Shown one piece after another: positions 1-64,000 of a stretch of 64,000 nt of DNA (position 1 is the stretch's first letter; every line of letters starts with the position of its first letter). The notes beneath the pieces are model-generated. The model was not told the origin of the DNA. It did no database searches and saw only the letters and a program-made list of their open reading frames with translations. The position numbers were made by a program, and so were the translations under genes. The stretch is from Lingula anatina (lineage: Eukaryota > Animalia > Brachiopoda): positions 13,144,001 to 13,208,000 of the forward strand of contig CM120646.1 in assembly GCA_051362555.1 (NCBI GenBank), written 5' to 3'.

Positions 1-777
1 ACATGTAGTAAATGTTTTAAAGATGAATTTAAATTCATCACTTCGTAATATAATATAATAATACTTATGTTTATTTGCAACTAAAAATTTAAAAATTGAA
101 AGATTTTGTGCGATCTCCCGAACAAGAATTGAAGGGTGATCACCCGCTGTTAAGCGCCTCCCTCAAGCGTGACCGGAGTTGACATCGAACAATAGGCCCC
201 TCGTAATTACCCGTGCGTTTTCTATATTTTTTATATTTGATATAAAAGGCAATCCTAAATAATTTCGACTTTGAAATTTTAGAACAGTTTTTGAGGTCAA
301 CAATATATGATTGCAATGATATATGATTCTGCGATATATGACTATGAATATCGATGGGGCAATGATAGCAACCCCTTCTTTACTTTTTTCTAAACTGGCT
401 GTCATAGCACAAGAAAGAGAATAATAATCATAACTTGACCTTGGGGTAAATCCCAAAATAACTGGTTCAATTCGTTTTCTAACCAATCAAGGTGACAGCC
501 TAGCTGACATAGTACATCGAAATGGGGGTGGGACAACATTTTTGACCAATGTTGTAAATAGTTATATTCACTAAATGAGAATGAAATTAATAAAATTGTT
601 CACTAATAGTGTTAAGATGAAATAAAACAAGGTACTACATGTATGAGGATATTTAAAATACATTAAGCTAAAGATTCATTTAAAATATGTTAGATCACCC
701 CTTAAAAGGATTCGGTATATTTGAAGATGTAAAATTTCCCAATGCATATTTTGCAGGCGATTCCTCATACCGAAGGC

Positions 778-1902
778 ATGAAGACTACCTTCAAACTCTG
801 GCTTCTCCTTGTTGTTGGAGGGCTTCTGGTACCACTGTGTTATATTTCACTTCTTCGGGCACCGCCGCCAATCAAAGAGATGTCAAAGACTAGTGAATAC
901 AACAATCCTTCTCCTAGATTGGAGAGCACAACATTTACCACCGAAACAAAAAATTCTCCACAGTTTGTCTACTGTATCCAAGGTGCGACAATGCATGCTA
1001 TACAAGGACTCAATGCTACACCTGATCGGGACATAATCTGGCTGACGTACAAAGACAGAACAGGGGACGTGTACTTCCCCAATAGTACCCTCGCCATGGG
1101 TCGGAACAAACTGCTGACAGAAGCGATTGACCGTGCGGCCAAATGGGATGATGGTGGCTATTTATACTACATTTTTCTCGATGATGACGTGTTGTTACTT
1201 TCTGAGCCTGATCAGGAACGTTGGTGGATGACAGATTTACCGGACAACCCGTATGATCGTTTAGAGCTGTTTTTACTAGATTATCAACCCGCAGTGGCCT
1301 ACCCAACACCGAGGATGAATCGCCCCAAGCGCCCGGCTACAGTGGGTATCAGTTATAACGTTGATGCAAATATCAATGCATATCATAGGCACACAATTTC
1401 GTTTATGCTGCCACTCATAGAGGATTTTGATCACGTGTCCTGGTGGTTCCCACAGTGGTTTGTCATTCATACTTCTGCCATGTTTTATAACTCGTATCGT
1501 ATAATTTGCCACGCTGTGCACGTGAGGAACTCGAGGCCACACTGGAAGAATAAGGAGAAAGGTGCCTATCCCGATTCTGGTCATTTCTCGATCGCGCAAG
1601 ATTACATGCGCTCATGGCTTATCAAGAACATGACAGTTGATACAATTAACCTGGGCAGGGTTTCTTTGTTACAGACTTTTCAGAAAAGCCCAATGTATTT
1701 TTATATCAAAGGAAGTGCGACTCGGAAGGGAGATATGGAGTACAGAGTTTCTACGAAGTTTATAACCACTGTATTCAATACGTCCCATCCTGCCGTTAGA
1801 CGGATTTTGCAGTGGAGAAACCAGCCACACGTGAAAAAGATTCTTTATGGGGAGGACGAGGAAGAACCTGAGTTCATCCCAGATGTCTTCCCCTTGCACT
1901 AA
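778..1902 (+). CDS. Intronless type II membrane glycosyltransferase-like protein (GT-A/GT2-like), copy GT1
   Basis: ORF 742..1902; likely start ATG 778 (MKTTF), just after acceptor-like ttttgcag (755-756) and aligned with paralog starts; N-terminal hydrophobic anchor, S/T/P stem, FPNSTLAMGRNKLL..A..YYIFLDDDV resembling the GT2 'ARN...FLDDD' DxD region. Confidence 0.8.
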   Translation: MKTTFKLWLLLVVGGLLVPLCYISLLRAPPPIKEMSKTSEYNNPSPRLESTTFTTETKNSPQFVYCIQGATMHAIQGLNATPDRDIIWLTYKDRTGDVYFPNSTLAMGRNKLLTEAIDRAAKWDDGGYLYYIFLDDDVLLLSEPDQERWWMTDLPDNPYDRLELFLLDYQPAVAYPTPRMNRPKRPATVGISYNVDANINAYHRHTISFMLPLIEDFDHVSWWFPQWFVIHTSAMFYNSYRIICHAVHVRNSRPHWKNKEKGAYPDSGHFSIAQDYMRSWLIKNMTVDTINLGRVSLLQTFQKSPMYFYIKGSATRKGDMEYRVSTKFITTVFNTSHPAVRRILQWRNQPHVKKILYGEDEEEPEFIPDVFPLH

Positions 1903-4035
1903 CTAATGTCATGCTGTGGTATTAGTCGTACATACGTCTTTGACATTTAGTGCTAGCAGTACTTGCATGCTCTAATGCTTATGCTGATCAATCTGACTCA
2001 GTGTCGCGGAAACACCTGACGTCTTCGATAGGCCTATGTGTCGGCAATATGTATAAATAGTCCATTGCCAAACCCGTAGTTAGCCGAATGCAAGGGTCAT
2101 AGCCCATAAGGCTAACAGATATTGTATTTATTACATCATACATGTACAAGAGTATATCGTACAGTCGATGTTACTGCCAATTTCTTACTCTATCATATCA
2201 AAAAAGATCACATGACGTTTTCCTTGTTTTAATATTTTACTGTGATAACTTTCCACATTTTTAGATGAAGTGCAACTGTCTCAGCTTGTTCTGCGAATAG
2301 ATTTTACTCTTACGTGTTATGTTTGCTCAGACATACCAGTAGCAGACAAGGCATCGTTGTTTACACTATAGTTTCGTACCGGTGGTAGGCGTCGTAAAGC
2401 AGGCTTTTAACAGTCAATTGAAACATTCTTTGTGTTTCTAAGCCAAATTAAAACCGGCCATGATAAAAAAAGTCATTAGTATCGGTATTATGAAAATAAA
2501 ACGTAGTTGGGGGCAGTTCAAATGCAGGGACCATCTCAAGGCACAGAGCGTACGTCGTTGAGAAAAAAGCTGCAGAGTCAGCTAAAACAACAAAGTCATT
2601 AACTAAATTTTGCCTTTACTGGGAGTTTTACTTTGACAAGTGGAGAGAGCATTCTTGACGTCATTTTAACATGCCAAGACCTGACAACTGCAAGAATTCA
2701 GGTTTGGGTTATACACGTAAGGTTAATTAAGCGACACAATCTTTAATAAAGTGTTATTAAAATGACTTTAATTATATGAAAGTGTTTTTTTCCACAAAAC
2801 TTTTATACAGAACCTTTGTTTTATACATACATTTTAATTTAACCATAACAATGTGCATACAGTAATTAAAGGAGTGGACTTCGTCGTTGTAGCAAATATT
2901 TTTTAAGAAGTTCCATATAATTATGAAAATAAACAAATGTGGGAATGATGGGATTACTTATGATTTTTACTTCTGTTTAAATATGGTGGCCATGTTGAGG
3001 TGCATTTTAATTAAAATAAAGATATATTTTTATCAAGTAGGCCCATTTGGTATATTTATAATATTCAATATTTAAATATTGAAATACAAATGTCCTTTAG
3101 CTGTCATTATGCTTTGATTGATTTTAATAGATGGACAGAAATAACATGTTTATTAACTTAAGTTTTGAAAATACTACTTATAGACTGTTACTCTCATTTT
3201 ATCTGACAAATTTACAAATTTATACCATGAATAAAATATATGTAAATGGTATACTGAGTAATATTAATGAAATTAAGCGGATCTCATTCAGGTGAAATCA
3301 CTGAAAACTGTGCATAATATATAGAGACATAAATATGCAAGAGTTGATGTGTATTTTTTTTATTTTATAATGATACTACATAGTATATAGTTATTTGTGC
3401 TTCTTACGTACATGACTATCAATATATAACTTAAAGCGGCTGCAGAAAGAAATGGTTTAAAGTTAAATTTAACCATAACAACGTGCATACAGTAATCATA
3501 GAGGTGGGTTGCTTCGTTGTAGTCTTTATATTTTTTTAAGTTCCATATAATTATGAAAATAAACAACGATTGGTTTACTTATGATATTTCCATCTGGCTG
3601 CAGAAAAAAATGGTTTTAATTTTAAACCATGAGTTTTCTATTTTTTTTTTTTTTTTACATTTAATATAAAGGCAATCTTAAATTATTTCGATTTTGAGAT
3701 TTTGGCAGTTTTGAAGCAGACTGAAAACTTATTTTGGTAAGAGACGTATTATGAGTTAAGCTTTTGGGTGCAAGCTGAATCCATTTGAAGGTGATACTAG
3801 TGGTCAACAATATATGGTTGCAATAATATATGATTCTGCGATACAGTATATGTCTATGAATAAACGATCACTTTTTCTAAACCTGCTGTAATAGCACAAG
3901 AAAGAGAAGAATCATAACTTGGCCTCGGGGTCAATCCAAAAATAACCGGTCCAATGGCAAAGCCTTATTTCACAAAGCCCGTTCGATGTTACATTCAAAG
4001 CGAGCATGTATTTACTCGGTTTTCTAAAGGACTAG

Positions 4036-4293
4036 GGCTTCATTCACATGCAATGTCTATTTTCTAAATTCTATTTTCTATTCGCGGTATGTCTTATGAT
4101 CACGGTCTGTGCCCTGAATATCCCGCGGCGTAATTACTGGCCGCGCGAGCCAGTTACTATAAGTTACTATAAGTAACTGGCTCGCGCTGCCAGTAATTAC
4201 GCGGCTGGATATTCAGGGCACAGACCGTGATCATAAGATAGCGCGAATAGAAAATAGATTTTTAGAAAATAGACATTCCATGTGAACGAAGCC
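4036..4293. mobile_element. Palindromic MITE (PIF/Harbinger-like), copy 1
   Basis: Almost entirely one hairpin; termini GGCTTC..GAAGCC; flanks tag/taa; inverted copy at 7891-8141. Confidence 0.85.
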
Positions 4294-5010
4294 TAAAGCT
4301 TCGTAAGCGTTTGTCGTTATTATGTGGGGATTATAAATCAATTGGGGAGGGGGGGGGGGGGGGGGCGATGTAGCCTAGGGCGTTTAATGTAAGTGGAGTG
4401 AGTCTGAGTGTGGTTTGACGGCTGTTCCTATTTTATTTTGAATTTAATGCGAGTCGAGAGTATCATTGTTTTGCAAGTCACTCCCTATTTTATTGACTAT
4501 GGGACCCTATGGGGATTTAACGATTGAACGACGTTCGTTTTCAATACTTTAGCCCATTTTGATTTTTTTTTTTTTTTTTTTTTTTTTGCGTTATGGTAGA
4601 CTAGTATGACACTCTTAAATCGTTTTATGTGGTTTTAAAGATTATTTACCGTTTTTAAATCATGTTTCCATGAAGCGATTTTACGACAATCGTTTTCTAA
4701 CTAATCGAGGTGACAGCCACGCGTGTTTGCAAATATATCTTTACCTAAATATTTCACTTTCTGTTTTCTTCAAATGGACCTTTATATTGAGAATGAGTGT
4801 ATATGAATTCGATATATGAGAAATAGCCAGCAGTTCTAGTTAGGCCTTAACAAATGTATTGGCGTTCAAATTAAACAGTCAAGAGCCTAGAGAGGCTTTA
4901 TCGCTTAATATACGTCAATTATTTGAAATGCTTATCACAACTTATCACTCTTATTTTTGAGAATTAACGAGTGTAAATTCCTTTGCAGGCATATTCCCAT
5001 AGCAAAGACA

Positions 5011-6123
5011 ATGAAGAACACTTCTATACTCTTGTTGATCTTTATCTTTGGATGTCTACTAGTATCATTGTCCGTGACATATCTGAGGGGAATCTGCGAG
5101 CTAAGCACAGTGAACGCGTGCAAATGCGGAAAGTCAACTTTTGAACCAGTGAGCACAAAATTTACTAAAAAAGTTAAAGATTCGCCACAATTTGTCTATC
5201 TTATCCAAGGTGCGTCAATGCATGCTATACAAGGACTCGAAGCTACACCTAATCGGGAAATAATCTGGCTGACGTTCAAAGACAGAACAGGGGATGTCTA
5301 CTTCCCCAATAGCAGTCACGGCGAAGGTCGGAATCGGCTGCTGACAGAAGCGATCGACCGTGCAGCCGAATGGGATGATGGTGGCTATTTATACTGCATA
5401 TTTCTAGACGACGACGTGAAAGTCAGCCCTGTTGCTAATAGAAGTTTTCGTAAAGGCGTACCTGACAACCCTTATGATCACTTTGAAGAATTTCTGCTTT
5501 ATTATGAACCGGCAGTAGGATACCCAAGACCAATTAATTTTCGCACTGGACCTAAAAGCACAGTGGGTATTACTTACAACTTTGATGCAATTATCAATGC
5601 GTTTCATCGCCACATGCTTTCTTTCATGCTCCCGTATATAACGGATTTGGATCATGTCTCATGGTATTTCGCCCAGTGGTTTATTATCCACATATCTGCG
5701 TCGTTTTATAATTCATATCGTTTATTCATCCACGATGTTTACATGGGGAACCCACGATTACACTGGGACAACAAGTTAAAAGGGGCCTACTCCGATTCCA
5801 CCAATTTCTCCATACCCCGAGATCATTTTCAAAAATGGTTTGACAAGAACAGAACGGTAAATACCATCGAATCTGGTCCAATTTCATTTTTACAGACTTT
5901 CAACCGGTCACCAATGTATGCTTACATCAAAGGTAGCACAACGAAGAAAAATAACATGGAGTACAGAATTTCTACACGGTTTATAACCACTGTATTTAAT
6001 ACTTCCCACCCGGCTATTCAGAAGATTTTACAATGGAGAAATATATCAAATGTGAGGAAAATTCTCTATGGAAATGACGAGACTGAACCTGAATTCATTC
6101 CAGACGTTTTTCCCTTGAAATAA
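5011..6123 (+). CDS. Intronless glycosyltransferase-like paralog GT2
   Basis: ORF 4957..6123; ATG 5011 after ctttgcag acceptor; TM anchor; EGRNRLL..YCIFLDDDV; C-terminus EPEFIPDVFPL shared with GT1. Confidence 0.8.
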   Translation: MKNTSILLLIFIFGCLLVSLSVTYLRGICELSTVNACKCGKSTFEPVSTKFTKKVKDSPQFVYLIQGASMHAIQGLEATPNREIIWLTFKDRTGDVYFPNSSHGEGRNRLLTEAIDRAAEWDDGGYLYCIFLDDDVKVSPVANRSFRKGVPDNPYDHFEEFLLYYEPAVGYPRPINFRTGPKSTVGITYNFDAIINAFHRHMLSFMLPYITDLDHVSWYFAQWFIIHISASFYNSYRLFIHDVYMGNPRLHWDNKLKGAYSDSTNFSIPRDHFQKWFDKNRTVNTIESGPISFLQTFNRSPMYAYIKGSTTKKNNMEYRISTRFITTVFNTSHPAIQKILQWRNISNVRKILYGNDETEPEFIPDVFPLK

Positions 6124-6445
6124 CTTCCATTATAATGCCGAACTTATCTTTTTTTACCTTGGCTCAATTTGGTGTTTATTTTGTGAGATGAGTATAGATT
6201 TACAGTCAACCTTTTATACGTATATTATTATGCAGGATGTGTATGGCCTTTACTGTGACAAATTCTTATTTGGGATAAGTCTTGTGAATATTATGCAATC
6301 ATAATAACGTGCTTAACAAAAAGTCCCGTCGGGGCTAGTTATATATGTGTGTGTGTATGTGTGTGTTTGTGTGTGTGTGTGTGTGTGTATGCGTGTGCCA
6401 TATACATATGTTACAACTGTGAATCTGATGGAGGCTAGGGAAATC

Positions 6446-6684
6446 GACTGGGACCATTCCCAGACCCTATCGTACTTACTGTGGATCGATCCATCTCCGA
6501 GGGGATTCTCGCTGAATTGCAATTAACTTAAGCGGCTTAGATGTCTGTCACGCCTACTGAAGCTGTAAGGGGGTAATTCATTATCGTTTAGCAGCTTCAG
6601 TAGGCGTGTCAGACATCTAAGCCGCTTTAGCTCCTCGGAGATGGATCGATCTTGTTAGATCGATGTAGGTATGGGAACCCAGTC
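6446..6684. mobile_element. Dispersed ~230-bp hairpin MITE family
   Basis: Termini gactggg..ccca / tgggaacccagtc and internal taagcggcttagatgtctgtcacgcctactgaagct inverted repeat; related copies near 10180-10403, 16148-16350, 34616-34823, 38955-39170 and 49865-50059. Confidence 0.75.
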
Positions 6685-7890
6685 TAAACCTGTCAGAATT
6701 ATCAGTTGGTAGATAATACATGTGTTGTATATTGTATTCCTTTCATCTCAAATTTTATTTGAAAAAGGGGGGGGATAGCCCCACTTTCCCCTTATTTTCT
6801 AGTAACAATTTTGGAAACCCAATATTATTCAGTATTGTATTTTGTGCCGACCACGCTGACCCTAAGCCGTTTATTAGCACCTAATGGGACCCCGGGCTTC
6901 CGTATATAGAATACATACATAATGTACTGTCTGTATCGCTGAAGTTTAACGCTCGATGCGAAAAGGAACTGGATATGTTCAATCACTTTTTTATTTGAGA
7001 GGCTTTCAATATCGGAAACAGAGGACACCCAAGCAAAGTTTAAGCAACTATTGGTGTTATGTAGATAGATGTGCTAGCTATAATGCGTTAGGAGATAGCT
7101 ATAATGCGTTAGTAGAGCATTACAGCTACAACAGAAAGTCCCCCTTACACTAGACTGCTGCTAGGTATACGTTTTAATGCCTAAAACCCCAACTGTTCAT
7201 AAAGATAATAAGGTAGTATTCGGCGAGCGTAGCAGTTTGGACCCCTTATCCGCCTGGAGTGTCGGCACACTTGGCGAAGTCGGCACAGTTGAACAAAGCC
7301 CTGTAGTCCCCTGTGCTTCCTAGAGTAAATATTGCCTCCATGATTATCCGCCTGACTTGTTTTCAGACGAGGCGGCCTTTTGTAGGACAGAACGGTAAAA
7401 AGTTGCATTTTAAGAGGCCTGTAATGACTGATGTTGCTTGTTTAAACTATACTCCCCAAGCAAAAATAAGTGTGCAATGCATAAAATGACTCAGGAATTC
7501 ATGTCATAAACTAAAGTTTTTATTCTACTTCTAACAGGATTTCATTCACAAAATTTTACTGATTGCACAACCAATGAATAAGCTAACCATAGTATAAAAT
7601 CAAAGCCAGAATTTAGTATCTTGTACAATATCCTCTGGTTTGGAGGATGCCCTTGACGCGTGTCAAAAGAGTTCTGTAACTTATGCGGAGTGACGGCGTT
7701 CCATAAACTGTGCAAAGATACAGTAGTATGAGATCACTATTGTTTGGATTATGCGGGGTTATCCCTCATTTATCCATATTTGAGTACATGTATAACTTAC
7801 ACATCTTCAGCGAGGTTCTGATCTAGAGATTGAGCTGGCCCTAGGGAAGTGGGGGTGGTGTCTGGATCGGGTTCGCATATAACCAGCTTA

Positions 7891-8141
7891 GGCTTCGTTC
7901 ACATGGAATGTCTATTTTCTAAAAATCTATTTTCTATTCGCGCTATCTTATGATCACGGTCTGTGCCCTGAATATCCCGCCGCGTAATTACTGGCAGCGC
8001 GAGCTTATAGTAACTTATAGTAACTGGCTCGCGCTGCCAGTAATTACGCCTCGGGATATTCAGGGCACAGACCGTGATCACAACACATGCCGCGAATAGA
8101 AAATAGAATTTAGAAAATAGACATTGCATGTGAACGAAGCC
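7891..8141. mobile_element. Palindromic MITE (PIF/Harbinger-like), copy 2
   Basis: TIR GGCTTCGTTCACATG with TTA target duplication on both sides. Confidence 0.88.
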
Positions 8142-8948
8142 TTACTGTTGCATTGGGCGTACGTGAAGTAGCATTATCGTGCTGCAACAACTGGGTGTTC
8201 AGGGTCCTGTTGTCTCAATTCAAAGCTAAAAAACAGCAATGGCACACGTGGAATCTTATACCCAACCTGTATATACCTTTTGTGTTTCGACAAATTTATA
8301 TCTTTGCGTTATTGCTGACATATTATTATATCTAGCAAACTAATAAAAAGGTGAACATTTTCTCATCTTATTCCTTATATATAGATTATATAATAAAAGC
8401 GGCCTTGTTTGTCCAAAGTTCGAACAAACGATATTCTTTGTTGCCTCCTTTCTTGTTATGAATGGGACTATGAAAGTTTTTGGTACACTGGGATGGAGGA
8501 GACATTAAACATTATTTTTCATTTAATACTTAAATATCTTTTTTTATTGTGTTTTCCTATCAATGCCTCAAATTTGACCTCATGTGACCTTCGACCTACG
8601 TAATTTAAATGCTATATTACACATTAACAAATATTTTTGTCACTTTAGCCATTAGAGTATTCCGTTAGCAAAATTAATAAGCACAACTTGTATTCATTTC
8701 TAACACACCTTTTAAATGAATAGCATTTTTCCTCCCCATCTCCATTATCCAAAAATTGAGCTGAACGCCGCAAACAGCACTTGTGTTGTCCGCAAATCTC
8801 TCATACTGTAAAATAACCTGTAAAATCTCACTAAACAAGATTACTTTTAAAAGGGCAAAACTTTAAACTTTAACTGTTGCACTAACATTACAGGTTTTAA
8901 GTAAACAAATAATATGATAACGGTTAAAATTTAGGCTACATTACTTTG

Positions 8949-9217
8949 CAGGGGCGGATCCAGTATTATTTGAAGCCCCCCCTCCCCCCTCCCCCCTCCC
9001 CCTCCCCCACTTGGCGTGGGATTAGGGGCCCTTTAGCGGGCCCCGAAAAATGGTATTTTAGAGAGCGAAAGGTGCCTTTGGTGCGGTATAGACCTATGGT
9101 TTATCTAGTTTAATTCCTAATTTCAAAAAGGGAACATTGGTGTGATTTGTTTCAGAAATCGAAGGGGAAATCAGGACTCACCTGACCCCCCCCCCCCCCC
9201 CCCCAAAGCCGCCACTG
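8949..9217. mobile_element. Non-autonomous DNA element, CAGGGGCGG termini, 5-bp TSD
   Basis: CAGGGGCGG ... CCGCCACTG flanked by CTTTG on both sides. Confidence 0.65.
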
Positions 9218-9269
9218 CTTTGGAACTCTAAAACAAGCACGGGTCAAAGCATGGTTTGATTGGTATCCC

Positions 9270-9598
9270 ATATTTGATTGGTACACCCTAATGCTAATTG
9301 TCTGTGAATTTGGGGACATTTGATGGCGTCTTTTCAATTTTATAGACATTTCTTTACACTTGCAGAAGTCACAGTGAAACAGTGGATTTGAGGGGGTACC
9401 TCTTATAAATTTGACTAAATGGTATAAAATATGTATATTTTCACGACTATTTTGTATTTTTTAAACCATTAATCATGTTAGACACGGTATCTGTAATAAA
9501 AAGCACTATTTCTAACAATTTACAGCTGTGGGGTGATCATTTGTAATTAAAAGTACATGGAAATGGGGGTGGGATAACCTTTTTGACCAATGCTGTAT
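9270..9598. mobile_element. Tc1-family terminal fragment
   Basis: Ends ggggtgggataacctttttgaccaatgctg-ta, matching the TIR of 46778-48438; shorter fragments at ~524-556 and ~31045-31077. Confidence 0.7.
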
Positions 9599-11683
9599 AG
9601 CTGAGAGCAATCGCTGATGCAACAAGCGCAATTTAGTTCCTGATGACAAGCTGCACAACAAAAGCAATCGTTCACAACTCGTGTGCCGTGTACCTGACAC
9701 ACTAAAAATACTTCGGCGACAAATCCTTAAAGATTATAAACATTATTTGAAATCCATGTTGGAGCACAAGGCGGTGACAATATCATGATAAATGTCACCG
9801 ATTAGTTTATCATATTGACAGGTCGCTTTACTTTCAATTATGACTAAATTTTATATGACAAAAAATGATTTTTAAATGTTCTTCTAAGTGACACTTCTGC
9901 GGGCCACCATATTTAAGTTACAAAAATATTAGTAGGGCCTACCAGTGCAGCATTGCAACACGTAGTACAAAAAGGAAAACAAAAAGTCACATCATAACTT
10001 TGAACGATTAATCTAATAACTTTTTAGTATGAAATGTCGACAAGCATTTTTAGTGCCGTTGAAATGTAATTCAAAACATTTTAAAATGTTAAAATATACC
10101 GACAACTCGGGACGAAAAACAGTAACCGGAAAAAGAACTGTCTTTAAAATATAAAATTATTGTTTACTTGTGTATATTTGGGACTACTCCCAGACCCTAG
10201 CGTACTAGTAGGACAGATCTATCGCCAATGAGATTCTCACTAAATTGCATTCAGTTTAAGTGTGCACAAAAGTCAATTACTCCCTAGGAGCTTCAGTGGG
10301 CGTGATAAACATATAAGCCGCTTAAACTGAATGTAATTTAACGAGAATCCCCGTGGAGTTAGATCGATCCTGCTAGTACGATAGGTTTATGGGAACCAAG
10401 TCTCAGAGGTGTTGCAGGCTATCACGAACTACCCTTGCTGAGGGGGTGGGGCTCCCGATAACGACCCACCCCAGGGAGCCACCATTATCATGCTCGCTGA
10501 AAGTATTCAAATAGTATCCAAAGATCGAACTTACTGTGTAGAAAAAAAGGCACAATATGTGCACTCAGTCCGACCTTAAGAGTGGGTGCGGATTGCATTG
10601 TGTAATGACAGTGCTGTTGCATTGAAATCCAGCTTCGATTGTTACAAGTGAGAACGTGTGTTCACCGGACCGGGGGGGGGGGAGGGGTACAGGGGGGGGG
10701 GGGGGTACAGCCGCAATTAAGCAACATGTCCATAGACAGAGATCACATAATTTAAGTAACTGACATGTAGGGACACAAAGACATTCAGCTGAACAATGTG
10801 TGACCCAGGACATCCCTGCGTTCGCTGATAACGTGTACAATGCGTCATCAGATAAGGTATCAATTGGGTTGATGGGACGGCGGCATATATAGGCACACTT
10901 TGCTTATCATGCGATTGTTCAAAATACCGGTATATGAACATTGCTGCAGTCACAATTGACATTGGCCCGAGTACAGCTCACCAACAACGAATATTGTATA
11001 TCAACATCGAGGCAGAGGGGAACGGTGGGCACATTCAAGCGTGCCTGGCCTAATTGGTGGACCCGGGGCTACACACATAGTACATACACGCTCAGTAGAC
11101 TATTTCCTGGCAACGTTCTCCGTTCTCCGGTTCAAGCAATAAGCTATTGCCTCTGTAAACGCTGCACACGTGAACACCTGCTATGTGAGTGAGCAGTTTT
11201 CACCTGTGTCTCCCGAGCTTGGTAGCGTGTGAGCGATATCTACTCCCGAGGCTTGATGTGATTGCCGTTTACCTGGCTGGGTCCATGGATAACAGTAAGG
11301 GCATTTTTGCAATCAGTCACAAAACAGCATGTCTCTGTTACATTTGGCGGCATCCAAGGGTCAGTTGACACTACAGTAGGTTTTTGTCGGAAATTTCTAA
11401 TTGTGGGCAGTCCTTCTGATGCCTCGACCGTTGGTTTGTTTTTTGGTAATGACGTAAATTCGGTGTTTATTTCATGACGGCAGGACAACTCAGTACATGT
11501 ATAACTGTAGATGTGTAGCAATGTGAAATATATTTTGAAAATGGGAATACAGTGAAGGGAAAACAATACATTTTTTCAAGATTTAGGTCGTCTAGGCGTA
11601 ACAAGCATCATGTGGGATACACATGCTGGAACGATCTCCACAAATGGTTGAAAATCTTGAACATCACACGTTTCTGTTTGCAG

Positions 11684-12835
11684 TCTTGGAGTTCATCCGT
11701 AGTCCGGTAGGTGGCGCTTGCATCGCGTTTGTGGTTCTTATGCTTGCGGCCTACTGCTGCTGGGCTGGCTACAAACGTGGCAGAACTAGAGGGATAACGC
11801 CTGCAGAGAGGAGGAGGTTATTGCTGGCTGCAGGTAAACCATTCGCTCTCTCTCTCTCTCTCTCTCTCTCAGTTTCAGAACTACTAGTATCTATATGAAC
11901 AGGTCCCAGCAATCTATGTAAACACCTAACGAGAAGTGCCTTTTATCAAAGCATTACCTATATATGCTGTTGTGTATCGTTTCGTTTTGAGCAGTTTTTA
12001 TTCAGTTTAATCAGTCATCAGCCATCCCTTATTTAACGATGTTTATTATGAAGAATTGTTGAATAGAAATGATTCAACCCCTGGGTAATTCACGCGCTTG
12101 GGTGCATTCTGAAAACCAGAGTCACTCTGTCCTATGCTTAGTATCTAGGCATTGCCAAAACTGTCACCCCCCCCCCCTCCTGCTACATGTACATCCACGT
12201 AGTCCTTGCTATCCAAGGCGATTAAGGTAGACACAATGGTTAAGGAGCAGGGATGGAATATACCGCATGGAACAGATTTCAGTTGCATCTTCTATACGTG
12301 TATCTGAAAGTCCTTTCTTGGACATAGCATACATCTATGGTCCACCAATATTTTTTTTTTCTGACCCCGTTTTCAAGGTTGTTGTTAGAATATTTCTGGA
12401 TTCCATTGTAATTTTGAACGATTTTTGTCAATCAAACTCAACTTTTGATCTCTGTCTCTCTAATTCTTAAAGCATTTATGCTATAGCAAATTCGCTTTAT
12501 TCGGATTAAAAAGTCGTCATTCATAACTTTATCAGATGACTCCCACTTACACGCACTTATTTAATCCGTGCTTATGTATTTCAGGTAACTCAGACAGCAC
12601 TTCCATAGACTATGAACATAATGCTCAAAACACTTTCACTGATAACCGAATGGCTGGAAGGACGCAGTCGACCAGTAATAACGATGCCGTGTCCGGCGTG
12701 ACAGTTCCCTCTGCACCTCCGCCTTACCAAAGACGCGACGAGCCCCCGCCCTACGTAGACGTCTATTCTTCGTCTCCACCGCCTTACTCGGAAGTTACAA
12801 AGGCGAATCAAAATGTGCACACATCTCAAGTTTGA
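11684..12835 (+). CDS. Single-pass membrane protein with PSAP and 3 PPxY motifs (WBP1/VOPP1/Shisa-like adaptor), last two exons; 5' exons unresolved
   Basis: Exon 11684-11833 (tttgcag| ... GCAG|gtaaac; TM GGACIAFVVLMLAAYCCW then KRGR) joins in phase 1 to exon 12585-12835 (tttcag|; PSAPPPY, EPPPY, SPPPYSEV). A phase-compatible upstream donor exists at 11184|gtgagt. Confidence 0.7.
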
Positions 12836-15800
12836 TGTTTAAGTACCTCTTGTGTACATAATGATTTAAGGGACGTACAGTATGCCACGGGATAAATGTG
12901 GATCTACTGTGCCGTATGCATGGTGACTGGCTCAAACTGCACCGAAGTCGTGGTGCATGTATACCACACAATTTGGCAATTGTGAAAGGACATCGTCTTT
13001 CATATTGCTGTGCGCTTTTGCGAAGTTATAATTTTATAAAGATCCAGACACTTTTAAGTGCGTTTGCCGATTTCATGGTTTTACAGTCCTTGGGATCGCC
13101 CGTATTATTTATAGCATTTTCAGTCTGCATTTGACTAGAATTATATGTGGAAGAGAACGTATGTTTATTTAAATAGATTTAATCATGAACTGTTTCAAAG
13201 ATGGTATTCAATAATAAGGGAACATTCATATCTCAAATCGTTCATGGAAAACATCCATTGCTGCAGTCCATTATAAGGCAGCAGGTGGAGGAAAATAGCA
13301 ATACCGGATACCGGATTTATAATGTATGCAGATTATTTAAGGGAACGTTCGCATAAGCAAGTAGTGTTAAGCTAAAGGATACAACTTTGAGCCACATTTT
13401 CACACAAGGATTTATGCCTTCCATCTGCCGAGTGATACCGTTTTATCTTTACTAGAGGAAATGCAAAGATCGTTATATTTAGCAAAGCCCGGTTAATTAT
13501 ATTTTTAATACCCTCATTTATTTATCAGAAATTCACGATTCAAGCTGTGTTAAGTAACCTGTGTTTATTGTGAATAAGGATATATTTAGATATTGCTGCC
13601 CCGTGTAAAGCAAGGTCAATGACACGTGTATTCTGAGGGGCAAAACGCGTTTGTCTCTGCTGTCAGGGCGGGTAGGGGGCGGTATTGAGGTCCATATTCA
13701 TATCTATCCTCATATCCATGGTCTTGCTATGTGGGTTATCTTTGTCAACAAGTATATACGATAGTACTGTTGCCTCCATGCACCACACAATAGCGTCCTT
13801 TGCCTCTCTTCAACTTGTTTCAGTTAGAATGATGAGAAACACAACCTGCTTCAAGCTTCCAAACTATTCAGCAGCATGGCGTTGAAACGAGTATACCAAA
13901 TAGCTTACGTCATTTCCGTTTCAGCGAGTGTTATGCAGTCGCGTTCAGGTGAGTTGTTTTGCATAATCGTCAATTACACCGCATCAGGCTATCGCTTGGA
14001 AACTGGATTCCCGGGACTCGAATATTAAAAAATTACTCAGTCGGACTACATAAAAAAACGTATGTACTTCCGTCCTTCTTTAACTAGTACGAGTTTCACA
14101 GAGAAAACATCCCAATTTACAGCATACATGTTTATTCCCCTTAGCGGAAGAAAGAAGTTAAAAGAATAATAAAATTTATACAGGATAAAAGAAAATAAAA
14201 CGAAGTATAAATCGATGAATAAAAATAGAAAATATACAAAAAATCTTATATCTCATCTATAGTTGTGAGAAATGTGTATTTCGTAGCCTTAACGATATTT
14301 GTCTTTCCCCCACTATCTCCTGTGCCCTTCAGGTGAAGTGCGTGCGTGCGTGCGTGCGTGCGTGTGTGTGTGTGTGTGTGCATGAGGATAGAGAAGTCAT
14401 CAGTCATAAGAGTAACATTATACAGTGACAACTTACACAAGTCCCGGCTACTACATATACCTGGGGAGTAGGACCCAAGACAGGCGTTTGCTATAGCGTT
14501 AATCCCAATGATTTGATCATAGCAGGTTGAGGAATAAGAAAACTTTGTTAAAAAAACACCAAATGACGACGACCAGTGGTTTTGTATTCATGAATTTAGT
14601 AACATGTTTGTTCCGTCTTGTTTAAATATAAGAAAATAACACGTTCGGCCACAGGTAAAACATCGTTAGGGTAACTCCGAACAATAATATTTACACTATT
14701 CCGATTCAGTTGACCGTGCATTATTAACCTTTTGTGCCAGCAAGAGCGAACGGGGTGAGAGTTGTAAATGTTTGAACGCTATGATTCATGCAAGTAATAA
14801 AAAATCTCTTTGTCCTGTCTAGGTCATACTGCGCAAAGGCATGCATACACTGTATAAAGGTCGATGCAAACCACGTGAAATTCCAACTCTACAGCCTGGC
14901 AGTAGCACGAAAGTTTATATTTTGTTCACCTTCTGTTTCAGCGCAGAGCTACAAGGAAAAGGCAGACTTACGACGGAGAGGAATAGAATTTAACTGTATA
15001 ATAAAAAGGTGAGTGCCGGTGTAACGTGACAGAGAGTTCCCCAAGATAGAGTTATTAGTTTTGAAATAGGGTGTTAACAGAGAAATATAGGGTGTGTCTT
15101 TTTAATTTTTAAAAAAATTCGTTTCGTTTGAGTCGTTATCGTTAGTTTTGGACAAACACAACCAGTTAGCAACATGGTATTTCGCTCAGATTCATCGTGA
15201 CCGGGGTAATCTTCCAGCATTCAGCTGAAAATTAATGTAGCGTTCGGTTGACAAAGGTGGGTATTCTCTTACAGATACGGGAAAAGTCACATTATAAGGT
15301 AGTAAACTTAATACAGTTAGTTTATTTAAGTCAATCACTGGCAAAATGGTAAGGTGTTTTGCTTGTTTTTCAGAAACTAAAAACGCAAGATCAATTATCG
15401 TGATGCAGCGATCTGTACAAACCACTGCTGTACAGCTTTCGTTGCAAATATATCGATCTATGCATCCACATTTTACAGGTCGTTGTCCTCTTCAGGTCAT
15501 ATTGATCAATGCCCTACATGTATTGTGCGGGTGCAAAATCACCTGGTTTTCCTACTTCGCGTGGCAGAAATGCGATAATTCATATTTTGTTCACTGTGTA
15601 TTGGCTCGCGTCGCTACGAGACCAAGGTAGAACCACAACGGGAGGAGATAAAATCCAACTGTTAAACAAAGAAGTTGAGAGTCGGAATGTGTTAGTAATT
15701 AGTTTTAAATGCCATAAAAATGGGAAACGTATACCACTATTTTCTTGAGTTTTATGTATCATGAGTTATAGAAAAACACGGGAAGGTTATTCATAAGCAT

Positions 15801-17301
15801 TATTATCTTTTCTGATATCTACTTTAAAACGTTACCGAGATTAGTGGTTAGTGAACGACGTCGATGCAGCTACGACGATGCCGCAACGAACGGGCAAATT
15901 AGATTAAAAAAAACACCATATACAGTACGACAAAATTGCAAATTGCAATTGCAAATTAATTGAGGAAAACATTGTTTAAATTGGCAACATATCAGTGTTT
16001 TCTTGTGGTTAATCAGCTACATTACTAAAGCGACACGTAGAAATATCGCGGCATAGAGATTCAAGGGGTACCCATCCAGGTGAATTCTACATATGCAATG
16101 TGAATTGTTTTTTTTTTTTAAGTTGAACACATGGAATCCTACTGTAAGACTGGGTTCCCATGTCTAGATCGAGCCATCTGGATCGGTCTAACTCCCTGGG
16201 GAGTCTCTCTATATTGCTGTCAACTTAACCGATTAAATGTCTGTCACGCCTACCGAATCAACTAGAGGGTAAAGATAATAACCCCCTAACAGCTTTACTA
16301 GGCGTGACAGACATTTAAGCCGGTTAAGTTGATAGCAATTTAGTGAGACCAGTATACGCGGAACGAAAGAGGTGCTAGCAGTTGCATCCCCAGTTGCATC
16401 CCCCCATCCCCACCCCAAATTTGCCCAAAAACTGACATAACCCTTTTAAGCAATAGGAGAACGGCATATAGACTGTTTTTATGTTCCATTCTTTTTACAA
16501 CCGATGTCATGAGAATGAGAATGAGATGTAGAATGAGTAGGATAAAAAGTTTTTAGTGACTACCTTAATATAATAACTGAAATATTGATAGGTGTAGCTG
16601 CACTTAGTCGAGAATAATCTGAAGACTGATTGGATTTTTTGTTCTTCATTCCCAAATCAAATGCAAAGCCTAAAAGAAAAGATGAAACGAAGTTAGTAAA
16701 TGAATCAAAAGAAAAACGTTAACTTGAAAATAATGAAAACTGAGTGCAAACACAAAGAAAATAGCTTAAATTAATGAAAATAAAACGAAAAAATCTGAAA
16801 TCTAAACGAAATACCTAGATAGCGTATATGAAGTAGGAAAAACAGAAACGTTAACGTTTCGTTTACGTTGAACGTTACTGCACAAGGGTTAAATGACCCC
16901 CCTTTACCGATAGGCCCTACACAATGTAGAAGTAGAGTGACAAAAAAGGGAAGAAAGCAAACCTTATATACGGTGTGATAGAAAGAGTACTGTTTATTTA
17001 GGATAGAGCAGTGGCATATAACTATGCAGTTTGTACTGTGCTGTGTATACTGTGTAGTTTCGATTAGAAGGGAATGAGAAACGGAAAAGAGTGAGAAAGA
17101 GAGAGGGGAAAAAAGAAAGAGACGGGAGAGAGATAGAGGAAGAGACCAGAAAATGTTTTCCGTGTAAAAAACAAAAGAAAATTTAAAATTATTCAAAAAT
17201 AGAATGCAAATAAAAATTAGAGAATGACATAAATCGCTGGCATTTACAATAAGTGTCTGTATGAGTGAGTAGGAGTGTTTAGGTCAATGTATGGTGATAC
17301 C

Positions 17302-18270
17302 TAAGACCCCCGTCACACTTATTCGGAATTAGCAGGAATGAAGAAGAATGAGCCCGAACGAAGAATTTTTAAAATTCGAACCACATTCGGGGGGAAATTT
17401 TCACATTGACCTTAATTATTGTAAGAGTACCGTTGGAATACTCAGAATGCGCTTGAATTCGCCTGGAATGATGAGTGCATTTTCGACTGTGTAGCTCTCA
17501 AAAGCAGTTTGAATGTAGTTGGAATATTTATAATGCTGTAAGAAGGCAGTAACAATATTAAGAATATACTTTGAACGGCGCACTAGTGTAGTTCGATTGC
17601 TGGCAAAATTAATATTTCAGCTCATCCGAAACATTCTGGCGGAGTATAAAATCCCCGTCACACTAAGGCGGAATGATTAAGAATGGCGTCGGAAATACAA
17701 TTTTTTTTTTTTGCATTCCAGGATATTCGAATAGCATTCTAAAAACATTCTAAAAATTCTGAGTGCATTCCAAATATTTTTACCCATTCTTGTGGCCGGC
17801 TCGAATGTTTTTGTCATGTCAAAAACTTTTGAAGTGCATTTCAAGAGGAAATTTATCGCAATATCCCTACAGTATTCCAACTACATTTGAGCTGCATTTG
17901 AGAGGTAATATACCTGAAATGTGCAAGAATCATTCCAGGCGGGTTCGATGTGCATTCTTAGTATTCCAGAGGCATTCTTACAAAGCCGTAATATTTTATG
18001 ATAATTATTAATTCCCGCTGGAATATGGCACGAATTTTTAAATTTAGTAATTCCGGCTTGATTCCTACTGATTTCGAATAAGTTTGACGGGGGCTTTAAG
18101 TAACTTGTCAGTTCGAATATTCCTCTAATGTTATCAGAATGTTTCGAATGCTGTCGGAATGCCGTGAGAATATTTAGAATGCAGTCATAGGCCCTAGTGC
18201 AGTTAGAATACTGTTCAAATGCCATTCGATAAATTTCCACTTGGAATGCACTTCGAAAGTTTTTGACATG
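17302..18270. mobile_element. Cluster of nested GAAT-rich non-autonomous TIR elements
   Basis: TIR ccccgtcacacttattcggaat (~17307) vs atttcgaataagtttgacggggg (~18071-18093); second ccccgtcacac terminus at ~17652; similar GAAT-rich sequence continues to ~18270. Confidence 0.65.
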
Positions 18271-18795
18271 ACAAAGTAGCATACATAAGGTAAATGATGC
18301 TTTCCTGGAAAATGACAAAGTAGCCTATTTTTAATCAGTAGGACACATAGGGCCTACTGTCACGGCGTAGGGATTTCTTACGTTTTTTCTTTAACCCAAA
18401 CTCACACGTCACGGTGACATTTTTCCTTGACAACATCGTAACTTTCATTATAATTTGCAAACTAGAGTGTGTGCGGGAAATTCCAGAGCCTGTGTGTGGC
18501 TAAAATTTTATTCAAATCTATCCTTGTAAACAAATGCTTCAACTGTTTTTGTAGGAAGATCACATAAAATTTAAAAAATTAAACGAGACTTACCTTGGTT
18601 AAGTCGAAGTTTGATTTCAATTCTTTGAGTAAAGAATTGAGGGAGGGCTTAACTGAGATCCGGTTGCGCGCGCAGGGCACTTTTCAAAGTGTTTGTCACA
18701 TTAACCACATGGAATTAATTACATTAATTCCCCACAGCTCTCTTCCTCTATAATACAAGCAATGAGCTGTAACCCAAAGTTGGGTGGGAGGGTGG

Positions 18796-18921
18796 CAGTT
18801 AAGCCCTCCCTCAATTCTTTACTCAAAGAATTGAAATCAAACTTCGACTTAACCAAGGTAAGTCTCGTTTAATTTTTTAAATTCTTTTTCGTAAGAAGAA
18901 TTTCGTTGGTCTTAACTGAGA
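18796..18921. repeat. DIRS internal complementary region (ICR)
   Basis: 18796-18883 is the exact reverse complement of 18568-18655 (88 bp); 18880-18921 is the exact reverse complement of 23168-23209 (42 bp); the halves share AATT. Confidence 0.95.
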
Positions 18922-18968
18922 CTTTAAAGCTTGATGTGACAAACATTTCATTCATTTCAAAAGATCCT

Positions 18969-20090
18969 TTATTTACCCAGAACTCCATCCTGGAATCTGT
19001 CTTGATTACTTACAATGCGCTTGTCATAGAACTTCGCAAAAGTACTTTTCTTAGACCAACCAGCTTTGTCAATAATGACTGAAATAGGTACTGCAGAGGC
19101 TTTTGCCTTAGAGGTAGCTGCAGCTCTAACACTGTGAGAGCTAAATGTATAAGTGTCTATACCAGCTCTACTCATAACAGTTTTTATCCATCTTGCTACT
19201 GTGTCTCTTGCGACATTATGATGTGGTTTCATGTAACTTATTAACAAACGTGCACAGTTCTTGTCATTTCTCATGACTTTCGTGCGAAACAAATATTCCT
19301 TCAATACAGTATACACACAAAGCCTCCTGTCTGGAGGGTAGGCCTTAAAAGATACTGAAACAACATTATAACCTGGCCTATTTTGTTTTAAAGAACCATC
19401 TAACTTGAACAAAAACTCAGTTCTCAATTTTTTATAACCTTGAAAACTTAACAACTGCAAAGTTTGTGTACGTGCAGCTTGAGTCAGAGCCATGAGCATC
19501 ACTAGCTTTAATGTCAAATCTTTGAGAGTTATATGCTTAACAGGAGAAAGTTTCCTCAAATATGTCAATACTCTTTCAACATCCCACACCTCTGTGTATC
19601 TGGGTTGTGATGGTCTGGCTGCAAACACACCCTTCATGTATCTGATAATTAATGGGTGATTTCCAATTCTGAATCCATCAAAGTTTATTCCTAAAGCTGA
19701 GAGAGCTCCACGTGCAGTGTTCAAACTCTCATAACCCAAACCTTTATTAAATTGTTCAGTTAAAAACTCGATTACTGCTTCCAAAGTTGGCGAAAGTGGA
19801 GTAATCGTCCTTTTACTACAGTACTGAAACCACCTGTTAATGTGTGTGTTATATTGTTTTTGTGTCCCTGTTTTCCAAGACAACATAAGTATTTTGGTAG
19901 AGTCCTCTGAAAATCCTCGTTCTCTGAAACTATTCCTGACACTTTGCAAGCAATCAGTCTTAATTTCCCTTCCAAAGGGTGTTTCAACTGCAGGTGAGGA
20001 AGTCTTAAAAGATTCTTCTTTTTCTGTATTATGACTGGTTTCTCCACCAACAATTCCATCAGTCTCGGAAACCATGCTTGTGTGGGCCAC
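18969..20090 (-). CDS. DIRS tyrosine recombinase
   Basis: Catalytic residues present: QAART (R), HSVR (HxxR), AGW, TFAKFY (Y); overlaps the 3' end of pol as in DIRS1-group elements; true start uncertain. Confidence 0.95.
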   Translation of the reverse strand: MAHTSMVSETDGIVGGETSHNTEKEESFKTSSPAVETPFGREIKTDCLQSVRNSFRERGFSEDSTKILMLSWKTGTQKQYNTHINRWFQYCSKRTITPLSPTLEAVIEFLTEQFNKGLGYESLNTARGALSALGINFDGFRIGNHPLIIRYMKGVFAARPSQPRYTEVWDVERVLTYLRKLSPVKHITLKDLTLKLVMLMALTQAARTQTLQLLSFQGYKKLRTEFLFKLDGSLKQNRPGYNVVSVSFKAYPPDRRLCVYTVLKEYLFRTKVMRNDKNCARLLISYMKPHHNVARDTVARWIKTVMSRAGIDTYTFSSHSVRAAATSKAKASAVPISVIIDKAGWSKKSTFAKFYDKRIVSNQDRFQDGVLGK

Positions 20091-21787
20091 ATTGGTGCTA
20101 CAATGATTCCCTTGGCTCTGTCCTGTCTGACTTTCCGCACACAGTTTCCCAGTAAGCTAAAAGGTGGAAACAAATAAACTGAGTTAAAAGTTTCCCAGTC
20201 AATGGTAAAAGCATCAACAAAAGAGCAGTTTGGATCAGGCTTCCATGAACAATATGTTTCTACTTGAGCATTTATTCTAGATGCAAAGCAGTCTATATCT
20301 GGGATTCCCCAAAAATTACATATCTTATGAAAAATCTTGCTGTCTAATTTCCATTCAAGATCATCCTTGAATTCTCTGGAAGCCTTATCTGCTGCCTCAT
20401 TATTTTTGCCAGCTATATGTGTACATGTTAACCAGACATCATGTGATATACACCAAATCCATATGTCACATGCTACTTTATTACAGTTTTCAGAAACTGT
20501 GCCTCCCATGTTGTTAATGTATGACACTGCCGTAGTGTTATCTGACATCACCTTAATATGCTTTGACTTAAGATCACGTTTGAGGGACTTGAGTGCATTC
20601 AAAATGGCCATTAATTCTAATACATTAATAGGCAATTTACCCTCTACATCCGTCCATCTACCTCCAATATTATTGTTTTTATAACTTGCACCCCAACCTA
20701 AAGTGGATGCGTCTGTATGTAAAGTCTCTGAGGGGTTTGGTCTAGCAATAACCCTATGCTGGGATTTCAAGTTGACAATCCACCAAATTAAATCTGACCT
20801 CATACTGTTTGATATTATCATGGGTGCATCATAGTTACCCTTCGATTCTTGTAAAGCCTTAATCTTTGCTCTTTCTAACTTCCTATAGTACAGTTTGCCA
20901 TAATCCACAGCTGAAAAACTTGCTACTAACAACCCAATGACTCTCGCCACTTGTCTAATAGGTGCCTTTGAAACATTATACAACTCTTCGCATGCAGAAA
21001 TTATTTTCTCCTGCCTGTCAAGTGGCAGTGTTACTATCATTTTGTCAGAATCAATAACATTTCCCAAAAATTTTAACTTGCTTGTTGGTCTCAAAACTGA
21101 TTTGTCTTCATTTATGATGAAACCCAATTTGGACAGAAGTGTAACTGTTGCATTTAAGTTCTCCGTACATTCTAAATCATCACTGCCAATTATTAAACTG
21201 TCATCAATGTACCCTGAACTAACATAACCTAAACTTCTCAGTTTCCCAAAAACTGGTTTAAGAAGTTTTGTAAACAATCGCGGGCCTTCACTGACCCCAT
21301 TGGGTAAGCAGGTATATTGGTAGATTTTATCCCTCCACTGGAATCTAAAAAAATTTTGCTGTTCATCTGCAAGTTTAATTGAATAATAAGCATGACGGAT
21401 ATCGACAGACCCCATTTTTACATTTTTGGTTATCAATGGTAGGGTTTTCTCAAAGGTTTCCATCTTAAAATGCTGATATGGAATGAACCGATTTAATTTC
21501 TTTAGATTCAGAATTAATCTGTATTCACCATTTTCTTTTTGTCTCAAAAAAATCGGTGATAAAATTTGGCCTGCTTCACTATTCACAGGAATAATCACTT
21601 TCATGTCCAATAATTTTTTAATTTCTATGTCAATAATGGACATTTCTAACCTATTAAACTTGCAATTTGATTTCACAATGGCGGGAATCCCACCGTTGAA
21701 ATCTAGATTAATATGACAATGCTTTACAATGTCAAGAATAAATAGGTCACTTGTAATCAGTTTCCATTGATCAATAAAGTCAGCCAA
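19772..21787 (-). CDS. pol: DIRS Pol: reverse transcriptase, RNase H and DAM-methyltransferase-like domain
   Basis: YRLILNLK, LPNG, GYIDD (RT); HTDAS, INVLEL, SDNTTAV, AADKASR (RNase H); IDCFAS..YLFPPF (MT-like). No ATG at the 5' end; frame stays open upstream to ~21889, overlapping gag in the -1 frame. Confidence 0.95.
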   Translation of the reverse strand: MADFIDQWKLITSDLFILDIVKHCHINLDFNGGIPAIVKSNCKFNRLEMSIIDIEIKKLLDMKVIIPVNSEAGQILSPIFLRQKENGEYRLILNLKKLNRFIPYQHFKMETFEKTLPLITKNVKMGSVDIRHAYYSIKLADEQQNFFRFQWRDKIYQYTCLPNGVSEGPRLFTKLLKPVFGKLRSLGYVSSGYIDDSLIIGSDDLECTENLNATVTLLSKLGFIINEDKSVLRPTSKLKFLGNVIDSDKMIVTLPLDRQEKIISACEELYNVSKAPIRQVARVIGLLVASFSAVDYGKLYYRKLERAKIKALQESKGNYDAPMIISNSMRSDLIWWIVNLKSQHRVIARPNPSETLHTDASTLGWGASYKNNNIGGRWTDVEGKLPINVLELMAILNALKSLKRDLKSKHIKVMSDNTTAVSYINNMGGTVSENCNKVACDIWIWCISHDVWLTCTHIAGKNNEAADKASREFKDDLEWKLDSKIFHKICNFWGIPDIDCFASRINAQVETYCSWKPDPNCSFVDAFTIDWETFNSVYLFPPFSLLGNCVRKVRQDRAKGIIVAPMWPTQAWFPRLMELLVEKPVIIQKKKNLLRLPHLQLKHPLEGKLRLIACKVSGIVSENEDFQRTLPKYLCCLGKQGHKNNITHTLTGGFSTVVKGRLLHFRQLWKQ

Positions 21788-21819
21788 TCTACCTGCTTCA
21801 AAATAATTATTTACCTCAT

Positions 21820-22917
21820 TTATTGCTTGGGCAGATTCCTCTGTCCCCTGCGTACATAGTTTTTTGCAAAAGAAGGCCCTGCTCCAGGATCATCCTGCCA
21901 CACTCTGGGTCTTCCCCCTCCAGCAGGTCGATTAACACCTCTGTACACAGATCCACGGCCTCTGGCACCACGTCCTCTACGTCCTCTGAGAGATCTGTCA
22001 AACAATTTATGTTTGATTTTTGAGCAATCCTCTATATCCCTTGCCATTTTGGGAAGATCGTCTCCAAATAAAAATTTTTGGCTGTAAGTCAGCTCATGAC
22101 TGCAGAGGTGAGCATATTCTCCGCTCAATTGCGGTTTCAAAAAATCTTTCCTTGTCATATTTATCTTCCTGTTCATATGTCCCATGAGTGCTAGGACATC
22201 GTTGCAGTTTTCGATCATGCTGCCAATATGATCACTCGTGTCCTTTTCTGGATTCCTTTCGTATAAGGCCATCTGGTTTACAGTTTTAACTAAAATGTTT
22301 GCACCTTTAACCAAAGTATGTGCTATGTTTTGCATTTTCCTATCGTTTGCTTTGGTCCAACCTGGGACCTGGTCCCATATCAACTGGTTGGTTTTCACGA
22401 CTTGCAGGTAATCACAGTTACCTGGCCTGTGGTTCTGTTTAATCAACTCGTTTAAATGTTGTTCGTCCAGGCCATTCATAAAAAGATCGTTCACAGTTTT
22501 GGCCAGCACATCATCCACGTTGTCGGCCATTTCCTCCGACATGTTAAACTTCTTGGCCATGTGCTTAAACAGGTTGTCTTCCGTGTCGGGAAGATACGAG
22601 TCCAACTTCCTTTTTTCACCCGTTGTGCCTGCCTCCACCGACTCAACACATTCATTATCGACGTAAACTTCGTCGTCATACTGAGAATATTGCGCCTCCA
22701 TATTATCAATACGGCTGACGATGTTCTCTAACCTGCCGTCCTGAGCGTCCACAGAGGCTTTTAAAGATACAAGTAATGACATAATATTATCCTCTGACGA
22801 GGATTTCTCCACAGACTTAGGGTTTTTGGAAGCCGACTTCCCTTTACCCTTCCTGCCATCACTCACGTGTTCAGGTCCATTTTTAGTAATGGTACTACAT
22901 GTAGTTTCGTCCGCCAT
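21820..22917 (-). CDS. gag: DIRS Gag-like ORF1
   Basis: First ATG at 22917 (MADETT) within ORF 21820..23028, 365 aa; first ORF in the element; RG-rich C-terminus (RGRRGRGARGRG). Confidence 0.85.
   Translation of the reverse strand: MADETTCSTITKNGPEHVSDGRKGKGKSASKNPKSVEKSSSEDNIMSLLVSLKASVDAQDGRLENIVSRIDNMEAQYSQYDDEVYVDNECVESVEAGTTGEKRKLDSYLPDTEDNLFKHMAKKFNMSEEMADNVDDVLAKTVNDLFMNGLDEQHLNELIKQNHRPGNCDYLQVVKTNQLIWDQVPGWTKANDRKMQNIAHTLVKGANILVKTVNQMALYERNPEKDTSDHIGSMIENCNDVLALMGHMNRKINMTRKDFLKPQLSGEYAHLCSHELTYSQKFLFGDDLPKMARDIEDCSKIKHKLFDRSLRGRRGRGARGRGSVYRGVNRPAGGGRPRVWQDDPGAGPSFAKNYVRRGQRNLPKQ
21822..21865 (-). promoter_or_regulatory. Candidate -1 ribosomal frameshift signal (A AAA AAC plus hairpin)
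   Basis: Heptamer at 21865-21859 is in gag phase; 7 nt downstream GC-AG-GGG-A-CAGA-GGAA-TCTG-CCC-AA-GC can fold into a hairpin; pol is in the -1 frame. Confidence 0.6.
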
Positions 22918-23599
22918 GACACCACGTGTCCAGAAGCAGACGACGAAACCTGACTGAAATTGCGCCAAATACCGTTGCAAACGGCAAGACCACTGTCTAT
23001 AACGATATAGCATGCACCACGTGCACAATAAAAATCACCCAAAACCACGTTTCGGTGAAAAAGATCAGCGCCACTAGACAAATTCGCCCTTCAACCAAGG
23101 AGTATTGCACCAAGACTCCTTGCTTCAACTAGCGTGCAACCTAAAGTGCCCTGCGCGCGCAACCGGATCTCAGTTAAGACCAACGAAATTCTTCTTACGA
23201 AAAAGAATTCAAGATTTGACGTCATGCATTGGCCATCAAATCTATATTTGTGCCTTTAGTGGCATTAGTCCTGTCCAAATACTCAGTAAAATATCTTTTA
23301 TATCTCTATCAACAGAGATATGGAAACAATTATATAAGCAACAATATCTGAAAGGTTATTTGATATCGTCATGATCACTTTTAAATCATGTAGCACCAAT
23401 TTTCCCTGTTATGCCTACTTGCTTGAAACTCTTCGTTTTCTCCTGCAATGAAAAAAAAAAATTACCACTAGTATAGGCCTACAACATAAATTATTAGGGA
23501 CCATGGTTAAAGATAAGCATTTTCATTTACATAAATTGAGAACATGTATCAAGACTTAGCCTACTACGGAAGACCACCACCCATCCACATATTTAATGG

Positions 23600-23896
23600 T
23601 AGGCCTACGTAAGGCCTACTCCCCCGCATCGATAGGCCTACTCCCCCGCTCCCCTTAGTAAATTTTTATGTATTATGCGCATCGATAGATCCCACACCGA
23701 CAGATCCCCGCATCGATACATCCCCAGTAAAATTGCCGATGTAGGCGCACCGTTACTCCCCCACACCGATACTCCCCTACATCATTGCTTCCCCGCATCG
23801 ATACTGCAGGGGAGTGTCGGTGCGGGGGAGTATCGGTGCGGGGGAGCATTGGTGCGGGGATGTAGGCTACCGGTGCGGGGGAGTAGGCCTATCGGT
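23600..23896. repeat. Fold-back array of ~17-bp ccccgcatcgata units
   Basis: Tandem actcccccgcatcgat-like units followed by their reverse complement atcggtgcggggagt. Confidence 0.7.
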
Positions 23897-24916
23897 GATA
23901 TAGCTGTAAAACAATTAAAAGTGTATAGGCCCTAATTGAAGATTAAAGATGTATCCCGAATACTTATCAAATGAGTCTTGACAGGTGCTCGCGCTGGTAA
24001 ACTGCTTTCGTATCGATCATTATTCAGACTTGCCAAATGAAAATTAAGTAAATCTAATGACTTAAAACTAATGTAAATGAGTTGGGGGTAGCTAGGTCAC
24101 ACAGTGCAGAATGAAAAACACCCCCTATTAACAAAACTATATGTATGATACATTGTATACTATAACTTGCAACTTAGATATTTACCTTATGTATACATGT
24201 AATCTTGATCTTGAAGTTGGGGGGAAGGCATACACTTTTGACGAAAAAACGTATAAAGTATAACTTCTGACTTCTGTTGAAAATCTATACCCACCTCATT
24301 AAAATCTTCAAATATAGTTTACATATGTGAGTCAGAAATTTCTGCAAGTTTTGGTGCAATTCGAAACTAACCACACAATTCACTCCACCTGTCCACCCTC
24401 GTGATAAAATTGCGGGATTTCCAATGAAAATAGGTCAGGCGAACTCTCGCAAAACGAGAGACATAATTGGTGCTTCGGTATTAAATTTAAGTTATATTTT
24501 CATTATTTCATGCAACCATTGCCCCAATAAACTGAAAACCTTATTTGTGATCACACTGAACTTAAGAAATGTATCATTTGAAGGCCCAATCCGCATGTCA
24601 CATGATTTGTGTCACATGATATTTTACTAACCAAACCAGTTCAAGGTCAGTAGTTTGCTGCTTGGAGGGAAGTGTGGATCATAGAACCTTATGTGAAATT
24701 TGAGGTTAGTATGTAACTTTTTAGAGGGAATTAAGGTGTTTATTTGCTTGGAGGACGGCAAAAATGGCTGTTTTATTAGCTGGTGCTGCACGGGAGTAAA
24801 TTTGCGCTGATTTTGACAACTTCCAAGATTTTCCGTTGAGACTGAGAAACCAAAGAGTGTGCGGGATTTTCCTTTAAAAATTGAAAACATTCATTGATTG
24901 GCAATCAGTTTTAGCA

Positions 24917-26023
24917 ATGAAAACGACCTACAATTTCTGGCTTCTTATTGCTGGAGGGCTTTTGGTTACGTTGTTCATAAACTTCCTGTGGTCACCCTCG
25001 ACCACCAAAAAGACGCCAAGGAAGAGTGAATACAATGCGTTCACAATTGTGAGAACAGCCTCTACCACCAAACCAAGAGATTCGCCACAATTTGCTTACC
25101 TTATTCAAGGTGCGTCTGTTCACCCTGTAAAAAATCTCATAGCAACACCGAATCGGGAAATAATATGGCTGACGTACACGGACCAATCGGGGGATATTTA
25201 CTTTCCCAATAGCACCTTAGCTGAGGGTCGTAACCGACTACTGAAGGAAGCGGTAGACCGTGCGTCCGAGAAAAAAGATGGGGGCTATCTATACTACGTA
25301 TTTCTCGATGACGATGTGATAGTCGAAACTGTTCAGAACACAAGTTTTGAGGCAGTTTTACCGGAAAACTCTTATGATCGTTTTGAACTCTTTTTACTGG
25401 ATTTTCTGCCGGCGGTGGGCTACCCAAGACCCACGAATATGAAGACTAAACCAACTGATACAGTTGGCATAGCTTACAACTTTGATGCAATGATCAACGC
25501 GTACCATCGCCACACCATTTCTTTCATGCTGCCACTCGTAGAGGATTTAGATCACTTGTCATGGTGGTTTCCACAATGGTTTGTCATTCATGTTTCTGCA
25601 ATGTTTTATAATTCATACCGTATGTACACCCACACCGTATATAGGATAAACCCTAGACCACATTGGAAGAATAAGGTGAAGGGAGCGTACCCAGCTTCCG
25701 GTGATTTCACATTACCGCGAGATTATATGCGCACATGGTTTATTAAGGACATAATAGTTGATACCATGAACATTGGCAACGTTTCTTTGTTACAAACTTT
25801 TAAAAAACCGGCGATGTATTCATTCATTAATGGAATGGCGAGGCGGAAGGGAAATATGGAGTACAGAGTTTCTACGGAGTTCATAACCACTGTATTCGGC
25901 ACGTCCCATCCGGCCATTAAGCGGATTTTGCGTTGGAGAAATCAGCCCAAAGTGAGGAAGATTCTCTATGGAGAGGACAAGGACGAACCTAAGTTCATCC
26001 CAGATGTCCTCCCCTTGCATTAA
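24917..26023 (+). CDS. Intronless glycosyltransferase-like paralog GT3
   Basis: ORF 24881..26023; ATG 24917 (MKTTY) after ttttag; TM anchor; EGRNRLL..YYVFLDDDV; colinear with GT1/GT2 over the full length. Confidence 0.8.
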   Translation: MKTTYNFWLLIAGGLLVTLFINFLWSPSTTKKTPRKSEYNAFTIVRTASTTKPRDSPQFAYLIQGASVHPVKNLIATPNREIIWLTYTDQSGDIYFPNSTLAEGRNRLLKEAVDRASEKKDGGYLYYVFLDDDVIVETVQNTSFEAVLPENSYDRFELFLLDFLPAVGYPRPTNMKTKPTDTVGIAYNFDAMINAYHRHTISFMLPLVEDLDHLSWWFPQWFVIHVSAMFYNSYRMYTHTVYRINPRPHWKNKVKGAYPASGDFTLPRDYMRTWFIKDIIVDTMNIGNVSLLQTFKKPAMYSFINGMARRKGNMEYRVSTEFITTVFGTSHPAIKRILRWRNQPKVRKILYGEDKDEPKFIPDVLPLH

Positions 26024-26131
26024 GTCATGCAATGCTGTTGACGTTATTTAGTGCTATTATTAAGTGCCTGCATGTAACTAGCAATGTAATATATCTGCCG
26101 CTTAGTGGTTCCTAGTGGACAGTAACTGTTA

Positions 26132-26512
26132 ATGCCCCTATTTCACACAGACCACGAATCTCACGAATCGCCAGGAATTGTGGTCAAATTCGACACGCTC
26201 TACGATTCAGTTACGATACAGGTGCGATAGTGTTACGAATATTCGTGGGATTCGGCTGGAATCGCACGAATATTGTCCAGAAATTCACTATTTTTCACTA
26301 TTTTTTGGAATCGGGAGTTCGTGGCCAAAATTTTGAACAGCTCAAAATTTTTGCCATGAATTCCCGATTGATCAAGAATTGCAAGAACTGACTACGATTA
26401 TATACGAATCTGTTAAGAACTTCACGAACTGATTACGATTCAACCACGAATCCTGAAATTTAGCAATTCCTGGCCATTCGTGGGATTCGTGGTCTGTGTG
26501 AAATAGGGGCAT
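26132..26512. mobile_element. Non-autonomous TIR element (MITE)
   Basis: TIR atgcccctatttcacacagaccacgaatc / gattcgtggtctgtgtgaaataggggcat flanked by TA; internal cgaat/cgatt repeats. Confidence 0.85.
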
Positions 26513-27140
26513 TAGATGTCGTACGTATTTAATCTCCAGTATTATAATTATTTGTAAAGAAGCTTAAGAGTTTTGGTAGCACGATAAGTATTTTAATAAA
26601 GTTTTACAGAGCTCCGATAAGGAATTTTACTGTTTGCTTTAATTACATGGTTTGGTGGTGCAACGGAGGAAGACAAATGGAAACATTAATTGATAGAAGT
26701 ACCAAGTTCTGATCCGTGACCTGTACACTACGGCAAGGTTAAATATAATTCATTCTTGCGTGCTGAGCTGTTAATTTAATTAAATTATTTTTATTTTAAT
26801 CTTTTTACTTTAATTTTTTTATGGGAATGTTTTAAGTTGCATTATTTTTACAACAGATGTCATGAAATATAAGCAAGTATAACTGCACTTAGTCGAGAAT
26901 AATCTGAAGACTGACTGATTTTTTTCTTTTGGTCTTCATTCCCAAATCAAACGTAAAGAGTAAAGACTGAAAGAAAAGTAGAATGATATAAGTAACAGAA
27001 TCAAAAGTATAACGTAAACTTAATTGAAAACATGAAAACTGGGTGCAAACACAAATAGTGCAAAGAAAATGGCCTGAAGTAACAAAAATAATACGGAGAT
27101 AATGCTAAAACCTGAACGAAATACCTAGATAGCGTATAAG

Positions 27141-27436
27141 ACAAGCCAAAAAGTAAAATGGTTTTCCACTTATCGTGTTATCGGTGCTGCATATATGCTG
27201 AAAAAAGTGAAAAAACAGCATAAATTCCCTAAAAGTGACCCGATCATGCTGATTTTCGAACTTGACCTGCTTATTATGAATATTCATCAGTTCTGTAAGT
27301 TTCAAGCCAAAAGGTAAAATGGTTTTTCACTTATCGTGTTATCGGTGAAAGTGCACGACGGCGACGACGACGGCGACGACGACAGACGCAGGTGACGGCT
27401 ATATGTACAGACACATCTGTGTCTGTACATAAAAAA
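27141..27436 (+). mobile_element. HINE/DINE-1-like non-autonomous element
   Basis: Starts ACAAG; internal direct repeat; (GAC)n tract; 14-bp-stem hairpin 27402-27431 followed by an A run; interrupts a region similar to 16490-17070. Confidence 0.55.
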
Positions 27437-27915
27437 GGAAATCAAAATGTTATCAGGAAGTTAAGTCGAAGAAGTTACCTTAACGTTGAACGAAAGAAAA
27501 CTTGTTTCTCGACCGAATGTACAAGCGTTATAAAACCCACTCTACTGATGCACGGCGCAGAAGTAGAGTGAAGTTTGAAAACAAACCTTTCATATATATA
27601 TATATATATATACGGTTAGACAGAGAGTACTGCTTACTAGTATTTTGGGTGGTGCACAGGCGTGTGACTATGCAATAAGTACTGTGTTGTGCACCGTAAC
27701 GTTTTAATTAGGAGGGGTAGAGAGAATAAAGAGCAAGTATAAAGGGCAGACGCCAAACACATTCGTAACGGGATGTAGGCATCTCACCTGAACATACTAT
27801 CACCACAAAATACATCCAAAAGAACATGTTTATCCCGTTTAATTAAAGAAAAAAGAGAAAAAGAAATAGAAATAGAAGTTATTGAGGAAAAATACAAAAT
27901 CAAAAATATATACAT

Positions 27916-28095
27916 GTAACACCACTTGTGCACTACATCAAGCATTGACTGTATATCCTTCTCATTCTTGGCCAAAAGCACAACGTCATCTGCATAAAGG
28001 AGCAAACAAATCAGCACATCATTAACATTAATGCCCTTACCCAGACCATGCACCATATCAGTAATATAAATGTCAAAGAGTAAAGGTGACAGCAT
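27916..28095 (-). pseudogene. Non-LTR (LINE) reverse transcriptase fragment
   Basis: LSPLLFDIYITDM..LLLYADDVVLLA..IQSMLDVVHKWC; truncated on both sides. Confidence 0.85.
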
Positions 28096-28389
28096 AGCCA
28101 TTCAGGAAAAAAAATCCTGGCATCGAATTGCAGTGCTCATTCTTTTGATTAAATTAGTGTTGAAACGGCGTTGATGCTGTACATATTGATCCATATTCCA
28201 TAAAAGCGTCACAACTCCTTTCCATATACATATATCACTTGCTCTACCGACACGTACCCAACAGACCGTTTAGTATTCATTCTTTGTATCCATGAAAGGT
28301 GCGGGACCAAAGGTTCAAATTGCTTGTAAATAGGTGTTCATTTTACGTACAATGTACCTGCTGTATGAGGTCGTCTTTTCTTCACATAA

Positions 28390-29338
28390 GGCCACACTTT
28401 TTTTATTTTTATGGATGACATCCTGCGCGCGCGCCGATTTTCGCCCGTTCTCCGACCCCCCCCCCCTCAGCCCCCAACGAAGTCGGTTGTCGCAAACGTC
28501 GTTATTGAATTTGCCAGGAAATGAGCTTTCTGCGCATGCGTATTATCGCCACGTGGAAATGTGGCCGTTTTGCCGTCAAATTCATCTTTAGGATTACTTT
28601 CAAATTACACGACAATGAAAGTTATAAAGAGAACAGGCGCCGTCGTTTTGGATTGGTATTGGGCATGGAGACATCACCTTTTTACAATTGTGCGAAAGGC
28701 TGGCGGCAGCCAGCGATTATCGCCCGAAAAATTTCAGTGACATTCTGTACAAAGCAGCACATACCATGTTTTCTGTAGCGAAAAAAGGGTCGACAAGGGC
28801 GTCGAGGTATTTGGTGGGCTGAAGGTCGGACAGGCCACCTGGCAGTTTGGCTGCTTCGTGTGAGTCGAAGTAGACAAAATGGCATCCTAAATGACCTTTA
28901 ATAGATTTGGTAGTATTAAGCATATCTTTGCATCATTTTTTAAACATTTCTGTGAAGTGCTCAAAATGCTTTAATATTCTGAGAATACAAATAAAGACAC
29001 ACTGTTTGTTTGATATTTGTTTTATTGATTGCTATACCAACAAATTGCATGAAATAACCTTAAATAGATTTGGTAATATGCAGCATATCTATTCATGACT
29101 TTTTTTTTTACATTTCTACGAAGTATTCACAATGCTTTAATATTTTGAGAGCATGGATAAAGACATTGTTAGTTTGATACGTGTTTCTGTGGTAAAATTT
29201 GTGTTTCCAGCCGTGTACTGACAGCATTCCTTTACTTAAGCAGTATTTTTTTTTTTGGACTGCTTTTTTTTTTCGCCCTCTCGCACCGATTTTGGGGTAC
29301 CCAGAGGATGTCATCCATAAAAATAAAAAAATGTGGCC
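28390..29338. mobile_element. ~950-bp non-autonomous DNA transposon, GGCC termini, TAA TSD (Zator- or Harbinger-like)
   Basis: TIR GGCCACA..ttttatggatgacatcct; TAA on both sides; highly similar inverted copy at 62085-63029. Confidence 0.88.
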
Positions 29339-29963
29339 TAACGGACATTTGCACACACCACTTTACCAGCCCAAAGCAAGCTTATGACGGTGAGAGATAG
29401 AATTTATTATACTTTTACTGTAACATTAAAGGTGAAGATGGACATGCTTTAGTTTTTTTTTTACTTTTTTAACTTCCACTTCAGATTAAGATGAAATTTT
29501 TTCTGACATTTTTTTTCTGTAAAGACGTTATTGCCCTTACGGACGGTACATGTACATTTAGGTTTAGCTTTGGACACAGGAAGGTAGGCTTAGCTTTTTT
29601 CTCAGACTAATTGTGTTGCCAACTTCGGTCATTATCGAGCATTCGGCTTGTCGGGCTTTAGAGATGGTGCTGCTTTACTGTTTGTAGCATGTCAAATCAT
29701 TTTCTGCGAAATCGCAGATGTTCATGAGAGCAAAAGTGTTACGATTGGATGCATGAAAAACTCAGTTATATCCTTTTAGTGTCAAATGATGGACATAAAT
29801 TAGTACTCGATTTCCCTCGCTTTCTTGCCAGTGCTACCTTGCTACCAATAGTACTATTTGCAAAAGTAAAAAGCATACTTTGAATCTCCGCAGCAATGAA
29901 CTTTTTCAGATGCACATGATGTATCAAAGCAATTCAATTAACTTGGCATTAAAGAACGTAATA

Positions 29964-30247
29964 ATCTTAGAGAGTATTCAGAAGAAGATCCGCGGACTAA
30001 CAAATCCGCGGATCAAATATGGCTGACCAACATTAAAGCAGAGCTGACTAATCTGCAGATGGGTCTCCCCGCCTCCACACCCGCCGTCCCTGCAGGGGTC
30101 TAGCAATTAAATATCGAAGCCATGATCTAATCCGTTTAATGGCGTATGTGTAGGCGGGGAGACCATCAACGGATTAGTCTGCTCTTCTTTCATGTCGGGT
30201 CGGTCATATTTAGTCCGCAGATCATCTGTTCTTAATGCTCTAAGATG
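29964..30247. mobile_element. Degenerate palindromic MITE
   Basis: Imperfect inverted arms atcttagag..agatccgcggactaa..ggtctccccgcct / aggcggggagacc..ttagtccgcagatc..ctctaagat. Confidence 0.6.
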
Positions 30248-30267
30248 CCTTAAATGATAGCTTATAC

Positions 30268-30269
<2 letters not shown>

Positions 30270-30332
<63 letters not shown>
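30270..30332. repeat. (TA)n microsatellite
   Basis: Direct inspection. Confidence 0.95.
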
Positions 30333-30335
<3 letters not shown>

Positions 30336-30510
30336 ATTTGCTATACACCCTGCACTTATTTGTTTGTTGGATCGCTCAAATGTAAACTGTGTTTTGTTAG
30401 GTAGGTGACATTAAACAATGTTGTTATATGAAAATATGAAACAGAAAGGGTCACCTTAACTATAATATAAGTCCATTTTCATGCTGCCATATATTATTGC
30501 ACCTGCAAGT

Positions 30511-33500
30511 ACATGTAGTAAATGTTTTAAAGATGAATTTAAATTCATCACTTCGTAATATAATATAATAATACTAATGTTTATTTGCAACTAAAATTTT
30601 AAAAATTGAAAGATTTTGTGCGATCTCCCGAACAAGAATTGAGGGGTGATCACCCGCTGTTAAGCGCCTCCCTCAAGCGTGACCGGAGTTGACATCGAAC
30701 AATAGGCCCCTCGTAATTACCCGTGCGTTTTCTATATTTTTTATATTTGATATAAAAGGCAATCCTAAATAATTTCGACTTTGAAATTTTAGAACAGTTT
30801 TTGAGGTCAACAATATATGATTGCAATGATATATGATTCTGCGATATATGACTATGAATAAACGCTATCTATGGGGCAATGATAGCAACCCCTTCTTTAC
30901 TTTTTTCTAAACTGGCTGTCATAGCACAAGAAAGAGAATAATAATCATAACGTGACCTTGGGGTAAATCCCAAAATAACTGGTTCAATTCGTTTTCTAAC
31001 CAATCAAGGTGACAGCCTAGCTGACGTACAAAGTACATCGAAATGGGGGTGGGACAACATTTTTGACTAATGTTGTAAATAGTTATATTCACTAAATGAG
31101 AATGAAATTAATAAAATTGTTCACTAATAGTGTTAAGATGAAATAAAACAAGGTACTACATGTATGAGGATATTTAAAATACATTAAGCTAAAGATTCAT
31201 TTAAAATATGTTAGATCACCCCTTAAAAGGATTCGGTATATTTGAAGATGTAAAATTTCCCAATGCATATTTTGCAGGCGATTCCTCATACCGAAGGCAT
31301 GAAGACTACCTTCAAACTCTGGCTTCTCCTTGTTGTTGGAGGGCTTCTGGTACCACTGTGTTATATTTCACTTCTTCGGGCACCGCCGCCAATCAAAGAG
31401 ATGTCAAAGACTAGTGAATACAACAATCCTTCTCCTAGATTGGAGAGCACAACATTTACCACCGAAACAAAAAATTCTCCACAGTTTGTCTACTGTATCC
31501 AAGGTGCGACAATGCATGCTATACAAGGACTCAATGCTACACCTGATCGGGACATAATCTGGCTGACGTACAAAGACAGAACAGGGGACGTGTACTTCCC
31601 CAATAGTACCCTCGCCATGGGTCGGAACAAACTGCTGACAGAAGCGATTGACCGTGCGGCCAGATGGGATGATGGTGGCTATTTATACTACATTTTTCTC
31701 GATGATGACGTGTTGTTACTTTCTGAGCCTGATCAGGAACGTTGGTGGATGACAGATTTACCGGACAACCCGTATGATCGTTTAGAGCTGTTTTTACTAG
31801 ATTATCAACCCGCAGTAGCCTACCCAACACCTAGGATGAATCGCCCCAAGCGCCCGGCTACAGTGGGTATCAGTTATAACGTTGATGCAAATATCAACGC
31901 ATATCATAGGCACACAATTTCGTTCATGCTGCCACTCATAGTGGATTTTGATCACGTGTCCTGGTGGTTCCCACAGTGGTTTGTCATTCATACTTCTGCC
32001 ATGTTTTATAACTCGTATCGTATAATTTGCCACGCTGTGCACGTGAGGAACTCGAGGCCACACTGGAAGAATAAGGAGAAAGGTGCCTATCCCGATTCTG
32101 GTAATTTCTCGATCGCGCGAGATTACATGCGCTCATGGCTTATCAAGAACATGACAGTTGATACAATTAACCTGGGCAGGGTTTCTTTGTTACAGACTTT
32201 TCAGAAAAGCCCAATGTATTTTTATATCAAAGGAAGTGCGACTCGGAAGGGAGATATGGAGTACAGAGTTTCTACGAAGTTTATAACCACTGTATTCAAT
32301 ACGTCCCATCCTGCCGTTAGACGGATTTTGCAGTGGAGAAACCAGCCACAAGTGAAAAAGATTCTTTATGGGGAGGACGAGGACGAACCCGAGTTCGTCC
32401 CAGATGTCTTCCCCTTGCACTAACTAATGTCATGCTGTGGTATTGGTCGTACAAACGTCTTTGACACATAGTGCTATCAGTACTCGCTGTCATGTTTATG
32501 CTGATCAAGCTGTCTCAGTGTCGCTGAAACACCTGACGTCTTCGATAGGCCTATGTGTCGGCAATATGTATAAATAGTCCACTGCCAAACCCGCAGTTAG
32601 CCGAATGCAAGGAACATAGCCCATAAGGCTAACAGATATTGTATTTATTACATCATACATGTACAAGAGTATATCGTACAGTCGATGTTACTGCCAATTT
32701 CTTACTCTATCATATCAAAAAAGATCACATGACGTTTTCCTTGTTTTAATATTTTACTGTGATAACTTTCCACATTTTTAGATGAAGTGCAACTGTCTCA
32801 GTTTGTTCTGCGAATAGATTTTACTCTTACGTGTTATGTTTGCTCAGACATACCAGTAGCAGACAAGGCATCGTTGTTTACACTATAGTTTCGTACCGGT
32901 GGTAGGCGTCGTAAAGCAGGCTTTTAACAGTCAATTGAAACATTCTTTGTGTTTCTAAGCCAAATTAAAACCGGCCGTGATAAAAAAGTCATTAGTATCG
33001 GTATTATGAAATTAAAACGTAGTTGGGGGCAGTTCAAATGCAGGGACCATCTCAAGGCACAGAGCGTACGTCGTGGAGAAAAAAGCTGCAGAGTCAGCTA
33101 AAACAACAAAGTCATTAACTAAATTTTGCCTTTACTGGGAGTTTTACTTTGACAAGTGGAGAGAGCATTCTTGACGTCATTTTAACATGCCAAGACCTGA
33201 CAACTGCAAGAATTCAGGTTTGGGTTATACACGTAAGGTCAATTAAGCGACACAATCATAATAAAGTGTTATTAAAATGACTTTAATTATATGAAAGTGT
33301 TTTTCCACAAAACTTTCATACAGAACCTTTGTTTTATACATAAATTTTAATTTAACCATAACAATGTGCATACAGTAATTAAAGGAGTGGACTTCGTCGT
33401 TGTAGCAAATATTTTTTAAGAAGTTCCATATAATTATGAAAATAAACAAATGTGGGAATGATGGGATTACTTATGATTTTTACTTCTGTTTTAATATGGT

Positions 33501-33945
33501 GGCCATGTTGAGGTGCATTTTAATTAAAATAAAGATATATTTTTATCAAGTAGGCCCATTTGGTATATTTATAATATTCAATATTTAAAGATTGAAATAT
33601 TAATGTCCTTTAGCTGTCATTATGCTTTGATTGATTTTAATAGATGGACAGAAATAACATGTTTATTAACTTAAGATTTGAAAATACTACTTATAGACTG
33701 TTACTCTCATTTTATCTGACAAATTTACAAATTTATACCATGAATAAAATATATGTAAATGGTATACCGAGTAAAATCAATGAAATTAAGCAGATCTCAT
33801 TCAGGTGAAATCACTGAAAACTGTGCATAATGTATAGAGACATAAATATGCAAGAGTTTATGCGTATTTTTTAAATTTTATAATGATAATACATAGTATA
33901 TAGTTATTTGTGCTTCTTATGTACATGACTATCAATATATAACTT
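30511..33945 (+). repeat. Duplication block A, direct copy of 1-3432
   Basis: Near-identical sequence from acatgtagtaaatg to aatatataactt, including GT1/GT4. Confidence 0.95.
31299..32423 (+). CDS. Glycosyltransferase-like GT4, near-identical duplicate of GT1
   Basis: Translation differs from GT1 at 7 residues; lies in duplicated block 30511-33945. Confidence 0.8.
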   Translation: MKTTFKLWLLLVVGGLLVPLCYISLLRAPPPIKEMSKTSEYNNPSPRLESTTFTTETKNSPQFVYCIQGATMHAIQGLNATPDRDIIWLTYKDRTGDVYFPNSTLAMGRNKLLTEAIDRAARWDDGGYLYYIFLDDDVLLLSEPDQERWWMTDLPDNPYDRLELFLLDYQPAVAYPTPRMNRPKRPATVGISYNVDANINAYHRHTISFMLPLIVDFDHVSWWFPQWFVIHTSAMFYNSYRIICHAVHVRNSRPHWKNKEKGAYPDSGNFSIARDYMRSWLIKNMTVDTINLGRVSLLQTFQKSPMYFYIKGSATRKGDMEYRVSTKFITTVFNTSHPAVRRILQWRNQPQVKKILYGEDEDEPEFVPDVFPLH

Positions 33946-34169
33946 CGCATTACACAGTATCAGATGTGACTCCGCTCTTGCCTAGTACGCGATGTGATAG
34001 TGACGATTCTCAGCGGGGTTGAAAAGCATTGCATCACCACTCAAAATTTGTTCAGGGTATGATACTGTGTAATGCGATCTGACACACACCTTGAAAACGG
34101 GTTGTGTGGTCTGATCTACCGGTGAATTCAGGATCATTCGGTGCCGAGTCTGGTAGTTGGGTAGGCCTG

Positions 34170-36443
34170 AAGATGATATACATTATTTAAAATCCATGTT
34201 GGAGCACAAGGCGGTGACAATATCACGTGAGATAAATGTCACCGATTAGTTTATCATATTGTCAGGTCGCCTTACTTTCAATTGTGACTAAATTTTATAT
34301 AACAAAAAATTATTTTTAAATGTTCTTCTAAGTGACACTTCTGCGTACCACCATATTAAAGTTACAAAAACATTAGTACCAGTGCAGCATTTTAACACAT
34401 AGTAGAAAAAGGAAAACAAAAAATAATGTCATGACTTTGAAAGATTAATTTAATATATATTTAATATTTAGAATGAAATATCGACAAGCATTCTTTGAGA
34501 GTCGTTGAAATGTAATCAAAACATTTTAAATGTTAAAACATACCGACAACGCTGCAAGAGACGAGAGGCAGTGACCGGAGAGAGAAGATAAAAGTATAGT
34601 TTACTTGTGTATACTAGGGATTACTCCCATAACCCTATCGCACTAGCAGGATCGATCTATCGCCGATGGGATTCTCGCTAAATTGCATTCAGTAAGTGTG
34701 CCCCCTAAAAGCGTCAGTGGGCGTGACAGACATTTAAGCCGCTTAAACTGAATGCAATTAAGCGAGACTCCCCTCGGAGTTAAATCGATCCTGCTAGTAC
34801 GATAAGTTTATGGGAACCCAGTCTTAGAAGTGTTGCAGTCTCTCACGAACTACCTTTGCTGAGGGGGTGGGGCCCGATAAAGACACACCCCGTGGAGCCA
34901 TCATTATCATGCTCGCTGAAAGTATTCAAATAGTATCCAAAGATCGAACTTACTGTGTAGAAAAAAAGGCACAATATGTGCACTCAGTCCGACCTTAAGA
35001 GTGGGTGCGGATTGCATTGTGTAATGACAGTGCTGTTGCATTAAAATCCAGCTTCGATTGTTACAAGTGAGAACGTGTGTTCACGGGAGGGGGGGGGGGG
35101 GGCTATATACTTACTTAATTAAGCAACATGCCCATAGACAGAGATCAGACAATTTACGTAACTGACATGTAGGGACACAAAGACATTCAGCTAAACAATG
35201 TGTGACCCAGGACATCCCTGCGTTCGCTGATAACGTGTACAATGCGTCATCAGATAAGGTATCAATTGGGTTGATGGGACAGCGGCATAGGCACACTTTG
35301 CTTATCATGCGATTGTTCAAAATATATGAACATTGCTGCAGTCACAATTGACATTGGCCCGAGTACAGCTCACCAACAACGACTATTGTATATCAACATC
35401 GAGGCAGAGGGGAACGGTGGGCACATTCAAGCGTGTCTGGCCTAATTGGTGGACCCGGGGCTACACACATAGTACATACATGCTCAGTAGACTATTTCCT
35501 GGTAACGTTCTCCGTTCTCCGGTTCAAGCAATAAGCTATTGTCTCTGTAAACGCTGCACACGTGAATACCTGCTATGTGAGTGAGCAGTTTTGACCTGTG
35601 TCTCCCGAGCTTGGTAGCGTGTGAGCGATATCTGCTCCCGAGGCTTGATGTGATTGCCGTTTACCTGGCTGGGTCCATGGATAACAGTAAGGGCATTTTT
35701 GCAATCAGTCACAAAACAGCATGTCTCTGTTACATTTGGCGGCATCCAAGGGTCAGTTGACACTACAGTAGGTTTTTGTCGGAAATTTCTAATTGTGGGC
35801 AGTCCTTCTGATGCCTCGACCGTTGGTTTGTTTTTTGGTAATGACGTAAATTCGGTGTTTATTTCATGACGGCAGGACAACTCAGTTCAAGAATCGTAAC
35901 TTTTCTCAACAGTTAAATATCGGTATTTACGTTAAAAAGCATGGCTTATACATTTTTACAAATAAATTTTGATAGTAGCTGATGTAATTTCATTTTACCA
36001 AGAGACTAGATACGGTAAGGATATTTTGGAGTTAAAACGATGGCCAACAGTTTTCGTCGAATTTATAACTAACGTACTACATGTATACATGTATAACTGT
36101 AGATGTGTAGCAATGAGAAATATATTTTGAAAATGGGAATACAGTGAAGGGAAAACAATACATTTTTTCAAGATTGTAAGTGAGGTCGTCTAGGCGTAAC
36201 AAGCATCATGTGGGATACACATGCTGGAACGATCTCCACAAATGGTTGAAAATCTTGAACATCACACGTTTCTGTTTGCAGTCTTGGAGTTCTTCCGTAG
36301 TCCGGTAGGTAGCGCTTGCATCGCGTTTGTGGTTCTTATGCTTGCGGCCTACTGCTGCTGGGCTGGCTACAAAAGTGGCAGAACTAGAGGGATAACGCCT
36401 GCAGAGAGAAGGAGGTTATTGCTGGCTGCAGGTAAACCATTCG

Positions 36444-36478
<35 letters not shown>

Positions 36479-38320
36479 GCTACAGAACTACTAGTATCTA
36501 TATGAACAACATAGCAAACTATGTAAACACCTAACAACAATTGCCTCTTATCATAGCACTACCTAAATATGCTGTTGTTTATCGTTTCGTTATCAGCAGT
36601 TTTTATTCAGTTTAATCAGTCATCCCTTATTTAACGATGTTTATGAAGAATTGTTGAATAGAAATGATTCAACCCCTGTGTTATCACGCGCTTGAAATGT
36701 ACACACATCGATTGGGTGCATTCTGAAAACCAGAGTCACTCTGTCCTATGCTTAGTATCTAGGCATTACCAAAACTATCAAGATGTCCTTGCTATCCAAG
36801 GCGATGAAGATAGACACAACGGTTAAGGAGCAGGGATGGAATATACAGCATGGAACAGATTTCAGTTGCATCTTCTATACGTGTATCTGAAAGTCCTTTC
36901 TTGGACATGGCATACATCTATAGTCCACCAATATTTATTTTTTTCTGAGCCCGTTTTCAAGGTTGTTGTTAGAATATTTCTGGATTCCATTGTAATTTTG
37001 AACGATTTTTGTCAATCAAACTCAACTTTTGATCTCTGTCTCTCTAATTCTTAAAGCATTTATGCTATAGCAATTTCGTTTTATTCGGATTAAAAAGTCG
37101 TCATTCATAACTTTATCAGATGAATCCCACTTACACACATTTATTTAATCTGTGCTTATGTATTTCAGGTAACTCAGACAGCACTTCCATAGACTATGAA
37201 CATAATGCTCAAAACACTTTCACTGATAACCGAATGGCTGGAAGGACGCAGTCGACCAGTAATAACGATGCCGTGTCCGGCGTGACGGTACCCTCTGCAC
37301 CTCCTCCTTACCAAAGACGCGACGAGCCCCCGCCCTACGTAGACGTCTATTCTTCGTCTCCACCGCCTTATTCGGAAGTTACAAAGGCGAATCAAAATGT
37401 GGGCACATCCCAAGTCTGATGTTTTAGTCCCTCCGTATATATAATGCTTTGAGGGACGTACAGTATGCCACGAGATACATGTGGAACAATACATGTGCCG
37501 TATGCATGGTGACTGGATCAAAGTGAAGCAAAATCGTGCAGCTAAGGTGCATGTATACCACACAATTTGGCACATTGTGAAAGAGCATCGTCTTTCATGG
37601 TGCTGTTCGCTTTTGTTATATTATAATTTTATAAAGATCCAGACACTGTCAAGTGCGTTTGCCGATTTCATGGTTTTACAGTCCTTGGGATCGCCCGTAT
37701 TATTATTTATAGCATTTTCAGTCTGCATTTGACTAGAATTATATGTGGAAGAGAACGTTTCAAAGATGGTATTCAATAATAAGGTAACATTCATATCTAA
37801 AATCGTTCAGGAAATCACCCATTGCTGCAGTCCATTATAAGGCAGCAGGTGGAGGAAAACAGCAATTTTTTAAGGCGGATACCGGATTTATAATGGATGC
37901 AGATTATTTAAGGGAACGTTCGCATAAGCAAGTAGTGTTAAGCTAAAGGATACAACTTTGAGCCACATTTTCACACAAGGATTTATGTCATCCATCTGCC
38001 GAGTGATACCGTTTTTACCTTTACAAGAGTAAATGCAAAGATCGTTATATGGGACAGCGCTCGGTTAATTATATTTCCCTCATTTATTTATTAGGAATTC
38101 AAGATTCAAGTTGTGTCAAGTAACCTATGTGTTTATTGTGAATAAGGGCATATTTAGATTTTGATGCCCCATGTAAAGCAATGCCTATGATAGTTTATCT
38201 GAGGGGCAAAACGCGTTTATCGCTGCTGTCAGGGCGGGTAGGGGGCGGTATTGAGGTCCATATTCATATCTATCCTTATATCTATGGCCTTGTTTATGTG
38301 GGTTATCTTTGTCAACAAGT
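34170..38320 (+). repeat. Duplication block B, direct copy of ~9730-13753
   Basis: Colinear from cattattt.aaatccatgttggagcac to tttgtcaacaagt; more substitutions and indels than block A, including a ~200-bp insertion near 35886-36085. Confidence 0.93.
36282..37419 (+). CDS. Second copy of PSAP/PPxY single-pass membrane gene
   Basis: Exons 36282-36431 and 37169-37419; same splice sites and phases, frame intact, all PY motifs retained. Confidence 0.7.
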
Positions 38321-39977
38321 CTGTGCCAAAGCACAGTAAGAGTAGGGCAATGCCCACACCCCACTCCAGTGAAGAAATGCAGTTTGATTACTTAGGTTTT
38401 ATTTTACAGTTGTAAATGTAGCATAATATTCTCTGTTTCAGTGGTGCGATGCCACTTTTTTACTGGGACCCCAATCTTTGAAACACTATCGAGATGGTAA
38501 ATAAGCAAACGGTTTTTAACCTATCATGTTGAGATCTTTAACAAACTACAAGGTCGTAGAATGCCATAGAAGTGAGAGAGGGAGGGGGAGGAGAGCATTC
38601 CATCAGTGCTTTTTTTTATAATTGAAGAGGGCATTTATAAAATGCTAACATTTCGCTTTATCTGAACCAGTCCTACTTTTTTCAGTTACACTGTAGCGTC
38701 TACACGAGTACCGCAGGCTGGCGAAATTAATTGCTTGCACGTATATTGATATTGTAGGCCTGCAACAGCTGATCCCCCCCCTCCCGAGTATTTCCCTTAT
38801 CCTACAGCCCTGGACTTTGACCCGGCAGACTCATTTATTTAAAAGAAACGGCTGTAAACATTCTTTCCATAGTGTTAAATTCAGTAAATTCAGGTGAATA
38901 TTCCCACTGAAACTACTGGTGTACGTAGATCAATCCAGCTTCACGGGGACTCTAGGACCCCATTTCCAGAGATTAAATCGATCTACTTTAGATCGACCTA
39001 ACTCCCTGGGGGTTCACGCTAAATAGCTGTCAGCCGAGCGGACACGAAAGTTAATTACCCCCTTACAGCTTGTAGTAGGCGGGACGGACATTTAAGCCGG
39101 ATTATCTGAAGTAATCTAGTGAGACTCCCCGCGGTGATAGATCGATCTAAAAGCTCTGGGAATACAGCCTTGGTGCAGTCAGCTTGACAGGTTTTAAACG
39201 CGCCTCCTCTTGTCTCCAACGAACTCGTGTATTCTACAGCTTTTCTGTATTCTTAACGCTGGAGGAGGCGTGATAATATTTTAATCTGATTGCATTCAGC
39301 GAGAGTCCTGGCGGAGTTGGATCGATCTAAATAGACCGATAGTTCCAATGGGAATGAGCCCCAATACTTCGTGTATTGCAAAAGAAAACGAAAAGAATGC
39401 CTTACAGATTTCAAAATAAATTCTGATGTTGTATGCTAATATTAGTAACTACAAAACATGATGAAAAATTAAGTCATATTATAAATGGATTAGCAACGTT
39501 TTTTACTTGTATAGTCGACCACATGAGACAATTTTAGGTGGTAATAAAAACTGCGATACCTTTTTCAAAGGCTGTTTTCAAATTTCAAATGTATAGATAC
39601 ACTGTACATGTCGTTTTACCACAATAAAATTAATAAGTAAATACCATACATCATAAAACTATCTAGTTCACTTGAATGTATAAATAATGAGTCCATAAAC
39701 ACATAGTATTGTTAATACGAGCGTTCTAGATATCCTCTACTTGCCTCACACCAATGAAGAAAATTGTTGACCACTATCCTGTAGTTCAATACATTATGCC
39801 ATATAAGCACCTTAAAATACGGTACCGAAGGTAAATTGTTCTGACCCCAGTGAGAATACAAGCACACGTACAATAATTTTTCATCCATCCATGGCATCCA
39901 TGTGTGTTTGGAACCATCTGTGCACTTGTGTTGCAGTTGCATATTTGGATTGGTACATGTAGTCCCGTCATATTCTT

Positions 39978-42900
39978 TTAACTTACGCACCACCGCAGTA
40001 TGAGTGCCAGTAATACATTTGGAAATAACGTGTGTGTAATGGACGGGCCGCCTGAGAGACTGGTGACTGTGGTAGGCTGGAAGTACAGAAAGCAAACGTT
40101 TCTGAGCAGGTGCTAATTAGAATAATATCGAATTGTAAGCACTATTAATTGTGACATTTACGTGTTAAATGACTTAACGATGGTGTCGTAGCAAGGTGAC
40201 TGTGGTAGGCTGGAAGTACAGAAAGCAAACGTTTCTGAGCAGGTGCTAATTAGAATAATATCGAATTGTAAGCACTATTAATTGTGACATTTACGTGTTA
40301 AATGACTTAACGATGGTGTCGTAGCAACAGTCCGAAGGTTGGAGGACCCGAATTAATGGATGGATAAAGTGTATAGTGTACTGGTAATAAAGTAAAGTTC
40401 ATCAGAGGCGGGTCTATACAATATCTTCTCTTTGTGAAATCTACAGAAAAGGCTTCACGTATTATACCAAAGTTTCTAGTTCATTGTCTTCAGTGTGAGA
40501 TATTTATTTTTTTTTATCTCATTCTTACCTCTTTAAAGTCTATACTAAACTATTACGATATGTAATAAATTTACCTTATAGGTGGACCCTCCCTGTTGGT
40601 TTTTCTTGTGTTCCTCGACGGTAGGGTGTGCTGTAGTCAACGTACTTGATGATACGTGTACGCAAGTCGTTGTCATAGTATTTTGCAGCGAAATGGCGGC
40701 CGACTGTTGCCTTACAAAAATATAACCGACCCTGTCTGTTCCTTGTAGAGAGATTCGGAAAGGCTGGAATAAGAAGAGTAAAGTTACCAGAGATGAATTC
40801 ATTGTCATTTATTTTAGGGGCCGCTCTTTCTTTTCAAAACTGGGGTGTAATATTTATTGGCACGTTTTTTATGTACGTGCTTCGTCAAAAACATTAAGTG
40901 AAAAAGTAAATTTTGAGCATGGGCAAAATAATCAAACATTTTAATTTTTTTATTTTGTTCATGTTTTGAGTTACTGCCGCCATGCCTTAAACTGCGGAAT
41001 TTCAATTTCAACTTCTAAATGAACTGGAAGGAAACACACCCAAAACATTCTGAAACATGTATATAGCTCTATTCCCGGGGCCAATTTGTTTCACGTGTTC
41101 ATGTCCACAGTATCTACATGTACGTCACCCACCTGTTCTGGAATCGTCACTGAGGACCGAAAGGTATTTCTATTTTTCCCGGCTCCCTGGACAGGAGTCG
41201 TACCATATAGTTCCCGCGCAGTGCCGTCAACGAGGCTTACCCTGGTCACGTTGGCTATGTCGTCTATTGCTGTGAGTCGCGTATCAAGTTTCACTGCCGT
41301 GCCTTGAAAAATGCCACAAACAATACAAAGCTAAGGAACAGGGGTTTCCAAATGAGAGGCCGGCGCTAGAGATGGTAATCCCTGTTCCTCAACATTATGT
41401 CATCCAATAAACTCGGATTTTTTATTATTATTATTTTTTTTTTTGGAATTAAAATGCAACAATTGGTCCCACTACGACCCATCAAGCCACTATTTGATAA
41501 GTTCAAGCTTCATCTGACCGTTCCAAAGGTGTTGAATGAATGTTATACAGTGTATTTTAGGTCAGTTTCATAACCATGGAATGAAGTACAAGGGCAGGAT
41601 AGAAAAAATGACGGAATTAACTTATTGTAAACTCAATTAACTATGTGTTTTTGACTTAACAGCGGACTAATACGATACTTAACCAGGTATTGGTAGTCCT
41701 GTTAAGGGGAACATGTCCCCGGTGTCAGGGTCCATGAATTGATAGGTAAAGTCCAGCGTGCTTCTCCCTGTCACCTCAAGGTCGTACGTGTCTTTGATCT
41801 GTCGCCGTATTGTCCACATGCCTGGGGTGACATTCTGAGATTTAAAAAAAAAAGCATAAAATGCTGGACCTCGTACCTGTACAGGTAAATGATTTACCGC
41901 AAGATGAAATATATAATCTCATATAATAAAACATTATAAAATATATAAAACTACTAAAACGGGTGTGGCGAATGATTACTCTGATCCATATCATAAACGC
42001 TAGAAAAAGATAGCATTGCAAGTGGGATTAGTACATCCCGTGGTAAAAAATGCGTATTTCAAAACAATGTCAGTGTTTGTTTTTGAAATGTATATATTAC
42101 GCTGGTCATTAATTTTCGGGAACGATAATCAGATATATCAGATATGGATAAATACGGATTGTGATACTTATAAGAGAAACTTACTGCTATATGATAGCGA
42201 CGAACTAATGTCCCTGCCCGCGTCTCTTCAAATCTGGAGTACAGGCTTCCTATAAAATTAAGTCTTCACATAGTGAAATTCAGATATAAGTTCCAGGAGA
42301 TTGTCTCACGAATAGAAGTTTAAGTCCGTCCTTGGTTCAAAATCATAGCCTACTACGACTTAGACGACTATTTAAATGCAGCTTTTGATCGCTTAAAGTT
42401 TAAAGTCTTTTTGAGAAAGAGGCACTAGGACAGCATTAGAACTGTAACATGGTGCGGTCGTATCTTTTAATGTGTGATATCTAAGCATGCCCAGATGTAT
42501 TGTTTAAGAAACAAATATAGACTAGATTAACATTAAATGATACATTAATCTGAATCTGTTAAAATATGTAATCGAATTAACAGATGAGTGTACAGTGTAC
42601 GTGCCATTTGGATGATAAAAGGCCAGAGATGGGGTCTGTGTTTCTCCTTGAGCCTCCACATAGACATCTGACACCAGACTGTCCACGATGACGTGTTTGT
42701 CTGAACCTGTTCCTGCTGTGGACCACTGGAATTTGGCTAGTGTGACCTCCGCTGTATTTTTTACTGATCCCTATATTAACATGGGATGATTTCACCAAAA
42801 GCTAATGCAAAGGTGTGAACTAAGACCCAGTAAACAAGAAATACTAGATCCTAGGTATGAATAAATGGATGAGCAAACAATCAAAATGTGTGGATACGTT

Positions 42901-43737
42901 CAAAATACGGTAAATGGACGAATAAAATGAATGTTTTATTCTGTCTTGAGATGTCAAAAAGATTAAGCCGGATGTTTTTGTCTTTAGCTTATTTGGAATT
43001 GTGAAAACGACTGCAAGTAATTTGATACATGTACATGTATGTCATGATTTCTATTAATTACATGTATATATAAAAATATACGGTATTTATTACTATAAGA
43101 GTGGTCACCTCTATAACTTGCACTGTATTGTTGACCTGTCCCTTGTTTGTCTTGTAAACGTCTCCTCCAAGAAGATCCTTCAATTCCTTGAAAATATCTC
43201 TAATTGAACGCTGAGCTAGAAACACAGATTTAAACTTTATCTGATAATAATGGTAAACATTTTATAAATAAATCCATCTAAATAAGTGCAGGTAATACAT
43301 GGATGTGCCCCTGCATTCACACGCAACTGTGAAATCTGAAATAACTAGAATACATTTTACAAATTTAAACAACGAGTAACTATATTGTATGCAGTAATAA
43401 TCAAAGCACATATCTGATAGGCAAGGGTTACGGTGCTGTATGTGGTATCATTTCCCTCCCATGTATCAAATATCAATTATCCACATACCGCTACTTATCT
43501 ATACGATGATTATTTCAGTATTATAAGCCCATTCCTTGGCACCAACACCGTAACATTATGATTCGTTGTAATTGCACTGTACCAATGACAGTATATATCA
43601 CAGTAAAAAAATATCTATAACTAAAAGCTATGGTCTTCCGTATTGTAATTATGCAAAGAAACTCTTTGTCCCTCACCGAGCGCCACGTCGCACATGAACA
43701 AGCACTGCACTATGATCAGGTACGCCACCGTCCACAT
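39978..43737 (-). CDS. N-terminally truncated VWA7 paralog with own signal peptide and probable GPI signal, 8 exons, ~335 aa
   Basis: Exons 43737-43677 (MWTVAYLIIVQCLFMCDVAL, G|gtgagg), 43215-43109, 42770-42605 (GC donor), 42249-42185, 41834-41684, 41302-41133, 40763-40575, 40076-39978; exons 2-7 match VWA7 exons 10-15 in sequence and phase (166- and 65-nt exons identical in length; PGMWTIRRQIKDTYDLEVTGRSTLDFTYQF vs PGVWKITRMIKDEYDVSVTGHTTLDFTYQF). Last exon less certain. Confidence 0.75.
40062..40327. repeat. Perfect 133-bp tandem duplication
   Basis: 40062-40194 equals 40195-40327. Confidence 0.95.
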
Positions 43738-45253
43738 TCTGCACAAAGAATCAGTCGCAGAAAACAATTATCAGTTTAAAAAATACAGCATTTCATGCCC
43801 TGTCTCTTCTGCCATTTTCCTCTCTGCTACTAATATTCTGTCGAGGTTATCTGTGCCGTGGCCTTAACCACACTTCACCAAATACAATATTGGTTTACGT
43901 GTCTCTTTAATCACTGTTGCCACAGATACCCGCGTTCAGTTGAGATAATCCTCATGGTGACAGCGTTTAATCAGTGTTTGTCAACAGTGCATGACAGTCA
44001 CAGGGGTCAATATACTGCCACAAAGGTGAATATTGCCATAGAGCTCATGATCAACAATAACTCTTTCTCTCTCTCTCTCTCTTTCTCTGTATGTATGTAT
44101 ATTAGGGATTATCAGTTTTCTTTTTTTTTCCTTTGACTTGTAAAATATATGATATTCCCGAAACAACTGAAATGAAAATCCAAGCTATAAGTAATGCGTT
44201 TAAACACCGTCTGCGGGAGGAACATCATAAAATAATGTATTAGAATGATACTGAGGGGAATTTTTCATGGTTTATTACTTTGTTAATTCTACACTAGTTT
44301 ATCAATATATAAATGCACTTGGAGCTTGTCCCGCGTCAAGATGTATAATGTTATCAGGGTGAAATACTTCGATCAAATTGTTATACATGTAACTGATTAC
44401 CAACAGACTCAAAACAAATCGGTTTTTTTTTTTTGGGGGGGGGGGTGTTTACAGGAATACAGCAAACAGTATCACAGATATAATTTATTTATTTATTTAA
44501 GATGACGAAAATAAATAAATGAAATAAATAAAAGCGCCATTAGTAAAGATCTCAAACGATTAAGCAAACAGGATTGAGTTATACAGTAACCTAAGTTTTT
44601 CATTACTGTGACATGGAGAAGTTCGAGGTTACACTTAAAATGTTAAATATAAAAGACCATTAATATGCGTTGCTCAAATCTATAAGTGTGCATGGTATCA
44701 CAGTAGAACAGAAATATTTTGGGAAATGAAGCCAATTTATTATTAAATTCACGCATGCTTTGTGTTTTGATAAGTGACACATGTATGTGCATTACGCAGG
44801 ACACGAGGAGGAGGAGCGTCAAAATATGCTGAAACAATTTCAGCGGGACCATGAAAATCTACGGTCTTTTGATTCCCAGCTTTTTATAAGGACAATCAGT
44901 TAAAAAGAGAATCATCTAGAAGCGATGATCGATGAGTGAAAATACAGATTCAACTGGAGGATGCTAAGTAACTTGGTGCGCAATTCACATGCAGAATACG
45001 TGTCATGTTACAGTCGGTGCGCAATTCACATGCAGAATACGTGTCATGTTACAGTCGGTAAGCAGAATAACAGCAAGATGTCCTGCACTGAGTCCGTCAC
45101 TTAAATGTACGACTGGTAAATACCCGGTATATGTTTATAGTTCATTTTTAACTATCACCAAATTACAAATTTTTTAACAAGCCTAACTAGTGTGTCAATG
45201 AAGGAATTAAATAAACGTCTGTTATATCTGTGATAGCAATCGGACACGTTATT

Positions 45254-48200
45254 TTAGAAGATGGAGCCTCTTTCCTGTTCAGTCCCAAACACGCTACCAC
45301 TCTCGGGATCGAGGCTGACAATACACGTGATGGAAGGTTTTTTGGAACCCAACATGATCTTCTTGCCTTCCAGACTCTTCTTACTGGTAGGAGGTAGATT
45401 CCTCTTTCGAATCACCACCATAAGCGCCGTTGCAATGATAAGAAGGACCGATGTGACGATGACAGTTGTCAGTAGGGTTCTGTTAGATGACAAGGATTTT
45501 GATGCAACTGTAGCCTGGAAAGGATATAGTTTAGGTTATTTATTTTAAGTGAGAGGTCTTCTATTGTTATACCTAGATCAAACATTTTGCTTTTGACTAA
45601 AGTTTAAAAGTTTTTTTTCTTTTCAGTTAAAAATTAGAAAAAGCAAAATGTTTATCTGCATTTGTGTCGCCGTAAAAGGCCGTCACCCATAATTATTTTC
45701 ATTGCGTGGAAGGCACCACTTGACTTACTTTAAGAGGTTTGAGTGACATCATTTTCTCATAGATGTCGTCATCATAATACTTGGCAGGTTTCGAAACTGA
45801 CGGTGCAACCATCGCAGAGCTCTGTCTCATCACAACGTGCCCCAAATTGTCAGTGAACCAGATCATCACTGAGAAACTCTGAAAGTGAGGGTCTTAGTGA
45901 AAATATTTAAAATGTGAATAACATGATTTTAAAGCATACAATTAATTGGGTGTACATGTCACATTTAAAACACCTGAGGCAAGTTATTCACAATACTTTT
46001 TTCTTTCACATATATCATTTCTATAGATTATACTCCAATATAATTCCTTGGATAGATAAATAATTATATAACACCAAATTACTCATAATCTTAATGTTAC
46101 CTTTACTGGGATGACACCGTGTCCAATAAATCGTCTAGGTCCATTTTTAGTCATCGACATGACGTCTGACATGAGAAGTCCATTTCTGTCAACAAAGGAC
46201 ATCTTGGCTAAGCCTGCAACTTGGACCGACTGCGTCAAAGAGATCAGTATCGTCGTATTTTCCCCTTGAAATAACAAAAGCATCAGTGCATGACAATATG
46301 TTGCGTAAGTTTCATTTTAACTGTTCTTCATGAAGTAATATCAAAGCAGTTGATTTTCTGAAACGAATCAGGGTGTTACTTCTCAGTTCACTTAAGATCA
46401 CTTCATAGTTTTTTATTATATATTAAATGACGATAATTAATTAATATTGCGACTGTCTTGTTATTTACTGTATTCCCCATACCAATTTACAGTCCTCTGT
46501 TAATAATAATAATAATAATAATAATACCTAGACGCAGTTTTGATTAAAAAATGCTAGTGTTACAGGTACAGGACACTGAATTACCTGCTAATGGCTGACC
46601 ATGTACAGGAAACACATTGCCAGTGTTTGTCACCGTTTCCAGGAACTGATAAGTAAAATCCAGCGTGGTGTGACCTGTCACGCTGACGTCATACTCGTCC
46701 TTGATCATGCGGGTGATCTTCCACACACCAGGGGGCGGTTCCTGCCAAAGGAAAAATTAAACGCGCAACTTATTATACAGCATTGGTCAAAAAGGTTGTC
46801 CCACCTTCAGTATCATGTGCTTTTATTTATAAATGATCCCATCACAGGGGAAGATTGTTATAAATAGTGATTTTCATTCCAGATACCATTACTAACATGA
46901 TTAGTGATACAGAAAATACAAACTAGCGGTGAAGATATCAAAATTTAATACCATTTATTCACCTTAATTACATGTACCCCCTCAAATCCGACGTTTCACT
47001 GTGATTTTCACAGAGGTAAAGAAGTCTCCATTAAATTGAAATGACACCACCAAATGTCACCAAATTTTCACACATTTAGCATTAGTGCGTGCTCGTTAAA
47101 GTCTCCTTGTCTAATAGCGTCTGTGTTTACCGCGTACTGTAATTATATCCTGTAGGTGGCGCGGCCTGCCTTCAACGAGGGTAACAATTCTGTTTTATGG
47201 GATATTGTCCCATTCTTCCAAAAGAGCTCGGGGGAGTTTGTCCAGATTATCAGGAGTTACGTTTTTCTTCGCATTGCACACTTCAATTTATGCCACAGAT
47301 GTTTAGTAAGATTAAAAACATGGCTCAAAGATGGTTGCTCCATCCTCTGAACATTAGGTTTTTGCAAAAAATCACTCAGCAGACGAGAGTTGTGAGCAAG
47401 TGCATTCCCACGATGACGTCTGCAGTATCCCTGAAGTCACCTCTTGCAAAAAGAATGATAGATTTGTTGAGAATGTTTCAGTGAATTGCCCCAGTATCGT
47501 TCTTTTCCGGAAAGAACAATGCACTAAAACCATGGGCTTGGAATTTTCTCCAAACGTGGACTGAGCTGACACCTCAGGCGATGTTATCCTGCACAAACCT
47601 GCCAAAAGGCATTCTGCAACATGTCTACGGACCCTAATTTGAACATCGAAGGCATACAAGAAATACCTTGATTCTTCAGCAAAACCAACTTGTTCCTAGT
47701 GATGGTTGACCAAGTTCTCGTAGTTCTGGGGTCACTGAACCTATCATTGTCAACAGATACCTCATTCCATCTGCAAGAGGGGACTTCGAGGTGATCCAGG
47801 CTTCATCATGACAGCACACTTGCACACAGTTGTCATGTGTTCAGTGATCTGTTACAGAAACCCAATGTTCTGAGGCTGGAGAAACCAACTTTGAATCCTG
47901 ATAATAAACCTACTGAGCAGCCGTGGCATGGATTGAAGTGTGCAATCCAGAGGAGAACATAACCCCAACTAGTCCGGACCAATTCCGCCAAGCTTTTTAG
48001 GAGACATGGGCAAAATTCCACAAAACAGAATTGTTACCCTTGTTGAAGGCAGTGGCGCCGTCTACGGGAGATGATTACAGTGAGCGGTAGCCACACACGC
48101 TAATAGACACGTGACTTTTAACGAGCACACCCTAATGCTAAAAGTGTGTAAATTTGGTGACATTTGGTGGTGTCAATTCAATTTAATGGGAATTTCTTTA

Positions 48201-51200
48201 CCTCCGTGGAAATGACATTGGAAAATCGGATTTGAGGGGGTACATGTAATAAATGTGAATAAATATTATTTAATATGGATATATAAACGGTAGTTTGCAT
48301 TTTCTGTACCACTTATCATGTTAGTTATGGTATATGGAATGAAAATCACCATTCATAGTAATTAACTCCTGTGATGTGATGATTTATAAATAAAAGCACA
48401 TGAAACCGGGGGTGGGACAACCTTTTTGACCAATGTTGTATATTGTATTCCAGATCGCGCTTTTATATCGATTTTGCTAATTTCTATTTTTTTATTCCTA
48501 TTTCAGAAGCAAGATAATAATTGTTTGAAATGTGAGATTTGTCTCGGGTATAGGTATTGTTTTCTTGTGGCAAGCAATACTGCAAACTTTCTTGAAATAG
48601 TACCAATGTATGCAGTGCAAATGTATTCAAGCATTGAAATGCAGTTACTCTGACCATTTATCGCTATGCTTCTGCAGATTGATACTTGCAGTACGAATAG
48701 CAGAACTCAGTAGAGTACTCACTTTAATGTTGAACACTTGGACAAAATTCCCTGCACGTTCTAATTTCATGTCACCATGCTCGATACCTGCGTATATACA
48801 AAATGCGTACAATTAGTGGTCGGGTGCTTCTGTCACGCCTTGTCTCCTTTCAGCCTATACACTCTATAATACTGTTTTAGTAGGAAACAAGTTCAAGACT
48901 GGCCTGGGACCTTTCACGTTTTTCTACTTACAAAATGTCACCAATAACTGTTACTGACGGTACGAAAGAGACAATGTTATTTTCCTAAACACTGGTATAG
49001 AAAAGAAATTGACAGTACACGTATACATATTTAAACGCCCATACCTTCAGGATTGATTATCTTAATCGCGGGAGTGCTAGACAGTCCTCGCACTCTGATA
49101 GACAACTGAGCCACCGTGTGGTCCACATGGAGCATGCGAACATTGGTCTGGCTGGAAAACGTCCATACATGCTTCAGTAACGTTGCCTGAGCCGTATCTT
49201 CAACTGACAACTGAAAGAGGGAAAGCATTACATAAAAAATACCAGTACCGATAAAAATTCTATAAAGAGATGATTTTTGGGGGCAAAATTCCACTTACAA
49301 AAAGATCTGTTAATTGGCTGATATTTAGGCACGATTAGTCAAAGTTGCATTCACAAGTATATTTATAAAATATCACTCTCATGGACCTGTTTTACAATAC
49401 AGCTGCATCCCCAAACTTGGTAAAATCGTTTAGAATGAATCGTTTAGCTATACAGTTCAAGATAAATCTTAAGCTGTCCACTTAAATAAAATCAGCATTG
49501 ATCTTATACATAAAGTCATATATTTCTAGTTACAAAACTGGAGCAATGTATTATTGGATTAGATTTTTTGCTGATTTATCCTGGTTCAAAATGGTATATA
49601 CTTTTTGGTCTTAAAGTTCAATTTTCGGACTAAAGCTCTCAAGTAAAACAGGCCCCTGCTCATATGTTCCCATATACACTGTAGGTACGACTGCTCACTG
49701 ATATGATTTTGACCGTATCGTTGATCTCGGTTTTGCTGGTGGTGAAAACTGTTCCTCCTACAGCACCGGAGAGTTTAACAAAGTTATCACCTGTATATGC
49801 TGGAAAATGCGAATGTGATAATGGAATCTAATGCATGAATTACGGTTTTGTTAAATGAAATGTAAGACTCCGTTCCCATATCTAAATCGATCTAGCAGGA
49901 TCGACCAATTTCTCGCTAAATTACATTCAGCTTAAGTGGCTCTGGTGTCTGGCATGCCTAGTGAAGCTGATAAGGGGTAATTAACTATCGTTTAGCAGTT
50001 TCAGTAGGCGTGCCAGACATCTAAACCGCTAGAATGATCTAGGTATGGGAACAGGGTCAAAGCCAGATTTTGGAATGTTGTTGCGTACATTCCTTTACAG
50101 GTGAAAACATTTAGATCTCTGCTGCGTGCTATCTTAATAATATTAGCCGATGGATTTGTCAGTCAGTGTTGGAATGGTATGGCATGAGCACTTTTGTAAC
50201 ATACAGTTAAACCCAGCGAGAACCAAAAAAACCTGTGCGTTTCCGTCTCCTTGAACATTTGCCGGTAAGAATGAGCTGTGGCGAAACCCGTTTGGCAGTT
50301 GCTAAAGCTATAAACTCCGACGTTCTTTCTGGGTCTTTTGCATCAGCGTCAGTGAAAACAAACATCTGCGAATCTGACTGGCACACTTTCACAGCTGTAA
50401 TTCAATAACATCAGTGATAGGCATAATCCATACACGTATTGTCAAAAGGCTATGAAGAACTCTTCCATTAAAAAACTTAGGTTCCAATAGACAGTGGATG
50501 CCAGTCCCACCCTGTAGAAAGCTATTAATGGCAAATTGCAAGACCAAAAATACATTTAAAATGGAATTTTGTTTGAGTACTAGGAGGGAGAGAGCCATTC
50601 ATCTCTATCATATGTAACAAGTATATTAAAGATATGACCTATCGAAAAAAATTTGCGTTAATAATAAGAGTTGATAAGAATTGACATGGCAAACATATGA
50701 AAGGCCCATTGCATTTTCTTTTCTTCTTTCTTTTGCAAATTGGCCACTAACCTCAAATAATCATGAATAATGTATTACTTGGTTGTAAGCTTTGTAGTGT
50801 TTACAGCCAAGTGTCTTTAAAATTTAAAGTCTTGCATTGATTTAAAGTCATGTGTAAACCTGTGTTTTGTATATAGCTGTGCACTATAGCCATAAGAACA
50901 TTTTAATGTTTTAAAAAATACAAACAAGCATAAAGATGTACGTTATGCAGTGACATTCAGTACACCTTATCGTGAAGTGTGACTTCAGAGATAAGTCTAT
51001 AGACTGTACACTACCTTCTATCATGCCACTGAGCAGGTATTCCGGACAATCACCTCCTCCTGTTACCTGGATTGCCTGCATCCACGACATCATCACATCC
51101 GGGTCAGTTGTTACCCGAACCTCGGTGAGCGAAGCTGTAATGTGACAGACATTCATATCAAAATAACGTCAACCTTACCATAAATTCCGAAAAGGTTTTA

Positions 51201-51672
51201 GTAATATGTGACCAAGCGAGATGTATGACCAAGCATGCGCCAAGATTAAAAACAGAAATGTTTCATCTTTTTATAACACACTCACACGTATGAGTGTACG
51301 TGTCATACAATTCGTACCTGGATCATTGAAAGTTGCCAGTACATATTCAGAAGGTGCGTTTAGTTTGCCTTTAGTATTCTGTATGATTTTCAGCGTCTCC
51401 TGTTTCACAGCAGCAACTTCGTCGCTCATAGATCCGGTTGTGTCAATTACAAAAACTAAGGAATTCCCAGATGACAGTTGAAATAGCCTTTTGAAGATGG
51501 CATCACCAATTTCCTGTCGCAACCCAATGCCTAAAACAAGCAGGATGCTTTTAATTATAAATGTGTTCAATTGAAATTAGAATGCTGGCAATACATAACG
51601 CCAAATTGCCCACACTGAATTTTCCACAAGGACTAACCTAAACTTTGAAAAGTATTGTAAAAACTTTCCAGG

Positions 51673-51743
<71 letters not shown>

Positions 51744-52235
51744 GGCCGTAGCCTGAGCAAAATGCCAGGGGGGGCAGTAGCGGACACGAGGGGTCGAAGC
51801 CCCCGAGGGGGGAGGGTGTGGGAGGGGGTGTCCCCCTCCAATGGTGTGGAAAATTTTTAAAAACTGTATGTATAATACTGCATTCTGGTGCATTTTAACT
51901 GTTTTATTGCTCAATCAGAAGTCAGAAATTGTGGGTTCATTTTGCCATAAGTATAGCTCCCCTAAGGATAGCTCCCTGAGGGTGAGCTTTTTGGCATGAA
52001 CTGAGTTGGCTGAAAACAGTACACCTTTGTTAACAGATTGTTGAAAGGTTGTCTAGTGGCCATGAGTGCATTTTCTCACAGAATTGATACCAACTTTGCA
52101 ATTATTTTTTTATTAATTATTATTTGATTAATTATTATTTACCTTTGCGATTATTATTATTATTTTTTTTTTTTGCACCTCAAATCCCGGGGGGGGGGGG
52201 CAGCTGCCCCCCCTGCCCCCCCGGAGGCTACGGCC

Positions 52236-52296
<61 letters not shown>

Positions 52297-55200
52297 CTAC
52301 ATCATACCTTGGCCATCAATGTACATTTCTGTAGCACGGACAGCCGTCTTCCCAGCATCCGAGTGAAGATAATAATGTGGAGATAGCTTTTCAACGGTCG
52401 TCTCCTTGTTAATGCCGCCAGTGGCTGTCTTGACCTTGGAGTCTGCATCAGATGTACCGCCATGGCTACATTTCCCAATCCCACGAGATTTAAATTTAGA
52501 GTCTAAAACGAAAAAAGAGAGATGTCATTTTAAAGATAATGTGCCAAGTCCAATTCTAGAAAACAGCGCTTGTATTAAATATATTGTGCGTGCAACAACG
52601 TGTGCATCGTGCGCATAATTTCATAGTCACGGCACAGTTTCACCTGTATGCAGTGCATGTTATGCCATACCCACCCGGCTTCTGTATGTCTTGTCCAGTC
52701 CTGTAACCGCTGGTCAAGACCCCGCCTGTCAGGATGATATTATCTCTGCACTGCCTAGAGGAAAAAGCATGTGGAGTATGTTAATGAGATCCAGAAAATT
52801 TTTGGGGATAAACAGCCATCTTAATACTTGCAATTTATGCTATTCGATTTCAAAATAAAACGTGTTTTAATGCAAAAGAGTACCAGTAGAGGACGGGGCG
52901 TTTTATGCAATGCATCCGTGTAGTAAGTGTAGCAATATATGTCGGCGTGGAGCTGATGTCGGGGACTATATTGGCTGTGACTGTGGTATTAGGTTATGTT
53001 ACATGTAGGCCAGATTCGAGGTTCACTGACATGACGAGAACGGACACCTGTCCGTGGTGCAGTACAGCTTACTGTACTTACCCAGTACAGCTCACACACG
53101 TCATAATACCTGGTGAAGCCACGAGAGGAATGGGTTTGCCCTTGATACCTACAACAATTTTGTGAGGTCAGTATTTCTGTTATTCTCCCACATATTTGAG
53201 CCATTTTAGACAAAAAAAACTTAATTTAACATAACAAGTAAGCAAATCAATAATAATTGTAAGTTTTGAAATAGCGGAAATTTAAAAACAAAGTAGAAAA
53301 GCACTCAGAGAGCGCAGACCTCCGCCAAGGCAGCAAAGTCTCCATCCAATGCCGTTTCACCCCTAAATTTTCGATATTTTTGATTACTGATGATTGATTA
53401 TTGATCCGGATCACCACCAAAAATTAATCATCTGTTCCTTGGCCCACTTCTGACAGTTTCTGAAAATTTCATCAAAATCGGTCCATAACGTTTTGAGTTA
53501 TGTTGATGACAGACAGACAGACAAACACACAAACAGGAGTGAAAACATAACCTCCTTGGCGGAGGTAAAAAGTTGGCAAGCTTTACCTAAGTCCTGGTAC
53601 ACAACAGGTCCATTCATTTCAATCCAGTTGGTGTTACTGTAAAAATCCTGAATCATGTGTAAAAGAACTCCGAGCAGTCGACGAAGGACGTCAAAATTCG
53701 CATTTCTAGCTTTAACGAGGCCTTTGAAGAGCTCTCGTGCGGCACTGAGTTTCTCAAACCCTGTTGGGAATAAAATAAACAAAGGACGTAAAAAATGCCA
53801 TATCACCCACAGGCTGTCCCTGCGCAGAATCAACAGAGTATCTCTATTGTAGAATACGTCCTGGGCATGGAAATTCTGGCGTTGAATAGCAATAACAATA
53901 ACACGTTGCTTTTTAGTAAATATACTTCTAAGTGATCATATATTGCAATAATTTAGAAACAAGGTTCTTCATCACCTCGACTTAAATTGTTGCCGCTGCT
54001 TTCTATAGCAGCGGTAAGGAATCCATGCCTTCGCCTTACGGGTTGGTTTAAAACACACGGAATGAATGAATGAACTAATGAGTTTTTATAAAAATAAAAT
54101 CCTAGGATGACCCGAAAAGGTCCTCGGACTTATTTCCTATGCGCGTGACCCTACTCCTTCTCACCTTCTTTGATCTGTTCTCCATTGAAATGAAACAAAG
54201 CCCCGCCTCTATGGTCCTTATCCACAATGGCGTTGAACTTAACAATTGTCTCAATGGATTCTTGCATCTTTTTCGCAAACACCTGTCCCTCTAAAAAATA
54301 GAAAACACATATATGCATTTGGTTCTGCATCTTGTATATATAACAGTTGGATGGTATTTATTCTGCAGAAAAGACCCTTCATTTTAAAGTCCCCATTCAG
54401 GGGCGGATCCAGAGCTATATACTGACAGTCTTCCAAATTAGCTTTGTAGATTCATCCTCCAATTTTGACCGTCTTCCAACATGAAAAATTGGATACCTGT
54501 CAATGTAAACTTGAAAATCTCACCGTCTTCCGGAAGACCCAGAAGACGCCCTAAATCCGCCCCTGCCATTCAACTTTTTACAGCGTACCGCAAAAAAGTT
54601 TTAAGACACTCCCAGTGGGTTAGATTAATGTATAGGAGCAGGTTCTATGAAAAACTTTGATCAGATTTGTGTTTTAGGAGATTGTTTATGATTATTTTAA
54701 TCAAATTTGGATAAAAAAAGTCCTGCTAAAACAACTAGAATAAAAAATTAGAAAACGAAAACTATTTATCATGATTTCGGAGCACAGCCGGAAGAAGGTC
54801 ATGACCTGGATTTCCCCACGCTCACAACCAATCACAGCAGGGTTTAGTCAGAATGAGATGACGTCACGATGCAACGCAAGTTTGTCAGAAAAGTTGTAAA
54901 TCTTCTCTTATATAGTATATTCTAAATCAGCTGTCTGTACAAAACTAACTTCAAAAGTGAAGCAAGTCGGAATAATGTTCAGATTACGTCGCTAACCATA
55001 AAAGTAATTCCCGCATACATGTATCTTGTTAGTAACCATCTTTTCGGTACACGCACCGATCAAAAACAGAAAACATAAAGCCCAAAACGCTCTTATACCT
55101 GAACCAGCTTTGTATAAGCTGAAATATCGTCATGAATTATAAACAAGCTTATACGATAATCATACACACTTGAGACCTGTGAAGTGCCTACTCACGTTGC

Positions 55201-56213
55201 GAGAAGTTTTGCCAGTGCCTCGTTATGTAACACCTAATTCTGTTTTTAGTTTCTTCCACCTCCCCAACTCCCTCCCAACATACACAGTCTGAGACCTTCT
55301 GTGTCTGTGTCTGTCTCTTATTTGTTTCCGTATTTTGCGAACCGGAATAAGCTACTTTTTTTTCTTCTCCTTATATCGCGCTCTTCGGACTTTTCGCGCG
55401 TCTCCATGTGCGCTGTCTTGGCGCCAAATAGTAACATCCGGGTCTCAGCTGTAGTATTTCATTCATAGTAAACCACGAGACTTAGCGAGAAACCGTACCG
55501 TGAGATGGTAGCTGAGTATTTAAGACAAGTCGTCTTAAATAAATTAATGGAACTTAAAAACGGTTTTAGGTAGCTTCATTTTCTGAACGGTTTTGGATAG
55601 GAAATACCTTGGCCATTATGGGAAAATTGGTGAGGTTTCCAGGAATATTCATTTTCTTGCTATATTAAGAGTTTAACCCACTGAGACAGCCTTTAAATAA
55701 CCCAACATTATAATATCTATAATATCTGAGTCGTAAAATAGTTAAATACATGCAGTTACATTACCAGGGGCGGATTGAAGTCTTCTGGAAGACGGTCAGA
55801 TTTGCAAGTTTTCATTATGGGTATGTATTTTTTCTGTCGGAAGACGGTCAAAAAATGGAGGATGGATCAACAAAGATAATTTGGAAGACTGTCAGAAAAT
55901 ATTTCTGAATCCAGTACTACATTTTACACTGCAACTTACTGCCGTAATATGCATCAAAAAGCCTCTGAGGTGTAGGATCCTTCAATCCAGTCAGAGTTCC
56001 CTTGGCGACCTTCGTACCATCCGGCTTGGGAGTGTCTTCAAGGAGCCTCGCTATGACACGCAGCAAGGCCGACTCCGTGATATCATCGTGCTTATAATTC
56101 GAGGCAGTCGGTGAGTTCCCAAAATCGTTGTCATGGTTAGGTAGGAACCCGCTCGTGAAGACGACCAAACATAATACGCAGAAAATCAGGAAAGACCACT
56201 TGGTCTCCTCCAT
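45254..56213 (-). CDS. VWA7: VWA7-like protein with C-terminal transmembrane helix, 16 coding exons, ~824 aa
   Basis: Exons: 56213-55940, 54290-54165, 53760-53587, 53148-53082, 52754-52675, 52502-52308, 51530-51318, 51134-51015, 50394-50233, 49799-49699, 49210-49045, 48787-48723, 46741-46585, 46264-46101, 45878-45729, 45514-45254; all GT-AG, phases consistent, 2475 nt total. Signal peptide; family motifs HDDIT, FHFNGE, LHMIQDFYSNTNW, LTSGY, GKCSHGG, GGINK, SPHYYLH; VWA FVIDTTGSM, GGGDCPE, VFTDA; RRRKR; TM in last exon. Symbol denotes family, not proven orthology. Confidence 0.9.
46778..48438. mobile_element. Fold-back Tc1 relic in VWA7 intron 12
   Basis: TA-flanked TIR cagcattggtcaaaaaggttgtcccacc; ~600-bp imperfect inverted arms; decayed transposase motifs VGFAEESRYFLY..IRVRR (- strand, ~47690-47620) and LNPDNKPTEQPW..RRLREMITVSGSHTR (+ strand, ~47890-48103). 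Confidence 0.8.
51741..52238. mobile_element. MITE inserted in a (TA)n microsatellite, VWA7 intron 6
   Basis: TIR CAGGGCCGTAGCC / GGCTACGGCCCTG with long (TA)n tracts on both sides. Confidence 0.85.
53288..53570 (+). mobile_element. HINE/DINE-1-like short element in VWA7 intron 3
   Basis: Subterminal inverted repeat acctccgccaagg (53318) / ccttggcggaggt (53554), (GACA)n tract, 3' hairpin. Confidence 0.6.
54398..54565. mobile_element. Short CAGGGGCGGAT-TIR element with 5-bp TSD
   Basis: CAGGGGCGGAT ... ATCCGCCCCTG flanked by CCATT; related inverted copy at ~55765-55920. Confidence 0.8.
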
Positions 56214-58389
56214 GTCTTAAGAAACACGTACGTTTCCCTGGCGTCTACTTCTTTCTGTTTGGACCCTTATTTTTTTACCTCCACCTCTTAAGTTGAGGTA
56301 CAGTATCTACCGTCTTGTAGATAGCAAGATGTAGGTCGTCTAGTCTTATCCAGTGATCCAGTGACGAAGATAACTGGTTGTTTGAACAGTGATCTTATTT
56401 CATGCGTACATATTGACGTGGATTTTAGTAACAATATATTTGAAAAAAGAAGACTTAAACTAATCTATATTTATTAGGCCTATTCCTCTGGATTTTCCAA
56501 TAGTTTTTATAAAAACTCAGTTCAAATACTTAATTTGAAGTGGGTTTTGAAGCAGACCAAGATTTTAGCTTTAGCGACTTTCACATAAATTATTTAGATT
56601 TATCTTGGCAGTATTCTCTTTTTAGTCGACCTAATCAATTGGAACGCATCTTTATTTAGCCGAATTCACCAACAGTCCAAGTTTCTGAATAATCAGGTCG
56701 CAGTTGGACAATCATAATGAGAGTTATGCAAACCTCGCATGCAGCCTTAGAGTAACATAAACTTAAATAGCTTAAGCGAGTACTCTTGCACAGCCAACAT
56801 AACGTCTGTCCACTTCTCATCATATCTGCTCTTGATATATTATCATTACACCAGCTTAAAGGGGAGTCAAAATGTAATTCCGCGCACTTCAATCATTGCA
56901 TTGGTCCTAATTATATAAATAACGCATGTGTTCTACGCACAGCAAACGGAAAAGTTAAAGATACTAGACCAAATTCCTGGGGAAAACAGCTCGACACAAA
57001 ATAGTCCTAATTCTGTGCGTGAGTGCCGGTGTAACGTGACGGAGATTTCCCCGCGATAGAGAGTCTGCTTCCCATTCATTTGTACAGGTAAGCCTCGCCC
57101 TGGGTTTTGACCCACTTAGGCCAGGCTAACCCTAACCATTATAACTAAATAAAGGTCGGGCTTTCTGTTACAGACCCTCACTTTCGTTACACATGTGAGT
57201 ATTTAACCAGATTTTCAAAACCCAGCATTACATATCGCATTCTGTCTCAGATTGACAAGAATTATTTCTGCAATTTTTGTGCTGATTACTCTCTCGCCCT
57301 GATTGACATGAGTAACTAACAGACAGGTTCGTTACATATTTTCGTTTAAACCATCCGAAGACCAGCAGTCACAACAACACACGATTTTCAAACTAACGTT
57401 AGAATTATAACATTACACCTTGCCTTCTCCCCTTTTATATAAAATAATTGGCTTATCTCATAAAACTTGGAAGTCAATGACAATCCTTCGGTGACCAACA
57501 ATTACAGGCTGCATTTAATCAAGGGACTGCGTGCATCGTTCTGTATTCATGGTCAGAGTATATCCCGCAGTTACAAACACCCAATGACTCGAATATGTTG
57601 CACACAAGATCCACTGAAATAGAGAAGGCGACACATATGACACGGGTATTTCATATTTATGAAACCTAAATCAGTGCCCAAGAGATCTGGGTTTTATATG
57701 TACATTTATGTATTTTGTTTGCATTGAGCATTTTGTACATATATAATCTCTGATATGGATTCCCAAAGTCAGTTAATGGCTCGCTCAGCATTATTTACAT
57801 CATATCATGCTAAATACACCCACTTTAAACATAAGATGCTTGCATATCATATAGGTTAACCAAAATGAATAAAATAAATAAAGAAATATAACAATTTCAA
57901 AAATCTAACATTTCGTGAATTTTTTTGACTGCATGCACTGATGCCCTCCGCTGCAGCTATCCAGGCGTTTCAACCCGTAATAAAAATTACTGGTTCAATA
58001 AGAAAGAGACAGTTTACGTTCGATAATAATATTTGGAACAAAATGTGTCACAAGACATATATGATCGTATTCACAATGCCGTTGTAACAGTAATGGTATT
58101 CCGCTAGGAACTGCAGTCCTTTCCCCTTTCGTCCCATATACTAACCCCAATACTCCGACTAACCCGACCACGTACTGGTTATAGGATACTTCAGACTTAC
58201 ATTCCTAGGACTTCCATTCCTGTCACACCGGCACAAATCGTTTTTTATTTTATAGTTCATGAAACACCTCATTGCGGCCTTGCATTTTTACCTATATACC
58301 GGTAGTTTGTGAAGTTGGTTACTAGAACTTTACAAAATGTTTTACATATATATATATATACGAAGCGGTGTTTGGTATTCAAATTCAAT

Positions 58390-61026
58390 TTACTTACTGT
58401 AGCTGCACTCAACACATTCAATTTCTTCCCCAATACACTCCTGACCGGCAGAATCTGGAAGAGGATTGTCGCAAAGTCTTCTACGACAACTATAATACAT
58501 GTACCTACTGCCAGTGCCAGTGCCAATGGAGGGTTGCCGGCATGGTTTCCAGTCACTCCAGGCTCTCCAGCCTTTGTTAGCTATGAAAGTAAGGAATACA
58601 AATGGTAAAATGTGTTCACATTGGGAGTTAATGAAATTTAGGTAAATTCTTGGGCAAGTATCCGGTATGGTGGATAAACATTTAGATACGCCAGGTAAAA
58701 TGGTCTCTACTAATTTGAACATGCCTTAACTAGTAACAGCTTGATAGGTAACACTTGCAAACTATTTATAATTGAAATATAGCAATATGTTGATAATAAT
58801 ATGATTACATTGTGATAATAATAACAACTTACTTAGGAATTTTGGGAGAAGTGTATTCCAAAACTCCATGCGCCTCGCTTTCAAGTCTCGTTTCACGTTA
58901 GATGACGTCAACCCTACAGTCCACTCCAAGTACAGTTTGTCTGTTGAATCAAACCGAGGCCACGTTGGAACTAGTGGAGCCGAGGTAGAAATTGGATTGG
59001 GATTGCTAAAAAGAGACCAGAGGCATCAAATTCTAATTTTCATGAATGTATAAAAATATATTAGCGCGTCCAACATGTAAACATAAATAGTATTGCTTGC
59101 GTCTGACGTATAACGTGTAATATATTTTTGACAAGCGTAATACGAATTTAAATGTACGTGTTACCTTTTAAAACAATTTAACAAGTACAATTTAAACAAG
59201 ACAGTGTTAAAAATTAAGCAACAGGTTTGAGTGATTCTATCCAAAATAATAAAGCAAGCCAAGACGTTAAGTTGAATTAAAAGAGGCTAGGTAAAAGAAA
59301 AGATTTTCTGCACCTACACTGGTGCAATACAAAACCTCCTTATTAGTTACGATATGAAGGATGCAGGTATATTTTTTTTAAATGATCAAATGATCAATTT
59401 TGATAACTAGAATAGCACTTAGTAAATTCTAGGCATACATTTTTCTAACCGTGTATTTAATGCGTCAGCGAATACCCAAGTAATACTACATGTTATAATT
59501 CGCCTTAGGGCCCAATTCACTCACACTTACCCAGTCCATGCAAAGTTCCCAACGGCTGTCATAAATTGTATACTCAAATCCACTTCTTCATCGGTTGGCC
59601 GCGATGGGAACAGCGCTGCATCCAATACATCCCCAAACATAAAATACAACTCCTCCATGTGGTTGGCGCCATTAATCACTGACGGCCATTTTGAAAAAGA
59701 CGGTTTATGTGCAAAGTTAAGAAAGTAGACGTTAGCATTTTTTGGCCAAAGTAAAGCATGCTCCCATCCGGGGGCAAGAAAAAAAGCATCTTGCCATAAT
59801 TCTAGCCAGGTTTGATGCGCTTTTCGAAGGTTGGGAGACTTATATTCAAATATTACGGCGTCGGTCATAAAATCATTAGCACCCGGATAAAGCATTTGTA
59901 TCAATCCTTTGGTAAAAGATATGGCAGCCGTCGTGTTGATTTCTGGACCCGTTCCTCCAATCCCAAACCAGGCCCCGCTGTCGAAGTTGCAGACAGAAAT
60001 CATGTAGTCTTTTCCATGGGCTCCTGGTCCGGGGTATTCAAGTGATCTGTCGATCACATTCCCATCAGGAATGGGAAGAAGTAAATTTGGCGCAAACACT
60101 GGATCTCTCTGGTAATGCAGAAAAGCTGAAAGTAGTTCGTCTGTTGACTTCTTGCGAAGACAGCGCACAATTATTTCCCCGTGTGCTGACGTGCAATTTA
60201 AAAGAGCTGCGATCGCTCTGCTGTTGTTAATTGTACGTTGTTCAATCAGCGCCCTGTGACGCCTCAGATGATATACCCCACCTAGAGCAATTCCTCTCCT
60301 TACCAGTCCACGAGTACGCACCTGTGGACACGCTGTCAGCAACAAGTCGACAATTACTCCACCTGCTGACTCGCCGCTAACAGTCACGAGGGTGGGGTCT
60401 CCTCCAAATACCCGGATGTTTGTTTGGATCCATTCAAGGAGCCGCACCGTGTCAAACACACCATAATTGCCCCCGAGGTCTGCTTCACCATTAGACAGAA
60501 ATCCAAATATATTGAGGCGATAGTTAAATGTGATGACAATCATGTTACCTTGTAGTGCCAGAAAGGTCCCATTGAACTCCACCCCAGATCCCCACTCGTA
60601 TTTCCCGCCGTGTATATAGACAAATACCGGTAATAGACGTTCTCGATCTGGTACCACTGCTCTCGGGACGTACATGTTAAGGTAGAGACAGTCCTCGCTC
60701 ATAGTCTGGTCTCTTATACGGGCCCGCACAAATTCCTCTGTGTAAAAATGCTCAACCTGGGTTTTATAGCTATGAGGGCAGCACGGGGAGAAAGAACGTG
60801 CATCCCTCGGCCCACGCCAGTTATCAGGAGGTTCTGGTGGCTTCCAACGCAGTTTACCGATTGGTGGCTTGGCGTAGGGAACGCCGAGGAACTGCACCAC
60901 GCGCCCCAGTATGGTATCCGCGACGAGGCCAACAAGGTCGCCGTTTGCTGTTGTCACAGACACATCCTCAGAATCAACAACAGCGTGAATTGTAAAGAGC
61001 AACATGAAACGTATCAATGGTCGCAT
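58390..61026 (-). CDS. Secreted type-B carboxylesterase/cholinesterase-family protein with C-terminal TSP1 domain
   Basis: Exon 61026-59531 (signal peptide, FLGVPYA, SEDCLYLN, HGG, GESAG, NFDS, ANHMEEL), exon 59005-58833 (GNPN..WPRF..FWN), exon 58580-58398 (WRAWSDWKPC..CRRRLCDNPLP..GQECIG..C); phases 2 and 1 match. 3' end unresolved: donor at 58397 or in-frame stop at 58390. Confidence 0.88.
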
Positions 61027-62084
61027 ATTGTTTACCTGTATAATACGCCGACTTTCGATCGGATCCCTATACTATATTTTAGTGAATTTTGACGCTTGTT
61101 GGTATTCTGCACGGGGAAAACATAGGCCTATGTTTGACTGATAACAAATAGGTCACAAAGATGAAAAGCTAGCGAATAGACCCCACTGTACAAGATAGGG
61201 CCTACGTGTACAACCAGCATATATATCAAATAAAGGACACATAAAGCTTGAAAGTGCTTGAATAGGGCCTACTTGACAAAAATATATTAAATGAAATGAA
61301 ATCAAATTAAATTAACATGATCCACGACTTTTGTCCCAAAAGTGCAGTATACTTGATGACAATACCATATTTGTAGGTTTCCCCACTATTCTATAGGGGC
61401 CTATATTAGGCCCCTATACGCACTAAATATCGCGGCTCTTTCGCTCAACCCCCTAACCTTACCGCGAGTAAGTCAACCCGCTTTAGGCCCTACCCTGACC
61501 CAGGTCACGTAAGGCCCTGGTCACTTAAGATCTTGGAGACTGTACTTTTAAATCCTTCATTAAATATGCGTGGGCTCCTACGTAGGTAGGCCTATGTCAA
61601 CTAAACGCAAGTTGGAGTGAAAAAAAATTAAGATGCACATAAATGTTGAAAATGTTACTTTGCACTCGCTTTGACATTGATCAGTACTTCAACATATGGC
61701 AATGATGCAGTGAGCTGTAGTATAGTACTAGTCTAGTTAGCCGATATACGAGTACAGTTCGTGAATCGTATAATGTAGTAGCCCTACGTGTAACATGTAT
61801 ACATCCATTTAATAGCATATTAGTTAGGATGAAATAAAACTTGTTTGCACATTAGTTATTTTAGCTCATTCACTGCCATCATAGAAGTGGAAATGGGGAA
61901 ATGTCAAAAATATAGTATATGACAAATCATCGTCACTCACAACTAAAGCACGGTACAATTTGCAATGCTAGGTCCAGGACCCTTGTATCAACCGAGAAAA
62001 GCTGGAACACAAATAGCCACCGATGTCAACGGTCTCACCTGTAGCATTTTCGCTCAATCATTTCATTCCTCATTCGGACAATAA

Positions 62085-62924
62085 GGCCACACTTTTTTAT
62101 TTTTATGGATGACATCCTCTGGGTACCCCAAAATCGGTGCGAGAGGGCGAAAAAAAAACAGTCCAAAAAAAAAAAAGTACTGCTTAAGTAAAAGAATGCT
62201 GTCAGTACACAGCTGGAAACACAAATTTTACCACAGAAACACGTATCAAACTAACAATATGTCTTTATCCATGCTCACAAAATATTAAAGCATTGTGAAT
62301 ACTTCGTAGAAATGTTAAAAAAAAGTCATGAATCGATATACTTCATATTACCAAATCTATTTAAGGTTATTTCATGCATTTTGTTGGTATAGCAATCAAT
62401 AAAACAAATATCAAACAAACAGTGTGTCTTTATTTATATTCTGAGAATATTAAAGTATTTTGAACACTTCACAGAAATGTTTAAAAAATGGTGCAAAGAT
62501 ATGCTTAATACTACCAAATCTATTAAAGGTCATTTCGGACGATGCCATTTTGTCTACTTCGACTCACATGAAGCAGCCAAACTGGCCTGTCCGACCTTCA
62601 GCCCACCAAATACCTCGACGCCCTTGTCGACCATTTTTCGCTACAGAAAACCTGGTATGTGCTGCTTTGTACAGAATGTCACAGAACTTTTTCGGGCGAT
62701 AATCGCTGGCTGCCGCCAGCCTTTCGCACAATTGTAAAAAGGTGATATCTCCATGCCCAATATCAATGGCATACCAATCCAAAACGACGGCGCCCGTTCG
62801 ATTTATGACTTTTATTGGCGTGTAATTTGAAAGTAATCCTAGAGATGAATTTGCATGCGCAGAAAGCTCATTTCATGGCATATTCAACAGCGACAACCGA
62901 CTTCGTTGGGGGCTGGGGGGGGGG

Positions 62925-62968
<44 letters not shown>

Positions 62969-63029
62969 AGAACGGGCGAAAATCGGTGCGCGCGCAGGAT
63001 GTCATCCATAAAAATAAAAAAGTGTGGCC
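62085..63029. mobile_element. Second, inverted copy of the 28390-29338 element
   Basis: Same TIRs, TAA TSD, colinear reverse-complement interior. Confidence 0.88.
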
Positions 63030-63227
63030 TAAGTTATTTTTACATTGTCATGTGTACACTTTCTATAACGGCCAGGGTGAACTGCGTTTATCACACGCAT
63101 GTATACAGTGACATCGCAGTGTAAACGATATCTGACGCTTTTGTGAAACGTTTATTTATTTATTTATATTTATATAATTTATTCTAAGGTACTTCTGCGG
63201 ACAACCAAAGCTAAATGTATCCTATTT

Positions 63228-63228
<1 letters not shown>

Positions 63229-63300
<72 letters not shown>
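63229..63300. repeat. Compound (GT)n(GA)n microsatellite
   Basis: Direct inspection. Confidence 0.95.
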
Positions 63301-63303
<3 letters not shown>

Positions 63304-64000
63304 GAAACGGTAAAAAAATTCAAAATGATGCTGCAAGCTGAGAAGTTTACAATAACGCGAGGTCCTTTTGGTCTCAAAGATTTAAAATACTTAACATACT
63401 TGACCCCTTAGATATAGTATAATGTATTCATCACTGATCAATTCGGCACAGGACATACAAAACACTGTGCATAACTAATAAACTCAAACAGGAACGATTT
63501 CCAAAACTTTTTGAAAACTTTGTCAGCATGAAAAAAATAATTTATAATAAATTTGACATAAAAATATTATCCACAGCCATCAGAGCAGCCTCACAAAATT
63601 TATCACATTGGTTGAAATGAAGGTATAATAGCCGAAATATACCGCTCTACATATTTCAAGCCGCCATTTATTTTGATGAACACTTTTGGAAACCAAGTCA
63701 CTTTTAATGATGCTTAGCACTTGTGAACGCAGAGAACGTTGATTTATTGAATAGAATGCCGTGTTTGTCGGATATATTTATTTCGCACACCATTCGAATA
63801 AATAATCTAAAAGATAATTTATGTTACTGAAACAAAATTAATCAAATTAAGCAAGAGATCAACGAATTTGTAAATTTCGAGCATGAAAAATGCACGAAGT
63901 AATATGAGATTTGACATAGACGTGATTAATTTTTTTAGAATTGCCAATGGTTCATATTTTGCAAAATAAACGGTAGTTGTTCCCTAACTGCTTCTGAGCA

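Follow-up and report, generated by a model that had tools for sequence, protein, structure and literature searches.

Gene structures at the locus

The window analyzed here, a 64-kb stretch of Lingula anatina DNA, carries two related genes on its minus strand. Gene 1 (56213-45254) reads through 16 exons into a protein of 824 aa without an internal stop, and all 15 of its introns are of the GT-AG type. Exon 1 (55940-56213) encodes a signal peptide and the start of the VWA7 N-terminal domain, with the RefSeq models P0003 and P0006 beginning alike. The VWA7_N domain extends over exons 2-6 (52308-54290; exons 54290-54165, 53760-53587, 53148-53082, 52754-52675, and 52502-52308), where PF25107 exceeded its cut-off of 27.5 bits in exon 3 (36.6 bits) and exon 6 (56.6 bits), and reached 164.6 bits in P0003. 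Exons 7-9 (50233-51530; exons 51530-51318, 51134-51015, and 50394-50233) encode the front part of the VWA domain (strands A-E; positions 1-139 of VWA_4, PF25106, each exon scoring above the cut-off) and end in RRRKR (aa 465-469), the sole R-x-K/R-R motif of the protein. A run of T follows the exon 9 donor. Exon 10 (49699-49799) adds helix 6, strand F, and helix 7, as placed by the structure model of the 92%-identical P0003, whose residues 326-511 matched VWA domains in a fold search with Z-scores of 17-19 and an rmsd of about 2.2-3. The motifs DTTGS and FTDA, resembling a MIDAS site, were also noted in the gene 1 protein. Exons 11-15 (45729-49210; exons 49210-49045, 48787-48723, 46741-46585, 46264-46101, and 45878-45729) encode a galactose-binding-like and an Ig-like sandwich as well as a stalk, and exon 16 (45254-45514) the single membrane helix, a cytoplasmic tail, and the stop, with aa 593-824 being identical to the RefSeq fragment P0132.

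These results agree with the initial annotation, which had described a full VWA7-like gene with RRRKR closing exon 9. PF23560 (GBD_Hemicentin) scored 16.6 and 13.3 bits in single gene 1 exons, which is below the cut-off; by sequence alignment, however, this region matches gene 2 end to end, and the RefSeq copy of gene 2 passes, so that gene 1 has this domain after its VWA domain. The distal Ig_VWA7 domain (PF23619) was not matched in exons 14-15, and exon 16 consists of the membrane helix and tail. Gene 1 is a short VWA7 member that lacks Ig_VWA7, which several named VWA7-like relatives have. In RefSeq, gene 1 of Lingula is split into N- and C-terminal models (P0003/P0133 and P0006/P0132); gene fission was rejected as an explanation, since the C-terminal models have no signal peptide and both the window and RNA reads join exons 10 and 11.

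Gene 2 (43737-39978) comprises 8 exons encoding 335 aa and aligns to aa 475-713 of gene 1 with 33% identity (80/241, E 2e-43) and matching intron phases. Its exon 1 (43677-43737) is a 61-nt, phase-1 signal-peptide exon. That such a new exon heads the copy had been proposed before, and it is indeed present in the sequence; furthermore, the RefSeq Lingula models XP_013381200 and XP_013399701 share this signal sequence at their start. The combination of ATG, hydrophobic stretch, and phase-1 donor occurs 3 times on both strands of the 64 kb, i.e., in this exon and in look-alikes at 4048 (plus strand) and 8129 (minus strand). Exon 2 (43109-43215) is a copy of exon 10 and encodes an orphan helix-strand-helix segment. 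Exons 3-5 (41684-42770; exons 42770-42605 with a GC donor, 42249-42185, and 41834-41684) encode the galactose-binding-like domain, for which PF23560 scored 31.3 bits, above the cut-off, in the RefSeq copy P0002. According to the structure model, an Ig-like sandwich and a Thr/Ser-rich stalk follow in exons 6-7 (40575-41302; exons 41302-41133 and 40763-40575), and exon 8 (39978-40076) contributes a short, hydrophobic, GPI-like tail and the stop.

Gene 2 had been described as a copy of exons 10-15 and probably 16. The first part of this description stands, while exon 8 and gene 1 exon 16 yielded no alignment (score -12). Likewise, the frame had been called intact; it is open over 8 exons, provided that the GC donor at 42605 or a shifted pair (42601 GT/42245 AG) is used, and both RefSeq gene 2 models agree with the GC-donor form. 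The last splice acceptor of gene 2 lies within a perfect 133-bp tandem duplication (40062-40327) and is present twice; use of the first copy would result in an 11-residue tail without hydrophobic end, i.e., a tail-less product. Unlike gene 1 exon 16, the regular exon 8 does not encode a membrane helix with a cytoplasmic part. Its tail shows, as judged by eye, a putative omega site, a spacer, and a hydrophobic C-terminal end without cytoplasmic tail, and the protein is probably GPI-anchored. A Pfam scan of P0002 matched only PF23560, with neither VWA7_N nor a complete VWA domain. By its domain content, gene 2 is a derived fragment rather than a full VWA7 member.

A basic site within the VWA fold

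The motif R-x-K/R-R is a proprotein-convertase site. In the P0003 model, the loop carrying it (residues 460-473) lies between strand E and helix 6 and has the lowest confidence within the VWA domain (pLDDT about 60). As had been argued from VWA topology, it precedes the last helix-strand-helix (helix 6, strand F, and helix 7), and a predicted cut at RRRKR would therefore split the VWA domain. R-x-K/R-R was found in this loop in 37 of 64 relatives, compared to 3.6% of random windows; at the level of sequence, the basic site is a feature of the VWA7 family. Furthermore, gene 1 has no cysteine between aa 463 and 802, and therefore no disulfide could link the predicted halves. It should be noted that no phase-1 entry beyond exon 10 would keep the galactose-binding-like domain complete. 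Since exon phases alone explain where gene 2 starts, the coincidence of this start with the predicted cut site is not independent evidence at this locus.

C-only and N-only relatives

A word-based family search with P0001 at similar length returned only P0001 itself (1 of 2,410 candidates), and an exhaustive search returned 120 proteins. The homology check suggested in the initial annotation was positive in other animals: signal-peptide proteins that comprise only the C-terminal part and begin at the same VWA7 position were identified in a nemertean and in molluscs. Signal-peptide C-only proteins were also identified in bacteria. These C-only proteins are, as sequence identifications, new here, and the animal ones do not form one clade. 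An AU test rejected one common origin for the C-only forms of animals (p 4.9e-6); it covered 26 of 122 rows on a quick tree with long branches, for a group defined by architecture that includes 2 rows without signal peptide. Ribbon worms and molluscs appear to have evolved such half-genes several times.

Helix 6 and strand F have been lost in 3 of the 10 other animal-type signal-peptide C-only proteins, none of which has a dibasic site. In all 7 that keep helix 6, which represent about four lineages, a dibasic site immediately precedes this helix (canonical in 4, Lys-Arg only in 3). The reciprocal N-only architecture was found in Dreissena, Mercenaria, and one Logan contig, which form an orthologous bivalve clade (aLRT 100). 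These proteins end at the basic site, 4-22 residues past the cysteine following strand E, and 119-130 of 135 residues of their VWA front part are identical (88-96%). In both Dreissena and Mercenaria, a C-only gene with a signal peptide is also present, and its contig has the same length as that of the N-only gene. In addition, strand E and helix 6 of a scallop model are about 285 aa apart, with KRKR and RSKR flanking the intervening stretch. No VWA7 N-half was found beside 4 bacterial C-only loci (two of which are 100% matches to one query and one of which is cut short upstream), nor in 2 incomplete bacterial genomes with C-only genes, in a search whose N-domain Pfam profile matched no control genome. 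VWA_4 matches in two bacterial genomes were rejected as N-halves, being weak, full-length domains (profile positions 1-168). Taken as a sequence comparison, this distribution suggests that cleavage divides the members of the VWA7 family into two halves and that separate genes can encode these halves.

Gene 2 as a proposed pre-cut C-piece

The best explanation, which we hold with slightly less than even confidence, is that gene 2 makes a stand-alone, GPI-like surface protein equivalent to the piece left by the predicted furin cut of VWA7. In this view, a furin-type protease would cleave VWA7 proteins within the VWA domain, past strand E and ahead of helix 6, and the two pieces may stay associated without a disulfide. 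Departure of the N-terminal head would then expose a free helix-strand-helix atop the galactose-binding-like and Ig-like domains on the membrane piece. Gene 2 would yield this exposed state from the outset, its N-terminus being set by signal peptidase, and the cell would have an unmasked, headless form under separate control. Adhesion or sugar/matrix binding at the surface would be a likely role; no ligand or function of the VWA7 C-piece and no paper on cleavage or split forms of VWA7 were found in our literature searches, and the supplementary file of PMC13425148 had no match for the accessions or "VWA7."

Several observations speak for a protein acting on its own. Modeled on its own, the gene 2 protein folds (mean pLDDT 81.7), with both sandwiches mostly above 90 and the orphan helices at about 80. 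Moreover, residue 33 of gene 2 is Lys, at a site that is Ala in 89% of relatives, Ala/Ser/Thr in 98% of 94, and Lys in 0 of 94. The position of exon 10 as the last suitable phase-1 entry and the loss of helix 6 and strand F in 3 of 10 C-only relatives point in the same direction, and the bacterial loci and incomplete genomes searched show that C-only proteins can occur with no N-partner in view. Fold searches with the gene 2 model retrieved generic sandwiches only (best Z 11.2, accessory domains of the lipase BlEst2), and therefore no function can be assigned from them; relatives by sequence were not found in the PDB (best E 0.12).

On the other hand, the orphan segment of gene 2 is kept as well as that of gene 1 (17.6 versus 12.2 bits against the family segment profile), and strand F, which is not a strand in the stand-alone model, is one in the VWA-context model, so that the modeled segment seems to want a partner. 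The N-only bivalve orthologues with their conserved but incomplete VWA likewise imply some completing C-piece. We weighed whether gene 2 lends its helix-strand-helix (helix 6, strand F, and helix 7) in trans to an N-piece of VWA7, which would complete the VWA fold and place the head on a GPI-like or soluble carrier instead of a transmembrane anchor. The N-piece could be shed from gene 1 or be an N-only isoform produced by read-through of intron 9, which in the window sequence would hit a stop 9 codons past the RRRKR site. The conserved N-only clade, the co-occurrence of both half-genes in Dreissena and Mercenaria, the retention of a dibasic site by precisely those C-only proteins that keep helix 6, and the flanked scallop insert all favor such docking. 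However, Lys33 replaces a conserved Ala, exon 10 is no better conserved between the genes (12/33) than the alignment overall (33%), the bacterial C-only genes have no detectable N-half, the N-only records may be truncated gene models or intron-retaining transcripts, and the RNA runs contained no N-only transcript of gene 1. Docking in trans is a serious possibility, which we consider less likely than not for gene 2.

A broader proposal, also tentative and with the odds against it, is that VWA7 proteins act as receptors made of two chains, with a detachable helix-strand-helix completing the VWA domain, and that lophotrochozoans repeatedly separated the chains into genes (N-only in clams; C-only in the brachiopod, nemertean, clams, and abalones). 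Heads and carriers would then assemble in trans and be mixable, making this a naturally split VWA. If docking fails, a pre-cut C-piece from its own gene would still be a recurrent new architecture.

Transcription and selection of gene 2

For RNA evidence, 8 of 9 raw-read runs were inspected, in which a joint was listed only if supported by at least three reads; four shallow runs could show joints. Both genes have reads, those of gene 2 being weak and of very low depth. For gene 1, the joints 7/8, 8/9, 14/15, and 15/16 were seen and two reads span intron 10. For gene 2, same-strand reads fit the exon ends: three X5 reads on the strand of the gene cover the signal exon, the adjoining intron bin below it has a depth of zero, and the X5 depth fits two reads joining 40575 to exon 8. 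No gene 2 joint reached the three-read threshold in the 8 runs. The RNA check proposed in the initial annotation succeeded in part, with same-strand reads that include the signal exon, while neither the 43677-43215 nor the 50233-43215 junction was listed.

The latter junction would be expected if exon 9 were spliced to 43215, so that the gene 2 exons mostly provided gene 1 with an alternative 3' half and the signal exon was a minor start. The splice phases are compatible with this, and only 1.5 kb separates the stop of gene 1 from the start of gene 2. This interval shows RNA depth on the same strand in runs X5 and X6, so that read-through is possible. However, both RefSeq models employ the signal exon, the X5 reads lie on it without depth in the intron below, gene 1 has its own intron 10-spanning reads and downstream joints, and the 50233-43215 joint was not listed in the four runs able to show it, although at a depth too low for exclusion. 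We thus regard this reading as improbable.

The C-terminal parts of gene 1 and gene 2 are sisters (bootstrap/aLRT 100/97; aLRT 99 among 122 rows). Over 237 codons, they differ with a saturated pS of 0.77 and a pN of 0.47, and none of 500 neutral simulations stayed stop-free. Absent transcripts or neutral evolution had been named as grounds for abandoning the proposal; instead, weak same-strand reads and a frame that is open at saturated pS were found. Gene 2 is an old, intact, transcribed, long-selected partial duplicate of its neighboring gene. That it is a decaying duplicate or modeling artifact without function, as its very low RNA depth, the lack of a listed junction, and the required GC donor or shifted pair might suggest, is highly improbable given that frame and splice sites are kept despite saturated synonymous sites, that two more near-identical intact copies exist in RefSeq, and that same-strand reads fit the exon ends.

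Comparison with known systems

VWA7 is conserved and little studied, and our comparison predicts a family-wide cut that would part the metal-site side of the VWA domain from helix 7. In integrin I domains, helix 7 controls affinity. The natural N-only and C-only genes are ready-made constructs for studying VWA completion in trans and head shedding as a switch. In mammals, VWA7 maps to the MHC class III region, and a link to susceptibility to lung tumours has been reported (10.1101/2025.03.27.645633).

With the VWA7/G7c family (PF25107, PF25106, PF23560, PF23619), gene 1 shares the signal peptide, VWA7_N, VWA_4, and the next two sandwiches; it differs in that its first Ig-like sandwich leads into a stalk and membrane helix, with no distal Ig_VWA7. 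Gene 2 corresponds to the C-terminal part of this family, lacking VWA7_N and about five sixths of VWA. An atlas ties VWA7_N to Het-C (TM 0.55); in our fold searches, VWA domains filled the match lists, so that VWA7_N was barely sampled.

The Notch S1 and MUC1 SEA heterodimers are likewise cut within one domain, with the N-piece kept non-covalently, and in the case of Notch the protease is furin. The in-domain cut, predicted for VWA7, is thus the shared element, whereas the folds are unlike. For Notch and MUC1, we are not aware of a second gene that encodes the post-cut half.

The N-terminal head of hemicentin is described as a VWA domain plus about 220 aa (PMC3707829), and VWA_4 and the galactose-binding-like module are common to hemicentins and VWA7. 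Hemicentins lack VWA7_N, and two hemicentin-like alignment rows have no basic site in the loop between strand E and helix 6.

Among adhesion GPCRs, short isoforms of BAI1/ADGRB1 arising from an intron 17 promoter are a near copy of the post-cut C-piece (PMC11711277). PMC3776922 outlines the proposed "split personality" model, in which N-pieces are swapped among C-pieces, and mentions an in vivo test in which fragment exchange did not account for function. No GAIN domain or seven-pass membrane part was matched by Pfam in the scanned gene 1 exons or RefSeq models. Adhesion GPCRs resemble the VWA7 pair in being cut inside a domain and in having a separate transcript for a near copy of the post-cut C-piece; they differ in that autoproteolysis in GAIN releases a 7TM C-piece encoded by the same gene, whereas the VWA7 pair would combine a predicted furin cut within VWA with a separate, duplicated gene.

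A conserved basic site within the VWA domain of VWA7

A conserved basic site lies within the VWA domain of VWA7, and genes encoding only the part after it (C-only) and, apparently, only the part before it (N-only) break there, a recurrent pattern that is undescribed in the literature searched. Gene 1 (56213-45254, minus strand; 16 exons, 824 aa, no internal stop) is a short member of the VWA7 family, comprising a signal peptide, VWA7_N, VWA_4, two beta-sandwiches, a stalk, a membrane helix, and a tail; like that of the neighboring gene 2, its model was reconstructed from splice sites. In the 8 of 9 available read runs from which the RNA evidence for both genes was drawn, its joints 7/8, 8/9, 14/15, and 15/16 are listed, and intron 10 is crossed by two reads. 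Exon 9 ends in RRRKR. P0003, a RefSeq model 92% identical to the N-part of gene 1, gave a structure model (mean pLDDT 90.5) in which residues 326-511 match solved VWA domains (Z up to 19); here, strand E (454-459) is followed by a low-confidence loop holding the basic run, and then by helix 6 (474-484), strand F (487-490), and helix 7 (493-509). This loop contains R-x-K/R-R in 37 of 64 aligned relatives (69 rows minus 5 without helix 6 in the alignment, and including bacterial-type and hemicentin-like rows, where the motif is absent), against a background of 501 in 13,800 random 40-residue windows. In many relatives, two basic sites flank a short spacer. Based on the known furin consensus, VWA7 would be cleaved at this loop, and since cysteines are absent from gene 1 between residues 463 and 802, a disulfide link between the halves is not possible. 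A scallop model has ~285 aa between strand E and helix 6, with basic sites on both sides, and could also be a fused gene model.

Retention of intron 9 (donor 50233) leads to a stop 9 codons past the basic site, while retention of intron 10 (donor 49699) gives the same ending as P0003; each read-through would be an N-only isoform of gene 1, and no reads for either were seen. Intron 12 harbors an insertion (~46800-48440) that looks like a DNA transposon in decay: its ends are related and oppositely oriented, and RNA reads map to both strands.

Gene 2 is an intact half-gene

Gene 2 (43737-39978, minus strand; 8 exons, 335 aa) starts 1.5 kb from the gene 1 stop and aligns to aa 475-713 of gene 1 with 33% identity and equal intron phases. 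The initial annotation had described it as a copy of exons 10-15 and probably 16; the former holds, whereas the last gene 2 exon is unalignable to exon 16 and, judged by eye, looks like a GPI signal. The acceptor of this exon is present twice, in a perfect 133-bp tandem repeat that may be genuine or an assembly error, and the frame stays open only with GC as the donor at 42605 or with a GT/AG pair that is shifted. No further N-terminal exon set was found in the window by tblastn. The gene 2 N-terminus is predicted to be placed at the cut-site position by signal peptidase alone.

The best database matches are RefSeq models of the brachiopod Lingula anatina: XP_013381200 and XP_013399701, which are computed models rather than protein evidence, differ from gene 2 in 8 and 16 alignment columns, respectively, and start with its signal sequence. 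RNA depth is very low across the 8 runs, and no gene 2 splice joint attained the three-read listing threshold. Three reads of run X5 cover the signal exon, in the same orientation as those of gene 1; of the three coding variants that they carry, two agree with P0001, a gene 2-like RefSeq model, and therefore these reads may stem from another allele or copy. In the same run, the depths of bins 40436-40619 and 40068-40251 equal two reads times the exon bases per bin, which fits exon 7-exon 8 splicing by depth arithmetic rather than as a listed junction, and the bins within the introns that separate exons 1, 2, and 3 have zero depth. Between the two genes, synonymous divergence has reached saturation (pS 0.77, pN 0.47), yet the frame is still open, and none of 500 neutral simulations remained stop-free; gene 2 is hence old and under selection. 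Gene 2 is a real, intact, weakly expressed half-gene and, as a derived fragment, lies outside the VWA7 family.

N-only and C-only relatives

Three proteins recovered by a search with exon 7 are N-only: one comes from Mercenaria, one from a Logan contig of 1,638 bases, and one from Dreissena, where neither the 7 RefSeq isoforms nor the single GenBank model has a C-half. They form one clade, terminate at or just past the basic site, and share 88-96% identity in the incomplete VWA. Truncated gene models are possible, as N/C splits of this kind do occur among the RefSeq models of Lingula itself.

Among 120 matches to P0001, a VWA or N-domain is present in 82. The remainder are C-only, 19 of them lacking a signal peptide (many of these probably fragments) and 19 having one. 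The homology search proposed in the initial annotation for signal-peptide proteins starting at this VWA7 position was thus productive, the last group comprising, besides the query and a 95-aa fragment, 7 bacterial-type and 10 animal-type proteins (Lineus, Dreissena, Mercenaria, Mactra, two Haliotis, Ylistrum, Saccostrea, and two Logan proteins clustering with molluscs). Helix 6 is kept in 7 of the 10 animal-type proteins, all 7 with a dibasic site directly before it, after a pro-region; the 3 that lost helix 6 and strand F all lack this site. C-module trees place gene 2 as sister to gene 1, and a single clade of animal C-only forms was rejected (p 4.9e-6; 26 of 122 rows, a quick tree with long branches, and a group set by architecture that includes two rows without signal peptide). 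The C-only form therefore seems to have had more than one origin.

The N-part is lost in grades (P0013, P0029, P0014), from a degenerate whole VWA (Branchiostoma hybrid) down to apparent VWA remnants serving as pro-regions (Mercenaria and Lineus, by eye), and to short acidic pro-peptides or none.

Bacterial secreted C-only proteins (L001:341-1495, L002:5905-7158, L017:6001-6936) start at VWA helix 6, followed by hemicentin-type sandwiches, and the Atlas holds clusters of this size in Acidobacteriota. A VWA7 N-half was found neither beside such genes at 4 loci nor elsewhere in two incomplete genomes.

Docking or stand-alone function

We tentatively favor, at somewhat less than even confidence, that gene 2 encodes a stand-alone, pre-cut C-piece. 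Docking of its product on an N-piece in trans is only slightly less likely. In favor of docking, the N-only clade requires a partner to complete the VWA fold, animal C-only forms expose the same N-terminus, and gene 2 has kept helix 6, strand F, and helix 7 (17.6 bits vs 12.2 for gene 1), with strand F not forming a strand in the structure model of gene 2 alone. Against docking, gene 2 has Lys33 where 89% of 94 relatives have Ala and none has Lys, exon 10 shows no higher conservation than the remainder, and the bacterial proteins start from the same helix with no N-half found at the 4 loci or in the two incomplete genomes. Moreover, no phase-1 entry beyond exon 10 would keep the galactose-binding-like domain intact, so that a signal exon captured there would land at the cut site regardless of function. 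Splicing of gene 2 exons to gene 1 in cis is unlikely. A non-functional copy is, given the signs of selection, highly improbable.

Other features of the window

The region is prone to duplication, with segments of 89-98% identity (1-3432 vs 30511-33945; 9730-13753 vs 34170-38320; 28577-29339 vs 62853-62084). Four similar intronless plus-strand ORFs of about 380-400 aa (733-1902, 4927-6123, 24878-26023, 31254-32423) share a hydrophobic anchor at the N-terminus and a DDD motif. By eye they resemble glycosyltransferases, and no Pfam match at E 0.001 was obtained for the first. A minus-strand retroelement (18969-23034) carries a gag-like ORF plus ORFs for reverse transcriptase, RNase H, Dam-like methyltransferase, and tyrosine recombinase; it resembles a DIRS element whose reading frames are long and open. 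An intronless carboxylesterase-family ORF (59527-61071, minus strand; 514 codons) has a signal-like start and matches PF00135 at 344 bits. Palindromic 260-bp repeats (4036-4300 and 7885-8142) each contain a look-alike ATG, hydrophobic stretch, and phase-1 donor, and are probably repeat rather than genes.

Comparison with known systems

Cleavage or split forms of VWA7 were not found in the literature covered on VWA7/G7c, the Pfam family, hemicentin-furin, split VWA heterodimers, and Lingula, most subscription papers lying outside this coverage. Notch and MUC1 are analogies for the predicted cut of VWA7.

For adhesion GPCRs, fragment swapping has been proposed, and a single in vivo test found that it did not explain function (PMC3776922). 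These receptors also provide the nearest working analogy: BAI1 isoforms from an internal promoter are similar to the post-cleavage piece (PMC11711277).
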